DNA from: Candidatus Woesearchaeota archaeon
Lineage (GTDB): Archaea > Nanobdellota > Nanobdellia > Pacearchaeales > GW2011-AR1
Reading direction: 5' to 3'
Assembly: GCA_964534185.1 (NCBI GenBank)
Contig: CAZHOH010000003.1
Location: 1,955 to 65,954, forward strand
Length of the DNA: 64,000 nucleotides
Positions 1 to 64,000 of this stretch are shown one piece after another; the stretch's first letter is position 1, and each line of letters begins with the position of its first letter. The notes under the pieces are model-generated. The model was not told the origin of the DNA. It did not search any database and saw only the letters and a program-made list of their open reading frames with translations. A program made the translations under genes and the position numbers.

Positions 1-672
1 ATTTATCCTAGTTGTGTGATTTGTTCAAGGATTGCTGTTGATGAGAGTTCTTTGGATAAAGTCCGCTTTAAAGATATGGATTTGTTTAATTATATGGCAA
101 CTCATTTGATTCAGGATCAAGAAAGAACTTATCTTGAAATAATTAGTGATACTCAAAAGGGTGTAGGACTTAATGTTCAAGAACTAAGTGAGGTTAATTT
201 TGATTTGAAAATAGAAGGGGATGATAAAAACGTTTATGGTGTGGGGGAGATTCAAGCTAATGTTGATGATTTTGGAGATTTGGAGGTGGAGGAGGTTCCT
301 GAGGAAACTGCAATAATGTTTATGCAAATAACTTCTCCCAAATATGGAGAAGTTTTTAGAAATCAATTGTTGGTGGCAGCAGGTGTTGGGACAGGTACTG
401 CTTCTTTTGTTCCTGGAGGTAAGGCAGTTATTGGTTCTGTTGTTAAAGCAGTAGGTGCTGGAAAAAGTGCTGTTGTGGCTGCAGCAGCTATTGCAATGGT
501 TGCGGGTTATGATGTTTATGCTGTTTCAAAAAACAGAGCTATAACTGCGACTTATTGTGGAGATGTTGAGGCAGGAGATAATGTTTATGGAGGGTGTTCT
601 GCTGTTAGGACAGTGAATTATGATGTTAATGATATTTTGAGTTATTGTGGAGTTATTGAAAGTATTGATTAG
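1..672 (+). CDS. hypothetical protein, 5' end outside window
   Basis: Frame 1 is open from base 1 to TAG at 670-672; the track ORF starts at an internal GTG. Gly/Ala/Val-rich hydrophobic stretch (VGTGTASFVPGGKAVIGSVVKAVGAGKSAVVAAAAIAMVAG). Confidence 0.5.
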   Translation: MYPSCVICSRIAVDESSLDKVRFKDMDLFNYMATHLIQDQERTYLEIISDTQKGVGLNVQELSEVNFDLKIEGDDKNVYGVGEIQANVDDFGDLEVEEVPEETAIMFMQITSPKYGEVFRNQLLVAAGVGTGTASFVPGGKAVIGSVVKAVGAGKSAVVAAAAIAMVAGYDVYAVSKNRAITATYCGDVEAGDNVYGGCSAVRTVNYDVNDILSYCGVIESID

Positions 673-677
673 TTAAA

Positions 678-1079
678 ATGACAGATTCAGGTGAAGATTA
701 TAATTTGGTAGAAGAAGTGATTTTTATAATTCTTAATTTTGTTTTTTTTGGAGCTTTGGCTTTTTTTGTTATTAATTCTGCGTCAGGGGCTTTTGTTTAT
801 GAACAGATTTATGCTAAAGAAGTTGCTTTGCTGATTGATAGTTCTGAGATTGGGACTACAATTCGGTTTGATGTTAGTGAAGGTTATGAAATTGCTTCAG
901 ATAAAGGATTTAATTCTGAGAATATGGTAAAAATTGAAAATGGAGAAGTTGTTTTCCAGCTGAGTGGTTCGCGCGGTTATTCTATGGGTTATTTTAATGA
1001 TGTGGTTATTGAGGATTTGAGTTATGAGGTTATTGGAGAAAAAGTTTATTTAAATTTTAGAGTTGTTGAAAATGAATAA
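678..1079 (+). CDS. hypothetical membrane-anchored protein (first complete gene of pilin-like operon)
   Basis: N-terminal hydrophobic helix VIFIILNFVFFGALAFFVINSASGAF; stop overlaps the next start (ATGAATAA). Confidence 0.5.
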   Translation: MTDSGEDYNLVEEVIFIILNFVFFGALAFFVINSASGAFVYEQIYAKEVALLIDSSEIGTTIRFDVSEGYEIASDKGFNSENMVKIENGEVVFQLSGSRGYSMGYFNDVVIEDLSYEVIGEKVYLNFRVVENE

Positions 1080-1500
1080 GAAAGGTGATAAACTTTTATC
1101 TTTTGGATGGGTTTTTATTTTAGTTATAGTTGGAGCAGGTGTTGTTTTTGGAGTTACAAGTTTTTTTTCTGCGCATATTGATGTTAGACAAATGGAATCT
1201 GATGTTTTGAATGTGGAGGTTTTTGATTGTGTTTCTCAAGGGATGGATGATTTTAGCGAGGATAATTTTTTTGATAAGTGTGGTTTGATTGCTGAGAAAT
1301 TTGGTGAAGGTAGTAACTATTTTATTTTAGTTAATGTTGATGGTTTAAATTATAGGTATGGAAAACATAGTATGGAAGAAAGTTGCAAGATTTCGTTTGG
1401 TTTGTTGAAGAGTAAAGAGTATCCACGATGCACTGAAAAATCCTCTGGAGATATTTATATTTTGACAGGTTCTAGTAATCGTGGAGGTGCCGTTAAATGA
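1072..1500 (+). CDS. prepilin-like protein (class III signal peptide)
   Basis: MNKKGD/KLLSFGWVFILVIVGAGVVFGV: basic residues plus Gly immediately before a hydrophobic helix. ATG at 1072 preferred over the track TTG at 1063. Confidence 0.55.
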   Translation: MNKKGDKLLSFGWVFILVIVGAGVVFGVTSFFSAHIDVRQMESDVLNVEVFDCVSQGMDDFSEDNFFDKCGLIAEKFGEGSNYFILVNVDGLNYRYGKHSMEESCKISFGLLKSKEYPRCTEKSSGDIYILTGSSNRGGAVK

Positions 1501-2102
1501 ATAATCGAGGACAGATTGCTGATGGGTTGACATTGGCTGTTGCAATTTTTATTGTATTTTTAATTATGCTTGTTTATTTGGGATTTGTTGGATTTGTTTT
1601 ACCTCAAAGAGAAGGGGCTAAGGTCGAGTTGAATGAAATTTCTACTGATAAAATTTTTGTTGATTCAAATGATTTAGCTGTAAAGTTTTATTCTGAGAAT
1701 AAGGATGAAGTTTTTGATTGGATTGATAAGGGGGAGGGGTTTAAAGATGGTGGTGGGCCTTTGATTCGGTTGAGTGGTTTGGCAGTTGAGGATAAACCTT
1801 TGGAATACCGAAATTTACTTGATAAATTTTCTGATTTTGCTGGTGAGCGTGATTTGGAAAACCCATTTTTTTATATTCGAACAGAAGATAAGGAATTTAG
1901 AATTGAGTATGACAATATTGATGAGATTTGGGAAGGATATATTTCTCGTGTTGAAGGGAATTTTGAGGATAATTTGAAAAAAGGAAATAATTTGAATTCT
2001 TTTAATTTTGATGCTCAACGTTTTTTTATTGTTTCTCCTGAAGGGAATTTGGGGATGATTGTTGTTTATGATAAAAATTATTTGGAGGAAGAGGATGAAT
2101 AA
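1497..2102 (+). CDS. prepilin-like protein (class III signal peptide, +1 Gln)
   Basis: MNNRGQ/IADGLTLAVAIFIVFLIMLVYLGF; ATGA start/stop overlap with the upstream gene; GGAGGTG 9 nt upstream. Confidence 0.6.
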   Translation: MNNRGQIADGLTLAVAIFIVFLIMLVYLGFVGFVLPQREGAKVELNEISTDKIFVDSNDLAVKFYSENKDEVFDWIDKGEGFKDGGGPLIRLSGLAVEDKPLEYRNLLDKFSDFAGERDLENPFFYIRTEDKEFRIEYDNIDEIWEGYISRVEGNFEDNLKKGNNLNSFNFDAQRFFIVSPEGNLGMIVVYDKNYLEEEDE

Positions 2103-2610
2103 AAAAGGACAACCTTTGTCAATGGGAATTTTGGTTTTTTTGGTTCTTGGTGTTTGTCTTTTAAGTCTTTTTTATTTTATTACTTTGCAAAATGGGGTTA
2201 AAGAAGATTTTCAAACTGTTGATGTTGCAGTTGGAGTTTATGATAAGGCTGATTTAATTACTTTTTATTTGCAAGATTCTGTGAGTCGTGCAAGTTTAGG
2301 TATTGGAAATGAAGAAGAATTTGTTTCTGATTTTGTTATAGTGCTGGAAAGTTATAAGTATCCTGATGGTGAATGGATTTTTCCTGAATTTGAAAGTGTT
2401 ATTAATAATTTGGATGTTGGAGATGTTTCTATTAGCGACGGGGAAGTTAGTGTTTTGTTGAAAGTTAATGTTGAAGATAGTTTGATGAAAAGAGGAAAAG
2501 TTTTTGAGAGTGGGTTTTTAGTTGATTATTATGGAGAGTCGAGTGAATTATATGAAGAAGTTTTTTCTTTGAGCTACGATTATGAAAAAGAGTTTATCGG
2601 AGAGATTTAG
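2095..2610 (+). CDS. prepilin-like protein (class III signal peptide, +1 Gln)
   Basis: MNKKGQ/PLSMGILVFLVLGVCLLSLFYF at internal ATG 2095; ATGAATAA overlap with the upstream stop; GGAGG upstream. Confidence 0.6.
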   Translation: MNKKGQPLSMGILVFLVLGVCLLSLFYFITLQNGVKEDFQTVDVAVGVYDKADLITFYLQDSVSRASLGIGNEEEFVSDFVIVLESYKYPDGEWIFPEFESVINNLDVGDVSISDGEVSVLLKVNVEDSLMKRGKVFESGFLVDYYGESSELYEEVFSLSYDYEKEFIGEI

Positions 2611-2615
2611 AAATA

Positions 2616-2623
2616 TTTATAAA
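2616..2623 (+). promoter_or_regulatory. TATA box (tttataaa), leaderless spacing to ATG 2645
   Basis: tttataaa centred about 25 nt upstream of the start codon; the same spacing recurs across the window. Confidence 0.5.
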
Positions 2624-2644
2624 TGTTTAAGTGCTAAGTGAAAT

Positions 2645-3187
2645 ATGAAAAGAGGATTGATTAGGAATAAAAAGGGGCAAGGAATCTTTTCGAGTACTTC
2701 AGTCGGGGTTATTTTAGCAGTTTTGGTCTTGGTTGTTGTTGCATTAGTTTTAATGTATCTTTTTGGAGTTTTTACTGAAGTAAAAGATATTGCTCCAGAT
2801 GTTAGTTCTGCTAAAGCTAAACTTTGTATAACTTTTAGTAGTGATGCTGTTAGCTTTTGTGAGTTTACTCCTGTTAAATTTGGAAGTGATGAAGGTTATA
2901 TTAATTGTAATTATGATGAGAATTTAGATTTTAAAAAGACTATTGATGAGATGCCTCAAAAGCCGAATTGTTCTGAGACTTCTGAAAGATTTTGTTTAAG
3001 TAAAAGAAATGAACTTGGAAAGGATAAAGCAGATTTATTGAAAGTTAATAGTAAAGAAATTAGTTGTGGAGAAAGATTAGCAAACTTAGAATGTCCAGAA
3101 GGAACATTAACTCTTTCAGTAGCTAGTTGTCCAACAAATAATTTTAACCTTCTTGGAAATAGTGGAGTTTATTGTTGCCTTAATTAA
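2645..3187 (+). CDS. prepilin-like protein with Cys-rich C-terminal domain
   Basis: MKRGLIRNKKGQ/GIFSSTSVGVILAVLVLVVVALVLMYLF; more than 10 Cys in the extracellular part; own TATA (tttataaa, 2616-2623) about 25 nt upstream of the ATG. Confidence 0.6.
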   Translation: MKRGLIRNKKGQGIFSSTSVGVILAVLVLVVVALVLMYLFGVFTEVKDIAPDVSSAKAKLCITFSSDAVSFCEFTPVKFGSDEGYINCNYDENLDFKKTIDEMPQKPNCSETSERFCLSKRNELGKDKADLLKVNSKEISCGERLANLECPEGTLTLSVASCPTNNFNLLGNSGVYCCLN

Positions 3188-3217
3188 ATTTAAATAATTC
3201 TTTTACACTTATTTATT

Positions 3218-3364
3218 ATGGCAGATTCATATGGTTATCCTGAAAGGCGGAAGAATAAGAATGATGCGCGGGCGAAGCGTAAATCTCGAGGATATAAGAA
3301 AGGTGGTAGAGATAGAGCTAAGAGTGAGAAAGAGAAGAATAAAGGAAAGAATAAAGGCAAATAG
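3218..3364 (+). CDS. possible small highly basic protein (48 aa)
   Basis: Hand-translated ORF below the track cutoff: MADSYGYPERRKNKNDARAKRKSRGYKKGGRDRAKSEKEKNKGKNKGK. No homology recognised. Confidence 0.25.
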   Translation: MADSYGYPERRKNKNDARAKRKSRGYKKGGRDRAKSEKEKNKGKNKGK

Positions 3365-3418
3365 GAATTTTTAGTTTAGGATAGATAATTATTTAAGGTT
3401 TAGATTTGTTGGAGAATT

Positions 3419-3649
3419 ATGGAAAAATCAGTGATAGATTTTAATGTGATAATTGAACAGGATGAAGAGGGGATTTATGTAGCGAGAGTTCCTGAAATTG
3501 AAGGTTGTTATACTCAAGGAAAAACTTTACAAGAGGTTTTAGAAAGAATAAAAGAGGCGATAGAAGTTTGTTTAGAAGGTGATAAAGAGAATATTAATCC
3601 TATGAGATTTGTTGGAATTCAAAGAATTCAAATTGAGAAGTATAATTAA
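3419..3649 (+). CDS. hicB: HicB-family antitoxin (UPF0150-like)
   Basis: VIIEQDEEGIYVARVPEIEGCYTQGKTLQEVLERIKEAIEVCLEG is the typical HicB N-domain pattern; lies directly upstream of HicA. Confidence 0.75.
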   Translation: MEKSVIDFNVIIEQDEEGIYVARVPEIEGCYTQGKTLQEVLERIKEAIEVCLEGDKENINPMRFVGIQRIQIEKYN

Positions 3650-3650
3650 A

Positions 3651-3884
3651 ATGACAAGATTGGTTGTTATTTCTGGCAAGGATATGTGTAAGCTTTTAGA
3701 GAAAATTGGGTTTGAAAAGGTATATGGAAAAGGAAGTCATGTAAGGTTTAAACATTCTGATGGAAGGATGACTGTTGTTCCTGTTCATGGAAATGAGGAT
3801 TTAGGAAAGGGATTGTTAAGAGAGATTTTAAGACAGATTAATTTAAGTAAAGAAGAATATGAAGAATTAAGAAAGAAAATTTAG
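3651..3884 (+). CDS. hicA: HicA-family mRNA interferase toxin
   Basis: GKDMCKLLEKIGFEKVYGKGSHVRFKHSDGRMTVVPVHGNEDLGKGLLREILRQ (YcfA/HicA signature GSH...H....VP.H). Internal ATG at 3651 sits 1 nt after the hicB stop. Confidence 0.8.
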   Translation: MTRLVVISGKDMCKLLEKIGFEKVYGKGSHVRFKHSDGRMTVVPVHGNEDLGKGLLREILRQINLSKEEYEELRKKI

Positions 3885-4868
3885 TTAACTGAATTCTTTT
3901 TTTGGGATGTTTTCTATTATTGTTATTAAGATGCTTAGGATTAATGGGCCTAGGATAAATCCTATTAATCCGAACATTTGGATTCCTCCTAAGATTCCGA
4001 GGAGCATGATTAGGGGGTGGATTTTTGATCTTTTTCCTACGACTTTTATTCTCAGAAGTCCGTCGATTAGTGTGCTTAGGATTATTCCGAGGATTAATAA
4101 GCCGAATGCCGTGTAGTAGTCTTTGTTTATTATTTCGATTATCATTAATGGTAGCCAGACAAGGAGAGGGCCTAGTCCTGGGATGAATGCAAAGATGCCG
4201 ACTATAAATGCTAAAAGGATTGCGAATTTGATTCCGAGGAAGTAGAATCCGATTAATGCAACTATTGTTTCTGCCAGTGCTATTAGTAGTGTTCCGATGA
4301 GGATGTTTTTTGTTGCGTCTTCTATTTGGTTCACTACAGAGGTTCTGTTTTTGAAAGGCAGGAAGTTTGTTATTTTTTGTTTTAGATTGTCCCAGTCAAT
4401 TAAGATGTAGTAGGCAGTGAATAGGGTTACAAAGAGCATTAGGATGAAGTGTGGGATTGATTTTATTGATGACGAGATTATTGAGAGAAGGGTTTGTCCG
4501 ATTTTTGATATTATTGTTGGCAGGTATTCAGTTACTAAGGGTGTGTCTATTATTTGTTTTACAGAGTCTGTTATTCCTTGAATTAATTGGGGTGTTGCTA
4601 TCTGAGATATTTGTGAGATTAGTGAACCGAGGATTGTGATTGTTATTCCAAGGATTAGAATTAGTGCGAAAAGTATTGAGGTTATTGCTGCTGCAGGTTT
4701 TGGGAGCTTTGTTGCTAGAGCATCGTTTAGTGGTTTTAATAAGTATGCTACGATAAATGCTGAGGCGACGGCAATTAGGAAAGGGCGAAGGATGAAAAAA
4801 GATAGTATGATTATTAGTGTTATTATTCCCCAGAAGAGGTAGAAGTTTGTTTTGTGGTTGTGTTCCAT
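3885..4868 (-). CDS. AI-2E family transporter (PerM/UPF0118-like)
   Basis: 327 aa polytopic membrane protein; N-terminal pattern FFILRPFLIAVASAFIVAYLLKPLNDAL and overall topology are typical of this family. Confidence 0.65.
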   Translation of the reverse strand: MEHNHKTNFYLFWGIITLIIILSFFILRPFLIAVASAFIVAYLLKPLNDALATKLPKPAAAITSILFALILILGITITILGSLISQISQIATPQLIQGITDSVKQIIDTPLVTEYLPTIISKIGQTLLSIISSSIKSIPHFILMLFVTLFTAYYILIDWDNLKQKITNFLPFKNRTSVVNQIEDATKNILIGTLLIALAETIVALIGFYFLGIKFAILLAFIVGIFAFIPGLGPLLVWLPLMIIEIINKDYYTAFGLLILGIILSTLIDGLLRIKVVGKRSKIHPLIMLLGILGGIQMFGLIGFILGPLILSILITIIENIPKKEFS

Positions 4869-4918
4869 TTTTTTATTAGGCAGAAAAGATTAATAAAGGT
4901 TTTTCTTTTAATTTTTTA

Positions 4919-5770
4919 ATGATTGAGTTCCTTTTTTTGCTGGGGTTGGTATGGATTGTGTTTGCGATAGCGCAGGATTTCAAAACTCGTGAGGTTGCTA
5001 ACTGGTTGAATTTTTCTTTAGTTCTTTTTGCTTTGGTTTTTAGATTGTTTTATAGTATTTTTTTAAATGATTATCGTTATATTTTATTTGGATTAGCAGG
5101 TTTTGGGATATTTTTTGTGATTGGAAATTTGTTTTATTATGCGCGGCTTTTTGCTGGAGGGGATGCTAAACTGTTGATTGCTTTAGGTGCTGTTATTCCT
5201 GTTGCTAATGATTGGCATAGTAATTTTTTGATATTTTTTGTTTTTACAATGTTTTTGCTTTTGGGGGGAAGTATTTACAGTTTGGTTTATAGTGTTGGTT
5301 TGAGTTTGAAAAATCGTGAGAGGTTTGTTAAGGAATTTAAGAGGGAGTTTGGCAGGAATAAAAGGTATTTTTATTTTGCACTTGTGTTTTTGTTTTTGTT
5401 TGCAATTGTTTCTATTGTTATTGGGCAGATTGTTTTTTTGGTTGTCAGTTTGTTGATTTTGTTGTTTCCTTTGCTTTATATTTATACAAAGGCAGTTGAG
5501 AGTGCGTGTTTAATGGTTTATGTTTCTCCTAAAAATTTGAGTGTTGGGGATTGGCTGGTTGACAGGATTAAGATTAAAGGGAAGTATATTGAGCCGAATT
5601 GGGAAGGATTAAGTGATGAGCAGTTGGCTTTGATAAAAAAGAATTATAGGAAGAAGGTTTTGGTTAAGCAAGGGATTCCTTTTACCCCTGCGTTTTTGTT
5701 TGCTTTTTTGGTTTTGATTTATATTCAGTACTGGGGATATTCTAACTGGGGATTGTGGGGATATTTTTAA
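4919..5770 (+). CDS. A24-family prepilin/preflagellin peptidase (FlaK/PibD/EppA-like)
   Basis: Both aspartyl motifs are present: AQDFKTREV (first Asp) and FAGGDAKLLIALG (GxGDxKL). Polytopic membrane protein with a C-terminal extension. Confidence 0.75.
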   Translation: MIEFLFLLGLVWIVFAIAQDFKTREVANWLNFSLVLFALVFRLFYSIFLNDYRYILFGLAGFGIFFVIGNLFYYARLFAGGDAKLLIALGAVIPVANDWHSNFLIFFVFTMFLLLGGSIYSLVYSVGLSLKNRERFVKEFKREFGRNKRYFYFALVFLFLFAIVSIVIGQIVFLVVSLLILLFPLLYIYTKAVESACLMVYVSPKNLSVGDWLVDRIKIKGKYIEPNWEGLSDEQLALIKKNYRKKVLVKQGIPFTPAFLFAFLVLIYIQYWGYSNWGLWGYF

Positions 5771-6354
5771 GGAATTCTTTTAGGGGCTTTTTCTAATTTT
5801 GCTGGTTTGATAGGTTTTGGTTTTTCTTTTGGAATTGGTTTTGTTAAAATTTTTTGAAGTTCTTCGAGTTCTTTTTCATCTGCTTGTTTTCTTTCTGATT
5901 CTGGTGTTTCATTTGTGTATATTGGGATTATGTTAATTATTTTTTCTCCTAAGACTTCTTGTTCTGTTACTTGGATGTTTTTTGGTTTTAGGTGGTAAGC
6001 TATTGATTCTGTTAGTTGCTTTTCTAATTCTTTGACTTTTTCTGTTATTGCTGAGGGTTTTTTCGGAATTATTATTGTGTGGGCTTTTGATATTGGGTTT
6101 ATTTCTAGGACTGCTAAGCCACCTTCATTTTCTGTTATTTTGTAACTTTTAATTTTACCTTCTATGATTAATCTGAAAGGGGTTTCTTGGTTTTCTTGCT
6201 TTACGAGATTGTTCTTTTTTATGAATTCTTCGAGTTCTTTTTCTGACATTGCTTCTATTTGGGCTTTTGCAGATTCTTTTTGTTCTTTTGGAAAGGATTC
6301 TATTTGTTTTAGGAGTTGTTCTTTGATTTGTTTTGATTGTTCTTTGGATAGCAT
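5767..6354 (-). CDS. HIT-like domain protein with non-conserved histidine triad
   Basis: GKIKSYKITENEGGLAVLEINPISKAHTIIIPKKP matches the HIT fold N-part, but the HxHxH position reads EKIINIIPIY. K/E-rich N- and C-terminal extensions. Confidence 0.5.
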   Translation of the reverse strand: MLSKEQSKQIKEQLLKQIESFPKEQKESAKAQIEAMSEKELEEFIKKNNLVKQENQETPFRLIIEGKIKSYKITENEGGLAVLEINPISKAHTIIIPKKPSAITEKVKELEKQLTESIAYHLKPKNIQVTEQEVLGEKIINIIPIYTNETPESERKQADEKELEELQKILTKPIPKEKPKPIKPAKLEKAPKRIP

Positions 6355-6463
6355 GGTTTTTTTAGGGGATTGGGTTATAAAAAACTTAAGTTTTTACTTA
6401 ATTGTTATTTGATAGTGGTTACATAATAGAAAGATTTAAATATTGTATTTTAGATGATTTTTT

Positions 6464-7513
6464 ATGAAACTCTATGATGTTGTATCAAAGCCTGCAAGTT
6501 TTCTTAAGAATACTGCGAAGTTTTCTTTACTAACTCTTTCAGGTTATGGTATTTATGCCTATTTTGCTGATAAGTGGCCTTTTAGAGAGGTTGGTAACGA
6601 ATATGAGCCAACTGAATGGGTTACAGGACATAAAGGCCCTGTTTTGAAGGGGCCAAGGACTGCTTGGTATGTTTCTCCTTTAGTAAAGTTAATCCAAGAT
6701 GAGCAAGGAAATTCTGTTAAAATTCCAACATATGATAGGGATAAGGATTTCTCTTTGCATTATACTACTGAAACTGGGCTTGAGGGAGATATGAGGTTTC
6801 AGTATAGGTATGTTATTCCTTCTAGAAAAGATGCAACAAAGTTTTATTGGAATGCAAATTTGGATTTGGGTTTGGTTGACGAAGCTGTTCAAGATGCAAT
6901 CTCTAAGAAATTGACTGGTATGAAAGGAATGAAGATTACAAGTGATGGAGAACATTTGGATGATTATTTGGATAAGGCTGTTCATTATCTTAATGGTGAG
7001 AAGGTTCAAAAGATTAGAGAGGGAGAAGATGCGGGTTATGATCAGATTTCAAAAGAAGCTTCTCCTTATCTTAGCTATGGTGTGAAAGTTGTTTCTATTG
7101 AGCATATGGAAAATGATCCTGATGACAAGTCTGCTGAGGCTTTGAGAATCCCTTTTGTTGCAAAACAAAGAGCAGAGGCAGATTTAACAAGAGCAAATGC
7201 TACCTATAAAACAGCTATTATAAATAAAGAAACTTCAAGAGTTTATTTTCCTAATGCAAGTGAGGAAAAACTTGGCGAGGCAGGTTTGATACTTGCAGGA
7301 ATGGACAATCAAGAAACAATAGCAAGTAATAGCAATAATGCAACTCTTGTTTCTTTACCTCCTACATTGTCAATGGCAGGTATTTCGGATTTTCTTAGGG
7401 AGGTTTTTAGGTATTTTTTTAAAAGAGATATGGAAACTAATAGTCCTCCTCGTGAAGAGAATCATCCTAATGAAAATGATTTGGAAAGTAGAGTAGATTC
7501 TGAAACTTTATAA
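6464..7513 (+). CDS. membrane-anchored SPFH/band-7-like protein (tentative)
   Basis: N-terminal TM; core resembles the SPFH pattern (MRFQYRYVIP...YGVKVVSIEHMEN...AKQRAEADLTRANATYKTAI). Judged by eye only. Confidence 0.4.
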   Translation: MKLYDVVSKPASFLKNTAKFSLLTLSGYGIYAYFADKWPFREVGNEYEPTEWVTGHKGPVLKGPRTAWYVSPLVKLIQDEQGNSVKIPTYDRDKDFSLHYTTETGLEGDMRFQYRYVIPSRKDATKFYWNANLDLGLVDEAVQDAISKKLTGMKGMKITSDGEHLDDYLDKAVHYLNGEKVQKIREGEDAGYDQISKEASPYLSYGVKVVSIEHMENDPDDKSAEALRIPFVAKQRAEADLTRANATYKTAIINKETSRVYFPNASEEKLGEAGLILAGMDNQETIASNSNNATLVSLPPTLSMAGISDFLREVFRYFFKRDMETNSPPREENHPNENDLESRVDSETL

Positions 7514-7558
7514 AAAAGTTTATATAGATATTTTTTGTGGTTAGTTAAAGAGGTTGAG

Positions 7559-7816
7559 ATGAGAGTTTTAGGTTATGTTGTCAGTTTGATTGGAATCGGG
7601 GTTTTGAGTTTGGGGATTGGGCCGATTCATGAATATGCTGTTGCTAATTTTGAAGTTGTTCAGGGTGTTCCTAATTATTATTTTTTTATTGGAGGAGTTG
7701 TTGTTTTGGCGGCTGGAGTGATTTTATTGAGAAAAGGAGTTGATGTTGGAAGAGGGAGTTTTGAGGTTCCTATTTATAGGGGAAATCATATTGTAGGATA
7801 TAGGAGGAATTCATGA
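7559..7816 (+). CDS. small membrane protein
   Basis: Two hydrophobic helices; ATG at 7559 preceded by aaagaggttgag. The track start at 7535 is a TTG. Confidence 0.45.
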   Translation: MRVLGYVVSLIGIGVLSLGIGPIHEYAVANFEVVQGVPNYYFFIGGVVVLAAGVILLRKGVDVGRGSFEVPIYRGNHIVGYRRNS

Positions 7817-8502
7817 GCTTTAAGAAGTTGAGTTTGTTTGGGTTGGGTTTATTTTTTATTAATTTGGTTAGTGCGCAGTATTATTATGGGGGGCGGGGTG
7901 GAGGATTTAGTAATTTTTGGTATAATCTAAGTCCGACTACTTTGTTGGAAAATGAGTGGGTTGTTTTTGGAGGGATTTTTTTAATTGTTTTTTCTATGAT
8001 TTATTTGGGTTTGCAAAATTTTATGAAAACAAAAGGTAAAGAGGGAATTCCTAAAGAGAATAAAGGTGCAGTAGTTGTTATTGCAGCTGTGATTGCGCTT
8101 TTTTCTGCGTCTGCTTTGACACAAAGAGCTCTTTGGTATGGTTATTTTGGTGATACTATTTTGAATTGGATTTATGTTGTTATTGGTATTGGATTGATTT
8201 TTCTTTTGATTCCGCTTTACCAAGGTATGAGTAAAAAAGTTGGAGCTGCTCCTGCGATTTTTGGCATTTTGTTGGTTGCGTGGATTGTTATTAGTTTTAT
8301 TTTGGATCCTTATGAATCTATTTTGTTGGCAGATATTCTTGGTAGAGGGGATTTTTATTATAGTTATTTAGGATTTTGGGATTTTTTTTCTAGTGCGATT
8401 TTCTTTTGGATTTTTGTTGTGGGGTTGTTGATTTCGCTTGTTATTCCTAAGGGTAAAAGTTCTTCTGCGACGAGTTCTGGAGGTCATACAAGTGGACCTT
8501 AA
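7813..8502 (+). CDS. signal-peptide polytopic membrane protein
   Basis: Signal peptide ending NLVSA/Q, then several TM helices; ATGA overlap with the upstream gene and GGAGG upstream. Confidence 0.55.
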   Translation: MSFKKLSLFGLGLFFINLVSAQYYYGGRGGGFSNFWYNLSPTTLLENEWVVFGGIFLIVFSMIYLGLQNFMKTKGKEGIPKENKGAVVVIAAVIALFSASALTQRALWYGYFGDTILNWIYVVIGIGLIFLLIPLYQGMSKKVGAAPAIFGILLVAWIVISFILDPYESILLADILGRGDFYYSYLGFWDFFSSAIFFWIFVVGLLISLVIPKGKSSSATSSGGHTSGP

Positions 8503-8545
8503 TTGTAGAAATGTTTATAAATAATGTTTTTTTATTAAAGATAAG

Positions 8546-9247
8546 ATGAAAAAAACGAGGGGGTTAAAATTTTTGATTTTTTTGTTAGTGGTATCTTTTA
8601 TTTTTATTAGTATTAATCTTGTTTCTGCTGAAAGTATTTTTCAGAACCTTGTTGGAAGTTCTGATTTTAATTTTCCCGCCATATCTTTTGGAGATAGTAT
8701 TTGGTTCAGCAAGCTTTTACTTTTCTTTTTAGTTGCATTAATTATTTTTGGAATTTCTGATGCTCTTCCTTTTTTGGGGAAACCTCCAAAAAAAGATTTT
8801 ATTGCAATAGGTTTGGCGATTGTTGTCGGGATTTTATCTGTTTTTTATCTTGATAATACACAAGTTTATTCTATTCTTTTATCATATAATGTTCTCGGGG
8901 TTACTTTAAGTGTTATAGTTCCTTTTGTGATAATTATGGCTCTTTCCTATAAACTTTACCGTGGAGGATATGCAGCTTTTAGTGGTATTGTATGGATTGT
9001 TTTTGGAGTTGTTTTGGTTGTTAGATGGTTATCTGCAGATGTTAGTGAAATAGGTGCTTTTGGTGCTTGGGCTTACCCTATAACTTTGATACTTGTTTTA
9101 ATCTTTTTATTTTTTCAGAGAAGGATTTATGCAAGATTTGTAAGGTCTGATCAGGCAGCAAAAATTGATAGATATCTGGGTATGAAAGAATTGGGAAGAA
9201 TTTCTGACAGAGAACGTGCTAGGGATATTGATGATAGGTTGGGATAA
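8546..9247 (+). CDS. signal-peptide polytopic membrane protein
   Basis: Signal peptide ending NLVSA/E, multiple TM helices; TATA tttataaa at 8514-8521. Confidence 0.55.
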   Translation: MKKTRGLKFLIFLLVVSFIFISINLVSAESIFQNLVGSSDFNFPAISFGDSIWFSKLLLFFLVALIIFGISDALPFLGKPPKKDFIAIGLAIVVGILSVFYLDNTQVYSILLSYNVLGVTLSVIVPFVIIMALSYKLYRGGYAAFSGIVWIVFGVVLVVRWLSADVSEIGAFGAWAYPITLILVLIFLFFQRRIYARFVRSDQAAKIDRYLGMKELGRISDRERARDIDDRLG

Positions 9248-9288
9248 TCTTATGTAAACTTTAAAAAGATTTTATTCTTAATGTTCTT

Positions 9289-9939
9289 ATGAAAAAGAGT
9301 TGGTTTGCATTATTTTTTGTTTTGATTTTTTTAATTGGTTTTTTTAATTCATTGAATTTAGTTGATGCGCAGATTGCTGGAAATATTGGAGATAGAATTG
9401 GTGAATTGCCTGATAAGGTTGATAATATTAGTAATTCTGGCGAGTATTTGAAACAAGAGTGGAGGAATATTTTATTGGAAAATGTATTTGTTTCTAAAGC
9501 TGATAGCTTTCTTACTTTGTTGAACCCTTTTTTTGTTGTAATTTTTGCAGAAGATTATTCCTTTCTTTCTTCTTTTTGGTTTATTGTTATTTTTTGGTTT
9601 ATTGTTATGTTTTTTGTAGGGAGTAGTTTAAAGGGATTTGGATTTTCTTATTTTGTTTCTTATGCTATTGGTGGAGGTGTTGCAGTAATTTTGGCACAGC
9701 TTAAACTGTTTAGGTTAATTACTGACTTTATTCTTGTTCTTTTATTTAAACCAGAAATTTGGTATGTTAGATTAATTGGATGGATAATATTTATTTTTGG
9801 AATATTAATTATTTTTGCGCTTTCTAAGGCATTAGAAAACTATCTAGAGAAGAGACGAAAGGCTAATGTAGAAGCTGAAACAGAATATAGGCAAAATGTT
9901 TTGAAAAGATTTATAAAAAGTGCTGGATTATCTAATTAG
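9289..9939 (+). CDS. signal-peptide polytopic membrane protein
   Basis: Signal peptide ending NLVDA/Q, multiple TM helices, basic C-terminal tail. Confidence 0.55.
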   Translation: MKKSWFALFFVLIFLIGFFNSLNLVDAQIAGNIGDRIGELPDKVDNISNSGEYLKQEWRNILLENVFVSKADSFLTLLNPFFVVIFAEDYSFLSSFWFIVIFWFIVMFFVGSSLKGFGFSYFVSYAIGGGVAVILAQLKLFRLITDFILVLLFKPEIWYVRLIGWIIFIFGILIIFALSKALENYLEKRRKANVEAETEYRQNVLKRFIKSAGLSN

Positions 9940-10526
9940 TATTCTTTTATAGAGTTTGCTTCTATTTTTGATATTTTTCTTAAAGTATTTAGATTTTTCC
10001 CCTCATAATCTGCTTTATCCAACCCTGCTTTTTTCCCAATTATCTTAATTAGTTTGCTGGCACCATAAGATAAAAGGATTACAATTACTATTGAAAATAA
10101 TAATGCTAGTGCAGACCATTCTTTGAATATATTAAAAAAATTTCCTAAGTCTAAGAAGAAGATTGCCATTTGCTTTACTGCTCCGCTAATGGATATTAAC
10201 ATTGTGATTATTACTGCGCTTATCCATCTTGTAATTTTCCCGTTGAGAAAAGGAGTGTATTGCAATATTGAAGCGATTATTAAGATTAGTATTATGAATA
10301 ATGTTGTGAAGATTATTAATGTTGGTAAGGTTAGTTCTGTTTCTATCCTTAATATGTTTGTGGAGAAAAATCTGAATGCATCAGGTATTGTAATCACTTT
10401 ATTGTCTGAAAGGAGATTATTTAGTTTTTTTATTGGTTCTTCACTTTGACTATTGTTTGTAATTTGAGCACTTATTGGAGTAATTAATACAAACAGGAGC
10501 GTAAGGAAGATAATCACTTTTTTCAT
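9936..10526 (-). CDS. signal-peptide polytopic membrane protein
   Basis: Signal peptide ending PISA/Q, multiple TM helices; convergent with the three preceding genes. Confidence 0.55.
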   Translation of the reverse strand: MKKVIIFLTLLFVLITPISAQITNNSQSEEPIKKLNNLLSDNKVITIPDAFRFFSTNILRIETELTLPTLIIFTTLFIILILIIASILQYTPFLNGKITRWISAVIITMLISISGAVKQMAIFFLDLGNFFNIFKEWSALALLFSIVIVILLSYGASKLIKIIGKKAGLDKADYEGKNLNTLRKISKIEANSIKEY

Positions 10527-10629
10527 AATAGTTTATAGTAAAAACTGTTTAAAATTATTTCTATAAGTTATTTTATTTGTTAGTATTGTTTAATAGTAAC
10601 ATTTATAAAATAAGAAATTCTGAATTTTT

Positions 10630-11394
10630 ATGGGATTAGAGAATATTGTTAGTGAAGAATTTGGAAGCAATAGTTTGAACGTTGGTTTAGATGGAACTTT
10701 AATTCGTCCTTTTAGTTATGTTGGAAGTATTCCTGCGAAAATAATTATGCTTAATAGCAACATGGGTAAGATTCCTAGTGATGAAACTACGAATTATGTT
10801 AGACAATATTTGAAGGATTCTGATTTAGAAAATGTTACTGTTCGTATGGGGCATTCTCGTGTTCTTGAAGATACCTGGAGATTATTTACTGACAAAAAAT
10901 TAAAGGACATTTCTGCATTGGGAAGATATTTTCTTGGTGTACCTTCTACGCTTATTGAAGGAATGATTTCTAAGTTGATGAGGGCAGATTATTATAATCC
11001 TTTTACTCGGACTGCAGTTGTTTATTCTGATGCTCCTGCTGTTGCCTTACATGAATTAGGACATGCTAAGGATTTTAAGGAAAAGAAATGGACTACTGCT
11101 TATTCTTTGCTTAGGTCTTTTCCTCCGGGAGCTCTTTACCAAGAGTTTATGGCATCGAAGAATGCCCATAATGCTTTGCTTGAGGATGAAAGAGTTTATG
11201 GAACTGGAAGGTATTTGATTCCTGCTTTTTCTTCTTATGTTCCAGGGTTATCAAGTGAATTGCCTTATTCTCCTTTAGTTATTGTGGGACATATTGTTGG
11301 CGGAGCTTATAGGCTTTTTGATAAAATAAAGAAAAAATTTAGCGATAATGTTAAGCCTTTGAATACTGCAGAACTTACTATTCGCACTTCTTAA
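10630..11394 (+). CDS. putative zinc metallopeptidase (HExxH)
   Basis: Single HELGH motif (VALHELGHAKDF); no other family signature recognised. Confidence 0.45.
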   Translation: MGLENIVSEEFGSNSLNVGLDGTLIRPFSYVGSIPAKIIMLNSNMGKIPSDETTNYVRQYLKDSDLENVTVRMGHSRVLEDTWRLFTDKKLKDISALGRYFLGVPSTLIEGMISKLMRADYYNPFTRTAVVYSDAPAVALHELGHAKDFKEKKWTTAYSLLRSFPPGALYQEFMASKNAHNALLEDERVYGTGRYLIPAFSSYVPGLSSELPYSPLVIVGHIVGGAYRLFDKIKKKFSDNVKPLNTAELTIRTS

Positions 11395-11410
11395 GTTTTA
11401 TTTTCAAGAA

Positions 11411-11683
11411 TTATCCGAATTCTCTTCGGAAGTCGATAATCTGCGCTGAGCTGACTTCTTCGATTTTTTCCAAAGCTTCTAAGAAAGGGTCTTGGTCTGT
11501 TGTTTCGTCAATAGAGAAAGTGATTATTATTGCTTTTAGTCCGAATGCAATTGGTTCTTGTTCTGTGTTGATGACTTGTCCTTTGAGCTCTTCGATTGTT
11601 TGTTTTGCCTGTTCTTGTATTCTTGCTAAGTCTGAATCTGGTGATTCAGGCATTAATTTCATTTTTATTGCTGCTTTTGCCAT
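11411..11683 (-). CDS. ef1b: translation elongation factor aEF-1 beta
   Basis: 90 aa; MAKAAIKMKLMPESPDSDL...PIAFGLKAIIITFSIDE...AQIIDFRR matches the archaeal EF-1beta pattern. Confidence 0.8.
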   Translation of the reverse strand: MAKAAIKMKLMPESPDSDLARIQEQAKQTIEELKGQVINTEQEPIAFGLKAIIITFSIDETTDQDPFLEALEKIEEVSSAQIIDFRREFG

Positions 11684-11721
11684 GTTAATTTGTGGGGTGA
11701 GGAGTTTTTAAGAGTTTGGGT

Positions 11722-12114
11722 TTATTCTGATTTTTCTAGAATTAGTTTGGTTATTCTTTCAAAATGGTTTGTATTCTTAGTTATTAATTTCTTTTTATTT
11801 GTAATTGCTATCGAAGCAATCATAATGTCTGCAAGATCTATTGATTCTCCTTTTGATTTTAATTCTTCGAATATTTCTGCTGCTTTTTTTGAGGATTCAA
11901 AGTCAAAGTTAAGAATTTGAAAATTGGATAAGAATTCCTTAACTTTTGAAATATCCATTTTTGATGATTTTGGAATTCCTTTGAGGAGTTCAAAAGAATT
12001 AATTGGGGTTGTCGATAATTTTATTCCCTGTTCTTTTAATTTTTGAAATAATTGGATTGTTTTTTGTTCATTTCTAAGGAAGTTTATCAGTATATCTGAG
12101 TCTAGGCAGACCAT
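11722..12114 (-). CDS. vapC: PIN-domain toxin (VapC-like)
   Basis: N-terminal LDSDILINFL with acidic residues spaced as in PIN domains (ADIMIASIA...TKNTNHF); start abuts a small upstream partner gene. Confidence 0.65.
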   Translation of the reverse strand: MVCLDSDILINFLRNEQKTIQLFQKLKEQGIKLSTTPINSFELLKGIPKSSKMDISKVKEFLSNFQILNFDFESSKKAAEIFEELKSKGESIDLADIMIASIAITNKKKLITKNTNHFERITKLILEKSE

Positions 12115-12329
12115 TATTGGAATCTCCTTGATTTTATTTTTCTCTCTTTGTATATATTTTTAGTTATTTTCTCTGCTTCTGATTTTGTTATCGAACCTAC
12201 AAATTTCCTTAATTTATCCTGGCTTTTTTCCTGAGTTATTTCTATGATTATTTGTGAAAAAGACTTTTCGTCTTTTATTTTTTTTAAGTTTTCATATGCT
12301 TCATCTGATATTGAAATTATTTTTGTCAT
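12114..12329 (-). CDS. vapB: VapB-like antitoxin (small partner of PIN toxin)
   Basis: 71 aa; MTKIISISDEAYENLKKIK pattern; its stop overlaps the toxin start codon by 1 nt. Confidence 0.5.
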   Translation of the reverse strand: MTKIISISDEAYENLKKIKDEKSFSQIIIEITQEKSQDKLRKFVGSITKSEAEKITKNIYKERKIKSRRFQ

Positions 12330-12366
12330 ATTTGTATGTATGTATATATGTATTTAAATTTTTCTA

Positions 12367-12768
12367 TTAGAAAATTGTTAATATTTGTTTTGTGTTGAAA
12401 ACGACAACTTTGTTTTGGGTTTTTAGATGAGAATCATTACTCCAAATTGCACATTTTTCTTTTATTGCTAGAGCAAGAGATGGTGCATCATCTTTGTCAG
12501 GAGTGAGAGTTATTGCTTCTTTTAAATTATCTTTATAATAATTAAATTCGATAAATATTATTTTGCTAAATATCTTTTGTTTTCTTTTATTAAATTCTTT
12601 TTTATTTAATTTTGATTTGGTTAAACATTCTTTTTGATGTTTGTTGAATTCTTCTATTATGAATTTTGGAGCGAGGAATATGAATTTTATTGAATGAAAT
12701 ATTTGAGAGTTTGTTGAATTGGGATTCATTAATGAAAAGAGAATGTTGTTATCAATTATTATGTTCAT
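12367..12768 (-). CDS. PIN-domain protein (second toxin candidate)
   Basis: MNIIIDNNILFSLMN... and C-terminal DDAPSLALAIKEKCAIWSNDSHL resemble a PIN-family nuclease; overlaps a small upstream ORF by 17 nt. Confidence 0.5.
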   Translation of the reverse strand: MNIIIDNNILFSLMNPNSTNSQIFHSIKFIFLAPKFIIEEFNKHQKECLTKSKLNKKEFNKRKQKIFSKIIFIEFNYYKDNLKEAITLTPDKDDAPSLALAIKEKCAIWSNDSHLKTQNKVVVFNTKQILTIF

Positions 12769-12991
12769 TCAGTTTTTCAAACCTTCCTTTTTTTGCTTTT
12801 CTGCCAAGTTCAACACTCCATTCAATAAGTTCTTTTTCTTCATTTAATTGTTTTAATAGTTTTTCTTTTAGTTCTAATTGTTGTGCTTTTTCGATTATTG
12901 CTTTTCTAACTAAGCCGCTCCAGTTTACTTCTGGAGAGTTTTTCATTATTTTTCTTATTTCTTCTGGGACTGAGATTGTTATGCTTACCAT
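12752..12991 (-). CDS. ribbon-helix-helix-type antitoxin candidate
   Basis: MVSITISVPEEIRKIMK... beta-strand plus helices typical of CopG/RHH antitoxins; overlaps the PIN gene start. Confidence 0.45.
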   Translation of the reverse strand: MVSITISVPEEIRKIMKNSPEVNWSGLVRKAIIEKAQQLELKEKLLKQLNEEKELIEWSVELGRKAKKGRFEKLNEHNN

Positions 12992-13082
12992 ATAAAAACG
13001 TAATTACGTTAAAATATTTAAATGTTTTGATTTGGCTTTTTTTGGAAAGGTTTATAATGATTAGTTTTTTAATTAATGTAAG

Positions 13083-13976
13083 ATGGGTGATAAAATTAAT
13101 CTTCCTGCTATCTCAAGGAGAGATGTTTTTTCTATTATGGCTGGTGCTGTGGTTTATGCTTTGGTTGGATGTCCTTCTTCGTCGCCAAACCCTAATCCAA
13201 TTCCTAATCCCAACCCTACTCCTGAACCAAGTAATAGATATAGTACTACTGGAGTTCCTGGTTTGAACACTCCTCAAGAAATTCTTTCTAATCCTGCTGT
13301 TAATAATACTATTCAAAGTTTAAGTAATTCTGTAAATTTTATTGTAAGTCCTTTAGTTAATTCTATTAATCCTCCAAATATTGAGGGTAATTATAAATTT
13401 AAGCCTTCACAGAAAGTTCCATATGAAGCAGAGTTAAATGGGGGTGATTTGACATGGAGTAATCAGACTGTTGATAATAAAATTCAGACGGATTACAGGG
13501 AACTTTTGACTGGTGCACCAGGTAGTGCTGTAGGCATTAGTAGGAAAGGAGAAATTATTAGAGGAGAGCAGAGTGGAGATTTTACAGTTTATTCAGTTTT
13601 AGACCAAACCTGGTATATTCAGACTAAGGATATTACTTGTGAATTTGAAGGAGTGATTATTATTGATGGAGAAAAATTACTTTCAGGCAATATTGTTGGA
13701 AGTTATTTTGGGGTTCCTAATAAAGTTATTTCAGGTCCATGCCAATTTAGTCCTGTAGCAGGTTTAATTACTTTTAATAGAACAAAGGCTGGTGAAAAGT
13801 CTGCAGAAGATTTTGATGTTGATTCTGAAGTTCGCGGGGAAGGAAGATATAGTAGATTAGAGAACTTTTATGAATTATTTAGAGGAAAAGAAATTTCTCC
13901 AGAAGTTTATCAAAAAATGAGGAGAAGTGGAGAGTCTGGGGGTTTGGGTGGAATTTTGTTAAGGGATTGTTGTTAG
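13083..13976 (+). CDS. secreted putative lipoprotein
   Basis: Signal peptide with lipobox-like LVGC followed by a Pro/Asn-rich linker (SSSPNPNPIPNPNPTPEPS). Confidence 0.5.
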   Translation: MGDKINLPAISRRDVFSIMAGAVVYALVGCPSSSPNPNPIPNPNPTPEPSNRYSTTGVPGLNTPQEILSNPAVNNTIQSLSNSVNFIVSPLVNSINPPNIEGNYKFKPSQKVPYEAELNGGDLTWSNQTVDNKIQTDYRELLTGAPGSAVGISRKGEIIRGEQSGDFTVYSVLDQTWYIQTKDITCEFEGVIIIDGEKLLSGNIVGSYFGVPNKVISGPCQFSPVAGLITFNRTKAGEKSAEDFDVDSEVRGEGRYSRLENFYELFRGKEISPEVYQKMRRSGESGGLGGILLRDCC

Positions 13977-14039
13977 TTTCTTTTTTAGTGGCATAATGCT
14001 TAAAAAGTCTTGAAGTTATATTTTTGAAAAGAGGTTAAA

Positions 14040-14963
14040 ATGATGCCTAATTATGAACAGTTAATTGATAAAATTGCGAAGTCTGCTGGTTTGAGTGTTG
14101 AAGAGGTGAATAAACGCGTTGATGCTAAGTGTGCTAAGTTATCTGGTTTGATTTCTAAAGAAGGGAGTGCGCAGATTGTTGCTTCAGAGCTTGGGATTAG
14201 TTTTGAAAAAGAGAAGTTGAAGATTTCTGAACTTGTTTCTGGTATGAAAAGAGTTAGTGTTGTTGGGAAGGTGATTAATGAGCCGAGGATAAATGAATTT
14301 AATAAGAATGGTAGAGAGGGGAAGGTTGCTTCTATGACTTTTGCTGATGATACGAGTAATACTCGTTTGGTTTTGTGGGATACAAATCATATTGCACGTT
14401 TTGAAAATAGTGAGTTGAAGAATGGAGATGTTGTTGAGGTTTCTAATGCGAGTGTTAGGAATGATGAACTGCATTTGGGAAGTTTTTCTGAGATAAAAAA
14501 GAGTGATGAGGTTTTGGAGGAGGTTAAGGAGAAGGCAGAGAGTGTTGATAAGAGGGTTGCTGAGTTGAAGCCAGGGAATAGTGCGCGTGTTCGAGGAGTT
14601 ATTGTGCAGATTTTTGAGCCGAGATTTTTTGATGTTTCTAAGGCAACTGGGAGAAAGCCGACGCAGGAGGAATTGGACAATAATACTGAGTTAGAGAAGA
14701 GGGCTTTGATTGGACTTGTTATTGATGATGGGAGTGAGAATATGAGGGGGGTTTTATTTAATGAGCAGATTAAAGAGATTGGTTTTAGTGATGAGGAGTT
14801 GAATAATTCTGAGCTTTTTGCAAAGAAGAGGGGGGAGTTGCTGGGGGAGGAAATGTATTTTAATGTTAATGTGAGGACAAATAATTTGTTTAATAATACT
14901 GAGTTTATTGTTAATGGGATTGAGAAAGTTGAGATTGAGAATTTGATTGAGGTTTTGAAATAA
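14040..14963 (+). CDS. rpa: replication protein A-like ssDNA-binding protein (OB fold)
   Basis: N-terminal helical domain (LSGLISKEGSAQIVASELGI) and OB-fold pattern VSVVGKVINEPRINEFNKNGREGKVASMTFADDTSNTRLVLWD. Confidence 0.65.
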   Translation: MMPNYEQLIDKIAKSAGLSVEEVNKRVDAKCAKLSGLISKEGSAQIVASELGISFEKEKLKISELVSGMKRVSVVGKVINEPRINEFNKNGREGKVASMTFADDTSNTRLVLWDTNHIARFENSELKNGDVVEVSNASVRNDELHLGSFSEIKKSDEVLEEVKEKAESVDKRVAELKPGNSARVRGVIVQIFEPRFFDVSKATGRKPTQEELDNNTELEKRALIGLVIDDGSENMRGVLFNEQIKEIGFSDEELNNSELFAKKRGELLGEEMYFNVNVRTNNLFNNTEFIVNGIEKVEIENLIEVLK

Positions 14964-15146
14964 TTAATTTTATTTATAGAATTGGGAGGTTTTATTTTCC
15001 TCTACATTTTCTGCAAAGTCCTTTGTGTAGTTTTCTGCATTGGCGACATTTTTTCTTTGACATTTAATATTTAGATTTTTAGGGTATATTAATCTTTAGT
15101 TGTTAGGATAAAAAAAGTTTATAATATGGAGATTCTTTGGTTTTTT

Positions 15147-15635
15147 ATGTTGGTGAGAACTCATATTGTGATTGGTGCTTTTTTAGGAATTGTTTTTTGG
15201 AGAGCAGTCGATAGTCCGATTGCTTTTGGGATTATGGTTTTGATTGGGAGTGTTTTGCCTGATATTGATAATGCTTTTTCGAATGTTGGGAGTTTTGCGA
15301 ATGTTAGGAATAATACTGCAGGCAATAATGTTTTTGGAAATATGATGCAGGGTTTTCAGGAGCATAGGGGTTTTATCCATAGTTTGACTTGTGCTTTTAT
15401 TTTGTCGGTTGTTTTAGCTGTTTTTATTCCTGTTCTTGCTTTTGGATTTTTTTTAGGTTATGCAATTCATTTATTTGCAGATAGTTTTACTCGTGAGGGT
15501 GTTGTGCCTTTTTGGCCTTATTCTGGACGGGCGCATGGTATGCTGGTTAAGGGGAGTATGAGTGAGAGGGCGATATTTTTTGTGTTTGCTTTTTTAGATA
15601 TTGTTGCTGTTTTGCTTTATTTTATTGGGTTTTAG
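15147..15635 (+). CDS. membrane-bound metal-dependent hydrolase (DUF457/YdjM-like)
   Basis: MLVRTHIVIGAFLG...LPDID...HRGFIHSL motifs. ATG 15147 chosen because the TATA (tttataat, ~15115) sits about 25-30 nt upstream. Confidence 0.55.
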   Translation: MLVRTHIVIGAFLGIVFWRAVDSPIAFGIMVLIGSVLPDIDNAFSNVGSFANVRNNTAGNNVFGNMMQGFQEHRGFIHSLTCAFILSVVLAVFIPVLAFGFFLGYAIHLFADSFTREGVVPFWPYSGRAHGMLVKGSMSERAIFFVFAFLDIVAVLLYFIGF

Positions 15636-15752
15636 GCGTTGTCCGGAATAGATTTTTTGGATTAGAATAGATTAGCAGAACCAGATTAATTCTGAGCAAC
15701 GCTAAAAAGGTTTTGTCATAATTGGGGAGAATTTGTTATTCCGGACAACGCC
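15635..15752. repeat. 118-bp element closed by a perfect 16-bp GC-rich inverted repeat
   Basis: GGCGTTGTCCGGAATA (15635-15650) and its exact reverse complement TATTCCGGACAACGCC (15737-15752) enclose 86 nt that contain an inner CAGAA/TTCTG hairpin. Confidence 0.7.
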
Positions 15753-15795
15753 GGGTTTTAAGAACTTTTATAAAGTAGTTTTTTTGTTGATTTTT

Positions 15796-16221
15796 ATGGC
15801 ATATGAACAGCTTGATAGGATTTTGGAAAGACATAAAGAGAAGTATGCAAGTTATGTAGATTTTTCTGGAGGAAGTAGTTTTTCTGATGCAAAGAATTTA
15901 TTGCTTGTAATGGATTTTGCAATTGAAGGTATTCGGAATGAGAGTAAGGAGAGGGAAGAAAAAATTAGATATTTGAGACATTTTTTAATTTCTGCTATTG
16001 GCTTGGAAGATTATTTTACTGCTCTTGATATGGATGAAAGTTTTAGAAATGCGGAAATTAATGGGGATGAATTAGATGAGGTTGTTGGATTTCCTGATTT
16101 GGCGAAATACTGTAATTCTCCTGATGGGATTATAGAGCAAAAAAGATTTTTTAGTGATATTGATTCGTGGAGGAAACCTTATTATGCGCGACTTTCTAGG
16201 CAGAGACTGGAAGAAAGGTGA
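15796..16221 (+). CDS. hypothetical protein
   Basis: ATG 15796 lies about 25 nt downstream of ttttataaag; the track extends the ORF upstream through the inverted repeat from a TTG. Confidence 0.5.
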   Translation: MAYEQLDRILERHKEKYASYVDFSGGSSFSDAKNLLLVMDFAIEGIRNESKEREEKIRYLRHFLISAIGLEDYFTALDMDESFRNAEINGDELDEVVGFPDLAKYCNSPDGIIEQKRFFSDIDSWRKPYYARLSRQRLEER

Positions 16222-16255
16222 GTTTTTGTAAAACAACCTTCAGATTGGAATAATC

Positions 16256-16263
16256 TTTATAAA
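16256..16263 (+). promoter_or_regulatory. TATA box upstream of radA
   Basis: tttataaa centred about 25 nt before ATG 16285. Confidence 0.5.
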
Positions 16264-16284
16264 GTTAATATTTGAATTTAATGT

Positions 16285-17292
16285 ATGACTAAAGCAAAAG
16301 AGGTTGAGAAGGCAACTGATAAAGAAATTGAAAAAGAGGAGCCGCAACTGGGTGATTTACCTGGTATTGGTCCTGCTGCAATTGCAAAGCTTGAGGCTGC
16401 CGGGATTTTTGATTTAATGGGTGTTGCTACTATGACTCCGCCGCAGCTTTCTGAGTTGACAGGGTTGGGTGAGAGTGTTGCGCGTAAAGCGATTCAGGCT
16501 TCCCGTGGGATGTTGGATTTGGGGTTTATGGATGGGAGTGAGTTTGAAAAAAAGAGACAGGATGTTCATTATGTTACTTCAGGTTCTAAAAATATTGATA
16601 ATTTGTTAGGAGGTAAGGGGATTGAAAGTAAAGCGATTACTGAGGTTTTTGGGGCTTTTGGAAGTGGTAAGACGCAGTTAGCTTTGGCTTTGGCTGTTAA
16701 TGTTCAGTTACCTAAAGAGAGTGGGGGGGCTAATGGAAAGGCAGTTTATATTGATACAGAAGGGACATTTAGGCCAGAGAGGGTGAAACAGCTTGCACAG
16801 GGTATTGGTGCTAATTCTGAAAAAGTTTTGAAGAATATTTTTGTTGCAAGGGCTTTTAATTCTGACCACCAGATTTTGTTGATTGAGAAAATTAATGAAA
16901 TGGTTAAGAATGGAGAGCAGATTAAACTTTTGATTGTTGATTCTTTGACTGCGCATTTTAGGGCAGAGTATTCTGGGCGGGGGCAGTTGGCTGACAGACA
17001 GCAGAGGTTGAATAGATATTTGCATGATTTGATGAAGCTGGCTGAACAGAGGAATATTGCTGTGCTTGTTACTAATCAGGTTATGGCAAATCCTGCGCTG
17101 ATGTTTGGAGATCCTACGACTGCGATTGGTGGGAATATTGTTGCGCATGCTTCTACTTATCGGGTTTATTTGAGGAGAGGGAGGAAGGATACAAGAGTTG
17201 CGAAGTTGATTGATAGTCCTAATTTGCCAGATAATGAGACTGTTTTTATGGTTACAACTGATGGGTTGAAGGATGTTGTTTTGAAGGAATGA
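16285..17292 (+). CDS. radA: DNA repair and recombination protein RadA
   Basis: N-terminal HhH ([17 protein letters not shown]), Walker [10 protein letters not shown], Walker B LLIVDS, overall RadA/Rad51 pattern. Confidence 0.95.
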
Positions 17293-17293
17293 A

Positions 17294-17352
17294 AGGAAAC
17301 CTAAGGTTTCTTCTCTCACACCTTCCTAAAAGAGCTTGCTGATGCAAGTTGT
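17294..17352 (+). repeat. 59-nt hairpin-rich intergenic element, copy 1
   Basis: 55/59 identical to 32949-33007: AGGAAACCTAAGGTTTC...CCTTCCTAAA...CTTGCTGATGCAAGTTGT. Begins 2 nt after the radA stop. Confidence 0.8.
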
Positions 17353-17594
17353 AAGGTAAGTAAAATGTCCCTTCCTAAAGATGGACAATGAAGTTGTCTT
17401 GTTGAATGAAAATGAATTCTCAAAAAACGATTTTGGTTGCAATTGCATTTTCTACTTTTTTTTGGGTGTTTTAATTGTTTTGCTTGGATTTATTTTTAGT
17501 TTTAGAAATTTGAATTTTGTGTTTGTTTTATTTGACTTTTAATTGGGTTATTTAGTTCAATAATCTTTTTATATTTGTAAGAGGTGGAATTTGT

Positions 17595-18800
17595 ATGATA
17601 ATTGCTGATTTACACTTGCATTCTAAGCATTCAAGGGCGACTTCGAAGGATTTGAGTTTTGAGAATCTTGTGAAGTATGCACGGATTAAGGGAGTGGATT
17701 TGTTAGGGACTGGAGATTTTACGCATCCTGAGCATTTTAAGGAGATTGAGGAGTTAGAGGATAAGGATGGGATTTATTATTATGATGGTTTTCCATTTGT
17801 GATTAGTGGAGAGGTTTCTTTGATTTATAATCAGGAGGGGAGCCGGAGGGTTCATCTTGTTGTGCTTGTTCCAAGTGTTTCTGTTGCGCGTGAGATTAAT
17901 AATTGGATTGATACGTTTGCGCGTCGGGATTATGATGGGCGGCCGATTTTTGGGATTTCGTGTATTGATTTTGTTAAGAAAATGATGGAGATTTCTGAGG
18001 ATATTGAGGTTATTCCTGCACACATATGGACGCCGTGGTTTGGGGTTTTGGGGAGCAAGTCTGGTTTTGATTCTATGGATGAGGCTTTTGGTGAGCAGAT
18101 TAAGAATATTCATGCTATTGAAACTGGTTTGTCTTCTGATCCTCCTATGAACTGGAGATTGTCACAGTTGGATAGGTTTACCATTGTAAGTTTTGCAGAT
18201 ATGCATAGTTTTTGGCCGTGGAGGATGGGGAGGGAGGCAACTATCTTTGATTTTTCTAAAGAAGAGTTATCATATAAAAAAATAGTTGATGCAATTCGTG
18301 GGAATAAAATTAAAGGGACTGTAGAAGTTGAGCCAGGTTATGGGATGTATCATTTTGATGGACATAGGAATTGTAATTTTTCGTGTTCGCCTAAAAAGAC
18401 TAAAGATTTGAAGGGAATTTGTCCTGTGTGTGGTGAGAAGTTGACGATTGGTGTTGAGTATAGAGTTGAGGAGTTGGCTGATAGGGGGGAGGGGTTTAAG
18501 CCTGAAGGTGCTAAGGAGTCTTACAAGATGCTTCCTTTGCATGAGATTATTTCTTTGTATACTGGGATTGGGATTTCTTCTAAAGGTAATTGGGAGATTT
18601 ATAATAGTTTGATTGATAATTTTGAAACTGAGTTTAATATTTTATTGAATGTTGGGCGGGAAGATTTTTTAGATGCAGGAGTTAAAGAGAAATTGGTTGA
18701 GCTGATTATTAGGAATCGGGGTGGGAAGATTAAGGTTAAGCCGGGGTTTGATGGGCGGTATGGCGAGGCTGTTATTGAGGAGCAGAAGACGCTTTTTTGA
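17595..18800 (+). CDS. PHP-domain endonuclease Q-like protein
   Basis: N-terminal PHP motif ADLHLHSKHSRATS, GTGDFTHP, and a C-terminal zinc ribbon (CPVCGEKLTIGVEYRV), as in archaeal EndoQ. Confidence 0.6.
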   Translation: MIIADLHLHSKHSRATSKDLSFENLVKYARIKGVDLLGTGDFTHPEHFKEIEELEDKDGIYYYDGFPFVISGEVSLIYNQEGSRRVHLVVLVPSVSVAREINNWIDTFARRDYDGRPIFGISCIDFVKKMMEISEDIEVIPAHIWTPWFGVLGSKSGFDSMDEAFGEQIKNIHAIETGLSSDPPMNWRLSQLDRFTIVSFADMHSFWPWRMGREATIFDFSKEELSYKKIVDAIRGNKIKGTVEVEPGYGMYHFDGHRNCNFSCSPKKTKDLKGICPVCGEKLTIGVEYRVEELADRGEGFKPEGAKESYKMLPLHEIISLYTGIGISSKGNWEIYNSLIDNFETEFNILLNVGREDFLDAGVKEKLVELIIRNRGGKIKVKPGFDGRYGEAVIEEQKTLF

Positions 18801-18918
18801 TGTTGTCTGTGAATTTTTGGTTGTGTTTGTAGTGTGCAGATTTTGTTTCTGAATCGCATTTAGGACACTTGGTTTTTAGAGTGTAGGTACTGCAGTTTGG
18901 GCATTTTTTTAGAATCAT
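18772..18918 (-). CDS. nop10: Nop10-like H/ACA RNP zinc-ribbon protein (not in ORF track)
   Basis: Hand translation: MILKKCPNCSTYTLKTKCPKCDSETKSAHYKHNQKF... N-terminal KKCPxCxxYTLKxxCPxCxxxTxxAH matches Nop10. ATGA overlap with the aIF2-alpha stop; aIF2a-Nop10 is a conserved archaeal gene pair. C-terminus is divergent. Confidence 0.55.
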   Translation of the reverse strand: MILKKCPNCSTYTLKTKCPKCDSETKSAHYKHNQKFTDNIKKASSAPQ

Positions 18919-19604
18919 TTTATCACATGGAATTCGCACTTACTTTGTTTTGCGTTTTTTTCTATTTGCTCAAGGAGAGATTTTATTTCTGCATCTGCTT
19001 TTTTTAGTTCTGGTGATTTGATTTTGATTGCGAATTTTGAATTTCCCAAGTAAGTGATTTTGTCGTTGTTTGCCAGGACTTTTTTGATTATTTGGATTCC
19101 GTTTGATTCTCTGCAAGTTAGTGTGAATTCTTTTTTGATTTGCTTTTCTTTTTCTTTTTTTTCCTGAATTACTTTTGTTATTTGTTCTGTTTGTTCTTTG
19201 TTGAAATATTGGTCAAGTATTTTTGGATTTTCTTTTGCCTTTTCAAAGAAGTCTAGGAGTGAAGTGTTTTCTTGTTTTATTTTTTCAATTGTTTCTTGAT
19301 TTGATATTTTTTTGAGGATGCTTTCGAATGAGCGTTCTTTTTTGTATTCGTCGAGAAGTTCTTGTTTTTCCCTGTTTTTTACTCTTCTTAGACTTAGGAA
19401 AAGGTGGTTGTCTCTTATTTGAAGGACTTTGCATGCGATGATTTTATTTGGGACAACGTGGGCTCTTATGTTTCTTATTCTTCCTGGTGCTACTTCACTT
19501 AGGACTATGCTTCCTTTTACACCGTCGAGCGTTTCTACAAATACAGTGGTTTTCACTATGTTTGTTACTTTGCATAATATGATGTCGCCTTCTTGATATT
19601 GCAT
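18915..19604 (-). CDS. eif2a: translation initiation factor aIF2 alpha subunit
   Basis: N-terminal S1 domain (GDIILCKVTNIVKTTVFVETLDGVKGSIVLSEVAPGRIRNIR...LSLRRV) followed by a helical domain. Confidence 0.75.
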   Translation of the reverse strand: MQYQEGDIILCKVTNIVKTTVFVETLDGVKGSIVLSEVAPGRIRNIRAHVVPNKIIACKVLQIRDNHLFLSLRRVKNREKQELLDEYKKERSFESILKKISNQETIEKIKQENTSLLDFFEKAKENPKILDQYFNKEQTEQITKVIQEKKEKEKQIKKEFTLTCRESNGIQIIKKVLANNDKITYLGNSKFAIKIKSPELKKADAEIKSLLEQIEKNAKQSKCEFHVIK

Positions 19605-19684
19605 GAAATTAGGAATGGGGAGTGGTTTTTAAGAGTTTGTGTTTCTGCCGAAATCTTTAAATAAGATTATTTTTTGGGCGTGGT

Positions 19685-20038
19685 ATGAGTGGAAATTCAA
19701 ATAGAGAGATTTTAATTGGGTTTAAGGATTTGCCTAGTGGTTTAGATAGTGTTTTAGGTAGACAGGGATTTTTTCTTGAAGATGTTGTTGGGGAGAGGAA
19801 GTATTTGCACTCGGATCTTACAAGGATGTCTTTTACTTTTTATGAGGGGGTTGGGGGTTATCGTGATTTGTTTGCAGGTAAAGGGTGGGATGTTGGGGGT
19901 TTAGATGCTGTTGGGAGGTTGGTGTCTTCTGAAAATAATGAACGTTATGCTGAAAGACAGGAACAGGTTGCAGAAGTTTTAAGAGAGAGATATGGGGCTG
20001 TTGTTGTTTATCCTGAAAGTGATGTTGCTGTGAGTTGA
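19685..20038 (+). CDS. hypothetical protein
   Basis: 117-aa ORF with G/T-ending codon usage like other + strand genes; no motif recognised. Confidence 0.45.
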   Translation: MSGNSNREILIGFKDLPSGLDSVLGRQGFFLEDVVGERKYLHSDLTRMSFTFYEGVGGYRDLFAGKGWDVGGLDAVGRLVSSENNERYAERQEQVAEVLRERYGAVVVYPESDVAVS

Positions 20039-21355
20039 TTATAATTTTACTAGTTCTATTTCGAGTTTCTTTTTGAGTTCTTCAATGAATTGTGATTCTT
20101 TTTGTTTTTCTACAAGGCAGCCTGCTGCGAATTGGTGTCCGCCGACTTCGCCGCCGATTATTTCAACGACAGAGTTTAAGACGTCTCTGATGTTTTTTCC
20201 GTTTTTGCCTACCATTCTTCCAGAGACTTTTATTTTGTCCTGATTGTAAGCCATTGCGATTATTGCTGTGCCTTCTTCATATTGTTTTGAATTTGAAAGG
20301 ATGCTTGCGATTGTTCCGATTATTGTGTCTTTTATTTTGTCTTGTGCGTTTATTATGAGGTAGTTTTTATCTTGTATTTTTTGAAGTTCAGATAGAGAGT
20401 TTAGTGCTTTGACAATGTTTTGTTTGTGTTTTGTGTATATTGTATCAACTTTTTCTTTTGCGTTCCTGTTTTGGAGACAGTATGCAATTGCTGTTCCGCT
20501 TTCACCTGAACGACTGCATGCGTTTATTACTGCGCTTATTTGTCTTACGTCTTCTGTTCTGTTGAAGAAGTTTAGGAGGTAAATATTTCCTATTAGGGAG
20601 GAGGGGTCTGCTTTGTCTGCTCTTTGTAATGTAATTGCTGTTATTAGTTTTGACATTTCTTCTTTGCTGAGTTCTATTATGCTTTTGTATTGGTAACCGA
20701 CTCTTGGTATTCCTATGTCTCTGAGGAAGTCGTTTGTTCCTTTTGATGAGCCTGTTACGTTTGGGATGTAGATGTCTGAGTTGTATTCAAGGATTTTGTT
20801 AAGGGGGCGGGTTGCGGGATATAAAGTCGGACCTTTTTTTATTGTTACTCCTGAGTCTTTTATTATTGTCTGGTATATTTTTCCAGGATTTTTTTCTAAG
20901 GAGTCTCCTACCATTCCGATTATTGCCAAGTATGCTAAGTCGATGTTTTGTTCATTAAGTGCTTTTGCGAATAGATAAGTTACTCCTGCTCCACTGATTT
21001 CTTCTTCGTTGAATAGGTGAGGGTTTATGATTCTTACATTCTCTGGAATGTCTGATGTTATTTCGTGGTGGTCTAAAATAAATACTTCTGTTTTTAGATT
21101 TTTTATGTAGTCGAAACTATTTGAAGCTAAGTCTGTGAAGAGAATTATTTGATCTTGTGGAAGTTTATTGAAAACTTGTTCTTCTAGTTGTGTTACAATT
21201 TCTAAAGAGAAATTTCTGTTTAGTCTTTGAAGTGATTTTGCAATTATGGCTGCAGAAGTTATTCCGTCTGTGTCATGATGGCTGATAACTTTTATTTTTT
21301 TGTCTTTAGATTTTTCAATAAATTCATTAGCAATATTTTTTATTGCTTCTAACAT
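20039..21355 (-). CDS. DHH-family phosphoesterase, RecJ/GAN-like
   Basis: SHHDTDGITSAAI, DHH (ILDHHE) and GGH (GGEVGGHQFAAG) motifs; adjacent to S15, as is common in archaea. Confidence 0.75.
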   Translation of the reverse strand: MLEAIKNIANEFIEKSKDKKIKVISHHDTDGITSAAIIAKSLQRLNRNFSLEIVTQLEEQVFNKLPQDQIILFTDLASNSFDYIKNLKTEVFILDHHEITSDIPENVRIINPHLFNEEEISGAGVTYLFAKALNEQNIDLAYLAIIGMVGDSLEKNPGKIYQTIIKDSGVTIKKGPTLYPATRPLNKILEYNSDIYIPNVTGSSKGTNDFLRDIGIPRVGYQYKSIIELSKEEMSKLITAITLQRADKADPSSLIGNIYLLNFFNRTEDVRQISAVINACSRSGESGTAIAYCLQNRNAKEKVDTIYTKHKQNIVKALNSLSELQKIQDKNYLIINAQDKIKDTIIGTIASILSNSKQYEEGTAIIAMAYNQDKIKVSGRMVGKNGKNIRDVLNSVVEIIGGEVGGHQFAAGCLVEKQKESQFIEELKKKLEIELVKL

Positions 21356-21370
21356 GTTTCACCTCTTTGT

Positions 21371-21724
21371 TTATTTTGCTTTGTATTTTTCGAGTTTTCT
21401 TCTTCTACCTATGAATCTTACAATTTCTCTCTTTGCTCTTTTGTCCTGTTTGTTTTTTTCGAAGTGTGTTTCTATTTTTGATATTTTTTCGTTTACGAAT
21501 GCTAAGTCATCTTTGTATTCTATATTGTTTTCTTTTAGGATTTGTGCTATTTTTTTGCCTAGGGGTTTTATTTTATCAATGCCGTGTTTTTGTTTTAGCA
21601 TTAGTCCGATTTGGGCAGGGGAGTTGCCTTTTTTTGCCAAGTCTATGACTATCTTTTCGATATCTTCGAATTTTGCTCTTTCTGGTATTCTTTTAACAGA
21701 TTTCTTAGTTTTTGTCTCTGCCAT
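21371..21724 (-). CDS. rps15: 30S ribosomal protein S15 (uS15)
   Basis: Archaeal S15P/S13e pattern: GNSPAQIGLMLKQKHGI ... KDKRAKREIVRFIGRRRKL. Confidence 0.9.
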   Translation of the reverse strand: MAETKTKKSVKRIPERAKFEDIEKIVIDLAKKGNSPAQIGLMLKQKHGIDKIKPLGKKIAQILKENNIEYKDDLAFVNEKISKIETHFEKNKQDKRAKREIVRFIGRRRKLEKYKAK

Positions 21725-21958
21725 ATTTATCTTTCTTTGTCGTGGTTTAAAAATGTTGTGTATTTGGGAATTTTGTCGACGGGGTGGGGTTTTTTGTTGG
21801 ATGTGGAGGTTTGTTAATTTGATTATTATAGCCCTGCCTGTGTTCGCAATTTATAGCCCCGCTCGGTCCGAATAAGAACCACCTGCGGGTTCTTAACATC
21901 TCCTGCAGCCACAAATCCTGAAGGATTTACAAAATTTCGCTTTGCTCAATTTTGATAA

Positions 21959-22031
21959 TAGCCCCGCCCGGATTCGAACCGGGGTCTCGGGTTCCAAAGA
22001 CCCAAATACTTGACCACTATACTACGGGGCT
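21959..22031 (-). tRNA. tRNA-Gln (anticodon UUG)
   Basis: Hand-folded: AGCCCCG acceptor, anticodon stem TGGGT/ACCCG with loop CTTTGGA, T arm CCCGG-TTCGAAT-CCGGG, 3' CGGGGCT plus discriminator A. Confidence 0.85.
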
Positions 22032-22089
22032 ATGAAATTTAGAGAAATAGATTGTTTATAAATTTTCAGTATTTGTCTTTGTACTTGGA

Positions 22090-22578
22090 TTATTCCTTTA
22101 GTGTTACTACGTTTGTCATGCCTCTTCTGCGTCTTTCGACTATGCCTTTGCCTTCAAGCCTGTCTATTATTCTTGATACCTTTGCTTTGCCAAACCCTGT
22201 TTTTTCTATTATGTCTGCTTGGAAAATTGTTTTGTTTTCTTGTATTATTTTAAGGATTTGTTTGTCTTCTGGTCTGAATCCTGAGGTGTCTATTTTTTTC
22301 TTTTGGGGTTTTTTCTCGATTGTTTTTGTTTTGACAATTACTTTTTCCTGGGGTTTTGAGAAGATTAAGATTAGTCCTACGATAATTAAAAGTCCTGTTA
22401 TGCCTAATGCTAAGAATGTTTGTTGGGTTATTGTGTCATACATTGGACATGATGTTCCATGAGCTTCGTTGCAACTTACACTGACAATGTCTTTTAGTGC
22501 AGAGTTGAATAAGAAAATTATTATTATGAATAGGATAGATATTCCGAGTAAAAGGTAGCCGACTTTTTTGTTTTCCAT
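22090..22578 (-). CDS. membrane-anchored winged-helix transcriptional regulator
   Basis: Two N-terminal TM helices flank a Cys motif (SCNEAHGTSCPMYD); C-terminal wHTH ADIIEKTGFGKAKVSRIIDRLEGKGIVERRRRG. Confidence 0.6.
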   Translation of the reverse strand: MENKKVGYLLLGISILFIIIIFLFNSALKDIVSVSCNEAHGTSCPMYDTITQQTFLALGITGLLIIVGLILIFSKPQEKVIVKTKTIEKKPQKKKIDTSGFRPEDKQILKIIQENKTIFQADIIEKTGFGKAKVSRIIDRLEGKGIVERRRRGMTNVVTLKE

Positions 22579-22669
22579 GATTTATGGAAAATGTATTGGT
22601 TTATAAGTTTTGTCTATTGAAACTAGTTTCACAAAAGTGCTTATATAATTTTGTTTGACTGGAAAATGT

Positions 22670-23326
22670 ATGGAAACGAAAAAATTGAAAGGAGGAAAAA
22701 CCGACATTGAGTTTGTTGTGCAGTTAGTTGTAATTGCTGTTCTTGGAATTTTGCTTTTTTATAATGGGGCGAAGTTTTATGGAATGACTGGAAATTCAAT
22801 TGCTACTGGAGTTGGTATGGTGTCTGCAGAAGTTCTACCTCAAGGAACCCCCCAGTTTTATGGAGAAAAATTAGGGGTGTCTTATGATGATGTTTCACTT
22901 TCTGACCCAAGACTTGCAGATGCTACAATAAGAAAGTTGTCCCAGTATGAAAATATGGAGTTGAATTCTGAGCAGATGCAAAGATATATACAGATTGCAG
23001 GAGCTATTTCTTGTGAATACTGCTGTGGTGCAAAAGCAATTATCTTTTCTAATGGTGAAAGAGCTTGTGGATGTGCTCATAGTTATGCAATGCGTGGATT
23101 GGCAAAGTATCTTTTGACAGAAAATCCAGAGATGAGTGATGAAGAGATTTTGTCTGAACTTGGTAAATGGAAAGTTTTATTTTTTCCAGGTATTCATGAA
23201 CAGAAAGCGCAAGTTTTGGAAACAAATGGAATTGACTCTATGAATTATATTAATCTTGCGAGTAATATGTATAGAGGAATTGAAAAAGGGCAATTGCAAG
23301 GCGGCTCGATGGTAGGAGGTTGTTAA
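22670..23326 (+). CDS. membrane-anchored Cys-rich protein ending in MVGGC
   Basis: N-terminal TM; CEYCCGAKAIIFSNGERACGCAHSY motif; C-terminus QGGSMVGGC. ATG 22670 is about 26 nt from cttatataa. Confidence 0.55.
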   Translation: METKKLKGGKTDIEFVVQLVVIAVLGILLFYNGAKFYGMTGNSIATGVGMVSAEVLPQGTPQFYGEKLGVSYDDVSLSDPRLADATIRKLSQYENMELNSEQMQRYIQIAGAISCEYCCGAKAIIFSNGERACGCAHSYAMRGLAKYLLTENPEMSDEEILSELGKWKVLFFPGIHEQKAQVLETNGIDSMNYINLASNMYRGIEKGQLQGGSMVGGC

Positions 23327-23493
23327 TGGAAATCAAAAAATCAACAGTGCTTTGGATTGCAATTGGAATATTGGCTTTGGCAGTTTTGTTTTTGACAATG
23401 CAAGTGTCAAGTGGAGATGTTTCAGCAGTTCCTGCTGGTGCCAGTGCAGCTCAGTCCGCTTCTTCGTATGGCGGAATGGTCGGTGGATGCTAG
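23326..23493 (+). CDS. 55-aa membrane-anchored peptide ending in MVGGC (not in ORF track)
   Basis: Hand translation MEIKKSTVLWIAIGILALAVLFLTMQVSSGDVSAVPAGASAAQSASSYGGMVGGC; TAATG overlap with the upstream stop; shares its C-terminal motif with the upstream gene. Confidence 0.45.
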   Translation: MEIKKSTVLWIAIGILALAVLFLTMQVSSGDVSAVPAGASAAQSASSYGGMVGGC

Positions 23494-23573
23494 TTTTTTA
23501 TTTTTATTTTTAGCATCTTTCCTTTTTTAAAATGGATTGCTGTTCAAATAAATCAGATGTGAAAGGAGGTAAA

Positions 23574-24047
23574 ATGAATAAGATAATAGTTTTTAGTATA
23601 ATTGGAATTATTTTAGTTATAGCTGGGATTGTATTCTTTTCTGGGAATACAAGTAGTTTTGAAAATATTGCTTTGGAAGATGAGATAACCGTGTATAAAT
23701 CTTCTAGTTGTGGTTGTTGTGGTGTTTATGTGAATTATTTTCAGAGAAAAGGAAATTCGAATGCAAATTTTGTTGACTTTCCGAATCTTGAACAGATAAA
23801 AAGTCAGTATGGTGTTCCGCAGGAGTTAGAGAGTTGTCATACAACTATTATTGGAGATTACTTTGTTGAAGGACATATTCCTTTGGAGGTAGTTGAAAGA
23901 CTTTTAGAAGAGAAGCCTGATATTGCAGGGATTGCAATGCCAGGAATGCCTGAAGGTTCGCCAGGAATGCCAGGTCCTAAAAATTCTGACTTTGTAATTT
24001 ACGCAGTAAATCATGACGGTAGTTATGAGGAGTTTATGAGGGTATGA
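23574..24047 (+). CDS. DUF411 (CopG-type) metal-binding protein
   Basis: SSCGCCGVY...ESCHTTIIGDYFVEGHIPLEVV...GIAMPGMPEGSPGMPG is the DUF411 signature. GGAGGT lies 4 nt upstream of ATG 23574. Confidence 0.8.
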   Translation: MNKIIVFSIIGIILVIAGIVFFSGNTSSFENIALEDEITVYKSSSCGCCGVYVNYFQRKGNSNANFVDFPNLEQIKSQYGVPQELESCHTTIIGDYFVEGHIPLEVVERLLEEKPDIAGIAMPGMPEGSPGMPGPKNSDFVIYAVNHDGSYEEFMRV

Positions 24048-24553
24048 AATTGAAATATTTTTTTGTTGTTTTTGCATTTATTTTTTTGATTTCTAGTGTG
24101 AAGGCTCATTGTCCGCTTTGCACTATAGGGGCTGGGGCGGCTGCAGGTGTGGCTGTTTGGTTGGGTGTAAGCAAAGTTGTAGTTGCTCTTTTTGTTGGGG
24201 GCTTTGCAGTTTCTATGGGGTGGTGGTTTGGAAATGTGATTAAGAAAAAATATGTTCCTTTTCAAAAGAGTATATTGGTTGTTGGTTCTTTTTTACTGAC
24301 AGTTTTGCCTTTGCTGCCAGTGTTTAATATTATTGGGCCTTTTTATGTTCCTTTTATTGGAGAATATGGTACTACCTATGCAATTAACTATTCTTTGATT
24401 AGTAGTATTGGTGGGGGTTTAATAGTTGCTTCAAGTCCTTTTTTGAGTTCGCAGATTACTAAATTTAGAAATAAGACAATTCCTTTTCAAGGGGTCATTT
24501 TAACATTTGTTTTGTTAGCGGTTGCAGGAGTTATTATTCAGGTTGTAATTTAA
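24044..24553 (+). CDS. membrane protein with HCPLC motif after signal peptide
   Basis: Signal peptide ...SSVKA/HCPLCTIGAG, then 4-5 TM helices; ATGA overlap with the DUF411 gene. Confidence 0.5.
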   Translation: MKLKYFFVVFAFIFLISSVKAHCPLCTIGAGAAAGVAVWLGVSKVVVALFVGGFAVSMGWWFGNVIKKKYVPFQKSILVVGSFLLTVLPLLPVFNIIGPFYVPFIGEYGTTYAINYSLISSIGGGLIVASSPFLSSQITKFRNKTIPFQGVILTFVLLAVAGVIIQVVI

Positions 24554-24994
24554 ATGGAGAGTTTGTTTTATGTATTGGTTGGAATGATTTTTTTATTTGG
24601 GGCTTTTTTGGTTGGCAAGTCTTTGATTAAGAAAAAAGAGTTTTGTGTTATTTGTGCTTTGGTTAGTTTTAGTTGGTTGGTGCTTTTGTTTTTTTATTGG
24701 GAAGGTATTTTTGAGGACATGTTAGTTATTGCGATATTAATGGGGCAGTCTTCGATTGGGTTTTATTATTTTTTAGAAAGTAGGATTGACGAGAGGTTTA
24801 AAGTTTTTAGATTGCCTTTTATTTTGAGTTTGGTTTTTGTTATTTATTCTGTTGTTAGTTTGGGTTTTGGATTTAATTCTTTTGTTTTAATTTTGGTTTT
24901 GTGGGTTTTGTTTGGGTTTTTGTATTTTTATAGAAATTATTCTGGAGTTAGTGTTGTTGTGAATAAATTGGTTGAGTGCTGTAAAAAATGGTGA
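24554..24994 (+). CDS. membrane protein with CVIC motif
   Basis: Four hydrophobic helices; CxxC (FCVICALV) at the start of TM2; C-terminal LVECCKKW. Confidence 0.5.
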   Translation: MESLFYVLVGMIFLFGAFLVGKSLIKKKEFCVICALVSFSWLVLLFFYWEGIFEDMLVIAILMGQSSIGFYYFLESRIDERFKVFRLPFILSLVFVIYSVVSLGFGFNSFVLILVLWVLFGFLYFYRNYSGVSVVVNKLVECCKKW

Positions 24995-25443
24995 AAGATA
25001 AAGGGAGTAATTCGGTTTTGTATGGTTTAATTGCAGGAACGCTTTTGATAGTTTTTTATCTTGTGCTTGTTTCTTTTTTTCAAGGAGTCGATTTTGCTTT
25101 TTTGAGTTTTAGGAGTTTATGGTATTTGATGTTTCCCCTTGCAGCAGGGTTTGGGATTCAGATTGGACTTTATAGTTCGATAAAACACGATGCTCAGGTT
25201 ACTGGGGCTGTTGCAGGAACAGGAGGGATTTCAGGTGGTTCGATGGTTGCGTGTTGTTCTCATTTTTTGTTAAATATAATTCCTATAGCAGGTGCTTCTG
25301 GTTTGGCAGTTTTTTTAATGAATTATCAGAAATGGTTTTTGGGTTTTGGTATTTTGGCCAATGTTTTGGGAATTGGTTTGATGGTTAGGCATAAAAGAAA
25401 GATGAAAAATAATTTGAAAGGAGGTAGTTGTTGCAATGAATAA
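24988..25443 (+). CDS. membrane protein with intramembrane CC motif and GGSCC tail
   Basis: GGISGGSMVACCSHFLLN within a TM region; C-terminus LKGGSCCNE. Confidence 0.5.
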   Translation: MVKDKGSNSVLYGLIAGTLLIVFYLVLVSFFQGVDFAFLSFRSLWYLMFPLAAGFGIQIGLYSSIKHDAQVTGAVAGTGGISGGSMVACCSHFLLNIIPIAGASGLAVFLMNYQKWFLGFGILANVLGIGLMVRHKRKMKNNLKGGSCCNE

Positions 25444-25651
25444 AATAATAATTTATATCATTGTTGGGCTTGTGCTTTTAGGACTTATTGTTTTGACTTT
25501 TTTTCCAGGTATGCTTCATGCATTTAAGGATTCTGGGATAACTGGAAATGCTGTTGAAGATAAGTGTTCTCCGCCTGCAGGATATGAAGAAGAAGATTGG
25601 AGAGAGCATATGTCGCATCATCCTGATATTTATAGAGAGTGTCTGACATGA
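25436..25651 (+). CDS. small membrane-anchored protein
   Basis: N-terminal TM; Cys/His-containing ectodomain (CSPPAGYEEEDWREHMSHHPDIYRECL); GGAGGT upstream. Confidence 0.45.
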   Translation: MNKIIIYIIVGLVLLGLIVLTFFPGMLHAFKDSGITGNAVEDKCSPPAGYEEEDWREHMSHHPDIYRECLT

Positions 25652-26154
25652 GGAATGAGAGGATTAAACAAAGTTTTGAAAATATCGGTTTTGTTCTATC
25701 TAAAAACAAATATTTAGTTTTAACTTTGATTTCTGGGTTTTTGATGTTTTTTCTTTTATATTATTTAATGGTGGCAAAAGTTGCTGATCAGAATCTTAGA
25801 GTTGCGATTATGATGTCTGGGGCAGAATATATTACCTTAACGATTGTGGGTATATTTTTGATTTCGGGGTTGTTTGGCATTTATATTTCTTTATTAGTAT
25901 TCAAGATTGTAATGCAATATGCTTTGGGTGTAAAAGGAATTTTTGGAGCATTTGGCAGTTTGGTGGGGGCATTTGGAGTTGGATGTCCAACATGCGGCGC
26001 TGTTTTATTTGGATTAATTGGTTTTCCATTGGCTTTAACCTATTTTCCTTTTCGTGGAATGGAATTGATGTTTGTTGGGGTGTTGGTAATGATGTTTTCA
26101 ATTTATCTGATTTCAGTTAATTTGGTTTCATGTAAAACCAAAACATTTAAATAA
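25639..26154 (+). CDS. membrane protein with GCPTC motif
   Basis: Polytopic; FGVGCPTCGAVLFGLIG CxxC at a helix start. Confidence 0.5.
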   Translation: MSDMRNERIKQSFENIGFVLSKNKYLVLTLISGFLMFFLLYYLMVAKVADQNLRVAIMMSGAEYITLTIVGIFLISGLFGIYISLLVFKIVMQYALGVKGIFGAFGSLVGAFGVGCPTCGAVLFGLIGFPLALTYFPFRGMELMFVGVLVMMFSIYLISVNLVSCKTKTFK

Positions 26155-26174
26155 TATATGCATTTAATGTTCAT

Positions 26175-26555
26175 ATGATAAATAAAGACATATTAAACTC
26201 CTGTCATAAAGAAGGATATAAGGATGATGAGTTGTATGGGGCTTATAAAATTTTTTTTGGAACTTTGGTGAGCGGGCCGAGATTGAAGATTATTAATTTG
26301 CTTAGAAAAAAGAAGATGAATGTTTCAGAGATAATGAAAGAGTTGAATATGGATCAAACTTCAGTTAGTCATAATCTTGCAAGATTGAGTAAATGTGGTT
26401 TTGTGGAAGTCAAATCTGAGGGTAAATTTCGCTATTATAATTTAAATAAGAAAACTATTCGTCCTTTAATGGAGATTATTGAGAAGCATATGGGACAGTT
26501 TTGTGTTCATATATTAAAAAATGAAAGGGAGAGTTTAAAGAATGAACATATTTAG
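26175..26555 (+). CDS. ArsR/SmtB-family metalloregulator
   Basis: wHTH PRLKIINLLRKKKMNVSEIMKELNMDQTSVSHNLARLSKCGFVEVKSEGKFRYYNL. Confidence 0.8.
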   Translation: MINKDILNSCHKEGYKDDELYGAYKIFFGTLVSGPRLKIINLLRKKKMNVSEIMKELNMDQTSVSHNLARLSKCGFVEVKSEGKFRYYNLNKKTIRPLMEIIEKHMGQFCVHILKNERESLKNEHI

Positions 26556-26745
26556 GAAAAAATGCGAGTATTGTAATGAAAAAATTGATAAGGGTGAGGA
26601 AGTTTTTGATAATGTGAAAGTTCCAGGATTTATTGGGACAAAAAAGAGGGCTTTTTGTTGTGAGGAGCATGTAAAAGTGTATAAAAAAGAAGTTGATGAA
26701 TATTTGGAGAAATCTAAAAGTTTTGGAGGGAGCTGCTGTGGATAA
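26542..26745 (+). CDS. YHS/TRASH-like zinc-ribbon metal-binding protein with GGSCCG tail
   Basis: CEYCNEKI...KKRAFCCEEHVKVY resembles YHS/TRASH; C-terminus SFGGSCCG. Confidence 0.5.
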   Translation: MNIFRKKCEYCNEKIDKGEEVFDNVKVPGFIGTKKRAFCCEEHVKVYKKEVDEYLEKSKSFGGSCCG

Positions 26746-26778
26746 ATTAATTAAAAATCTAAATGTTATGGAGGTAAA

Positions 26779-26985
26779 ATGAAAAAGGCAGTTGGTTTTT
26801 TTATGAGTTTAGTATTTTCTTTAGTTAGTGTTGCAGCACATACTGGTGATGATTTTTACGGACATCATTCTATGATGGGGTATACAACTGGGATGGGAAT
26901 TTATGGATGGATTTTTATGCTTTTAGTTGTTGTTGCTCTTGTGCTGTTGATAGTCTGGCTGATTAAAGAGATACAGAAAAAGTAA
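26779..26985 (+). CDS. small His/Met-rich membrane protein
   Basis: Signal peptide, HTGDDFYGHHSMMGYTTGMG, then one TM; GGAGGT 4 nt upstream of the ATG. Confidence 0.45.
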   Translation: MKKAVGFFMSLVFSLVSVAAHTGDDFYGHHSMMGYTTGMGIYGWIFMLLVVVALVLLIVWLIKEIQKK

Positions 26986-26986
26986 A

Positions 26987-27370
26987 ATGAATTATGGTTT
27001 TAAGAAAGAGTTAGAAGGAGAGTTTGATTTAATAGTTGAGCGAGTAAAAGATGAACTTCAAAAACAGGGATTTGGAGTTTTGACAGAGATTAATGTTAAA
27101 GAAACTTTGAAGGAAAAGCTTGATGTTGATTATGATAATTATATTATTTTAGGAGCTTGTAATCCTCCTTTTGCTTACAAAGCGCTTCAGATAGAGAAGG
27201 ATATTGGTTTATTGTTACCTTGTAATGTGATTGTTTATTCCCAAGATGGGAAAGTAATTGTTGCTGCTGTTAATCCTTTGGAGGCGATGGCTATTGTTGA
27301 AAGTGTTGAATTAGAGAGTATTGCAAAACAAGTTGGAGAAAAATTAAAGAGGGTTATTGAAAATTTATGA
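26987..27370 (+). CDS. DUF302 domain protein
   Basis: FGVLTEINVKETLKEKL...YIILGACNPPFAYKAL...GLLLPCNVIVY is the DUF302 pattern. Confidence 0.75.
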   Translation: MNYGFKKELEGEFDLIVERVKDELQKQGFGVLTEINVKETLKEKLDVDYDNYIILGACNPPFAYKALQIEKDIGLLLPCNVIVYSQDGKVIVAAVNPLEAMAIVESVELESIAKQVGEKLKRVIENL

Positions 27371-29550
27371 AGTATAAAATAGAAATTGAAGGGATGCATT
27401 GTGCTTCGTGTGCAGGTAATCTTGAAAAGGCTTTGAAAAAAGTTAAGGGTGTTAGTTCTGCTTCTGTTAATTTGATGGCGCGGAGCGGTGTTGTTGAAGG
27501 TTTTGAGGTGAATAAAGGTGATTTGAAAAAAGCGATTTCTTCTGTTGGAAATTATAGAGCTTTGAAAATTGAGGTTGAAGGTGAGCATAAGGGTATGGAG
27601 GGGGAGGATGAACATGCACATCATCATGGGGCTGCAGGTGATGAAGAGATAAGTAGGTGGAAAAAGAAAATGATTTATGCTTGGGTTTTTGCAATTCCTG
27701 TTGCTTTGATTATGTTTGGTGAGAGAATTTTTGAGTTTGAAATTTTTGGCGGTTCTGTTATGACTATTGTAATGCTTGTTCTTGCTTTTCCTGTTGTTTT
27801 TATTATTGGATGGGAGACGATTAAGGGGGGGTTTAAGGGAGTTACAAGGTTTTATTTTAATATGGATTTGTTGATTGCTCTTGGGACTATTATTGCTTAT
27901 TTTACAGGAATTGTGCAGTTTTTTCTTCCAATAGCTGATTTTTCTGGAGTAGCTGCTATGATTATGGCGATTTTTATTACAGGGAAATTTATTGAGGCAA
28001 AGGCACGTGGAAGAGCAGGTGTTGAAATTCAGAAACTTTTGGAGTTGGGTGCGAAAAAAGCAAGAGTTTTGAGAGAGGGGAAGGAGTTTGAGATTTCTAT
28101 TTCTGATGTTAGTGTTGGGGATGTGATGGTTGTTAAGCCTGGAGAGAAAATTCCGACTGATGGTGTTGTTGTTAAAGGTGAGAGTGCTGTTGATGAGAGT
28201 ATGGTTTCTGGCGAGAGCATTCCTAAGGATAAAGTTAAAGGGAGCAAAGTTATTGGAGCTACTTTGAATCAGGACGGGGTTTTGTATGTTAAAGCTGAGA
28301 AAGTTGGGAAGGATACTTTTTTATCAGGGATTATAAAATTGGTGCAGGAGACTCAAAGTTCGAAGGTTCCTATTCAGGCATTTGCTGATAAGGTTACAAA
28401 TATTTTTGTTCCTGTTATTTTGGTTATTTCTGTTTTGACTTTTGGCGGGTGGATGTATTTTTCAGGAGATTTGGCTAGTGCATTGGCTGCTGCAATTGCT
28501 GTTTTGGTTATTGCCTGTCCGTGTGCATTGGGTTTGGCAACTCCGACTGCTTTGACTGTTGGAAGTGGTATTGGTGCTAAGAATGGTATTTTGATTAGGA
28601 AAGGTGAGGCTATTCAGACTATTAAAAATATTAAGTATGTTGTGTTTGATAAGACAGGAACTTTGACAAAAGGGAAGCCAGAGGTTATGGAGGTTTATTC
28701 TTTGGTTAAAGAGAGTTATTTAATGGAGATTGCAGGGAGTTTGGAAAAGCATTCTGAGCACCCTTTATCAAAGGCGATTGTCGAGAAAGCTGGTTTGAAA
28801 AAGTATAGGGAGGTGAAAGGGTTTAGGATTTTGAGGGGGCGGGGGCTTGAAGGAAGTATTGGAGGTAAGAAGGTTGTTATTGGGAATTCTTTGTTGATGA
28901 AAGAGAAAGGTGTTAGTCTTGGGAAGGTTGAGGAGAAAGTTAGTGAATTTGAAAATAAAGGGTATACTGCGATTATTGTTTCTGAGGATTTGAGAGTTTT
29001 GGGAATTATTGGTGTTGCTGATGCAGTTAAAGATGATTCTAAAGAAGCTATTAAAGAATTAAATGAGAAGGGTTATGAAACTATTATGGTTACTGGAGAT
29101 AATGAAAGAACTGCTAAGGCGATTGCAAAGCATGTTGGGATTAAAGAGGTTATTGCTAATGTTCTGCCCCAGGATAAGGCTAAGAAAGTTGCTGAATTGC
29201 AGAAAAAAGGGATGGTGGCTTTTGTTGGTGATGGGATTAATGATGCACCTGCTCTTAAACAAAGTAATGTGGGAATTGCACTTGGGACAGGAACAGATAT
29301 TGCGATTGAAGCTGGAGATATTGTTTTGGCTAAAGAATCTTTGAGAGGTGTTGTGCAGGCGATTAATTTGAGTAAGGCGACTTTTGGAAAGATAAAACAG
29401 AATTTGTTTTTTGCGTTTTTTTATAATGTTGTTGCTATTCCTGTTGCTATGGCTGGTTTGCTGAATCCTATTATTGCTGAGCTTGCGATGGCTTTGTCTT
29501 CGATTAGTGTTGTTGCAAATGCAAATTTATTAAGAAGAAAGAAGGTTTAA
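27367..29550 (+). CDS. copA: copper-translocating P1B-type ATPase
   Basis: HMA domain GMHCASC, His-rich linker, CPC (ACPCALGLATP), DKTGTLT, GDGINDAP. Confidence 0.95.
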   Translation: MKYKIEIEGMHCASCAGNLEKALKKVKGVSSASVNLMARSGVVEGFEVNKGDLKKAISSVGNYRALKIEVEGEHKGMEGEDEHAHHHGAAGDEEISRWKKKMIYAWVFAIPVALIMFGERIFEFEIFGGSVMTIVMLVLAFPVVFIIGWETIKGGFKGVTRFYFNMDLLIALGTIIAYFTGIVQFFLPIADFSGVAAMIMAIFITGKFIEAKARGRAGVEIQKLLELGAKKARVLREGKEFEISISDVSVGDVMVVKPGEKIPTDGVVVKGESAVDESMVSGESIPKDKVKGSKVIGATLNQDGVLYVKAEKVGKDTFLSGIIKLVQETQSSKVPIQAFADKVTNIFVPVILVISVLTFGGWMYFSGDLASALAAAIAVLVIACPCALGLATPTALTVGSGIGAKNGILIRKGEAIQTIKNIKYVVFDKTGTLTKGKPEVMEVYSLVKESYLMEIAGSLEKHSEHPLSKAIVEKAGLKKYREVKGFRILRGRGLEGSIGGKKVVIGNSLLMKEKGVSLGKVEEKVSEFENKGYTAIIVSEDLRVLGIIGVADAVKDDSKEAIKELNEKGYETIMVTGDNERTAKAIAKHVGIKEVIANVLPQDKAKKVAELQKKGMVAFVGDGINDAPALKQSNVGIALGTGTDIAIEAGDIVLAKESLRGVVQAINLSKATFGKIKQNLFFAFFYNVVAIPVAMAGLLNPIIAELAMALSSISVVANANLLRRKKV

Positions 29551-30164
29551 TACTTTTCTTTATAGCGCCCTCTTGATTCGACTTTTTTTAGCTGATTGGT
29601 TGTTTTTTCATAGTTTTTTGATTCTTTGTAACCTTTTAGAATTTGGTTCCAGTGTTTTTCGTGGTTTTTGAAGTGTTTTGCTTCTAAGGCTTGTTTTATT
29701 AAATGTAAGTCTACTGCTTTGTCTTCGAATCTTTGTGAGTGAAAGCCTAAGCCGAAGTCGATGAACCAGACTTTTTCATTTTCTGTTAAAATTATATTTG
29801 AAGTTGTTAAGTCGCCGTGGATTATTCCTGCGTCGTGAAGTTTTGCGATTGATTGTCCTATTTTTTTGCAGGTTTGATTTGTCAATTTTTCTGGGAGAGT
29901 GTCTAGATGTTCTGAAAGTTTTTTCCCTTTTATTTCAGGTAGGATTATAATTGTTTTTTCTTTTGTTGGGAGGGGAAGGGGCGCGTTGATTAGTGAAGAG
30001 GCTTTTTCTAAAAGTTTTGTTTCGCGTTTTGTTCTTTGGCGGCGGATTTTTTCGTCTAATATGGGGAGGCGGTAGGATTTTTTTATTCTGTCTTTTATGA
30101 TGAAATTCTCTTTTTGGTAGATTATTGCTTCTGCGCCTTGTTGGAGGATTTTTTGTTTAGCCAT
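29547..30164 (-). CDS. bud32: Kae1-associated kinase Bud32
   Basis: Small atypical kinase: GAEAIIY..., HGDLTTSNIIL, FIDFGLG. Confidence 0.8.
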   Translation of the reverse strand: MAKQKILQQGAEAIIYQKENFIIKDRIKKSYRLPILDEKIRRQRTKRETKLLEKASSLINAPLPLPTKEKTIIILPEIKGKKLSEHLDTLPEKLTNQTCKKIGQSIAKLHDAGIIHGDLTTSNIILTENEKVWFIDFGLGFHSQRFEDKAVDLHLIKQALEAKHFKNHEKHWNQILKGYKESKNYEKTTNQLKKVESRGRYKEKY

Positions 30165-30165
30165 T

Positions 30166-31542
30166 TTAAAATTTGAATTTCTTTCCCTTGCTGAATTTTT
30201 TTGCGAGTTTCATTAATTGTTTGTTTGATTTTAATTGGTTGACATCTTGTAAGTCGCTTAGGTCTGATGAGCTTGTTGCGAATTCTTTTATCATTTTGTA
30301 TTGTTTGATGAGCTGGCGGATTTCAGAGGTTGTTGTGCCTGAGCCTTTTGCGATTCTTTGTAATCTGGATGTTTGTTTTTCGAGGATTTCTGGGTTTTCT
30401 CTTTCTTCAGGAGTCATTGAGTCGATTGCGTATTTCCAGTGCTTCATTTTTTCTTCTTGATTGTCGAAAGTTTCATCGGGGATTTTTGCTTTTCCAAATC
30501 CTGGGAGCATTTCTTTTATTTTTGAAAAACTTCCCATGCCTTGCATTCCTTGGAGTTGTTCGTAGAAGTCGTTGAGTGTGAATTTTCCCTGACTTAGTCT
30601 TTCTTGTAATTTTGCCTGTGATTTTTCGTCTGTTGCTGAACGGACTTTTTCTAATAAGGATTCTAAGTCGCCCATTCCTAAGAGTCTTGAGACAAAGGCT
30701 TTTGGGTTGAAAGGTTCTATGTCTTGTGGTTTTTCTCCTGTTCCTATGAAATAGACTGGGGCGCTTACTTCTTTGCATGCTGTTAGTGCGCCTCCTGCTT
30801 TTGCTGAAGAATCCATTCTTGTAATTACTACTCCATTTATATTGCAGGCTTGTTTTAGAGTTGAGGCTTGTTCTTTTGCTGCCTGTCCTATATCTGCTGC
30901 GATTACTAAGATTGTGTGGGGGGGTTTTATTTTATTTGAGATTTCTTTTATTTCTTTTATTAATGATTTTTCTAAGGCGTCTCTTCCTGCTGAGTCGACT
31001 AAAATTAAGTCGTATTTTTCTAATTGGGTTTTGTATTTTTCATATATTTTTAATGGGTCTTTTTCTGTTTTATCTGTGAATGCTGGGACTTCTATTTTTT
31101 TTCCGAGTTGTTCGAGCTGTTCTGATGCTGCCGGACGGTGGGTGTCGAGTCCTAAGAGTGCGACGTTTTTGCCTCGTTTTTTGTAATAGAGTGCTAACTT
31201 TGAGATGGTTGTTGTTTTTCCTGTTCCGTAAAGTCCGACTAAAAGTATTGTGTCTTTTTTTTCTAGTTTAAGTTCTTTTTTTTCACCTCCGAGGATGTTT
31301 TGAATTTCATCATTAAGGAGTTTTATTAGGTGTTCTTTTTTGTCAACGTTTTTTATGTATTTTTCTCCTTCTGTCCGGATTTTTTGGCTGATTTCTTTTA
31401 CTAAGGAGATGTTGACGTCTGCCATGATTAGGGCTCTTTGGAGTTCTTTTACAACTGATTCTACCAGAGATTTGTCTACGAAAACTGCGGATGTTATTTT
31501 GTCTACTGATTTTTTCAGAGCGTTTCCTATACCTTCTAACAT
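30166..31542 (-). CDS. srp54: signal recognition particle protein SRP54
   Basis: N/G domains (GLYGTGKTTT, DSAGR, TRMD) and a Met-rich M domain (GMQGMGSF). Confidence 0.95.
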   Translation of the reverse strand: MLEGIGNALKKSVDKITSAVFVDKSLVESVVKELQRALIMADVNISLVKEISQKIRTEGEKYIKNVDKKEHLIKLLNDEIQNILGGEKKELKLEKKDTILLVGLYGTGKTTTISKLALYYKKRGKNVALLGLDTHRPAASEQLEQLGKKIEVPAFTDKTEKDPLKIYEKYKTQLEKYDLILVDSAGRDALEKSLIKEIKEISNKIKPPHTILVIAADIGQAAKEQASTLKQACNINGVVITRMDSSAKAGGALTACKEVSAPVYFIGTGEKPQDIEPFNPKAFVSRLLGMGDLESLLEKVRSATDEKSQAKLQERLSQGKFTLNDFYEQLQGMQGMGSFSKIKEMLPGFGKAKIPDETFDNQEEKMKHWKYAIDSMTPEERENPEILEKQTSRLQRIAKGSGTTTSEIRQLIKQYKMIKEFATSSSDLSDLQDVNQLKSNKQLMKLAKKFSKGKKFKF

Positions 31543-31579
31543 GGTAGATTGAGTAGAAAGAGGGTTATTAAATTTTGGG

Positions 31580-32764
31580 TTATAATCCTAGATTTGCGAT
31601 TATTTGTTTTGGTGAGAATTTTTCTAAGTCTTTGTATTCTTGTCCTGTTCCGAGGTAGAGTATTGGTTTTCCTGTTGTGTAGCCGATTGAAATTGCTGTT
31701 CCACCTTTTTCGTCGACGTCTGCTTTTGTGAGTATTGTTCCGTCGATTTTGAAAGATTGGTTGAATTGTTTTGCTTGTTCTGTTCCGTCGTTTCCGGTTA
31801 TTGATTCTGCGACGAAAATTTTCATGTCTGGTTTTGTTACTCGAATTATTTTTTCCATTTCTTTTAATAGGTTGTCTTTTGTGTGCATTCTTCCTGCTGT
31901 GTCAATTAGGACTCCTTTTATTCCGTGAGCTTTGGCATATTGAATTGCGTCGAATCCGACTGCTGCAGGGTCTGAGTTGTAGGTTTGCGAGATTACATTT
32001 ATTCCTAATCTTTCTCCGTGTGTTTTTAGCTGTTCAATTGATGCTGCTCTGAAAGTGTCGCCTGCTGCCATTACTGAGGAGATGTTGTTTTGTTTTAAGA
32101 GGTGTGCGAGTTTTGCGATTGAAGTTGTTTTTCCGCTTCCGTTTATTCCGAAAAATAGAATTACAAAAGGTTCTTGTTTTTGACGGATTTTTTCTATTAA
32201 GTCAAAAGGTTCTAAGAGGATTTCTTGAAGAGATTCTTTTAGTGAGTCTGAGATTTCTTTTTCTAAGTCTGTTGATTTTTTTATTTCTAAGCCGACTAAT
32301 TTTTTTTCCATGTCGTTTCTTATTTTGTCTGCTACTGCTAAGGAGACATTGTTTTCTAGTAAAATTAATTCTAAGTTTTCGAATAGTTCGTCGAAAGTTT
32401 CTTGAGTGAGAGTTTTTGTGTTGATTCTTGATGTGAATCTTTGGATAAAACCTTTTTTTTCATTAGTTTCTTGTTCTTGAGTTTGTTCTTTTGGTTTTGT
32501 TTCAGGTTCTTCTTTTTTTTCCTGTTCTTCAACAGGTTTTTTTTCTGTTTGTTCTAAATATTCAACTTTGTTGTCGAATTGTTTGATTTCTTTTTTTTCC
32601 TGTTCTTCTTGTTGGGGTTTTGTTTCAGGTTTTTGTTCAACTGGTTTTTCTGTCTGTTTTTTTTCTTTTTTCTTTTTGGGTTTTTCTTTTTCTGGAGTTT
32701 TTTCTGTTTCCTCTGTTTCTTTTCCGAGGTAGTTTTTTAGTTTTTCTTTGAAGAATTTGAACAT
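31580..32764 (-). CDS. ftsY: SRP receptor FtsY
   Basis: K/E-rich N-terminal A domain, NG domain with GINGSGKTTSIAKLA, DTAGR, TKADV. Confidence 0.95.
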   Translation of the reverse strand: MFKFFKEKLKNYLGKETEETEKTPEKEKPKKKKEKKQTEKPVEQKPETKPQQEEQEKKEIKQFDNKVEYLEQTEKKPVEEQEKKEEPETKPKEQTQEQETNEKKGFIQRFTSRINTKTLTQETFDELFENLELILLENNVSLAVADKIRNDMEKKLVGLEIKKSTDLEKEISDSLKESLQEILLEPFDLIEKIRQKQEPFVILFFGINGSGKTTSIAKLAHLLKQNNISSVMAAGDTFRAASIEQLKTHGERLGINVISQTYNSDPAAVGFDAIQYAKAHGIKGVLIDTAGRMHTKDNLLKEMEKIIRVTKPDMKIFVAESITGNDGTEQAKQFNQSFKIDGTILTKADVDEKGGTAISIGYTTGKPILYLGTGQEYKDLEKFSPKQIIANLGL

Positions 32765-32854
32765 ATTTTTTAGAGTGTAGTGAGACTTATAAAATTAGTG
32801 GATTGGCAGGATTGACGTAAAACCTTTTAAAGCGTTTTTTATTATTGATATTAT

Positions 32855-32945
32855 GCCTCCATAGCTCAGTGGTCAGAGCGGCTGCCTTGTAGTTCAGAAG
32901 GAACAAGTGAGCAGTAGGTCGAGGGTTCGACTCCCTCTGGAGGCT
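32855..32945 (+). tRNA. tRNA-Thr (anticodon UGU) with 18-nt intron at 37/38
   Basis: GCCTCCA acceptor, D arm GCTC-AGTGGTCA-GAGC, anticodon stem GCTGC/GCAGT, loop CTTGTA + intron 32892-32909 (GTTCAGAAGGAACAAGTG) + A. The intron ACAAG pairs with CTTGT, compatible with a bulge-helix-bulge site. Confidence 0.85.
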
Positions 32946-32948
32946 TGA

Positions 32949-33007
32949 AGGAAACCTAAGGTTTCCTCTCACACACCTTCCTAAAGGTGCTTGCTGATGC
33001 AAGTTGT
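32949..33007 (+). repeat. 59-nt hairpin-rich intergenic element, copy 2
   Basis: 55/59 identical to 17294-17352; begins 4 nt after the tRNA-Thr 3' end. Three hairpins: GGAAACC-TAA-GGTTTCC, CACCTT-CCTA-AAGGTG, CTTGC-TGAT-GCAAG. Confidence 0.8.
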
Positions 33008-33027
33008 TGTGGGGATAAAGAAAAAAG

Positions 33028-33306
33028 ATGGTGTGGCAAGATACTTTGATGATGGTTGTGAATATTGTTTTAGGTTATGCTCTGATTCCGCAGGTGATTA
33101 AAGGGTTTAAGGATAAGAAAGAGCATATTGCACTCCAGACTGGGATTTTAACTTCTGGGGGTTTGTTTGCTATGAGTTTTGCAATGTGGTCACTTGATTT
33201 ACATTTGACTTCTGGTATGGTTTTTTTTAATGCTCTTTTGTGGGCAACGCTATTGTTTCAGAGTTTGAAATATCGATGGGAAAGAGATGAACTTGATTTT
33301 TTTTAG
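33028..33306 (+). CDS. SemiSWEET/PQ-loop-like 3-TM membrane protein
   Basis: 92 aa, three helices, PQ motif in TM1 (GYALIPQVIKGFKDK). Confidence 0.45.
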   Translation: MVWQDTLMMVVNIVLGYALIPQVIKGFKDKKEHIALQTGILTSGGLFAMSFAMWSLDLHLTSGMVFFNALLWATLLFQSLKYRWERDELDFF

Positions 33307-33447
33307 AAAATTTTATAAATGTCCTGGTAGTGGTTTTTTTATGATGTTAAAGTATAATAAAAAATTTGAATTTATTTTTTTCTAATTTTGTTGATCATTT
33401 TTTATGTTTGGTTTGAGAGATTTGATTTTTGATTGGTGGTGAGTAAG

Positions 33448-34326
33448 ATGAAAAAAATAGCATATTTAGGGCCTGAGAATACTTATACAGAAAAAGCAGC
33501 AAAGGAACTTGCTGGGAAGATTGTAGAGGGAACAGAACTTGTGGGTATGGTTTCTATAGAAGTAGTTGCGAAAAGTGTGGCATTGCAAGAAGTGGATTTT
33601 GGAGTTATGGCGTATTATAATTACCTTAGGGGGCTTGTTCAGGAGTCTTTGGATTTGATTTATGAAAATGATTTGAGGATAATTGATATGCAACGACTGC
33701 CAGTAGTTTTGTCTATTGGTATGCATGAAGAAAATCAGAATATGGAGGAAATTTATTCTCATCCAAAAGCTTTGGCACAATGTTCTGAATGGTTGTGGAG
33801 TAATTATAGGGAGAGTAGACAGATTCCCGCAAGTAGTACTGCTGGAGCTGTTCGAAAAGTTGCAGAAGAAAAATCAGGTTTGGCGATTGCTAACTCTGAT
33901 GCATTAAATGGCAGTAATTTGGAAGTTATTGCTGAAGATATAGGAAATAGAAAAAATGATAAGAGGAATTTTACAGATTTTTATTTAGTTTCTCATGAGG
34001 ATGGGCAGGAAGAAGATAAATCTAAAGTGTATTTTACCATGGTTGCTATAACACCTCATACGGATAAACCGGGATTGTTGTCAGAGATACTTCAGCAAGT
34101 GTCTTATCATGGTTTGAATAATGCAAAAATACATTCAAGACCTGCTTTAGATGATGTGTTGGTTGGTGGGCTTGAGGCTCAAATGTTTTATTTGGAGATT
34201 ATGAGACATAAGGATGATGAAGATTTTAGCAGGTGTGTAGATTCTTTGAGATATAAGTTAACACCTAAAGGTAAGAGTAATGAAACTGTAAGGGTTTTAG
34301 GTTCTTATGAAAAACCGAATTTATAA
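33448..34326 (+). CDS. pheA: prephenate dehydratase with ACT domain
   Basis: IAYLGPENTYTEKAA start pattern, AIANSDA, C-terminal ACT-like region with IHSRPA. Confidence 0.75.
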   Translation: MKKIAYLGPENTYTEKAAKELAGKIVEGTELVGMVSIEVVAKSVALQEVDFGVMAYYNYLRGLVQESLDLIYENDLRIIDMQRLPVVLSIGMHEENQNMEEIYSHPKALAQCSEWLWSNYRESRQIPASSTAGAVRKVAEEKSGLAIANSDALNGSNLEVIAEDIGNRKNDKRNFTDFYLVSHEDGQEEDKSKVYFTMVAITPHTDKPGLLSEILQQVSYHGLNNAKIHSRPALDDVLVGGLEAQMFYLEIMRHKDDEDFSRCVDSLRYKLTPKGKSNETVRVLGSYEKPNL

Positions 34327-34331
34327 TTCAA

Positions 34332-34466
34332 TTATCTTTTTTCAATTACGAAATGGCATTCTGGGTTAGAGCATTTCCATTTTTCAAAGACGTCTTCTTT
34401 GTATGAAAATGGCAATAAGTAACCTTTTTCGCATTTCGGGCATAAAGGGAAAATACAATTAGTCAT
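34332..34466 (-). CDS. possible 44-aa zinc-ribbon protein (not in ORF track)
   Basis: Hand translation MTNCIFPLCPKCEKGYLLPFSYKEDVFEKWKCSNPECHFVIEKR (CPxC...CxxxxC). Confidence 0.35.
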   Translation of the reverse strand: MTNCIFPLCPKCEKGYLLPFSYKEDVFEKWKCSNPECHFVIEKR

Positions 34467-34482
34467 TTTTCTTTTTTCAAAT

Positions 34483-34806
34483 TTATTTTAGTTTAACAGC
34501 TGTTCCGTATGCGAGCATTTCTGCTGCACCTTGAACAACCATTGAAGTCATGAACCTTACATTTATTATTGCGTCTGCTTTCATTTCTATTGCGTTGTTT
34601 ACCATGCGGTTGTAGGCTTCCTGTCTTGCATCTGAAATCATGTCTGTGTAGCTTTTGATTTCTCCGCCGACAATGTTTTTGAATCCTGCCATGACATCTC
34701 TTCCTATATGTCTTGCTCTTACTGTGTTTCCTCTTACAACTCCAAGAATTTCTGTTACTTTTTGATTTGGTATATCTTCAGATGTTGTTACAATTATGTC
34801 TGCCAT
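34483..34806 (-). CDS. YbjQ/UPF0145 family protein
   Basis: ILGVVRGNTVRARHIGRDVMAGFKNIVGGEI...AEMLAYGTAVKL is the family signature. Confidence 0.8.
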   Translation of the reverse strand: MADIIVTTSEDIPNQKVTEILGVVRGNTVRARHIGRDVMAGFKNIVGGEIKSYTDMISDARQEAYNRMVNNAIEMKADAIINVRFMTSMVVQGAAEMLAYGTAVKLK

Positions 34807-34819
34807 ATTGTTGGATATT

Positions 34820-35005
34820 TTATCTCTTTTTATATTTTATTGTTTCTATTTTTCTTTCTTTTCCTATGTCTATGAGGATGAGGATTCCGATTATTGTGAT
34901 AGGGATTGCGTATATTAGTGCTGGCCAGATGAATAGTCCAAGAATTAGGAGAGATATTCCACTTATTAGAAGGATTATTCCTGTGATTTTCTGTGATATT
35001 TCCAT
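34820..35005 (-). CDS. small two-helix membrane protein
   Basis: 61 aa, two hydrophobic helices. Confidence 0.4.
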   Translation of the reverse strand: MEISQKITGIILLISGISLLILGLFIWPALIYAIPITIIGILILIDIGKERKIETIKYKKR

Positions 35006-35038
35006 TTTATTGTTTGTTTTTGTTGTTAATAAATTTGA

Positions 35039-35599
35039 TTATTCACTTGCTAGCTCTGCTTTTTTGTCATCGATGAGGATGTCTGCTATTTTTTGGTCGA
35101 GGTTTGCGATTTCTCCTTTTTTGAAAGGACCTAATTGGTTTCCTTGAAAGTCTACGAATTCTTCTAAGTCTTGTGTGAAGAGTATCATTTTCATTTGGTT
35201 TTCATTTTGGATTATTTCTTTGTTATTGAATTGGTTTGAGAGTTTTTTTTCTGCTTGTTCGACGTTTTCCATTATTTTGTCGAACATTTCTTTTTCAAAG
35301 TCCAGCATGTTGTCGAAGTCTCTTTTGCTGATTCCTGTTTCGCTTGCTACAAATACAAGTCCTAGGAGTTTCTTTTTTCTTAATAGCATTAGTTCTTTGA
35401 AAATTGATACTGTGTTTTCGAGTTGTTTTTTTAATTTGGATGCTTCGTCTGAGAAGGAGTCATTTTGATTTTCTGAGAGTTTTTTCTTTTCTGATATGTA
35501 TTGTGATACTTCTGAGACGAAATTTTTGGTTATTGGCTGGAGTTGTTCTGAGTATCTTTCTTTTCTGAGACTTTCATAAATATCATTGTAAGTTATCAT
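35039..35599 (-). CDS. GINS complex subunit (Gins51-like)
   Basis: MITYNDIYESLRKERYSEQLQPITKNFVSEV N-terminal pattern and C-terminal GPFKKGEIANLDQKIADILIDDKKAE. Confidence 0.55.
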   Translation of the reverse strand: MITYNDIYESLRKERYSEQLQPITKNFVSEVSQYISEKKKLSENQNDSFSDEASKLKKQLENTVSIFKELMLLRKKKLLGLVFVASETGISKRDFDNMLDFEKEMFDKIMENVEQAEKKLSNQFNNKEIIQNENQMKMILFTQDLEEFVDFQGNQLGPFKKGEIANLDQKIADILIDDKKAELASE

Positions 35600-35659
35600 G
35601 AGTGCAAAAGAGGATGTTAATTTATAATGATTATGGTAGTGAGATTTATTCTTGTTTTT

Positions 35660-36151
35660 TTAGAACATTAAATCTTCGTGGGAAAGAGGGTAGTCGTGGA
35701 GTTCGTCGATTGAGAACCAAAGTGCGAGTTCATTTTTAGCGTCTTCTTCATTTGATGAAGCATGAACAAGGTTTTTTACGGGGATTCCTTTTTCGTCTGC
35801 ATGTTTGTAGCTTATGTGGGAGTAGTCTCCTCTTATTGTTCCGGGAATTGCTGCTTTTGATTCTGTTTCTCCGCAGATTTTTCTTACGTTTTCAATTGCA
35901 TCGACTCCTTGTACTACTATTGCAACTACTGGACTTTCTGTTATGAAGTCTAAAAGCATTTCTCTTACTTTTTCTCCTCTTCTTTTTGAAATATCTTCTG
36001 TATAGTGTTTTTGTGCAAAGTCTTTGTTAATCTGTGTTAATTTTAATCCTACTATTTTTAGTCCTCGTTGTTCGAATCTTTTTATTATTTCTCCGATTAA
36101 GCCTCTTTTAACTCCGTCGGGTTTAATTAACACCAGTGTTTGTTGTATCAT
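35660..36151 (-). CDS. ndk: nucleoside diphosphate kinase
   Basis: QQTLVLIKPDGVKRGLIGEII...GTIRGDY...NLVHASS. Confidence 0.9.
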   Translation of the reverse strand: MIQQTLVLIKPDGVKRGLIGEIIKRFEQRGLKIVGLKLTQINKDFAQKHYTEDISKRRGEKVREMLLDFITESPVVAIVVQGVDAIENVRKICGETESKAAIPGTIRGDYSHISYKHADEKGIPVKNLVHASSNEEDAKNELALWFSIDELHDYPLSHEDLMF

Positions 36152-36752
36152 TTTTTTCTTCCTCTGGTTTTGTTTCTTGTTCGGTTTTTTGTTCTTGTTT
36201 TTCCTCGTATATTTCGTGTTCTTTTGGATCTTCTATCAGTATATGTCTTATTTCACAAATTCCAAGAGGGTATACTTTTTTTAGTATTGGGTTTAGGTGT
36301 TTTTGGAATTTATTGCTCATTATTTCCTGCAAAAGTGCCTCGAAAGTTTTTGTTTTTACATAGTTTGTTATTTCTTGTTTTGCTGTTTCTCTGAGTCCTT
36401 TTCTTACTTTTTTTGAAACTCTTTTTCTTGTTATTAGGAAAGGTTTTATTCTGATTCTGTGGTCTTTGCATTGTGCAAGGAAAGAGTCTTCTACATAGTC
36501 TGTTCCTTTTCTCATCATTCTTCTTAGTTGTGAGGTTTGGATGTAGATTTCTTTTGGAACTGCGATTGTTTTGTCTTCAGAGTCTTGTACTAAGAATTTG
36601 ATTTCAAGTGATTTTCCTTTTAATATATTTGATAAGTCTAGTTTTATTTTTCTGTCTTGGAGTTTTCCTTGTTCTCCGAATAGTTCGATTTCTTTTTTTA
36701 GTAAGGGTATTTGTACTGGGTAAAATTTTTTCTTTTCTTGTGCTTTTGCCAT
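36123..36752 (-). CDS. rps3ae: 30S ribosomal protein S3Ae (eS1)
   Basis: About 200-aa Lys-rich protein with the S3Ae pattern (KKFYPVQIPLL...LKGKSLEIKF...); acidic tail overlaps the ndk start by 29 nt. Confidence 0.8.
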   Translation of the reverse strand: MAKAQEKKKFYPVQIPLLKKEIELFGEQGKLQDRKIKLDLSNILKGKSLEIKFLVQDSEDKTIAVPKEIYIQTSQLRRMMRKGTDYVEDSFLAQCKDHRIRIKPFLITRKRVSKKVRKGLRETAKQEITNYVKTKTFEALLQEIMSNKFQKHLNPILKKVYPLGICEIRHILIEDPKEHEIYEEKQEQKTEQETKPEEEKNDTTNTGVN

Positions 36753-36753
36753 T

Positions 36754-37062
36754 TTATTCTAACATAACTTTGCTTGCGCGTTTTCCTTTTTTAGATTGGT
36801 GTGCTTTTTTGCATACTGAGCATGTGTAGATGAAGACGTTTCTTTTTGTGTTTTTAGTTTTTCTTTTCCATTTTGCGATTGCAGGACGGCTACCTCTTCC
36901 TTTGTTTCCTAAGCCAGGTGTTGTTCCTCTTAATTTCATTCTGATTAATGAGCCTCTTGTAAGTGTTCCTCTTTTTGTACCTGTGGCTAGGAGTTTGATT
37001 TTATGTTCTGTTTTTTTTCTGCAACTTGGGCAGTATCTGTTTGTTGTTTTTGGTTTTTTCAT
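36754..37062 (-). CDS. rpl44e: 50S ribosomal protein L44e (eL42)
   Basis: RYCPSCRKKTEHK ... YTCSVCKKAH zinc ribbon with a basic core. Confidence 0.85.
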   Translation of the reverse strand: MKKPKTTNRYCPSCRKKTEHKIKLLATGTKRGTLTRGSLIRMKLRGTTPGLGNKGRGSRPAIAKWKRKTKNTKRNVFIYTCSVCKKAHQSKKGKRASKVMLE

Positions 37063-37197
37063 TATAAAAAGAACCTAGGTTCTTCTTATCAACATTTCCT
37101 AAAAATGCTGAAAGAATTTCAGTTCATTATTTATTGTATAATTGGACTTGTTTCTTGGTTTAAAAAGGTTTTTATATTATGGTCCGGTAGTTATTCT

Positions 37198-37473
37198 ATG
37201 AGAGTTCGGTTTTTGCGTAAAGGAGAGCAGAGGAAATTTATCGAGGATGTTTTGAAAAGAACTAATTGTCCTTCTTTGAGAGCTTTTGAGCAGTTTGGTT
37301 TTGGGATTAATTATTCTACTATGAAGAATTATTTTTCAGAAGTTTATCTTTTGCCAAAGGATTTGTTTGATAAAATGTGTTATATTGCGCGGGTTGATGG
37401 TGGGGATTTAAAGGTGGAATTTGTGGAGGATAATTGGGGGCGGGTGAGTGGGGGAAAGAAAAGTCGGAAGTGA
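37198..37473 (+). CDS. small hypothetical protein upstream of giant locus
   Basis: ATG 37198 is about 23 nt downstream of tttatatta. MRVRFLRKGEQRKFIEDVLKRTNCPSLRAFEQFG... The track's longer form overlaps the L44e start and is rejected. Confidence 0.45.
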   Translation: MRVRFLRKGEQRKFIEDVLKRTNCPSLRAFEQFGFGINYSTMKNYFSEVYLLPKDLFDKMCYIARVDGGDLKVEFVEDNWGRVSGGKKSRK

Positions 37474-37496
37474 AAATATTTTTTATCCCAATAACA

Positions 37497-37504
37497 TTTA
37501 TATA
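37497..37504 (+). promoter_or_regulatory. TATA box for the giant locus operon
   Basis: tttatata centred about 25 nt upstream of ATG 37526. Confidence 0.5.
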
Positions 37505-37525
37505 CGAGAAATCTTTGTTTGTTTT

Positions 37526-39406
37526 ATGTTTAATAAGAGAGGGCAGATAACTTTATTTGTAATAATAGCAATAGTGATTGTTGCAGGAATTGTTATTGCT
37601 TTTGCTGTGTGGCAAGGGTGGGTTTTTTCTGGGGGTGGAAGTGAATTTGGCGAGGTTTATGATTTTTTTGATAGTTGTGTTGAAACTAAGGTTATGCAAG
37701 GATTGAAAATTGCAGGAAGTCAGGCAGGTTATATTGAAGTGCCTGAGTTTTCTCCTGGAAGTGAGTATGCCCCTTTTTCATCTCAGTTAGATTTTCTTGG
37801 AAATCCTGTTCCTTATTGGTATTATGTTTCTGGTAATGGGGTTGTTAAAGAGCAGGTTCCTTCAAAGACAAGTATTGAAAGGCAGTTGGAAGATTATTTG
37901 GATGAGCAGTTGGAAAATTGTGATTTTTCTTCTTTTAGAGAGGGTGGGAGGGATATTGATTCTGATGCGCCTAGCAGTGATGTTCGGATTTTGGATTCTG
38001 AAGTTAGAGTGAGGGTTGATATGGATTTGGGAGTTATTCAGGGAGAGGATGCTGAGTTAAGAAGAAGTCATGAGGTGAGTGTTGATAGTGATTTTGGTGA
38101 GATGTATGGTATTGCTGTTGAGATTTATGAAAAAGAGGTTGAGGATGCGTTTTTGGAAAATTATGCTATTGATGTGATGTATAATTATGCTCCTGTTACT
38201 GGGAGTGAGCTGAGTTGCAGGCCTTTGACTTGGAATCCTGAAGAGGTTGTTAGTGAGATTAAGGGTGGTTTGAGTGCTAATACTGGTTTTTTGAAAACTG
38301 AGGGAAATTATTATTCTATTGAAAATAAGGAGGAGGAGTATTTTGTTGTTGAGGGGTTGAGTTCTGATATTCCTGTTAATTTTATGTATAATCCGAGCTG
38401 GCCGACGAGAGTTGAGGTTTGGCCTGCTGAAAATGGTTTGCTTGTTGCTGAGCCTGTTGGTTTGGATGAAGGTTTGGGGATTTTAGGTTTTTGTTATGTG
38501 CCTTATCATTTTGTTTATGATATTTACTATCCTACTTTGATTCAGGTGAATAATGGCGAGGAGTTGTTTCAGTTCCCGGTTGCAGTTGTTATTGATAATA
38601 GTGTTCCTAGAGAAGCTATTGCAAGTGTAGGCATTCAGCAAGAGCCTTTGGAGGAGTTGTGTAATTATAGAAATACAGAGTTTGACGTTTATACTTATGA
38701 TAATCAGTTGAGAGATATTGAGGCAGATGTTGATTTTATTTGTTTGAATCAGAGGTGTAATATGGGGAGTACTAGTGTTTCTGGAAGTGATGCTGTTCTT
38801 TCTGTAGAGTTTCCACAGTGTGTGAATGGAAGAGTTGTTGCAAGAGCTGAAGGGTATGTTCCTGGTGAGAAATTTGTTTCAACTAATTCTGAGGGAAGTA
38901 CTGAGATTATTTTGGATAGATTGTATGAAATGGATTTGGAGGTTGTTGTAGGTGGTTTGGATTTGGTTGATAGGGGAGAGGGAGGAGTTGGAGTTATTAC
39001 TTTTGAAAGTGAGAAATATCGGACAAGTGTTGCTTATCCTGAGCAGGAAAGTGTTGAGTTAGCTGAAGGATTGTATAATATTTCTGTTCGAGTTTTTTCA
39101 GGAAGTGATTTGAGGATTCCTGCGAGTTCTCGTCGTGAGTGTGTAGAGGTTCCTGTTGCTGGTTTGTTTGGTGCTTTTGGACAGACAACTGAAGAGTGTT
39201 TTAATGTTGATATTTCTGCGCAGACTTTGGATAATGCTTTGAGTGCTGGTGGAAAGAGAGTTGAGTTTGTTTTAGAAGATGACTTGAGGAATTCGAATAG
39301 TGTGAGGTTGAGTGTTGATTTGTTGCCATCTCCGACGAGTTTGCAGCAGTTGCAACAGAATTTTGAATTAGTTGAAAATCAAAATCTTGGAGTTACCTTT
39401 GAATGA
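37526..39406 (+). CDS. large prepilin-like (class III signal peptide) surface protein, 626 aa
   Basis: MFNKRGQ/ITLFVIIAIVIVAGIVIAFAV. The N-domain (CVETKVMQGLKIAGSQAGYIEVPE) is paralogous to the 45163 gene. The C-terminal part has beta-rich, carboxypeptidase-regulatory-like stretches. Confidence 0.65.
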   Translation: MFNKRGQITLFVIIAIVIVAGIVIAFAVWQGWVFSGGGSEFGEVYDFFDSCVETKVMQGLKIAGSQAGYIEVPEFSPGSEYAPFSSQLDFLGNPVPYWYYVSGNGVVKEQVPSKTSIERQLEDYLDEQLENCDFSSFREGGRDIDSDAPSSDVRILDSEVRVRVDMDLGVIQGEDAELRRSHEVSVDSDFGEMYGIAVEIYEKEVEDAFLENYAIDVMYNYAPVTGSELSCRPLTWNPEEVVSEIKGGLSANTGFLKTEGNYYSIENKEEEYFVVEGLSSDIPVNFMYNPSWPTRVEVWPAENGLLVAEPVGLDEGLGILGFCYVPYHFVYDIYYPTLIQVNNGEELFQFPVAVVIDNSVPREAIASVGIQQEPLEELCNYRNTEFDVYTYDNQLRDIEADVDFICLNQRCNMGSTSVSGSDAVLSVEFPQCVNGRVVARAEGYVPGEKFVSTNSEGSTEIILDRLYEMDLEVVVGGLDLVDRGEGGVGVITFESEKYRTSVAYPEQESVELAEGLYNISVRVFSGSDLRIPASSRRECVEVPVAGLFGAFGQTTEECFNVDISAQTLDNALSAGGKRVEFVLEDDLRNSNSVRLSVDLLPSPTSLQQLQQNFELVENQNLGVTFE

Positions 39407-42400
39407 GAAGAGGGATTTTTGTTTTAGTGTTTTTGATTTTTTTAATTGGAATTGTTAGTGGACAGACTTTTGAAGGTGAGACTCAGAGTCCTGTTTTTGA
39501 GGGTAGTAGAGGAGGGGAGTTTTCTGGAAGTTATGTTTCTTCAAATCCTCAGTATGGAAGTCCTGGTTATACAGGTGTTGGTTTTGATTATAGTGAACAT
39601 AGAGAGGTTTGTCGTGAGAGGCAGGATTTTGTGATACAGGTTGCGCCTGGAGGTTGTTCTCCTGGTGTTGTGAGAAGTGATTTGCTTGCTGAACAGGATG
39701 TTCCTGTTTTTTGTCAGTTGCAGGCGACTATGATTAATCCGACTATTGAAGCTGAGAGGATTAGGGGAATGAGGTTGACTACTCAAGGGCAGAGTCCTGA
39801 AGGTGTTGCAGGGATTTCTTATTATCCTCCTAAGGTTGCTTTGAGACCTAATTCAAGAAGTCAGGGTTTTCCGTCGATAGATAATGTTGGTTATGCTGTT
39901 ATTGTTTTGAATCAAAATCCTGATGAGAGTTCGATGCCTGAATTTGTGTCTGGGAATTTGACTGCAAGAATTGATTATGATGTTCCTTATGGTACAGGGT
40001 TAGGTTTGACTGAGAAAGTTATGCCTGTGTTGAGTGATGAAGAGTGGCAATTGAGGTATAAAGAGTTTGCATTTATGGATGGCAAGGGTTATTTGAGGGT
40101 TGAAGGAATTACAAGTGATAGTGTTCGGATTGGAGTTTATACTGATGTTAATCGTAGGTATGATTCTTTTGTTGTTCGGCGGGGAGGGAGTTCTGGTGAG
40201 AGTTATCTTCCTGGTTTTTACTGCAATGCTGCTTATAGTGTTAGAGTGAGAGATGTTGTTGGGCCGAGGACAAAAGCTGTTATTGAAATTGATAATAATG
40301 AGTTTGAAGGTTATAGGGGTTCGAAGTTTGAAGATGGTTTGAATTGCAGGGTGTTGAATGTTGAAAGTGGGGGGGCTGGGACAGGAAGTGTTAGTTTAAG
40401 TTGTAATGGTAAAAGGGTTGAGCTTAGTTTAGAAAGGAAGGATGTTCAGTTAGAAGTTGAAGGAGTTGTTGGTGAGTTTTCTGTTGGTGATAAAGTTATT
40501 GAAGACCACGATATTTATTTAGGATATAATGGTGTGACTAGGGAAGGTGAAAGTTTTGTTGTTTTAGTTGAGACTGATAATCTTGGGAAGGTTCAGAAAG
40601 AGGTTAATGGTTTTGGGGAGGAGGTTTCTGGAATTAACGATTTGAGTTTAGTTCAGAGTCAGGTTGGTGAGGAATACAATGCTGTTGTTTTATTTGAAGG
40701 AAGTAGTGGGGAGGTTTTTGGTGTTGGTGTTGGAGGTTCTGTTGTTTTAGAAGATAATTATGTTTCTCAGGATTTTCAATTGAATTTTGACGAGGCTGTT
40801 GATACTTATAGATTTGTTAAGAGTGATTATGGGGATTATGAGTATGAGAGGGATTTGATTTATGGGAAGAAGGCTTTGGATGATGCTATTAAGTTATCTT
40901 CTGAAACTGGGCAGTCTTTGACTTTGGATGAGTTGTATGGTGAGTATATTGAGAGCTATGGTTCTTATGCTGGGAATGAGTTAAGTGTTGCTCGGAATTT
41001 TGATACAAGTAATGCTGTTGCGAGTATTAAAGTTGATGGGTATACTCATAATATAAGGTTGAAAGAAATTAGAGAGCCTGATGTTGAAGATAGTAGTGTT
41101 GAGTTTGTTTTGAATAATGAAGTTATTACTTTAGATAAAGAGGATGAGTATTTGATTTCTCCTACTGATAGTGAAGATGGAGATATTATTCAGATGAGAG
41201 AGTTTGGAGAGGATTATGTTTGGTTAGTTGGGGATTGTGAAGGTGATGAAGATAATTTTAGTGAGAGAGTTGGACTAGGTAGAAGTGTTAGTGTTTGTGG
41301 GAATGATGTTTTTGTTAGAGATATTAATTTTAGGCAAGAGGCAGTGATTAGAGTTGATCCTGTGAATAAACATGTTGGAAGTACTGTCAATATTAGTTAT
41401 TCTGTTGGTATTGAGCAGAGAGCGATTCAGTTGTCTCCTGAAAAATCTGTTGCAAGGATTGAAAGATTGAATCAGAGTATTGAGCAGTGGAATAATATTA
41501 ATGAAGGTTTAGGGAAAGTTGTTGAAGGTATGAAGGCGGCTTGTTTTGCAACAAGTGCTGCTTTGCAGGTTAAGAATTTGTTAGGAGGTTTGGCAGGAGA
41601 GGCGATTGCAAGGCAGGAAGTTATGAGGGGGGAGGATGGGTGGAATCAGCTTTGTTCTGAAGCAATGGCTAATGATGGTGTTACAACTGAAAGACTTGAA
41701 AATTTGGGATTGAAGCCTGGGACTTATCAGAGTTTGGATGATTGCTTTAGGCAGAATGCAGAGGCTATTAATTCTGATGTTAATTTTTATACTGATTTGA
41801 TTCAGGAGCATGATGGGAATATTAAGTCGCGTGAAGAGGCAGCTGGTGCTGTTGTTGAGAGTGGTTTGTTTGGAAGTTCTGTTGATACTCAAAGAGCTTT
41901 GAGTTCGCATTTGAGGGAGGTTAAACAAAGGTATAGTGAGGAGGGGGAGCTGAGAGTTGCTGATGCAAAAGGTGTTGAAAAGTCGATTAATGTTGGAGAG
42001 GTTGTTGAAAGTTTGAATGAGGATTTTGTTAATGTTAATGATGTTACAAAAGTTGAGTTGTTGTTAAGGGTTAGGAATAGTGATGCAAATGAAAGGTTGA
42101 AGACGATGGCTGAGAAAGAGTTGTATGGTGAGTTGGAGAGGTTGCAGGAGTATGCTAGGATTAGTGAAGGTAGTCTGGCTGACGAGGTTATTAGAGCTGC
42201 AGGACTGCCTGTTTCTCAGATTGGAATTCATAGTCAGGGCAGGACAACTGATTTTGGTGTTGAGCTTCCTTCTGCTGTTTATTCTGGAAGTAAATTGAAT
42301 TCTGAATGGAAGGGTTTGGAAAGCAATACACCTGTTGAGATTGTTGTTTTAAATGGTGAGAGATATATTGTTAGTCTGCAGGATTATGGTGGGACAAATC

Positions 42401-45126
42401 CTCAGCAAAAGTTTGCTATTGATAGGGTGTTTGATGATGGTGGGATAGAGGTTACTAATGAAGTTAAGGAGCAGATTACTGATGCTTATGGAAGTTATTT
42501 TGTGAAGTTGGATGGTAGTTCTTATAGTAATCCTTATCAGAATCCTGAAGTTCGTTATCATGAGAAAGAGCCTTACAAAGGGATGCCTGCGCTTGTGCCT
42601 TTGGATGTTAGGGATGGATGGTATGCTGGGACTCGTCCTACTATTCCTGCTTTTGGTGAGATAAAGGCGTTTCAAGATAGTGGGATGGTTGCGAGTTTTT
42701 GGTTATGTAATGTTGGGGCGAATGGGCGTGAGGAATTTGAAGGGGGGTTGGGTGATGATATTTGTCAGCAGTTTAATGTTAATACTGGACAGGCTTTGGA
42801 TATTTTTCCTGGACTTCCTCAGGGAGAGGCGAGGCTTTTAGTTGATCAGGCAAGGAAAGCGATTGAAGAGTCTGCGAGCCAGTATGGTTCTGGTGTGAGG
42901 AGGATTAGTATTTTAGGAAGGAATTATAATGTTGGAAATCCTGCGAGTTCTGCACCTGGAACAAGTTGTACTGATTTTATGTCACCTGGCGATTGTCAGA
43001 TTTTGTTTAATACATGTGATCCTGTGATTTGTCCTAGTTCAAGATGTAACCTTGGAGGAAAATATTATGTTGATGATGTTGTTCAGACTGGAATTGTTGG
43101 GGGTGTTTTTATGTGTTTGCCGAATGCAAAAGAAGGAATTGCTATTCCTGTTTGTTTGACTGGAGTTCATGCGGGTGTTGACAATTTTGTTTCTATTTTA
43201 GAAGCTTCGCGAGATTGTTTGCAGGAGAATGTTGAGAGTGGAAGGTATGTTGGAATTTGTGATGAGATAACTGCAATTTATCAGTGTGAGTTTTTCTGGA
43301 GACAGGTTTCTCCTTTGATGAATACTATTTTGCCGAAGCTGTTAGAGAGTGTGACTGGGGGCGGGGTTAGAGGAGGGGGAGAGTATGCAAGTGTTTCTGC
43401 TGCTTGGGGTAATATGCAGAATTCAATTGATTTTTTTAAGAATGAGTATAGTGTGAATGCTTTGAAAGCATTTAATGCGCGTTCTACTGAAGAGGCAGGG
43501 ACTCAAATTTGCAAAGGATTTGTTTCTTTGAAGTATGCTAATGAGTTTAAGACTTTAATTGAGCCTGATTCGCCTGCGCAGTTTTCTGCCTGGTTTGATG
43601 AGATTCCTCAGACAGATGCAACTGTGCCTGCTCGTTCGCAGTATAAAGTTTATTATCATATTTTTGCTGGTAATGATAGAGGAGCTTATTATAGTGTTTA
43701 TTTGAAGAATTCTCCTGGGACTTCGTTTTTCCAAGAGAGTGGAAGGTTTATTGTTAATACTGGTTATATTGGAAAGGGAGAGTATGTTGATGAGGCGCGG
43801 GATTTTGTTGCAGCTTCTGGTTTTCAGGAGTTGTGTGTTCGGGTTAATGAACAGGAAGAGTGCGGGTTTCAGAAAGTTACGACTTCGTTTGCTTTGAATT
43901 ATTTGGCTGATAAGTATGTTGAAGAGCAGGCGACGAATACCCAGATTACTAGTGAGGGGCAGTGTGTTTCAGGGACTCCGAGTGCTTTGCCTTTGGTTAA
44001 TCCTAATTTACAGTCTGGTGTTGAGGAAGCTGTTAATCCGCAGATTTATGCTCGTGGAATTATTAGGATTTGTGCTACTGATAATCCTGGGTTGAATACT
44101 GAGCCTGATAGATGGCAGGATGTTGGTTATTGTGGGGAGCAAAAAATAAGATGTTGGATTGATAGAGAGTCTGTTTCAAATGCAATTACTGACGGACATG
44201 TTGGGGCTGTGGATAAAACTTTGGAAGAATTGGATCAGGCAGTGTTTAATGAAGTTGTTTCTGATAAGATTACTTTGTGGGATAATACTAGAGTGGCTAC
44301 TGAATTGTTTAAGGAGATAAGAGATGCTGAGGGTGAGGAAAGATTGAAGTTGATTAGAGATGCTTATGAGAAGTATATTTTGAGTGATGTTCAGCAGGCA
44401 GAGATTGAGTATTTGAGGGCGGGGGCTTTTGATGCTATTGCGTGGGATGAGTATTTGGAAGTTGGTTTGTCAAAGTTGGATGGAGATATTTTGGATGATA
44501 TTGAGAGTGGAAGAGTTGGGGAGGAAGAAGTTGTTGAGGAAGAAGAGGAAAAGGAGGGTGAGGAGGAAGAACTTGCTGAAGAAGTAATTGAATTTTCTCC
44601 TTATTTTAATGTCCAGTTACCTAATGGGCGTATTCTTACTTCAAATGAAGGGGATGAATTTCAAGGAACAACTTTGATTCAGTTAGCAGAGGATAGTGCT
44701 AGAGATTTTAATGTTAATCCTATTTTAATTTTTTCAATAATTCGTCAGGAGAGTAATTGGGATGATGCTGCAACATCTCCTGATGGTGCTAGAGGTTTGA
44801 TGCAAGTTCTACCCTCAACTGCTAATTCAATTAAAGATGGAGAGTGTAGGGCTTATTGTCCAGATGCTAGGGATTATGATTATAGAACTCCTCGAGGAAG
44901 TTTGTATTATGGAACTTGTTATTTAAAATGTATTTATGATAATCAAGTAAAACGGAATGTAGACTTGACTCTTGCAGCGTATAATTGGGGAATTGGAAAT
45001 GTTCAAAATAATTGTGCTGATTCTTTTAATAGTTGTAGAAATGTTCCTTCTGAAACAGCAAATTATGTTCCAGGTGTTAAAGGATATTATGAGCGTTATT
45101 CTGATTCTCTTTCTGTTTCTGCATAA
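39403..45126 (+). CDS. giant secreted protein (1907 aa) with C-terminal family-1 lytic transglycosylase (SLT) domain
   Basis: Sec-type signal peptide MRRGIFVLVFLIFLIGIVSG/Q; ATGA overlap with the upstream gene. Cys-rich central region (~42960-43400); acidic linker (~44515-44585). SLT motifs IIRQESNW (~44740), GLMQV (~44794), AAYNWG (~44977). Confidence 0.8.
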   Translation: MRRGIFVLVFLIFLIGIVSGQTFEGETQSPVFEGSRGGEFSGSYVSSNPQYGSPGYTGVGFDYSEHREVCRERQDFVIQVAPGGCSPGVVRSDLLAEQDVPVFCQLQATMINPTIEAERIRGMRLTTQGQSPEGVAGISYYPPKVALRPNSRSQGFPSIDNVGYAVIVLNQNPDESSMPEFVSGNLTARIDYDVPYGTGLGLTEKVMPVLSDEEWQLRYKEFAFMDGKGYLRVEGITSDSVRIGVYTDVNRRYDSFVVRRGGSSGESYLPGFYCNAAYSVRVRDVVGPRTKAVIEIDNNEFEGYRGSKFEDGLNCRVLNVESGGAGTGSVSLSCNGKRVELSLERKDVQLEVEGVVGEFSVGDKVIEDHDIYLGYNGVTREGESFVVLVETDNLGKVQKEVNGFGEEVSGINDLSLVQSQVGEEYNAVVLFEGSSGEVFGVGVGGSVVLEDNYVSQDFQLNFDEAVDTYRFVKSDYGDYEYERDLIYGKKALDDAIKLSSETGQSLTLDELYGEYIESYGSYAGNELSVARNFDTSNAVASIKVDGYTHNIRLKEIREPDVEDSSVEFVLNNEVITLDKEDEYLISPTDSEDGDIIQMREFGEDYVWLVGDCEGDEDNFSERVGLGRSVSVCGNDVFVRDINFRQEAVIRVDPVNKHVGSTVNISYSVGIEQRAIQLSPEKSVARIERLNQSIEQWNNINEGLGKVVEGMKAACFATSAALQVKNLLGGLAGEAIARQEVMRGEDGWNQLCSEAMANDGVTTERLENLGLKPGTYQSLDDCFRQNAEAINSDVNFYTDLIQEHDGNIKSREEAAGAVVESGLFGSSVDTQRALSSHLREVKQRYSEEGELRVADAKGVEKSINVGEVVESLNEDFVNVNDVTKVELLLRVRNSDANERLKTMAEKELYGELERLQEYARISEGSLADEVIRAAGLPVSQIGIHSQGRTTDFGVELPSAVYSGSKLNSEWKGLESNTPVEIVVLNGERYIVSLQDYGGTNPQQKFAIDRVFDDGGIEVTNEVKEQITDAYGSYFVKLDGSSYSNPYQNPEVRYHEKEPYKGMPALVPLDVRDGWYAGTRPTIPAFGEIKAFQDSGMVASFWLCNVGANGREEFEGGLGDDICQQFNVNTGQALDIFPGLPQGEARLLVDQARKAIEESASQYGSGVRRISILGRNYNVGNPASSAPGTSCTDFMSPGDCQILFNTCDPVICPSSRCNLGGKYYVDDVVQTGIVGGVFMCLPNAKEGIAIPVCLTGVHAGVDNFVSILEASRDCLQENVESGRYVGICDEITAIYQCEFFWRQVSPLMNTILPKLLESVTGGGVRGGGEYASVSAAWGNMQNSIDFFKNEYSVNALKAFNARSTEEAGTQICKGFVSLKYANEFKTLIEPDSPAQFSAWFDEIPQTDATVPARSQYKVYYHIFAGNDRGAYYSVYLKNSPGTSFFQESGRFIVNTGYIGKGEYVDEARDFVAASGFQELCVRVNEQEECGFQKVTTSFALNYLADKYVEEQATNTQITSEGQCVSGTPSALPLVNPNLQSGVEEAVNPQIYARGIIRICATDNPGLNTEPDRWQDVGYCGEQKIRCWIDRESVSNAITDGHVGAVDKTLEELDQAVFNEVVSDKITLWDNTRVATELFKEIRDAEGEERLKLIRDAYEKYILSDVQQAEIEYLRAGAFDAIAWDEYLEVGLSKLDGDILDDIESGRVGEEEVVEEEEEKEGEEEELAEEVIEFSPYFNVQLPNGRILTSNEGDEFQGTTLIQLAEDSARDFNVNPILIFSIIRQESNWDDAATSPDGARGLMQVLPSTANSIKDGECRAYCPDARDYDYRTPRGSLYYGTCYLKCIYDNQVKRNVDLTLAAYNWGIGNVQNNCADSFNSCRNVPSETANYVPGVKGYYERYSDSLSVSA

Positions 45127-45133
45127 CAATTAA

Positions 45134-45141
45134 TTTATATA
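45134..45141 (+). promoter_or_regulatory. internal TATA box upstream of 45163
   Basis: tttatata centred about 25 nt before ATG 45163. Confidence 0.45.
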
Positions 45142-45162
45142 TTTAAAATTCTAAGGTTATAG

Positions 45163-45975
45163 ATGGAAAAAAGAGGAATACGCGCTTTGACTTTTGTTCA
45201 TGGTGGAATTTTTGCTAAATCAAAACGTGCGCAGATAACGATTTTTATTATAATTGCGGTTGTGATTGTTGCTGGAGTGATTTTGGTTTTTAGTTTGAAT
45301 CCGGGGTTGAGGGAGGGGGTTGGTAAGATTTTATCTGGTGAGGTGTTTTATCCTGATGAAGTTGAGAGAATTGATGGAGAGATTGAGGGTTGTGTTTTGC
45401 AGAGTTTGAATTCTACTTTGAGGATTAATAGTATGCAAGGAGGATATTATTATGTTGATGAAGGGGTTTTGGTTGATGCTGAGTTTTTAGAAGATGTTCA
45501 TAGAGTTCCTTATTATTTGGTTGATAGTGAGAGAGATATTCCGAGTGTGAATGTTCTTGAAGATGAGATTAGTTTTGGTGTTGAGAATGAGATTGAAAAG
45601 TGTTGGGTTGATTATGATAGTGTGGGGTTTGATTTTGATGTTTTAGATGCTGAGTCAAAAGTTGGTGAGGGCTTTGTTGATGTTGTTGTTTCTATCCCTG
45701 TTAGTGTGAATTTTGAAGATGAAGTTTATGTTCTTGATGATTTTGAGGCTAAAGTTGAAAGTGATTATAGGAAGTTGTATGGGTTGGCTGTTGAGGCTAC
45801 GAGTATTCAGGCAGTTCGTGATGATATTTGTTTGAGTTGTTTGAATGAGATTGCGAATGAGAATGAGGTTGTTTTTAGGAATCAGGAATTTGAAGATGGA
45901 AGTTATTATATTGTTTATGAAATTCAGGAAATAAATGGCGAGGAGGTTTGGAAGTTTGCACATGTCAGGACGTAA
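45163..45975 (+). CDS. prepilin-like (class III signal peptide) protein, 270 aa
   Basis: ...KSKRAQ/ITIFIIIAVVIVAGVILVF; the N-domain (CVLQSLNSTLRINSMQGGYYYVDE) resembles that of the 37526 gene. Confidence 0.65.
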   Translation: MEKRGIRALTFVHGGIFAKSKRAQITIFIIIAVVIVAGVILVFSLNPGLREGVGKILSGEVFYPDEVERIDGEIEGCVLQSLNSTLRINSMQGGYYYVDEGVLVDAEFLEDVHRVPYYLVDSERDIPSVNVLEDEISFGVENEIEKCWVDYDSVGFDFDVLDAESKVGEGFVDVVVSIPVSVNFEDEVYVLDDFEAKVESDYRKLYGLAVEATSIQAVRDDICLSCLNEIANENEVVFRNQEFEDGSYYIVYEIQEINGEEVWKFAHVRT

Positions 45976-48208
45976 TATTGCAATTGGTTTGATTTTGGTT
46001 TTGTGTATTGGTTTTGTTTCTGCGAGTTTGATTGCTTCTATTGGACAGCAGGGGCTTAGTTTGATTAGTCCAGAGTTGGGAAGTGCTGTTAATACTGTTA
46101 TTTGTGTTTCAAATCCTGCTGTTTGTATTGCTGGGAAGATTACAGGATTTATTCAAAGCAGTATGATTGAAGCTTTGCAGGAAGTTAGTCCTGAGGCGGC
46201 GCAGGTTTTAGGGGCGGTGCAGAAGGTTCATAATCAGGTTAAAAGTATTGTTGATTCTGGCGGGGAGGTTTTAGATGGTTTGCGGATTGATGATGAAAAG
46301 GGAGTTGTTGGAGGGAAGTTAAGTGTTGATGATGTGCAGGATGCGAGTGAGTTAGTTAAAGAAAAAGGTTTGGAAAAATTTGAAATTGGGAAGTCAAGCT
46401 TACTTTTTAATGAGGATGGGAGTTTTAATGTTGAGTTTGACAAAGTTAATAGTTTTGTGAAGTTTACAGATTCTTTAGGGATTGAAAGGAGTTTTGAGAA
46501 TATTTTGTCTAGTAAAGAGGGAGTGCCTGCGTTTTTGAAGTTGAGTGATAAAGGAGAGGTTGTTCAGGCAGATTTTACTACTAATCTTTTGGGAGGGGAG
46601 TATAAACTTGGGGGGAAGGTTTTGAGTCTGCCTGCGAATACAAGATTGCAATATGATAAAAATAAAGGAAAGATTGAATTAGATGTGAAAGATGGGAAAG
46701 TTTCTTTAGATGATTTGGCTAAAGAAGATTTGAAAAGTGATGTTGTTGTTCGAGGGGAAAATGTTGAACTGCCTTCTGGTGAGATGATGAGAGAGGGGGA
46801 AGTTGTTTATGATGAGTTTGGAGGTTATGTTCCGAAAAATACTGAAGTTGTTATTAATGGGAAAACTATTTCTGGAGTTAATGATGTTTATTTGACTGAG
46901 CACGGAAGTAATTATGTTATTTTTGATGGTGATGGGTTTGAAGCTGTTGGGAGTGGTTTTCAAGTTAGTGTAAATCCTTTTTTGAAAGCTGATATTGATT
47001 TGCCTTCGAGAGGTTATTATCGGGTGGGGGATGAAGGGGTTGGAGATATAAATAGGTTTTTGGCTGATTATTATGGGGAGGAGGTTGAAGGAAATTTGAA
47101 CGAGTATAGTGAGTGGACTAAGGATATGATTATTAAGTATCAGAGAGATAATAGTTTGCAAATTGATGGGTTGGTTGGTAAAGAGACTTTGAGTTCGATG
47201 AAAGGTTTTCCTTCTGTTGATTTGCCTTCGAGGGGTTATTTTGATTTAGAGGATGATTTGGATTCTTCTTTTGGGAGGTTTTTGGGGGTTGGAGAGATTT
47301 ATGATAAAAGTGCTCAGCAGACAGTTATGGAATTTCAGGAAAAGTGGAATTCTTTGCATGAAGATGATAAGATTGTTGTTGATGGTTTGTTAGGTGGGGA
47401 GACTTTGTCAAGGATGCAAAGGGCTTATGTTAATGAAGAAATTTTTTCTGAAGAGCAACTATCTGCAAATTTACGGGAGGGTGTTGTTGAGTATGATGGT
47501 TATGCTAATGTTGAAGTTGATGGTAGTGCAGGAATTGATACAGGAAATTATGTTCTTAATTATGTTGAAAATTCTGAAGGGGTTGTGAGTGTTAGCCGTG
47601 AGTATGAGAGTTCTGATGGGAGGATTGGTGCTACGATTAAAGCAGATATTTATGAAACTAAGGTTAATTCACAGGGAATGGATTTTAAGGATAATGGGAG
47701 GGTTTCTATTGATTATGAAAAGGCTAATTATGTAAAGGAAAATTATGCTTGCAAGACTTCTGGAACTTGTGGGAAGAATGTTAGAAGGGGTTTGATTTAT
47801 GGGTTGGATTTAAGTGATGAAGAATTTATTGAAATTCTTGGTAAGGACGGTTCTAAATATGGTTTTCATGCAAAAAATATTGAAGAAAGGGTTGAGATTA
47901 ATGGAGGGAGTATAGGGTTGGATGTTGATGAATCGGTTCCAGGAGATATAGTTCATTTTAGTACAAGCGGGAATGAATATCGTCATGCTGCGATTGTTAT
48001 TAATCCTTCTTCAAGTGGTGAGACTATGATTTATCATCAGTTTGGCAAGAATATTAAGGTTGAAAGTTTGGATACTTTTTTAGGGAAATATAATCGATAT
48101 TATGTTGAGAGTGTTTCGCGTCCTGCTTATTCTAAATTGGATAAGTTTAATCCTAATTTTGATAAAGAGATTTCTGAGGATAGGCTTGTTCTTGCGAGAA
48201 ATGATTAA
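45962..48208 (+). CDS. secreted protein with two peptidoglycan-binding repeats and C-terminal Cys/His (CHAP/NlpC-like) domain
   Basis: Signal peptide MSGRNIAIGLILVLCIGFVSA. PG_binding_1-like repeats (KYQRDNSLQIDGLVGKETLSSM ~47030-47200; VMEFQEKWNSL..VVDGLLGGETLSRM ~47260-47425), each preceded by DLPSRGY. C-terminal SGTCGKNVRRG ... GDIVHF...YRHAAIVI. Start could also be 45935. Confidence 0.65.
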   Translation: MSGRNIAIGLILVLCIGFVSASLIASIGQQGLSLISPELGSAVNTVICVSNPAVCIAGKITGFIQSSMIEALQEVSPEAAQVLGAVQKVHNQVKSIVDSGGEVLDGLRIDDEKGVVGGKLSVDDVQDASELVKEKGLEKFEIGKSSLLFNEDGSFNVEFDKVNSFVKFTDSLGIERSFENILSSKEGVPAFLKLSDKGEVVQADFTTNLLGGEYKLGGKVLSLPANTRLQYDKNKGKIELDVKDGKVSLDDLAKEDLKSDVVVRGENVELPSGEMMREGEVVYDEFGGYVPKNTEVVINGKTISGVNDVYLTEHGSNYVIFDGDGFEAVGSGFQVSVNPFLKADIDLPSRGYYRVGDEGVGDINRFLADYYGEEVEGNLNEYSEWTKDMIIKYQRDNSLQIDGLVGKETLSSMKGFPSVDLPSRGYFDLEDDLDSSFGRFLGVGEIYDKSAQQTVMEFQEKWNSLHEDDKIVVDGLLGGETLSRMQRAYVNEEIFSEEQLSANLREGVVEYDGYANVEVDGSAGIDTGNYVLNYVENSEGVVSVSREYESSDGRIGATIKADIYETKVNSQGMDFKDNGRVSIDYEKANYVKENYACKTSGTCGKNVRRGLIYGLDLSDEEFIEILGKDGSKYGFHAKNIEERVEINGGSIGLDVDESVPGDIVHFSTSGNEYRHAAIVINPSSSGETMIYHQFGKNIKVESLDTFLGKYNRYYVESVSRPAYSKLDKFNPNFDKEISEDRLVLARND

Positions 48209-48258
48209 TGCGGGAGAAAGGATTCGAAAAATGATTAATGCGGGAGAGAGGGTTCGAA
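48199..48258. repeat. 2 x 30-bp tandem repeat carrying tRNA 3'-end-like sequence
   Basis: AAATGATTAATGCGGGAGAAAGGATTCGAA / AAATGATTAATGCGGGAGAGAGGGTTCGAA (28/30). Reverse complement reads TTCGAAYCC..TCTCCCGCA, about 17/20 to the tRNA-Leu T-arm/acceptor 3' end. The stop codon of the 748-aa gene lies in unit 1. Confidence 0.8.
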
Positions 48259-48316
48259 TAAAGGACACCAAGGTTTCCTTTCATAAAACCTTCCTTTTTC
48301 ATGTCGAATCCTGTTA

Positions 48317-48400
48317 TGCGAGGGACAGGATTCGAACCTGCGTACTCACTAAGAGACGAGATTTTGAGTCTCGCGCGTTTGACCACTTCGCTACCCTCGC
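48317..48400 (-). tRNA. tRNA-Leu (anticodon CAA), class II
   Basis: GCGAGGG acceptor, anticodon stem CGAGA/TCTCG with loop CTCAAAA, long variable arm, T arm GCAGG-TTCGAAT-CCTGT, CCCTCGC plus A. Confidence 0.85.
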
Positions 48401-48644
48401 GTATATAAATTATAGGGGTTAAGTTTGTTTTTAAGTATATCTTTTCTTTGATTGATTGTGGTGTATGGCGGACAAAAACCGAATTTTTTCCATATTTCCT
48501 ATTTTGTGATTTGTCTTTGATGTGCAGGTTTTATTTAGGTGTAGTTTTGATATATAAATTTTTAGTTTAACTGCTAGTAGATAAATTTGGTTTAAAGAAA
48601 TTCCATAGATTAAGGATTATTGAGATTAGAATCATTTTATTTAC

Positions 48645-49316
48645 TTATCTTCTTAGTGCTAGTTTTGAGATAAGCACAAGGATAATTGCGATTGCAACTA
48701 TCAGTATTGCGATTAGTAAGTAGAAAATTATTTGTCCAAGGATTGTTTGTTCTGGTTGTTCTGGTGTGATTGTAAGTCCGCAGATGCCTCTGTATTCTAG
48801 GCTTGTGTGGTTGTTAAGTGTTTTAGTTCTTTGGAGTTGGTTTTTTATACATTTCCATTCTCCGTAAATTGGTGTTCTAAGTTCTTTTTCTCTTTTTTTG
48901 TCTTCTTCATTAAATATTGGTTTGTTATCATCTGTGTCTGATGTGAATGTTACTGATTCTGTTTTTGTTTGGTTTAGTGCTGAGCATGTTACTTTGAGTG
49001 TGTGGCTGCCTTCTTGGACAGAAATTGTTTCTTCGAAGTAATCTTTTAGCCCTAGATTTACTGGTTTTTCGCTGTCGATTTGATAGTAGCATGATGCTTT
49101 TACATTTGTGCTTATTTCAAGAGGTATGTTTTTTGTGTTGTAAGTTTTTGCTTCTGGATTGATTATGTTTATTGTAAGTTCTGGGTTTTTGTCTACTACG
49201 TAAAAATTAACTGATACTGGGCGTGACCAGTCAATGTCTCCAGCTGTTATTGGCTGGATTAGAATTAACATTAGTAAAATTGAGATGATAGCTTTAATTG
49301 CTTTTTTTTGTGCCAT
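48645..49316 (-). CDS. secreted protein with C-terminal membrane anchor
   Basis: N-terminal signal peptide (ILLMLILIQPITAG), beta-rich ectodomain, C-terminal TM plus RR. Confidence 0.5.
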   Translation of the reverse strand: MAQKKAIKAIISILLMLILIQPITAGDIDWSRPVSVNFYVVDKNPELTINIINPEAKTYNTKNIPLEISTNVKASCYYQIDSEKPVNLGLKDYFEETISVQEGSHTLKVTCSALNQTKTESVTFTSDTDDNKPIFNEEDKKREKELRTPIYGEWKCIKNQLQRTKTLNNHTSLEYRGICGLTITPEQPEQTILGQIIFYLLIAILIVAIAIILVLISKLALRR

Positions 49317-49433
49317 TTTTCAGTAATTACATTATTTTTAGAGAATATTTAAACCTTTCGGTATGTAGTCTTTGAGTAGTAGTTACATCTTTGGGGTGAG
49401 AGGTTTTATAACTTTGGATATCTCAATATTTTT

Positions 49434-49835
49434 ATGGAATTAGTTACCCAACAAGAACCTATGGGTTGTGGAATTGCCTGCGTTGCAGTTGCTTTGAATA
49501 AATCTTATCAGTCAACGAAGAAATTATTTGATAATCCTGAATGTGCTTTTACAAGAGGTTATTATTGCAGAGAACTTATTAAAGTTTTGAATACTAAATT
49601 TGATGATTATACTTTTGCAAAAGTTAATAATGAAAATGAAAAATTATTAGGGAAAAATGGAACAATTGTTTTTATTGAGAGAAATAAAAATTATCCTTCA
49701 GGACATTATTTGATTAAAACAAAAAAAGGTTGGATGAACCCTTGGAGTAATTTTCCAGTTATTTCTCCTGCAAGAAGTGGATTTCAGAAAACTTTGCCTG
49801 GAAAAGCACAATGGATAATTTTTAGAAAGAAATAA
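49434..49835 (+). CDS. stand-alone peptidase C39-like (papain-fold) domain protein
   Basis: QQEPMGCGIACVAVAL (Q..CG.AC) and a downstream GHYLI His; 133 aa; A/T-rich codon usage atypical for + strand genes here. Confidence 0.5.
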   Translation: MELVTQQEPMGCGIACVAVALNKSYQSTKKLFDNPECAFTRGYYCRELIKVLNTKFDDYTFAKVNNENEKLLGKNGTIVFIERNKNYPSGHYLIKTKKGWMNPWSNFPVISPARSGFQKTLPGKAQWIIFRKK

Positions 49836-50759
49836 TTATTTGGCTTTTTTGTCGATTTCTGTGAGTTTCATTTTGTCTTCGAGTCCGAGGCGTTCGATTA
49901 GTTCTTTGTATCTGTTTCTTATTGTGACTTCGGTTATTCCTGCGACGTCTGCGACTTCTCTTTGGGTTTTCTTTTCGTCGTTGAGGAGTGCTGCGATGTA
50001 GAGTGCTGCTGCTGCGATTCCTGCAGGACCTCTTCCTGAAGTGAGCTCTTCTTCATCTGCTTTTTTTAGTATTTTGAGGGCGTGGTTTTGGGTTTTTGGT
50101 GATAGGTGGAGGATGCTTGAGAATCTTGATATGTAGTCGTTTGGTGAGCTTGGTGCTACTTTTATTACCATTCTTCTTATTATGAATCTGTAAGTTCTTC
50201 CTATTTCTTTTCTTTCTATGTCTGAAGCTTGTGCGATTTCATCTAGTGTTCTTGGGATGTTGTATGAACGGCATGCTGCGTAAATGCAGGCGGCGATTAC
50301 TGATTCCATTGAGCGTCCTCTGACAAATCCTCTTTGGAGGACGAAGTTGTAAATACGTGCTGCTTCGTCGCCTACTACGTTTGGAAGATTTAGATAGGAT
50401 GAGACTCTTCTTAGTTCTGCCATTGCAAGTCTTAGGTTTCTTTCAATTGAAGTTGAGACTCTTTCCTGCCATTTTTTTAGTCTTAAGAATTTTCGAGTTT
50501 GTTTTGTGTCGAGTCTGTAAATATCTGAGATTTCACCGACGTTAGTTGTTAAACCTTTGTCGAATTTTTGCATAGAAATTGGAGCGCCTCCGCGTCCTTT
50601 TTTTTCTGACTTATCGAATTTTCCTGCAGGGTCAATGCCTGTGTCAACCATTCCCTCTTCAATTAATAGTCCGCAGTCGTTGCAAATAATCTCTCCTTTT
50701 TCTTCATCATAAGTTAAATTAATGCTGTTGCATTCTGGACATCTTTTAACGTGTGACAT
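49836..50759 (-). CDS. tfb: transcription initiation factor TFB (TFIIB)
   Basis: N-terminal zinc ribbon CPECNS...CNDCG, B-finger/linker, two cyclin repeats. Confidence 0.95.
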   Translation of the reverse strand: MSHVKRCPECNSINLTYDEEKGEIICNDCGLLIEEGMVDTGIDPAGKFDKSEKKGRGGAPISMQKFDKGLTTNVGEISDIYRLDTKQTRKFLRLKKWQERVSTSIERNLRLAMAELRRVSSYLNLPNVVGDEAARIYNFVLQRGFVRGRSMESVIAACIYAACRSYNIPRTLDEIAQASDIERKEIGRTYRFIIRRMVIKVAPSSPNDYISRFSSILHLSPKTQNHALKILKKADEEELTSGRGPAGIAAAALYIAALLNDEKKTQREVADVAGITEVTIRNRYKELIERLGLEDKMKLTEIDKKAK

Positions 50760-50994
50760 TTTGTTTTATAAGAGTTTAGTAAAGTTTAAAAAAGAAGTAG
50801 GGGAAGGTTTTTAAAGTTTTTGGGGGTTTTGGGTTGATTAATACTTTGAAAATTGAAAAAATCATTGCAATGATTCTAGGTTTAAGAGATATATTATAAT
50901 TCAAATAAGGTTGTTTTCTAAAGTTGTGATTATTGTAAAAGGTGCTTGAAGGATTATTGTAATAGTTGACAACTAAATTGATTTTTCAATTTCA

Positions 50995-51222
50995 TTATTG
51001 AAAAGCTTGTATGATTTTTTTTCTTGATTTATCATTTACAAAAAGACCTGTTGCTATAATTATTATTGAGATAATGGCTAGTTCTTTATTTGAAGGCACG
51101 TAACTTCCAAAAGCAATTATTGATGGCAGGAGGTTTATAGCAATTAATAGATAATATCCCCCTAAGATGAATAGTGCAATAGAAATTACTTTTTGAATAG
51201 ATTTTTTAGTTGAAGTTTTCAT
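50995..51222 (-). CDS. small two-helix membrane protein
   Basis: 75 aa, two hydrophobic helices. Confidence 0.4.
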   Translation of the reverse strand: MKTSTKKSIQKVISIALFILGGYYLLIAINLLPSIIAFGSYVPSNKELAIISIIIIATGLFVNDKSRKKIIQAFQ

Positions 51223-51257
51223 AAACTTTCTTTTTATGATTTGTTGATTTAAATATT

Positions 51258-51623
51258 TTATTCAACTAATATGCCCTGAACACTACCTTCCTGGCTTGGG
51301 CGGTTTGTGATTTTTGCCTTGCCTGCTTCTGTGTCGATTACTGCACCTTTTGTTAGAACGTTTTGTCTTGCAAGGAAGCGATTTGAGGGAGTTTCAAGAA
51401 CGTTTTTGATTTTTACTGTTTTTGATTTTTTTGTTTTTGGGTCGATTAGGTTTATTGTTTTGGAATTTAATAAAACTGTTTTTTTGTTTCCACCCTGTGT
51501 TCTTATTGATTTACTTTTTATTTCTCCGATTTTTACAATTCGAGGCTGGCGGCTAAGTTCGTATTTTTTCTTTTTGTGTTGTTTTTTGTATTTTCCGCCT
51601 GTAATTTTTCTTCCTTTTTGCAT
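51258..51623 (-). CDS. rps8e: 30S ribosomal protein S8e
   Basis: MQKGRKITGGKYKK...IRTQGGNKK...VLETPSN...LTKGAVIDTE pattern. Confidence 0.9.
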   Translation of the reverse strand: MQKGRKITGGKYKKQHKKKKYELSRQPRIVKIGEIKSKSIRTQGGNKKTVLLNSKTINLIDPKTKKSKTVKIKNVLETPSNRFLARQNVLTKGAVIDTEAGKAKITNRPSQEGSVQGILVE

Positions 51624-51714
51624 GTTAAGATGTTTGAAAATTGGTTTAAATATCTTTCTGATTTGTTTTTTAGTTGTACGGAAAGTTTAAAAAGTTGGTT
51701 TAAGAGAAGTTGTT

Positions 51715-51963
51715 ATGGCTAATGGCATTGAACGACCACTTGACCTTTTGAATACGTCGAAAGGTAAAGAGATTTTGGTGCAGTTGAAAAGCGACAAGCA
51801 ATTAGTAGGAACTTTGCTTGCATTTGATATCCACATTAATGTGGTTTTGGATAATGCAAAAGAAATGCAAGGTAATGAAGTGAAGAGAAACATAGGGTTG
51901 ACTTTTTTGAGAGGAGACACGATTGTTTTTATATCGCCTGCATCAACTGCGATGAAAGAATAG
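51715..51963 (+). CDS. Sm-like archaeal protein (LSm/SmAP)
   Basis: Sm1/Sm2 motifs: RPLDLLNTSKGKEILVQLKSDKQLVGTLLAFDIHINVVLDNAKE ... FLRGDTIVFISP. Confidence 0.9.
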   Translation: MANGIERPLDLLNTSKGKEILVQLKSDKQLVGTLLAFDIHINVVLDNAKEMQGNEVKRNIGLTFLRGDTIVFISPASTAMKE

Positions 51964-52020
51964 GTCCGGTTTTTTTAATTTTCATGGACACCGGTTTCTG
52001 GGGTGTCTTACATGTAGTGG

Positions 52021-52072
52021 ATACTTTTTAGTTAATTTATTAAATGAGTTTTGCGTGTTGTTGGTATGGTAG
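52021..52072 (+). repeat. direct repeat, left copy (promoter plus start codon)
   Basis: ATACTT(TTT)AGTTAATTTATTAAATG...TTTGCGTGTT.TTGG.ATGGTAG; 45/49 aligned positions identical to 55931-55979, with one 3-nt indel. Confidence 0.85.
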
Positions 52073-52362
52073 TGCAAGACTTTGAATGGACAAGTGCGAT
52101 GTTATCTGAGCAGGATATGTTTTATGCTAACATTGATAAATGGCTTCCAGACTACTGTGGAAAATTTGTTGCTGTTTATCGAGGAGAAGTTATAGCTTCT
52201 CATGAGAGTGATCCATTTCTTGCAAGGCAAAGAGCTTATGAAACTTTGAAAGTTAGTGGAATTGAAGGTGCTGGCAAATTATTTCCTGTTCCTGTTGTTA
52301 AATGTGAGCAGCAGCGAGAAAAGAGTTCTATTGAATTTGCTTTAGGATTTAGTGAGCTGTAA
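52066..52362 (+). CDS. hypothetical protein (98 aa)
   Basis: ATG at 52066 lies inside the left direct repeat; ...GKFVAVYRGEVIASHES pattern of small DUF-type proteins. Confidence 0.45.
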   Translation: MVVQDFEWTSAMLSEQDMFYANIDKWLPDYCGKFVAVYRGEVIASHESDPFLARQRAYETLKVSGIEGAGKLFPVPVVKCEQQREKSSIEFALGFSEL

Positions 52363-52419
52363 AGTAAACGTCAGGCAAAGGATAAATTTTTAAGATGAGA
52401 ATCTTTTGAGACAATTATT

Positions 52420-53055
52420 ATGATTAAAGAAAAATTACTTTCAGAAGAATTTTACAAAAGAAAAACAGAAGAAGTTGCTCAAGATTTGCTTGGGAAAATA
52501 TTGATTAGAAGAATTGAAGGTAAAAAGTTACTTGGAAGAATTGTAGAAGTAGAGGCTTATCTTGGAGAATACGATAAGGCGGCTCATGCTTCTGCAGGAA
52601 AAACAAAAAGGACTAATGTTTTATATGGCTCTCCCGGTCACGCATATGTTTTTAGTTTAAGAGCATATCATTGCTTGAATGTGGTGGCAGAGCCCACAGA
52701 TTCTCCAGGTTGTATCTTGATTAGGGCACTTGAACCACTTAATCATCACGATTATTTAAGAAAAAATAGAAGAAAAAGCAAAAGCTCTAAGATAGAAGAA
52801 TTATGTAATGGTCCAGGAAAACTTTGTCAGGCTTTTAGAATTAATCTGAATCAATATGGGGCAAATTTGAGAAATTTAGAGTCAGAACTATACATTATTG
52901 ATACTTTTAATGAATCCCCCTTTGATATCTTAGTTACAAAAAGAATAGGAATAACAAAACATGCAGATTGGGAACAAAGATATATCATTAATGGAAATCC
53001 TTATGTTTCTGGGAACAACAAAACTAATGTTGGTAAAATCCTAAAACGATCATAG
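52420..53055 (+). CDS. mpg: DNA-3-methyladenine (alkyladenine) glycosylase, MPG/AAG family
   Basis: FYKRKTEEVAQDLLGKILIRR...GRIVEVEAYLGEYDKAAHA...YGSPGHAYVF...CLNVV. Confidence 0.8.
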   Translation: MIKEKLLSEEFYKRKTEEVAQDLLGKILIRRIEGKKLLGRIVEVEAYLGEYDKAAHASAGKTKRTNVLYGSPGHAYVFSLRAYHCLNVVAEPTDSPGCILIRALEPLNHHDYLRKNRRKSKSSKIEELCNGPGKLCQAFRINLNQYGANLRNLESELYIIDTFNESPFDILVTKRIGITKHADWEQRYIINGNPYVSGNNKTNVGKILKRS

Positions 53056-53686
53056 TTTCCTCACTCACTTCCTCTAGATTTTTGTTTTCAGTATCAATCA
53101 CAGAGATTCTACTTGGAAATCTATTTGATATAATATCATATTGCTCGGCAACTCTTTTTTGCAATTTCAGAATATCATATTTTGACTTTTTTATTTTTGC
53201 AGATCTTTCAGTTACTCTTTGCATAGATATTTCAGGATCGACCTTGAAAATAAATGTTTTATCTGGTTCTAACAAAAGTCCCTTATTAACTAGAATTTCA
53301 TGTTGGGAAATTAGATAATCAAGAGCCTTCATTTCATTACCAAAATATTCAGATAGTCTAATACTCTGATAAGCAAACCAGCTGTCATGAAATCTATCTG
53401 CTATAACTATATTTCCTTGATCTAAAGCAGGCTTTATTCTCCTCCTAGAATTATCTACTCTAGAGGATAGCAAAAGCAGGGCTTCGCTTAGTTTATCTAT
53501 TCTTTCTGACCTCTCAAAAATATTATATAGGTCTGCCCAAGGATTAATTTCCCTTACAGGATCTCTTGTGAGATATGGAGTTTTTCCAAATCTTATTACT
53601 TCATCAGCAATTTTTTTAGCAATTGTTGACTTTCCTGTTCCATCTATTCCTTCAAGACTTATAAAATCATATTTCATAAAAATCAT
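53024..53686 (-). CDS. tmk: thymidylate kinase
   Basis: FISLEGIDGTGKST P-loop, DRF motif (ADRFHDS). Alternative start at 53677 (MKYDF); overlaps the mpg 3' end by 32 nt. Confidence 0.8.
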   Translation of the reverse strand: MIFMKYDFISLEGIDGTGKSTIAKKIADEVIRFGKTPYLTRDPVREINPWADLYNIFERSERIDKLSEALLLLSSRVDNSRRRIKPALDQGNIVIADRFHDSWFAYQSIRLSEYFGNEMKALDYLISQHEILVNKGLLLEPDKTFIFKVDPEISMQRVTERSAKIKKSKYDILKLQKRVAEQYDIISNRFPSRISVIDTENKNLEEVSEETMIVLGFYQH

Positions 53687-53705
53687 ATTTCATAAAAATC
53701 ATATT
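53666..53705. repeat. 16-nt tandem duplication (2.5 copies) spanning the tmk start codon
   Basis: ATCATATTTCATAAAA at 53666-53681 and 53682-53697, plus partial ATCATATT at 53698-53705. Confidence 0.85.
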
Positions 53706-53743
53706 ATAATAACATTTATAAATATTTGTAACTCCAGAGTTAC

Positions 53744-54223
53744 ATGAGTTACCAACCAGATGAAAAGATTATGAAAGAAGCAATAAGAATGGCCTATCTT
53801 GCAAGAGGAAAGGGGGATTATGCTATTGGGGCTTTAACTGTAAAAGATGGGAGAATATTTACCTTTGGAGAAAATAGAGTAAAAATAGACAATGATCCTA
53901 CAGCTCATGCTGAAATTGTAGCGATAAGAAAAGCCACAAAGATAGTTAGTTCAAGACACTTAGAGGGAATAGTTCTTTATTCAACTCACGAACCTTGTCC
54001 TATGTGCACCTCAGCAGCGATTTGGGCAAAAATGGATGGTATTGTTTCAGGAACATATATAGAAGACATGGCATCATATAGAAAATCTCATCCAAGTAGC
54101 CAATGGTTGTGGAGAACCATAGATGTTCCTCCTAGGTACATTGTAGATAATACAGAAGAAAACATGTTTTTAATAAGGGGATTTATGAGGGATGAGTGTT
54201 TAAAATTATTCTATTCTTCTTAA
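53744..54223 (+). CDS. CMP/dCMP-type zinc deaminase (TadA/guanine deaminase-like)
   Basis: HAEIVAIRKA and PCPMCTSAAIWA zinc-binding motifs. Confidence 0.8.
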   Translation: MSYQPDEKIMKEAIRMAYLARGKGDYAIGALTVKDGRIFTFGENRVKIDNDPTAHAEIVAIRKATKIVSSRHLEGIVLYSTHEPCPMCTSAAIWAKMDGIVSGTYIEDMASYRKSHPSSQWLWRTIDVPPRYIVDNTEENMFLIRGFMRDECLKLFYSS

Positions 54224-54560
54224 TTAATTCAATTTCATTAGAAAAATCTGATTCCTTCTTTTCCCATTCCTCATCAAATCTTTTTATAACTCTTATAGGT
54301 TTCTTGATTTTTATAGAATACAAAATCTCTTCTATTGTCCCTCTAGACAATCCAAAAAGCCAGATTTCATCACATATGTTAATTAGCTTCTTACAATACT
54401 CCATCGTTTCTTTTCTACCAATAACTCCAAACTCAAAACGTTCTAGAGGAAATGCTAATAGAGGGTTAAGGGGTGCACAATTTTTAGATCCTATATAGTC
54501 CATAATAGATCTAGATTTTTCATACATTCCTGAAGGTATTGCGCAATAGATTAATTTCAT
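54183..54560 (-). CDS. hypothetical protein, possibly nucleoside 2-deoxyribosyltransferase-like fold
   Basis: 125 aa; MKLIYCAIP...CDEIWLFG pattern is loosely reminiscent of the DUF4406/NDT-like family. Functional call is weak. Confidence 0.3.
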   Translation of the reverse strand: MKLIYCAIPSGMYEKSRSIMDYIGSKNCAPLNPLLAFPLERFEFGVIGRKETMEYCKKLINICDEIWLFGLSRGTIEEILYSIKIKKPIRVIKRFDEEWEKKESDFSNEIELIKKNRIILNTHPS

Positions 54561-54612
54561 GTAATATTATAAATCAATTAAGTTTATAAATTTCATTCTT
54601 TTTAGGAACTTT

Positions 54613-55158
54613 ATGGAAATAATATTCGCAACTGGAAATGAAAGCAAGATAAAAGAAGCATCTCATATACTAGGATTTGAAGTCAAGGGAATAAAGATAG
54701 ATATTCCCGAAATTCAAGACATTGAAGTAGATAATATTATAGAACATAAAGTCAAAAAAGCATATGAAATAGTAAAAAAGCCAATCATAATTGAAGATAC
54801 GGGGCTTTATTTTGAGGCGATGAATGGTTTTCCTGGGGCTCTTATTAAATGGGTTTTAAAATCTGTTAATAACGAAGGAGTTATAAAGATTCTTAAAAAT
54901 ATGGAACATTCAAGGGCATATGCAAAAACAAGCATAGGTTATTTTGACGGAAAAGAAATTCATATATTTAGTGGAACAATAAAAGGAGAAGTCTGTCAAG
55001 AACCAAGAGGAAAAAACGGATTTGGCTGGGACATGATTTTTCAGCCCGAGGGATATAATAAAACTTTTGCCGAGATGAGCGATGAAGAAAAAAACAAAAT
55101 TTCTATGAGAAAAATTGCTTTTGAGAAGCTGAGAGAATTTTTGAAAGAATTAGAGTAA
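54613..55158 (+). CDS. rdgB: non-canonical purine NTP pyrophosphatase (RdgB/HAM1/ITPase)
   Basis: IIFATGNESKIKEA ... EDTGLYFEAMNGFPGA ... GFGWDMIFQPEGYNKTFAEM...KNKISMRKIA. Confidence 0.85.
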   Translation: MEIIFATGNESKIKEASHILGFEVKGIKIDIPEIQDIEVDNIIEHKVKKAYEIVKKPIIIEDTGLYFEAMNGFPGALIKWVLKSVNNEGVIKILKNMEHSRAYAKTSIGYFDGKEIHIFSGTIKGEVCQEPRGKNGFGWDMIFQPEGYNKTFAEMSDEEKNKISMRKIAFEKLREFLKELE

Positions 55159-55218
55159 AGAATAAAGACTGGGAAATTAGACTTTTATGAGATGCTTAAA
55201 ATCCTTTGGGCAAAATTC

Positions 55219-55632
55219 TCATACACTAAGTCTAATCAAATTAAGCCATCTGTTTTCTCCCAATTCTAGATTAACTCCTGCTCTTTCAGAAGGAACTTCA
55301 TCGGTAGTAGAATGATTTTCTATAAAGTTATGTTGGATAACAATAGCAGTCATTAAGATTGGAGCAGACCACAAAGCTTTCAATCCTCTAAAATCTATAA
55401 CTCTATCTTTTATTTTCATAAAGACAGTTTCAATTCTGTAATTATGTATCTTTGTTTTTCTTACATTTTGGATTTTATGTTCAATAGTCAGACCACCTAA
55501 TTTATTGGAATAAAAGAGTTTTCTAAATGCTCTCGGATAGAAAACTCCTGCATCCGTTTGAATATATTTTGGCTTTCCTTTACCTATGAAATGAGGTATT
55601 TTATTCCGGTTGTTATAATAATTGAATTTATT
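55219..55632 (-). pseudogene. 5'-truncated IS6-family-like DDE transposase remnant
   Basis: Frame open for 137 codons with no ATG/GTG/TTG before codon 72. Translation ...GKPKYIQTDAGVFYPRAF...NYRIETVFMKIKDR...IQHNFIENH...PSERAGVNLELGENRWLNLI matches the second Asp, the Glu and the C-terminal part of IS6-type transposases. The N-terminal HTH and first Asp are missing. Confidence 0.55.
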
Positions 55633-55938
55633 TTATTCCGGTTGTTGGTTAATAGGGTTTTTGATATACCTACAAGTTTGGGAAAATCTTTTTTGATTGT
55701 TTTGGGTGCGAATATTGTAACATCTTTAATCGGTATATTTATTCCTATTGCTGATTTTTCTTTCAATTTATTTGTATTTCTTTTTGCTGGAACCCTTGTA
55801 ATTGAATGGTTGTTTTTTGTTTTATTCTTTTGGAAGGCAAATGTGAAGAGATTAAATCTTTTGTATATTTCAATAATTATTAACTTTGCGAGTTATTTAC
55901 TTTTGTATGTGGTTTTTAGATTTTTTGCTTATACTTAG
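55558..55938 (+). CDS. questionable membrane-protein ORF overlapping the transposase remnant
   Basis: 126-aa hydrophobic ORF starting at TTG; ends exactly at the right direct repeat. May be spurious or a damaged native gene. Confidence 0.3.
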   Translation: MNIFWLSFTYEMRYFIPVVIIIEFILFRLLVNRVFDIPTSLGKSFLIVLGANIVTSLIGIFIPIADFSFNLFVFLFAGTLVIEWLFFVLFFWKANVKRLNLLYISIIINFASYLLLYVVFRFFAYT

Positions 55939-55979
55939 TTAATTTATTAAATGTGGTTTGCGTGTTCTTGGGATGGTAG
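55931..55979 (+). repeat. direct repeat, right copy (promoter plus start codon of RNase Z)
   Basis: See 52021-52072. Confidence 0.85.
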
Positions 55980-56860
55980 AAGTTGTTTTGCTTGGGAGTG
56001 GGAGTGCTGTTCCGACTGCTAAAAGAAACCATATTGGAATTTTTATGAAGTATGGAGCTGAGGCTATGTTGTTTGATTGTGGCGAAGGAATTCAGAGGCA
56101 GTTTAGGAAAGCTAAGATAAATATGTCAAAACTTACTCGGATTTTTATTACTCACTGGCATGGAGATCATGTTTTAGGAATTCCAGGATTATTACAGAGT
56201 CTTCATTTTAATGGTTATTCTCGGAAATTGAAAATTTATGGGCCTGTTGGAACTAAAAGATATTTAGAAAAGATGCTGGATTTGTTTGATAGTATTGGTG
56301 GGTTGGATATTGAGATTAATGAGGTGTCTGGCGGGAAGGTTGTTGATAAAAAGAATTTTGAAGTTGTTGCTAGAGAAGTGAAGCATGGAAGTAAATGTTT
56401 GGCTTATTCTTTTGTTGAAAAGGATAGACTAAGGTTGGATAAAAGGAAGGTGAAAGGTTTGCCCCATAGTCCGAAACTTGCTTTGTTGCAACAGGGGAAG
56501 AATGTTGTTATTGAGGGTAAAAAGTTGAAAGCTAAGGATGTGACATACGAGGTGAAAGGTAAGAAGGTTTCGATTGTTTTAGATACTGCTTATTTTAAAG
56601 AGCTTGCGAGTTTTGTGAAAGGAAGTGATTTGCTTATTATTGAGTCTACTTATTTTGATGAGGAGGATTTGGCTAAGGAGTATAAGCATATGACTGTTGG
56701 CGAGGCTGTTGGTATTGCTAAAAGTGCAAAGGTTGGGAAGGCAGTTCTTGTGCATATTAGTCAGAAGCATGCCGCAAATGAAAAAGAGATTTTGAAAAGT
56801 GCCAAAGCGAAATTTAAGAATGTTGTTCTTGGGAATGATCTTGATAAGTTCGAGGTTTGA
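55973..56860 (+). CDS. rnz: ribonuclease Z (tRNA 3' endonuclease)
   Basis: LGSGSAVPT start pattern, HWHGDH metallo-beta-lactamase motif, C-terminal HIS. ATG 55973 preferred over the track TTG at 55958. Confidence 0.85.
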   Translation: MVEVVLLGSGSAVPTAKRNHIGIFMKYGAEAMLFDCGEGIQRQFRKAKINMSKLTRIFITHWHGDHVLGIPGLLQSLHFNGYSRKLKIYGPVGTKRYLEKMLDLFDSIGGLDIEINEVSGGKVVDKKNFEVVAREVKHGSKCLAYSFVEKDRLRLDKRKVKGLPHSPKLALLQQGKNVVIEGKKLKAKDVTYEVKGKKVSIVLDTAYFKELASFVKGSDLLIIESTYFDEEDLAKEYKHMTVGEAVGIAKSAKVGKAVLVHISQKHAANEKEILKSAKAKFKNVVLGNDLDKFEV

Positions 56861-56920
56861 TTTTTTGCTCGTTGATTAGTTCAAAACGTTTATATAGGGA
56901 TTTCTTTTTGATAATTTTAA

Positions 56921-56995
56921 GGACTCGTAGCTCAGCCTGGATAGAGCGATAGCCTTCTAAGCTATAGGTCGCAGGTTCGAATCCTGTCGAGTCCG
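56921..56995 (+). tRNA. tRNA-Arg (anticodon UCU)
   Basis: GGACTCG acceptor, D arm GCTC-AGCCTGGATA-GAGC, anticodon stem ATAGC/GCTAT with loop CTTCTAA, T arm GCAGG-TTCGAAT-CCTGT. Confidence 0.9.
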
Positions 56996-57002
56996 TTTTA
57001 TT

Positions 57003-57413
57003 TTAATAGAAGGAAAGAATTAATGCCTGTATTATTCCGATGATTAGACCTAAAACTGCTCCTGAAAATTGGATGAATTTTAGTTCTTTGTTTGCTACGT
57101 TTTCGACGATGTTTTGGATTTCTTGGTTTGACATTTGCGAAACTTTTTTTGATATTTCGCTTTGGATGTAGTTTGTTATTTGTTTTCCTATGATTGGGGT
57201 TTTAGAAAGTTTTTCGATTTTTGGAGGGAGTATGGAGAGACTGGCTTGTGCGATTTTTTCTGCGAGTTTTTGTTTTCTTCGTGGGATTAATCCCTGAATT
57301 CCTAAGACTTTTTTTTGCGGAATGAAAAGAAGTTTTATTGCTATGTAATTTGTGAGCCAGCCAATTATTAGTCCGGTTAGTGGGAGGATGATGAAAAGTT
57401 TTAAGTCTAGCAT
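57003..57413 (-). CDS. DUF445-like membrane protein
   Basis: IIGWLTNYIAIKLLFIPQKKVLGIQGLIPRRKQKLAEKIA pattern plus a C-terminal TM. Confidence 0.55.
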   Translation of the reverse strand: MLDLKLFIILPLTGLIIGWLTNYIAIKLLFIPQKKVLGIQGLIPRRKQKLAEKIAQASLSILPPKIEKLSKTPIIGKQITNYIQSEISKKVSQMSNQEIQNIVENVANKELKFIQFSGAVLGLIIGIIQALILSFY

Positions 57414-57493
57414 TTTATTGTGAGTGTTTATTGATTAAAAAATGTTTGTTTTAGAAACATTAAATTTATTAACTTTAGTTTTGTGAGATTATT

Positions 57494-57763
57494 ATGGATT
57501 ATAGAAGTAATATTTCTAATAGGGTTTTTTATTCTCCTGCTGATGAAGGAGGGGGTTTTTCACATCAATCATTAAGAGAGCAACAATATAGTGTGGAAGA
57601 AGAATTTTTTGGATATTATCCTGAATCTGGACAAAAAGAAATACCTTTGAAAGCCTTGGATGATATTGGAGGTATACAGCGACTAAATGCTCATGTAAGG
57701 GAGGTTGCTATTGGAGAAGCAATTTCTGCCCAGCGATTATCTAACTTACGTTTTATTGGATAA
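57494..57763 (+). CDS. hypothetical protein
   Basis: 89-aa ORF, no motif recognised. Confidence 0.4.
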   Translation: MDYRSNISNRVFYSPADEGGGFSHQSLREQQYSVEEEFFGYYPESGQKEIPLKALDDIGGIQRLNAHVREVAIGEAISAQRLSNLRFIG

Positions 57764-57786
57764 ATCTGCTTTGAATTTAATTTGTT

Positions 57787-58116
57787 TTAGAAAGGTATTT
57801 TTTTAATTGGATTGTATGCCCAGTTTCTTAGTGAGATGTCTCTTTTGCTTAATGGGATTTCTTTGCTGACGTGTTTTCCGTTTTTTGCTTTTTTCATTCT
57901 TGCATTGAATGAAATTGTTTTTTTAGCATTTTTGATGTCTTGTGAAGTCCATTTTGATTTTGGTTTTTTTAGTAGTTTTAGATTTCTGTTTATTGGTGCT
58001 CTTGAAAGGCTTGCTTTTTTTGACCAAGGATTTGCAGCCCATTTTTTTAATTGAGAGTAAGTCATGTTTACTGAGTTCTTGTATTTTTTGTAAATTTTGT
58101 CCAGCTCTTTTTCCAT
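57787..58116 (-). CDS. hypothetical basic protein
   Basis: 109 aa, Lys-rich, W-containing repeats (KKWAANPWSKK...RNWAYNP). Confidence 0.45.
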   Translation of the reverse strand: MEKELDKIYKKYKNSVNMTYSQLKKWAANPWSKKASLSRAPINRNLKLLKKPKSKWTSQDIKNAKKTISFNARMKKAKNGKHVSKEIPLSKRDISLRNWAYNPIKKIPF

Positions 58117-58190
58117 TTTATTATATGTCTTTAAGAGTTAAAAATGTTTGTTTTAGAAACACTTAAATAAAATTTTTACTTTTTTTGATT

Positions 58191-58769
58191 ATGAAATTGA
58201 GAGTTGTGGTTGTTTATGGTTCTGTTCGAGATGAAAGGCAGGGCATTAAAGCTGCGAAGTTTGTTGTTAGGGCTTTGAAAAAGAGAAAGCATGATGTTGA
58301 TTTTATTGACCCGCTTGTTTATGATTTGCCTTTGTTAAAGAAGATGTATAAGAGTTATGAAAAAGGCAAGGCGCCTGAGGTTTTGGAGAGGTTGTCTGAG
58401 ATTTTTAAGAATGCAGATGCGGTTGTGGTTGTGAGTGGAGAGTATAATCATAGTATTCCTCCTGCTTTGTCTAATTTGCTTGACCATTTTTTAGAAGAGT
58501 ATTCTTGGAAGCCGTCTGGGATTGTTTGTTATTCTGGTGGGGGTTTTGGAGGGGTTCGAGCTGCTATGCAATTGAGAGCTATGCTTGCAGAAATGGGAAT
58601 GTCTTCTATCCCAAGTATTATGTCTGTTCCAAATGTTAAAGATAGTTTTGATGATGAAGGAAATCCAAAAGATAAAGAGTATAATAGAAGAATAAAGAAG
58701 TTTTTAGATGAATTGGAGTGGTATGCTAAATCTTTGAAAGTGCAGAGGAAAAAAGGAGTTCCTTATTAG
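58191..58769 (+). CDS. NAD(P)H-dependent FMN reductase family protein
   Basis: VVVVYGSVRDERQG..., VVVSGEYNHSIPPALSNLLD pattern. ATG 58191 is about 25 nt from ttaaataa. Confidence 0.75.
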   Translation: MKLRVVVVYGSVRDERQGIKAAKFVVRALKKRKHDVDFIDPLVYDLPLLKKMYKSYEKGKAPEVLERLSEIFKNADAVVVVSGEYNHSIPPALSNLLDHFLEEYSWKPSGIVCYSGGGFGGVRAAMQLRAMLAEMGMSSIPSIMSVPNVKDSFDDEGNPKDKEYNRRIKKFLDELEWYAKSLKVQRKKGVPY

Positions 58770-58808
58770 CATACAAAAAAATAAATATTCTTTTTGTTTT
58801 ATTTTTCT

Positions 58809-59123
58809 ATGGTTTGGGGTTTGTCTTCTGCTGAAAGAGATATTGTGAAGGATTTAGCTTATGTTTTTTTGGTTAAGCGTGTTTTTGAAAGAGAGGGATT
58901 TTTTAGTAGAGAGATTTTTGATGGTGAGAGGGCACATATTACAAAACAAGTAGATGTTGGTTCTAATGAAGAGGTTTATCATACTTATTGTGGTTCTGAG
59001 TTGAAAATTGATGAGGATTCTTTGCCCTTTGAAGCAGCTTTTAGAGAGGTTGTTTTGAAAGGAGTTTATGTTTGTCCGCATTGTGTTAGGAGCTATATTA
59101 ATCTTAATTCGTTCAATTTATAA
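58809..59123 (+). CDS. hypothetical protein
   Basis: ATG 58809 about 25 nt after aaataaatatt; C-terminal CxxC (CPHC). Confidence 0.4.
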   Translation: MVWGLSSAERDIVKDLAYVFLVKRVFEREGFFSREIFDGERAHITKQVDVGSNEEVYHTYCGSELKIDEDSLPFEAAFREVVLKGVYVCPHCVRSYINLNSFNL

Positions 59124-59145
59124 ATATTGGATTGCTTTATTTTTG

Positions 59146-59757
59146 ATGCAAGGGGTGAGAAGGTTAGAGCCGAGAGTTAGCAGGAAGCAAGTTTATAATC
59201 AAGGTTATGTTATAACTGCCATTGTTTTTGGTTTGGTTTTTATTGGGGTTTTTGCTTTTGCAGTTTATTCTCTTGGGTTGAATGGGGTGCTGGCTTTTGT
59301 TCTTGGAGTTAGTATTGTTGTTATTTATGCTGTGCTTTTATTTTTTCTTTTAGAGCCGAGTTTGATGACTGAAGTTGTTAATCGGGAGATTCGGGAATTT
59401 GAAAAGCCGGTGATTAAAGAGGTTATTAAGCCAGTTGAAGTTGTTAAGACTATTGAAAAGCCGGTTGTTAAGTATGTTGACAGGCCTGTTTATGTTCCAA
59501 AGCCGAGGAAGAAGACTAAGTCGGTTCACTATAAATTTGTTGGAAGTTCAAATACAAAAGTTTATCATTCGACTCGTTCGCGTCTGGCGCGTTTGATAAA
59601 GTATAGCAATAGGGTTTATGGTAATACTCATGAGTTTTTTAAGGCGAGAGGTTTTCATCCTGCGAAGCATTTGATTGATAAGATGTCTAATGAAAAAAGG
59701 AAGAAGGCATTGAAGAAGTATAGGCAAAGGAAAAAGAAAGAAAAGAATTCTGGATAA
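59146..59757 (+). CDS. membrane protein with basic C-terminal domain
   Basis: ATG 59146 about 26 nt after tttataaa (59117-59124); two TM helices; KPV-repeat region; Lys-rich tail. Confidence 0.45.
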   Translation: MQGVRRLEPRVSRKQVYNQGYVITAIVFGLVFIGVFAFAVYSLGLNGVLAFVLGVSIVVIYAVLLFFLLEPSLMTEVVNREIREFEKPVIKEVIKPVEVVKTIEKPVVKYVDRPVYVPKPRKKTKSVHYKFVGSSNTKVYHSTRSRLARLIKYSNRVYGNTHEFFKARGFHPAKHLIDKMSNEKRKKALKKYRQRKKKEKNSG

Positions 59758-59790
59758 GATTTAAATAAGAAGTATAAGTCGTATTTTTAT

Positions 59791-59863
59791 GCGGGGGTGG
59801 CACAGCGGCTACTGCGTTCGCCTGCAGAGCGAATTTTCCCGGGTTCGAGTCCCGGTCCCCGCT
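59791..59863 (+). tRNA. tRNA-Cys (anticodon GCA)
   Basis: GCGGGGG acceptor, anticodon stem TTCGC/GCGAA with loop CTGCAGA, T arm CCGGG-TTCGAGT-CCCGG, discriminator U. Confidence 0.9.
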
Positions 59864-60099
59864 TATTGTCTTCGGAGTTTTTTCTTGTAATGTTTTTCAA
59901 TTCCTAAAAGAATTGCTGCTAGAATTATAATTCCAAAAATTGTGTAGATTGTTTTGTTGTTTGCGATTGTTTGTGTGAATGTATCTTGGAGGTTGATTAC
60001 TGAACTTGTTATGACTTGTGTGTTTTCTAGTGGGAGAATTATTGCTACTAGAAGGGTTATGAAGATTAGGAAGATGAATAAATGAATGTGGTGTTTCAT
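59863..60099 (-). CDS. small two-helix membrane protein
   Basis: 78 aa; its stop codon shares one base with the tRNA-Cys 3' end. Confidence 0.4.
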   Translation of the reverse strand: MKHHIHLFIFLIFITLLVAIILPLENTQVITSSVINLQDTFTQTIANNKTIYTIFGIIILAAILLGIEKHYKKKLRRQ

Positions 60100-60179
60100 G
60101 ATTTTATTAGGTTTTTGATTTATTTAAATATTGTTAAATGTTGGAAAAAATATAAAAAAGAGTTTCTGTTATTTATATT

Positions 60180-60380
60180 ATGAAAGTTAAACTCATTAGG
60201 TTAGAACAAGAGAAATCAGATCTTTTTGATGTGGAGAATTCAATAAATAAGGAGCTTGAAATTTTGATTTCTAAAAATCCTCAGATTAAGGATATTAAAC
60301 TTAGCGTTGTTAGAGATGTTCCTCCAGAGCATGAAACATCCAAATCTTATGCTCTTACTGTAATGATAATTTATGAATGA
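60180..60380 (+). CDS. hypothetical protein
   Basis: 66-aa ORF; TATA-like aaatataaaaaag upstream. Confidence 0.35.
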   Translation: MKVKLIRLEQEKSDLFDVENSINKELEILISKNPQIKDIKLSVVRDVPPEHETSKSYALTVMIIYE

Positions 60381-60459
60381 TTTTAATTTTACATGAATTT
60401 TTATAGTTTTAAATTATATAAATTTAGTAAATAGAAATTATAAAGATAAAATTTATTTT

Positions 60460-60897
60460 TTATAGGTTTTCTTTTATTTTTGATATTATGGCTTGAAAGA
60501 CTTTATCATTTACTTGTTTATCCTTTAGTCTGTCATAATGATATCCAAATTTTTCGTCAATAAATTTCTCACCCATATAAAACACAGGCTTTCTATATCT
60601 AGGTCTAAAATGAAAATGAACATGGGGTTTAGGATTTTTTATTTTTGGTTTAAACGCATTATTCATTAAACAAGACCAGTTAAACATTTCTGCTTCAAAT
60701 GATTTTTTTAGAGCCTTTTCTAATTTGATTATTATGTTTTTGTGTAAATCTTCCCATTCTTTAGGGGTAAGATGGGAAAGTTGGCCGCAATCTCTTTTGA
60801 TGTCAATAACGCATCTCCCTATTTCATATTGGTTATCAGCTAATTTAACAATCCAGTACTTTGTTTCATAAATAACGTTATCTTTCATATTATTCAA
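60460..60897 (-). CDS. HIT-family hydrolase
   Basis: Intact histidine triad PHVHFHFRPRY. Confidence 0.7.
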   Translation of the reverse strand: MNNMKDNVIYETKYWIVKLADNQYEIGRCVIDIKRDCGQLSHLTPKEWEDLHKNIIIKLEKALKKSFEAEMFNWSCLMNNAFKPKIKNPKPHVHFHFRPRYRKPVFYMGEKFIDEKFGYHYDRLKDKQVNDKVFQAIISKIKENL

Positions 60898-60924
60898 CTA
60901 AGGGTATTGTAATTTAAGTTTTTT

Positions 60925-61119
60925 ATGGTTCTTGTTAGTAGGAAAATATTTAAGTTTGATTGTTTTTGTTTTATTATGGTAATTGAGATTATTGATAGTT
61001 TTTTGTCTGTGATTTTGTTAGTTGGATTTTTTGTTTTTGCAGGTTATCGGTTTAAGAGGATTCGTGAGCTTAGGAAGAGGTATAAGACAAGGCAGAGGGC
61101 GTTTTATTTTATAGAATGA
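60925..61119 (+). CDS. small membrane protein
   Basis: 64 aa, one or two helices, basic tail; stop overlaps the next start (ATGA). Confidence 0.35.
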
Positions 61120-61532
61120 AGATTTATACAAAGTATCTTAATATGAGGACTAAAGAAAGGATTGAGTTTGTTAATTTGACTTCTGATGTGGCAAAGATTG
61201 TGCGTGAGTCTGGGGTTCGTGCTGGAATTGTGTTGATTAATCCGATGCATATAACTGCTTCAATTTTTATTAATGATAATGAAAGTGGGTTGATTTCGGA
61301 TTTTAAGGATTGGCTTTCAAAATTGGCTCCACAGGATTTTGATTATAAGCATCATCAGACTGGAGAGGATAATGGGTTTGCGCATTTGTGGAGGACGATT
61401 ATGGGGCGGGAGGTTGTTGTTAGTGTGAGTGGAGGTGAACTGGATTTTGGGCCGTGGGAAGAAATTTTTTATGGAGAGTTTGATGGGAAAAGGGATAAGA
61501 GAATTTTGATTAAAGTTATGGGGAATGATTAG
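61116..61532 (+). CDS. YjbQ/UPF0047 family (secondary thiamine-phosphate synthase) protein
   Basis: [18 protein letters not shown]...DYKHH...NGFAHL...[16 protein letters not shown]. Confidence 0.8.
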
Positions 61533-61571
61533 TATAGGTAATTTTATATAATTTAATTGTTAATGATTTTT

Positions 61572-62063
61572 ATGTATGATTCAAAAAAGGCGCATTATCT
61601 TGTTGCTACTGTGATTTTGGTGAAGGATGGGAAGTTTTTGATTACAAAGAGAGCGCCGACTGAAAAAGCTTTTCCGAATCTTTGGACTGTTCCTGGCGGG
61701 AAGATTGAAACTGATGATTATGTTAATCGTCCTAAAGATACCTCTGCTCATTGGTATAATATTTTTGAAGATGCTTTGAAGCGCGAGGTTAAAGAAGAGA
61801 TTGGTGTTGATATTAAAAATGCCCAGTATTTGACGAGTCTTTCTTATATGCGTGAGGATAATATTCCTACTGTAATTCTAAGTTTTTTCTCAGATAGTCA
61901 TGAGGGTGAGATTAATCTTTGTCCTGCACTTACTGAGCATGCATGGGTTAGTCTTGAAGAAGCGAAAAATTATGAATTAATTGAAGGAATTTATGAAGAG
62001 TTGGAAATGCTTGACAGGGTTTTGAAAGGTATGGGGGCGGGGGTTTGGGAAAAGAATTCTTAA
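61572..62063 (+). CDS. NUDIX hydrolase
   Basis: Nudix box GGKIETDD...ALKREVKEEIGVD. ATG 61572 is 25 nt from tttatata (61543-61550). Confidence 0.8.
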   Translation: MYDSKKAHYLVATVILVKDGKFLITKRAPTEKAFPNLWTVPGGKIETDDYVNRPKDTSAHWYNIFEDALKREVKEEIGVDIKNAQYLTSLSYMREDNIPTVILSFFSDSHEGEINLCPALTEHAWVSLEEAKNYELIEGIYEELEMLDRVLKGMGAGVWEKNS

Positions 62064-62097
62064 TAAAATTTAAATAAGGTTTGTAGTTAGTAATTTT

Positions 62098-63729
62098 ATG
62101 TATATTGCAAAGCAGAATGTTTCAGGGAGGGATTATTTTTATATTCGGAAAAGTGTGCGTGAAGGTGATAAAGTGAAATCGAAAATGGTTGCTTATGGTG
62201 GGAAGACGTGGGAGGATGCTGAGGAAAAATTGAGGGAGTTGGAGAAGGGGGATGATTTTGAAGAGATAAAAATAAGTATTGAAGAGCTTGGGAGTTTTTG
62301 TAAGAGGAAAGGTTTTGTTTATCCGTCTGGAGAGTTGTATGGGGGTTTGGGAGGTTTTTGGGATTATGGTGTTTTGGGTGTTGAGCTTAAGAATAATATT
62401 AAAGGAGAGTGGTGGGGTTTTCATGTTAGGCAGAGAGATGATATGGGGGGGATTGATGGGGCTATTGTGACTAATCCAAAAGTTTGGGAGGCTTCTGGAC
62501 ATGTTGGGAGTTTTGTTGATGTTGCAGTTGTTAATAAAAAGACAGGTGAGAAATTTAAGGTTGATAAGCATGAGGTTGCAGAGTATGAAGACAATGATGA
62601 TTTTGAAGTTAGAGGAGAGTTTAATCCAATGTTTACCACTAAAGTCGGTCCTGTTGAAGAAGATAGTTTGAAAGCTTATTTGAGGCCAGAGACTGCTCAG
62701 TTGATTTTTGCGAATTTTAAGAGTGTTTGGGAGAATGCGCGTTTGAAATTACCTTGTGGTATTGCACAGGTTGGAAAGGCGTTTAGGAATGAAATTTCTC
62801 CTAGGGAATTTATTTTTAGGAGCAGGGAGTTTGAACAGATGGAGATTGAATATTTTATTGCGCCTGATGCGGATTGTCCTTATATTGAAGATGTTAAGGG
62901 AACTAGTGTTGAGATTTATAGTGAGGAAATGCAGAAGGCAGGTTTTGAAAAAGGAGATGTTATGGATATTTATGATGCGTGGAAAAATGGAGTAATTAAA
63001 AATCCGTGGCATGCTTATTGGATTAGTGTTGAATTGGAATGGTTTTTGAAACTTGGAGCTAATAAAAATAAGTTTAGGGTTAGGCAGCATGTTTCTGATG
63101 AGAGGTCTCATTATTCTTCTGATACGTGGGATTTGGAGTTTGAGTTTCCGATGGGTTGGAGAGAGTTAGAGGGTTTTGCTGATAGGAGTGATTATGACTT
63201 GAGACAGCATGAGAAATTTAGTAAAAAGAGTATGGAGGTTGATGATCCTAAATATGGGAAAGTTGTGCCCCATGTTGTTTGCGAGCCGTCGTTGGGTGTT
63301 GAAAGAGCTTTTTTGGTTTTTATGTTGAGTAGTTATACTTATGACTCTAAAAGAGATAATGTTGTTTTGAAACTTAATCCTAAGATTGCACCTGTGAAAG
63401 CTGCTGTTTTTCCAATTATTAAAAAGTCAGAGTATGAAGAAATTGCTGATAAGATTGTTAAGGATTTAAGGAAGAAGTGGAATATTGTTTATGATAGGTC
63501 TGGAAGTATTGGTAGGAGGTATGCGCGAAATGATGAAATTGGGACACCAATGTGCATAACTATCGACGATAAAACTCCTGAAGATGATAGTGTGACAATT
63601 CGTGACAGAGATAGTACTAATCAGGTTAGGGTTAAGATTAAAGATTTGAAAAAGGTAGTTCAGGGGGTTGTTGATGGTAAAAGTCTGTTGAAATTTGGGG
63701 AGAGGGTTGAAACGAGGGTTAAAGAATAA
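62098..63729 (+). CDS. glycyl-tRNA synthetase (archaeal/eukaryotic dimeric type) with ~50-aa N-terminal extension
   Basis: RKGFVYPSGELYGGLGGFWDYGVLGVELKNNI, class II motifs (FRNEISPR, GVERAF), C-terminal anticodon-binding domain. Confidence 0.9.
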   Translation: MYIAKQNVSGRDYFYIRKSVREGDKVKSKMVAYGGKTWEDAEEKLRELEKGDDFEEIKISIEELGSFCKRKGFVYPSGELYGGLGGFWDYGVLGVELKNNIKGEWWGFHVRQRDDMGGIDGAIVTNPKVWEASGHVGSFVDVAVVNKKTGEKFKVDKHEVAEYEDNDDFEVRGEFNPMFTTKVGPVEEDSLKAYLRPETAQLIFANFKSVWENARLKLPCGIAQVGKAFRNEISPREFIFRSREFEQMEIEYFIAPDADCPYIEDVKGTSVEIYSEEMQKAGFEKGDVMDIYDAWKNGVIKNPWHAYWISVELEWFLKLGANKNKFRVRQHVSDERSHYSSDTWDLEFEFPMGWRELEGFADRSDYDLRQHEKFSKKSMEVDDPKYGKVVPHVVCEPSLGVERAFLVFMLSSYTYDSKRDNVVLKLNPKIAPVKAAVFPIIKKSEYEEIADKIVKDLRKKWNIVYDRSGSIGRRYARNDEIGTPMCITIDDKTPEDDSVTIRDRDSTNQVRVKIKDLKKVVQGVVDGKSLLKFGERVETRVKE

Positions 63730-64000
63730 TTATAAAAAATAAAAATAAAAAAGAAAATTATGAAGGTTTACTTCTTTTTCTTTTTAGCAGCTTTTTTCTT
63801 TGCCATTTTTTCGGCTCCTCCTTGTAGTATTATGATTATTTATCGAAGAGAAATAACGATTTTTAAATTTGCTTTTCATTTAATTTATAGTTTATTGCTG
63901 TTTAGTTTATAAATTTATCTTGTCTTTTTTGAAGGACAGCATTAGTGTAGGAAATTTTTTTTGGGAAATTTTTATAAACGATATATCTTTGTGTTTTTTA

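Follow-up and report, generated by a model that had tools for sequence, protein, structure and literature searches.

A conserved archaeal gene pair with exchangeable murein-hydrolase tails and its proposed role in contact-dependent breaching of bacterial cell walls

The 64,000-nt stretch of DNA analysed here (the window), from a Candidatus Woesearchaeota archaeon, a tiny DPANN organism of the Pacearchaeota type, carries four co-oriented genes, designated (a) to (d), which span positions 37526-48208; all four open reading frames lie where the first-pass annotation had placed them. The locus is interpreted, with a probability of about 0.6, as encoding a surface-anchored, contact-dependent device that breaches the bacterial cell wall, and as the murein-hydrolase-armed version of a lineage-wide module. 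The four-gene architecture had been taken as the unit. The conserved unit, however, is the (a)-(b) pair: among 82 related Pacearchaeota and Woesearchaeota loci (80 in species-representative genomes, two on additional contigs), (a) is followed directly by the core of (b) in all 82, whereas the (c)-(d) pair is present in just six, the window not being counted. In 39 of 81 loci the stop codon of (a) and the start codon of (b) share a 4-nt overlap, as they do in the window (ATGA), and in 67 of 81 they are no more than 30 nt apart.

The chromosomal position of the pair is likewise conserved across the related loci, between L44e-S3Ae-NDK-GINS and TFIIB, and this synteny across species representatives demonstrates vertical inheritance and excludes an assembly chimera. 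In the window the flanking genes are archaeal (L44e, S3Ae, GINS, TFIIB, SRP54/FtsY, and RadA), in agreement with the archaeal origin originally claimed. An artefact or a foreign element, that is, a bacterial-archaeal assembly chimera or a recent integration at tRNA-Leu, would be consistent with the GC content of the locus (0.36-0.41), which is slightly above that of its flanks (0.33-0.35), and with the tRNA-3'-end-like repeats that adjoin the tRNA-Leu gene. Other parts of the window, however, have comparable GC contents, and no break is seen in the strand skew. Moreover, the same genes occupy the same chromosomal slot in the 80 species-representative genomes and the two contigs, the nearest bacterial relatives found for the SLT domain of (b) are only 29-40% identical to it, and the PHROG matches are confined to enzyme and binding domains. 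The probability of this explanation is close to nil, and for practical purposes the synteny survey refutes it.

Gene (b) (39403..45126, plus strand) encodes a 1907-aa protein that starts with a Sec signal, continues as a conserved scaffold, and ends, beyond a linker, in an SLT tail; it is very large and acidic and is predicted to be secreted. Among its 19-residue segments the N-terminal Sec-type signal alone is hydrophobic, and no anchor is found. The scaffold comprises the first 1600 aa and is rich in Cys; conservation within the family stops at about aa 1600. Its best conserved part in the conservation profile is a Cys-rich core (aa 1040-1600; 42520..44202, plus strand), which shows 49-72% identity across many species and has some 25 invariant Cys. 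The AF2 model of the core has a mean pLDDT of 60, with values below 50 in its middle part. A Foldseek search with the core retrieves generic beta-sandwiches only, and the family profile has no match in the PDB.

A Glu-rich acidic linker (44509..44583, plus strand) leads from the scaffold to the tail. The tail is an SLT domain (family 1 lytic transglycosylase, GH23; 44692..45018, plus strand), as had been claimed, and its assignment is based on Pfam, on alignment with Slt70, and on PHROG. SLT (PF01464) matches aa 1764-1872 with E = 1.9e-18 and 66.5 bits, well above the Pfam cut-off of 21.3 bits. The catalytic glutamate is in place: E1783 (codon 44749-44751), in the E-S motif, aligns with catalytic E478 of E. 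coli Slt70, and the GLMQ and AYNxG motifs align as well. Against PHROG, the top scores of the tail are with endolysin and lytic tail protein families (E = 3e-21 to 2e-16). No Mur genes are detected among the approximately 30 window ORFs scanned, and the proposal that the substrate is foreign, bacterial murein is plausible, the organism being an archaeon.

The tails of the (b) family are swappable. Murein-hydrolase tails are present in about 40% of the members and belong to eight families in the species-representative survey (SLT, Phage_lysozyme2, Amidase_2, Amidase_3, DUF2272, Peptidase_M15_4, GH3, and Glucosaminidase), and the remaining members have no known domain in the tail. Recognisable tails are nearly always murein-active enzymes; a few relatives bear other domains, namely Trypsin_2, Peptidase_M10 beside SLT, TPM, and TSP_3. 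Closely related (b) cores carry mixed tail types. Because most members lack a recognisable murein hydrolase, wall attack is an add-on in some clades and not what the family does at its core.

Gene (a) (37526..39406, plus strand) encodes the 626-aa partner of (b), a membrane-anchored or pilin-like protein. Its class III-type signal is at the N-terminus, and the protein further comprises one alpha/beta domain and three beta-sandwich domains. The N-terminus reads MFNKRGQ/ITLFVIIAIVIVAG, and the class III-type signal with its hydrophobic helix (MFNKRG/QITLFVIIAIVIVAGIVIAFAVW) is encoded at 37526..37609 (plus strand); this helix is the sole hydrophobic stretch in a hydrophobicity scan. There are more than 2166 relatives, of which the best 120 share 43-58% identity with (a). 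The N-terminal motif of the family is [KR]-[GSA]-Q-x-T-x-F-x-I-x-A, and among 64 members the Q is retained in 63, the T in 58, and the F in 62. Both this N-terminus and that of (c), KSKRAQ/ITIFIIIAVVIVAG, fit the archaeal class III type, as first claimed, and within the window the motif occurs in these two proteins only. The window also contains a gene for a FlaK/PibD-type prepilin peptidase (Peptidase_A24; 4919..5770, plus strand; Pfam PF01478, E = 1.4e-12), whose product matches NCBIfam FlaK_Arch with E = 3e-13, a match below that model's cut-off. This peptidase is the candidate for processing (a) and (c), both of which may be cleaved by it.

These signals led the first-pass annotation to a pilus-like apparatus, which may be envisaged as a true type IV pilus-like fibre with (a) and (c) as tip or minor pilins in the filament and (b) and (d) at its end, comparable to PilY1 on bacterial minor pilins. 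The retention of the class III-type motif in both the (a) and the (c) families and the A24 peptidase gene within the window agree with such a fibre, and a Sec-exported (b) could ride on pilin-like partners. It is nevertheless unlikely, for (a), with its 626 aa, is far larger than known archaeal pilins, and its model shows a low-confidence break at residues 30-38, after helix 1, instead of a continuous pilin helix. A Foldseek search with (a) matches only generic Ig-like domains and no type IV pilin, and the proteins with the class III motif match no pilin model in Pfam or NCBIfam. No gene for an assembly ATPase or platform is found in the gene lists of two related loci (L001 and L002) or among the scanned window ORFs. 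Class III signals in archaea are also borne by surface proteins that are not pili, such as the sugar-binding proteins of Sulfolobus. In Saccharibacteria, episymbiosis is reported to be driven by type IV pili (PMC9894109), a precedent in favour of the fibre.

The (a)-(b) pair may also be viewed as a two-component, S-layer-like envelope, in which (a) is a membrane-anchored stalk, (b) is a large outer-layer protein, and the C-terminal enzymes are decorations of the coat. In the Sulfolobales the genes for SlaA and SlaB are adjacent, SlaA being a large, anchorless outer protein and SlaB a smaller, membrane-anchored protein rich in beta-sandwiches. The same adjacent-gene arrangement is seen here, with an anchorless, very large, acidic, secreted (b) and a smaller (a) made up of a membrane helix and beta-sandwich domains; the two genes, universal in the lineage, are neighbours in the same orientation and are coupled, and most (b) members have no enzyme tail. 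Archaeal S-layer proteins, in contrast, tend to diverge rapidly and to contain few Cys, which is at variance with the identities within the (a) family and the (b) core and with the invariant Cys of the latter. No S-layer protein in the PDB is matched by sequence profile or fold, and no sequence or fold similarity to SlaA/SlaB was found. The anchor of (a) is N-terminal and has a prepilin-type motif, while that of SlaB is C-terminal, and the tails on the highly conserved, Cys-rich scaffold of (b) carry enzymes. An S-layer-like role is judged improbable.

The second pair begins with (c) (45163..45975, plus strand), whose product, a short protein of 270 aa, is paralogous to the N-domain of (a). 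As a single pair the two align weakly (29% over 213 aa, E = 0.001), but the paralogy noticed earlier is seen again across the survey, where about 40 loci give a match between (c) and the N-terminal part of (a). Gene (d) (45962..48208, plus strand) encodes a 748-aa carrier, or 757 aa if read from the ATG at 45935; from the second ATG, at 45962, it overlaps (c) by 14 nt. Besides a signal or anchor, the protein has an N-module that is conserved over about 340 aa, a PG_binding_1 repeat in two copies, and a Cys-His domain. The two repeats had been predicted and are both recovered (aa 367-422 and approximately 429-496 in the 757-aa numbering; 47033..47422, plus strand), the first by Pfam (E = 9e-9, 35.8 bits; cut-off 23 bits) and the second by internal alignment (z = 14.5 against shuffles).

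The C-terminal domain of (d) (47702..48205, plus strand) is probably a CHAP/NlpC-P60-like cysteine peptidase or amidase, although the assignment is marginal. Of the hydrolase-like Cys...His module initially described, the candidate catalytic residues C612 (47768-47770) and H684 (47984-47986) are invariant in five homologs, and the domain profile against the PDB ranks the CHAP domain of lysin L2 first (E = 0.0054), followed by LytN and NlpC/P60; the Pfam CHAP score, however, is 13 bits with a threshold of 26, and DUF1287 is likewise weak. Every d-like gene found has a c-like gene upstream, and (c)-(d) modules are found solely adjoining (a)-(b). Five of the six related loci with (c)-(d) have a (b) with a hydrolase tail, and the loci bearing the second pair tend to combine a glycan cutter with a peptide cutter: SLT and the CHAP-like domain in the window, SLT and M23 in L015, and lysozyme and a CHAP-like domain in L009.

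The preferred reading, a contact-dependent wall-breaching device, would operate as follows. Its module is (a) plus (b), two genes coupled in translation that keep the same place on the chromosome across the Pacearchaeota and Woesearchaeota. The N-terminal hydrophobic helix would hold (a) in the archaeal membrane, the class III-type motif probably being processed by the A24 peptidase, and (b), exported by Sec and anchorless, would most likely dock on (a) at the surface. At its distal end (b) would present an exchangeable effector on the flexible acidic linker, in this organism a lytic transglycosylase that would cut the glycan strands of peptidoglycan. The add-on (c)-(d) pair may repeat the same logic on a smaller scale, with (d) anchored by (c) and its probable CHAP/NlpC-P60 peptidase cutting peptide stems or cross-links. 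Acting together, the proteins would bind the sacculus of a living bacterium, either host or prey, where the two cells touch, and would make a local opening in it from the outer side. Killing of bacteria by archaeal peptidoglycan hydrolases has been reported (PMC12352652).

Alternatively, (b) and (d) may be freely released scavengers that obtain amino sugars and amino acids by breaking down the wall remains of dead bacteria, with no contact with a living partner. Both proteins are secreted with wall-degrading and wall-binding domains, and Pacearchaeota have been proposed to draw nutrients from the peptidoglycan of dead bacteria (PMC11537232). A conserved scaffold of 1600 aa and an obligatory, coupled membrane partner are, however, ill-suited to a diffusible enzyme, the hydrolase is absent in most family members, and the locus contains no genes for uptake or catabolism of muropeptides. 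Scavenging is considered very unlikely.

Several known systems resemble the wall-breaching device in part. Polymorphic toxins and effectors of bacteria (Rhs, CDI, and MAF type) have a long, conserved N-terminal body by which a variable C-terminal effector is exported and presented, and (b) likewise has a long conserved body and an effector tail that differs between close relatives. It differs from them in having no Rhs/YD or filamentous haemagglutinin repeats, no orphan tail cassettes seen downstream, and recognisable effectors that are wall hydrolases, not nucleases or deaminases. Nor does an immunity gene adjoin (b); none would be needed if the producer is indeed without murein. Virion-associated peptidoglycan hydrolases of phages and the conjugation hydrolases of monoderms (such as PrgK and TraG with SLT and CHAP) breach the wall locally from outside. 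They share with the present locus the pairing of a glycan cutter (SLT or lysozyme) with a peptide cutter (CHAP, M23, or amidase), and the SLT tail of (b) scores best with phage families. Here, in contrast, the genes are chromosomal, vertically inherited, and archaeal and belong to no virion or secretion machine, and searches of PHROG and the PDB detect no relatives of the carrier scaffolds. The tail repertoire of (b) as a whole resembles that of phage tail lysins, which breach walls from the outside in.

The locus had been put forward as a candidate new system, which is too broad a claim. Giant SLT proteins of Pacearchaeota and Woesearchaeota have been published as fam00969 (PMC8204110, Castelle 2021; see also PMC9723730, Vigneron et al. 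2022), with earlier mentions by Castelle 2015 and Rinke 2013 as credited in PMC8204110, and both papers infer attachment to, or attack on, bacterial walls. Gene (b) fits the description of fam00969 in lineage, size class (up to approximately 3000 aa), predicted extracellular location, SLT domain, and proposed role, and the proteins related to it come from Pacearchaeota and bear SLT annotations. The subject of these papers, however, is a protein family, not a locus. Not found in either are the obligatory partner (a) coupled to (b), the constant place on the chromosome, the (c)-(d) pair, the class III-type signals, and the exchange of SLT for other murein-hydrolase tails, of which there are at least eight types including SLT, in a family whose members mostly have no such tail. 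The giant enzyme family is already known, but no description of the (a)-(b) gene pairing or of the interchangeable tips was found in the literature. Strock et al. 2025 (PMC12352652) report modular archaeal peptidoglycan hydrolases as particularly prominent and varied in Nanoarchaeota. Compared with those described there, (d) likewise combines peptidoglycan binding with a catalytic domain, and it differs in its extra conserved N-module of about 340 aa, in the pilin-like (c) always upstream, and in the adjoining (a)-(b).

The downstream limit of the locus is, as proposed, a tRNA-Leu gene (CAA; 48317..48400, minus strand). The "att-like debris" reported beside it corresponds to a tandem 30-bp repeat (48200..48259, plus strand) that covers the last codons of (d) and contains two 20-mers resembling tRNA 3' ends. 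That much of the description holds, but its reading as the sign of an island is contradicted by the conserved synteny. The repeat is a relic adjoining the locus and has no part in its function.

Upstream of (a) lies a conserved 91-aa ORF (37198..37473, plus strand), possibly encoding a regulator, which has no match in Pfam, NCBIfam, or PHROG; in 17 related loci tblastn detects it in the corresponding place. A TTTATATT motif occurs at 37171-37178, approximately 24 nt 5' of its ATG. On reading the sequence, a TATA-box-like TTTATATA is seen at 37497..37504 (plus strand), centred about 25 nt 5' of the ATG of (a), and it may serve as the promoter of a leaderless (a)-(b) transcript. The same TTTATATA recurs at 45134..45141 (plus strand), about 25 nt 5' of the ATG of (c), as a putative separate promoter for (c)-(d), and its spacing to the ATG is identical for the two genes.

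The four co-oriented ORFs reported by the first-pass annotation were all found on the + strand of the window. Gene (a) lies at 37526-39406 (626 aa), (b) at 39403-45126 (1907 aa) and (c) at 45163-45975 (270 aa), and (d) runs from 45935 or 45962 to 48208 (757 or 748 aa, respectively). A 4-nt stop/start overlap joins (a) to (b), and the 14-nt overlap claimed for (c) and (d) is recovered when counted from the second ATG of (d). All four proteins are strongly acidic. In hydropathy profiles, (a) and (c) each have one N-terminal hydrophobic helix, which follows K-R-G/Q or K-R-A/Q, (d) has an N-terminal signal or anchor, and the sole hydrophobic feature of (b), a protein with 36 Cys residues, is an N-terminal Sec-type signal. 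An N-terminal domain of about 210 aa is common to (a) and (c); the single pair is 29% identical (E = 0.001), and across the survey loci the N-terminus of (a) homologs is repeatedly matched by (c).

A TATA-like TTTATATA box lies upstream of both (a) (37497-37504) and (c) (45134-45141), its centre about 25 nt from the ATG in each case, and a similar box precedes a conserved 91-aa ORF upstream of (a) (37198-37473, +). This archaeal promoter geometry fits three leaderless transcription units. The 91-aa ORF holds the same position in 17 related loci, has no family match in Pfam, NCBIfam or PHROGs, and could encode a small regulator of the a-b unit. Downstream of the locus, a tRNA-Leu(CAA) was called at 48317-48400 (-). 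The final codons of (d), with its stop, lie within a tandem 30-bp repeat at 48200-48259 (AATGATTAATGCGGGAGA...). Each copy includes a 20-mer resembling a tRNA 3' end on the minus strand (T-loop TTCGAAT, stem and acceptor; TTCGAATCCTTTCTCCCGCA, TTCGAACCCTCTCTCCCGCA), identical to no tRNA of the window, the adjacent tRNA-Leu included; the repeat may be a relic of old integration events.

The family 1 lytic transglycosylase domain (GH23) claimed for the C-terminus of (b) is borne out by Pfam, in which SLT (PF01464) scores 66.5 bits over aa 1764-1872 (cut-off 21.3; E = 1.9e-18, and E = 1.1e-19 for the tail alone). The proposed catalytic Glu of the E-S motif, E1783 in IIRQESNW, falls on E478 of E. 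coli Slt70 (ARQESAW), and GLMQV and AAYNWG of (b) are aligned with GLMQI and AAYNAG of Slt70. Phage endolysin and lytic tail protein families score this tail as well as bacterial SLTs do. Its nearest bacterial relatives in a shallow word-index search were 22 matches from assorted bacteria at 29-40% identity, from which no recent bacterial donor can be named.

In (d), the predicted PG_binding_1 domain (PF01471) is matched at aa 367-422 (35.8 bits, cut-off 23; E = 9e-9), and the second repeat, at about aa 429-496, is recovered by internal alignment (z = 14.5). For the Cys...His hydrolase-like module assigned to the C-terminus of (d), the residues hold up and the Pfam profiles do not. The C-terminal 170 aa are common to a few relatives, with two residues invariant across five homologs, C612 (part of a C-G pair) and H684, and a P-G-D motif ahead of the His, and scores stay under the Pfam thresholds for both CHAP (13 bits vs 26) and DUF1287 (13.8 vs 25). 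A profile of the five sequences searched against the PDB gave the CHAP domain of lysin L2 (E = 0.0054), LytN (0.041) and NlpC/P60 proteins (0.6-1), with only the His-containing half aligned. The domain is probably a papain-like wall peptidase or amidase. A reading of the locus as a defence system was dropped, because NCBIfam, PADLOC and PHROGs gave only the SLT and PG-binding parts.

The four genes of the first-pass annotation do not form a conserved unit: in the related loci, (b) cores directly follow (a) in 82 of 82, and c-d is an optional addition. The a-b junction is a 4-nt stop/start overlap in 39 of 81 loci, and the two genes are at most 30 nt apart in 67 of 81. Ribosomal-protein and TFIIB neighbours are almost universal. 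In a survey covering one genome per GTDB species, a relative of (a) is encoded in at least 551 species-representative genomes, nearly all of them named Pacearchaeota, Woesearchaeota or Nanoarchaeota.

The genes flanking the locus in the window are archaeal and encode L44e, S3Ae, NDK, GINS, TFIIB, FtsY, SRP54, RadA, an RPA-like OB protein, tRNase Z and others. A foreign island or an assembly chimera would account for hydrolase genes among such neighbours as a recent or artificial insertion. GC content is 0.36-0.41 in the locus against 0.33-0.35 in the flanks, with comparable values elsewhere in the window and an unbroken strand skew. The decisive evidence is synteny: on the contigs of the closest (b) relatives the order SRP54, FtsY, GINS, NDK, S3Ae, L44e, small ORF, (a), (b), optional (c) and (d), TFIIB is the same, and both the chimera and the island are therefore rejected.

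Two further ORFs lie between the locus and TFIIB. The first (48645-49316, -) encodes a 223-aa protein with an N-terminal signal, a Lectin_like match below the cut-off (E = 7e-4) and a C-terminal membrane helix; because relatives hold the same slot in about 12 other loci, it may be part of a surface gene neighbourhood. The second (49434-49835, +; 133 aa), between the lectin-like gene and TFIIB, has no match in Pfam, NCBIfam or PHROGs; it begins with MELVTQQEPMGCGIACVAVAL, which by eye resembles the active-site region of C39-type cysteine peptidases.

The distribution of the second module was determined with an HMM of the N-terminal module of (d) run over the surveyed loci. Genes like (d) occur only in the window and in the related loci L002 (twice), L009, L014, L015 and L081, and each one found has a (c)-like gene just before it and a-b adjacent. 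The (d) family is of modest size, with 231 representative clusters, and is conserved over its first ~340 aa only; the C-termini vary and include PG_binding_1, Peptidase_M23, SLT and DUF4846, the majority being without a recognised domain. The N-terminal module of (d) shows no relationship to the (b) family (hhalign probability 6.5%), nor does BLASTP of (d) against (b) give a match.

Most c-d modules accompany a (b) with a hydrolase tip, and c-d tends to add a bond specificity different from that of the (b) tail. The window combines SLT in (b) with the CHAP-like domain in (d), L015 combines SLT with M23, and L009 a lysozyme with a CHAP-like domain; in L014 the (b) tail has lysozyme and amidase and (d) has lysozyme. 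Two successive c-d pairs follow a-b in L002 (16707-23684), the first (d) with PG_binding_1, Phage_lysozyme2 and Amidase_3 and the second with several PG_binding repeats and a Cys-His domain as in the (d) of the window. A 43-aa Amidase_3 fragment past the (b) stop in L002 suggests a recent truncation or frameshift of that tail. In L081, a more distant relative, the c-d pair (5717-8579) is upstream of a-b rather than downstream, and no domain could be recognised in its (d) or in its (b) tail of 900 aa; therefore the same architecture also exists with unrecognised effectors.

Over its first 1740 aa, (b) has full-length relatives by the hundred, with identities of 34-50%. Conservation is blocky (aa 70-340, 640-790 and 1040-1600), and the last block contains numerous invariant Cys as well as motifs including CDPVICPSSRCNLGG and RGGGEY. 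Conservation ends at about aa 1600-1690 and is followed by a variable helical stretch, a low-complexity linker, which is acidic in the window and Pro/Thr-rich in others, and the tail. Among 57 complete tails (56 related loci and the window) scanned with Pfam, 12 are SLT, four Phage_lysozyme2, two each Amidase_3, DUF2272 and Peptidase_M15_4, and one each GH3, Amidase_2 and Glucosaminidase; the remaining tails have no significant Pfam match. Apart from one borderline KIF21A-like match (E ~0.001), every recognised domain in this set comes from a family annotated as wall-active. In the wider search, a few relatives have other domains, namely Trypsin_2, Peptidase_M10 beside SLT, TPM and TSP_3. Ten unannotated tails and one whole relative of 2765 aa gave nothing in Pfam.

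When the loci are clustered by (b) core identity, the hydrolase tails fall mostly in two clades. Within the clade of the window (58-68% core identity), tail types are mixed among neighbours at about 60-65%, and this mixing among close cores indicates that the tails are exchanged by domain swapping. The recognisable tips are nearly always bacterial-wall enzymes, of kinds with which phages pierce walls from the outside, which supports bacterial partners for the two clades.

Outside its SLT domain, (b) has no match in Pfam, NCBIfam, PADLOC or PHROGs, and the family profiles of (a) and (b) found no match among all PDB sequences. An AlphaFold2 model of the (b) core (aa 1030-1610, 39-sequence alignment) has a mean pLDDT of 60 and is poorest where conservation is highest, in long helices with pLDDT below 50. 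Foldseek of this model against the PDB returned only an ApaG/FnIII-like beta-sandwich at TM ~0.1, and the model is uninformative. An S-layer-like envelope, in which the scaffold would serve as a cell covering, is one rival to a wall-breaching device; in the PDB profile searches and Foldseek, (a) and (b) have no sequence or fold similarity to S-layer proteins of the SlaA/SlaB type.

A second rival is a true pilus, the first-pass annotation having proposed a pilus-like or pilin-anchored apparatus and class III signal peptides in (a) and (c). The sequence fit of these signals stands. In the window, both proteins have a short basic N-terminus with [KR]-[G/A/S] at -2/-1, followed by a hydrophobic stretch of about 20 residues, and they are the only proteins there with the class III motif. 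The family consensus at the N-terminus of (a) is M-x-[NS]-K-[RK]-[GSA]-Q-[VI]-T-[IL]-F-[IV]-I-x-A; the Q, at position +1, is present in 63, the T in 58 and the F in 62 of 64 members, and position -1 is occupied by G (35 members), S (15) or A (13). As judged from the alignment, the motif is conserved far beyond the needs of a plain membrane anchor and is shaped like an archaeal class III signal with a small residue at -1 and Gln at +1, a combination also found in euryarchaeal pilin-like proteins. A 283-aa Peptidase_A24 gene, of the FlaK/PibD prepilin peptidase type, is present in the window (4919-5770, +; 48.4 bits against a cut-off of 26.5). The conserved motif and this gene together make processing of (a) and (c) by a prepilin peptidase plausible. 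The peptidase gene is 32 kb from the locus, between an AI-2E family transporter and a HIT-domain ORF, with a series of unannotated membrane proteins nearby.

The pilin models give no such agreement: none for pilins or class III signals in Pfam or NCBIfam matches (a) or (c) at E up to 1. Assembly ATPase and platform genes are absent from the 10 kb on either side in two related loci (L001 and L002, Pfam lists) and from about 30 ORFs of the window. The model of (a) (pLDDT 82.7) has a helix at residues 5-31, a break with pLDDT below 50 at 30-38 and a second helix at 42-65, followed by about 560 aa of further domains, modelled as an alpha/beta domain and three beta-sandwich domains. Foldseek of this model against the PDB and BFVD returned no type IV pilin and only tandem Ig/CnaB-like domains at TM below 0.2. 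A filament is thus not borne out by any assembly ATPase or platform gene in these neighbourhoods, nor by a pilin model or pilin fold.

Parts of the locus have been described before. Castelle et al. (PMC8204110) placed a giant SLT family in a 51-family module specific to Pacearchaeota and Woesearchaeota and proposed for it attachment to bacterial host walls. The published description of these giant proteins, fam00969, fits (b), which has 1907 aa, a signal peptide and an SLT domain, and the MAGs of the (b) relatives are named Pacearchaeota, Nanoarchaeota and Woesearchaeota. Genes for a 'large lytic murein transglycosylase' in Woesearchaeota were reported by Vigneron et al. 2022 (PMC9723730), who argued for predation, and the same point on these transglycosylases was repeated by Zhang et al. 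2024 and Kato et al. 2024. Strock et al. 2025 (PMC12352652) describe peptidoglycan hydrolase homologs as prominent and diverse among Nanoarchaeota and report the killing of bacteria by archaeal hydrolases. The designation of the locus as a candidate new system can thus not be kept, since a giant SLT protein aimed at bacterial walls is already published.

The a-b pairing, the tail polymorphism, the c-d module and the class III motifs were not found described in these papers or in a full-text literature search of incomplete coverage, an absence that is no proof. As far as can be told, what is new is the system-level picture, namely a universal coupled anchor-scaffold pair with interchangeable wall-hydrolase tips and an optional second module. 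The resemblance to polymorphic toxin systems lies in a (b) body that is conserved as far as about aa 1600 and ends in a C-terminal domain differing from one close relative to the next; in contrast to those systems, no cognate immunity gene is found directly downstream of (b). The position is occupied by (c) and (d), or by a small membrane protein and TFIIB, and no small variable gene tracks the tail type. The system is a variant of surface-presented polymorphic effectors and phage-like wall-breaching enzymes. Overall, the observations of the first-pass annotation are confirmed, while its interpretation is only partly supported.

As a wall-breaching device, the locus would work as follows. Through their processed N-terminal helices, (a) would hold (b), and (c) would hold (d), at the cell surface, with the tails extending outward on flexible linkers. 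The SLT tail of (b) would cut glycan strands, and the PG-binding repeats and Cys-His peptidase of (d) would bind and cut the peptide part; acting together, they could breach a bacterial partner's sacculus locally. Free scavenging enzymes are a further rival, in which the same domains would act detached from the cell. A self-directed role, with the enzymes remodelling the wall of the organism itself, was set aside: the window ORFs scanned include no wall-synthesis gene and, to our knowledge, murein is not made by archaea of this group.

A more far-reaching joint reading, to which we give a probability of only about 0.15, takes a-b as the central machinery by which Pacearchaeota and Woesearchaeota interact with their hosts. 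The invariant helical core of (b) (aa ~1189-1390), rich in Cys and in Gly/Ala/Val, would then be a membrane-active module, a pore or a fusion device; the tail would open or recognise the host surface, and the core module would thereafter set up a feeding connection. The tails would set the host range: those with murein hydrolases would be directed at bacterial hosts, and the many without a recognised domain at other surfaces. Were this unlikely reading true, a genome sequence would suffice to predict, through the tail type, which host an uncultured DPANN archaeon uses.

The findings bear on which hosts Pacearchaeota and Woesearchaeota have and on how these minimal cells attach to and feed on them; no pure co-culture of any member was found in the literature searched. 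What was a protein family becomes a defined genetic module, with an anchor partner, a giant scaffold, a swappable tip and sometimes a second small module. Tail type is a marker readable from genomes and checkable against co-occurrence data, and the SLT tail, the C-terminal domain of (d) and the (a)-(b) interface offer constructs for biochemistry. The module would gain in interest should the (b) scaffold turn out to be the machine with which this large uncultured lineage contacts its hosts.

Some other features of the window may be mentioned. Four consecutive ORFs of about 200-230 aa at 7813-10526 (three + and one -), each with an N-terminal signal-like segment, several hydrophobic segments and no Pfam match, look like a small family of multi-pass membrane proteins. 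The N-termini of two ORFs of 130 and 133 aa (11722-12114 and 12367-12768, both -) resemble by eye PIN-domain (VapC-type) proteins. A 91-nt tRNA with an unresolved four-base anticodon (tgta) called by ARAGORN at 32855-32945 (+) may be an archaeal tRNA with an anticodon-loop intron. The GC skew (G over C) of the + strand is positive everywhere, being 0.4-0.6 over + genes and still 0.0-0.3 over - genes; the cumulative skew therefore climbs monotonically across the 64 kb, an unusually strong bias of G over C.
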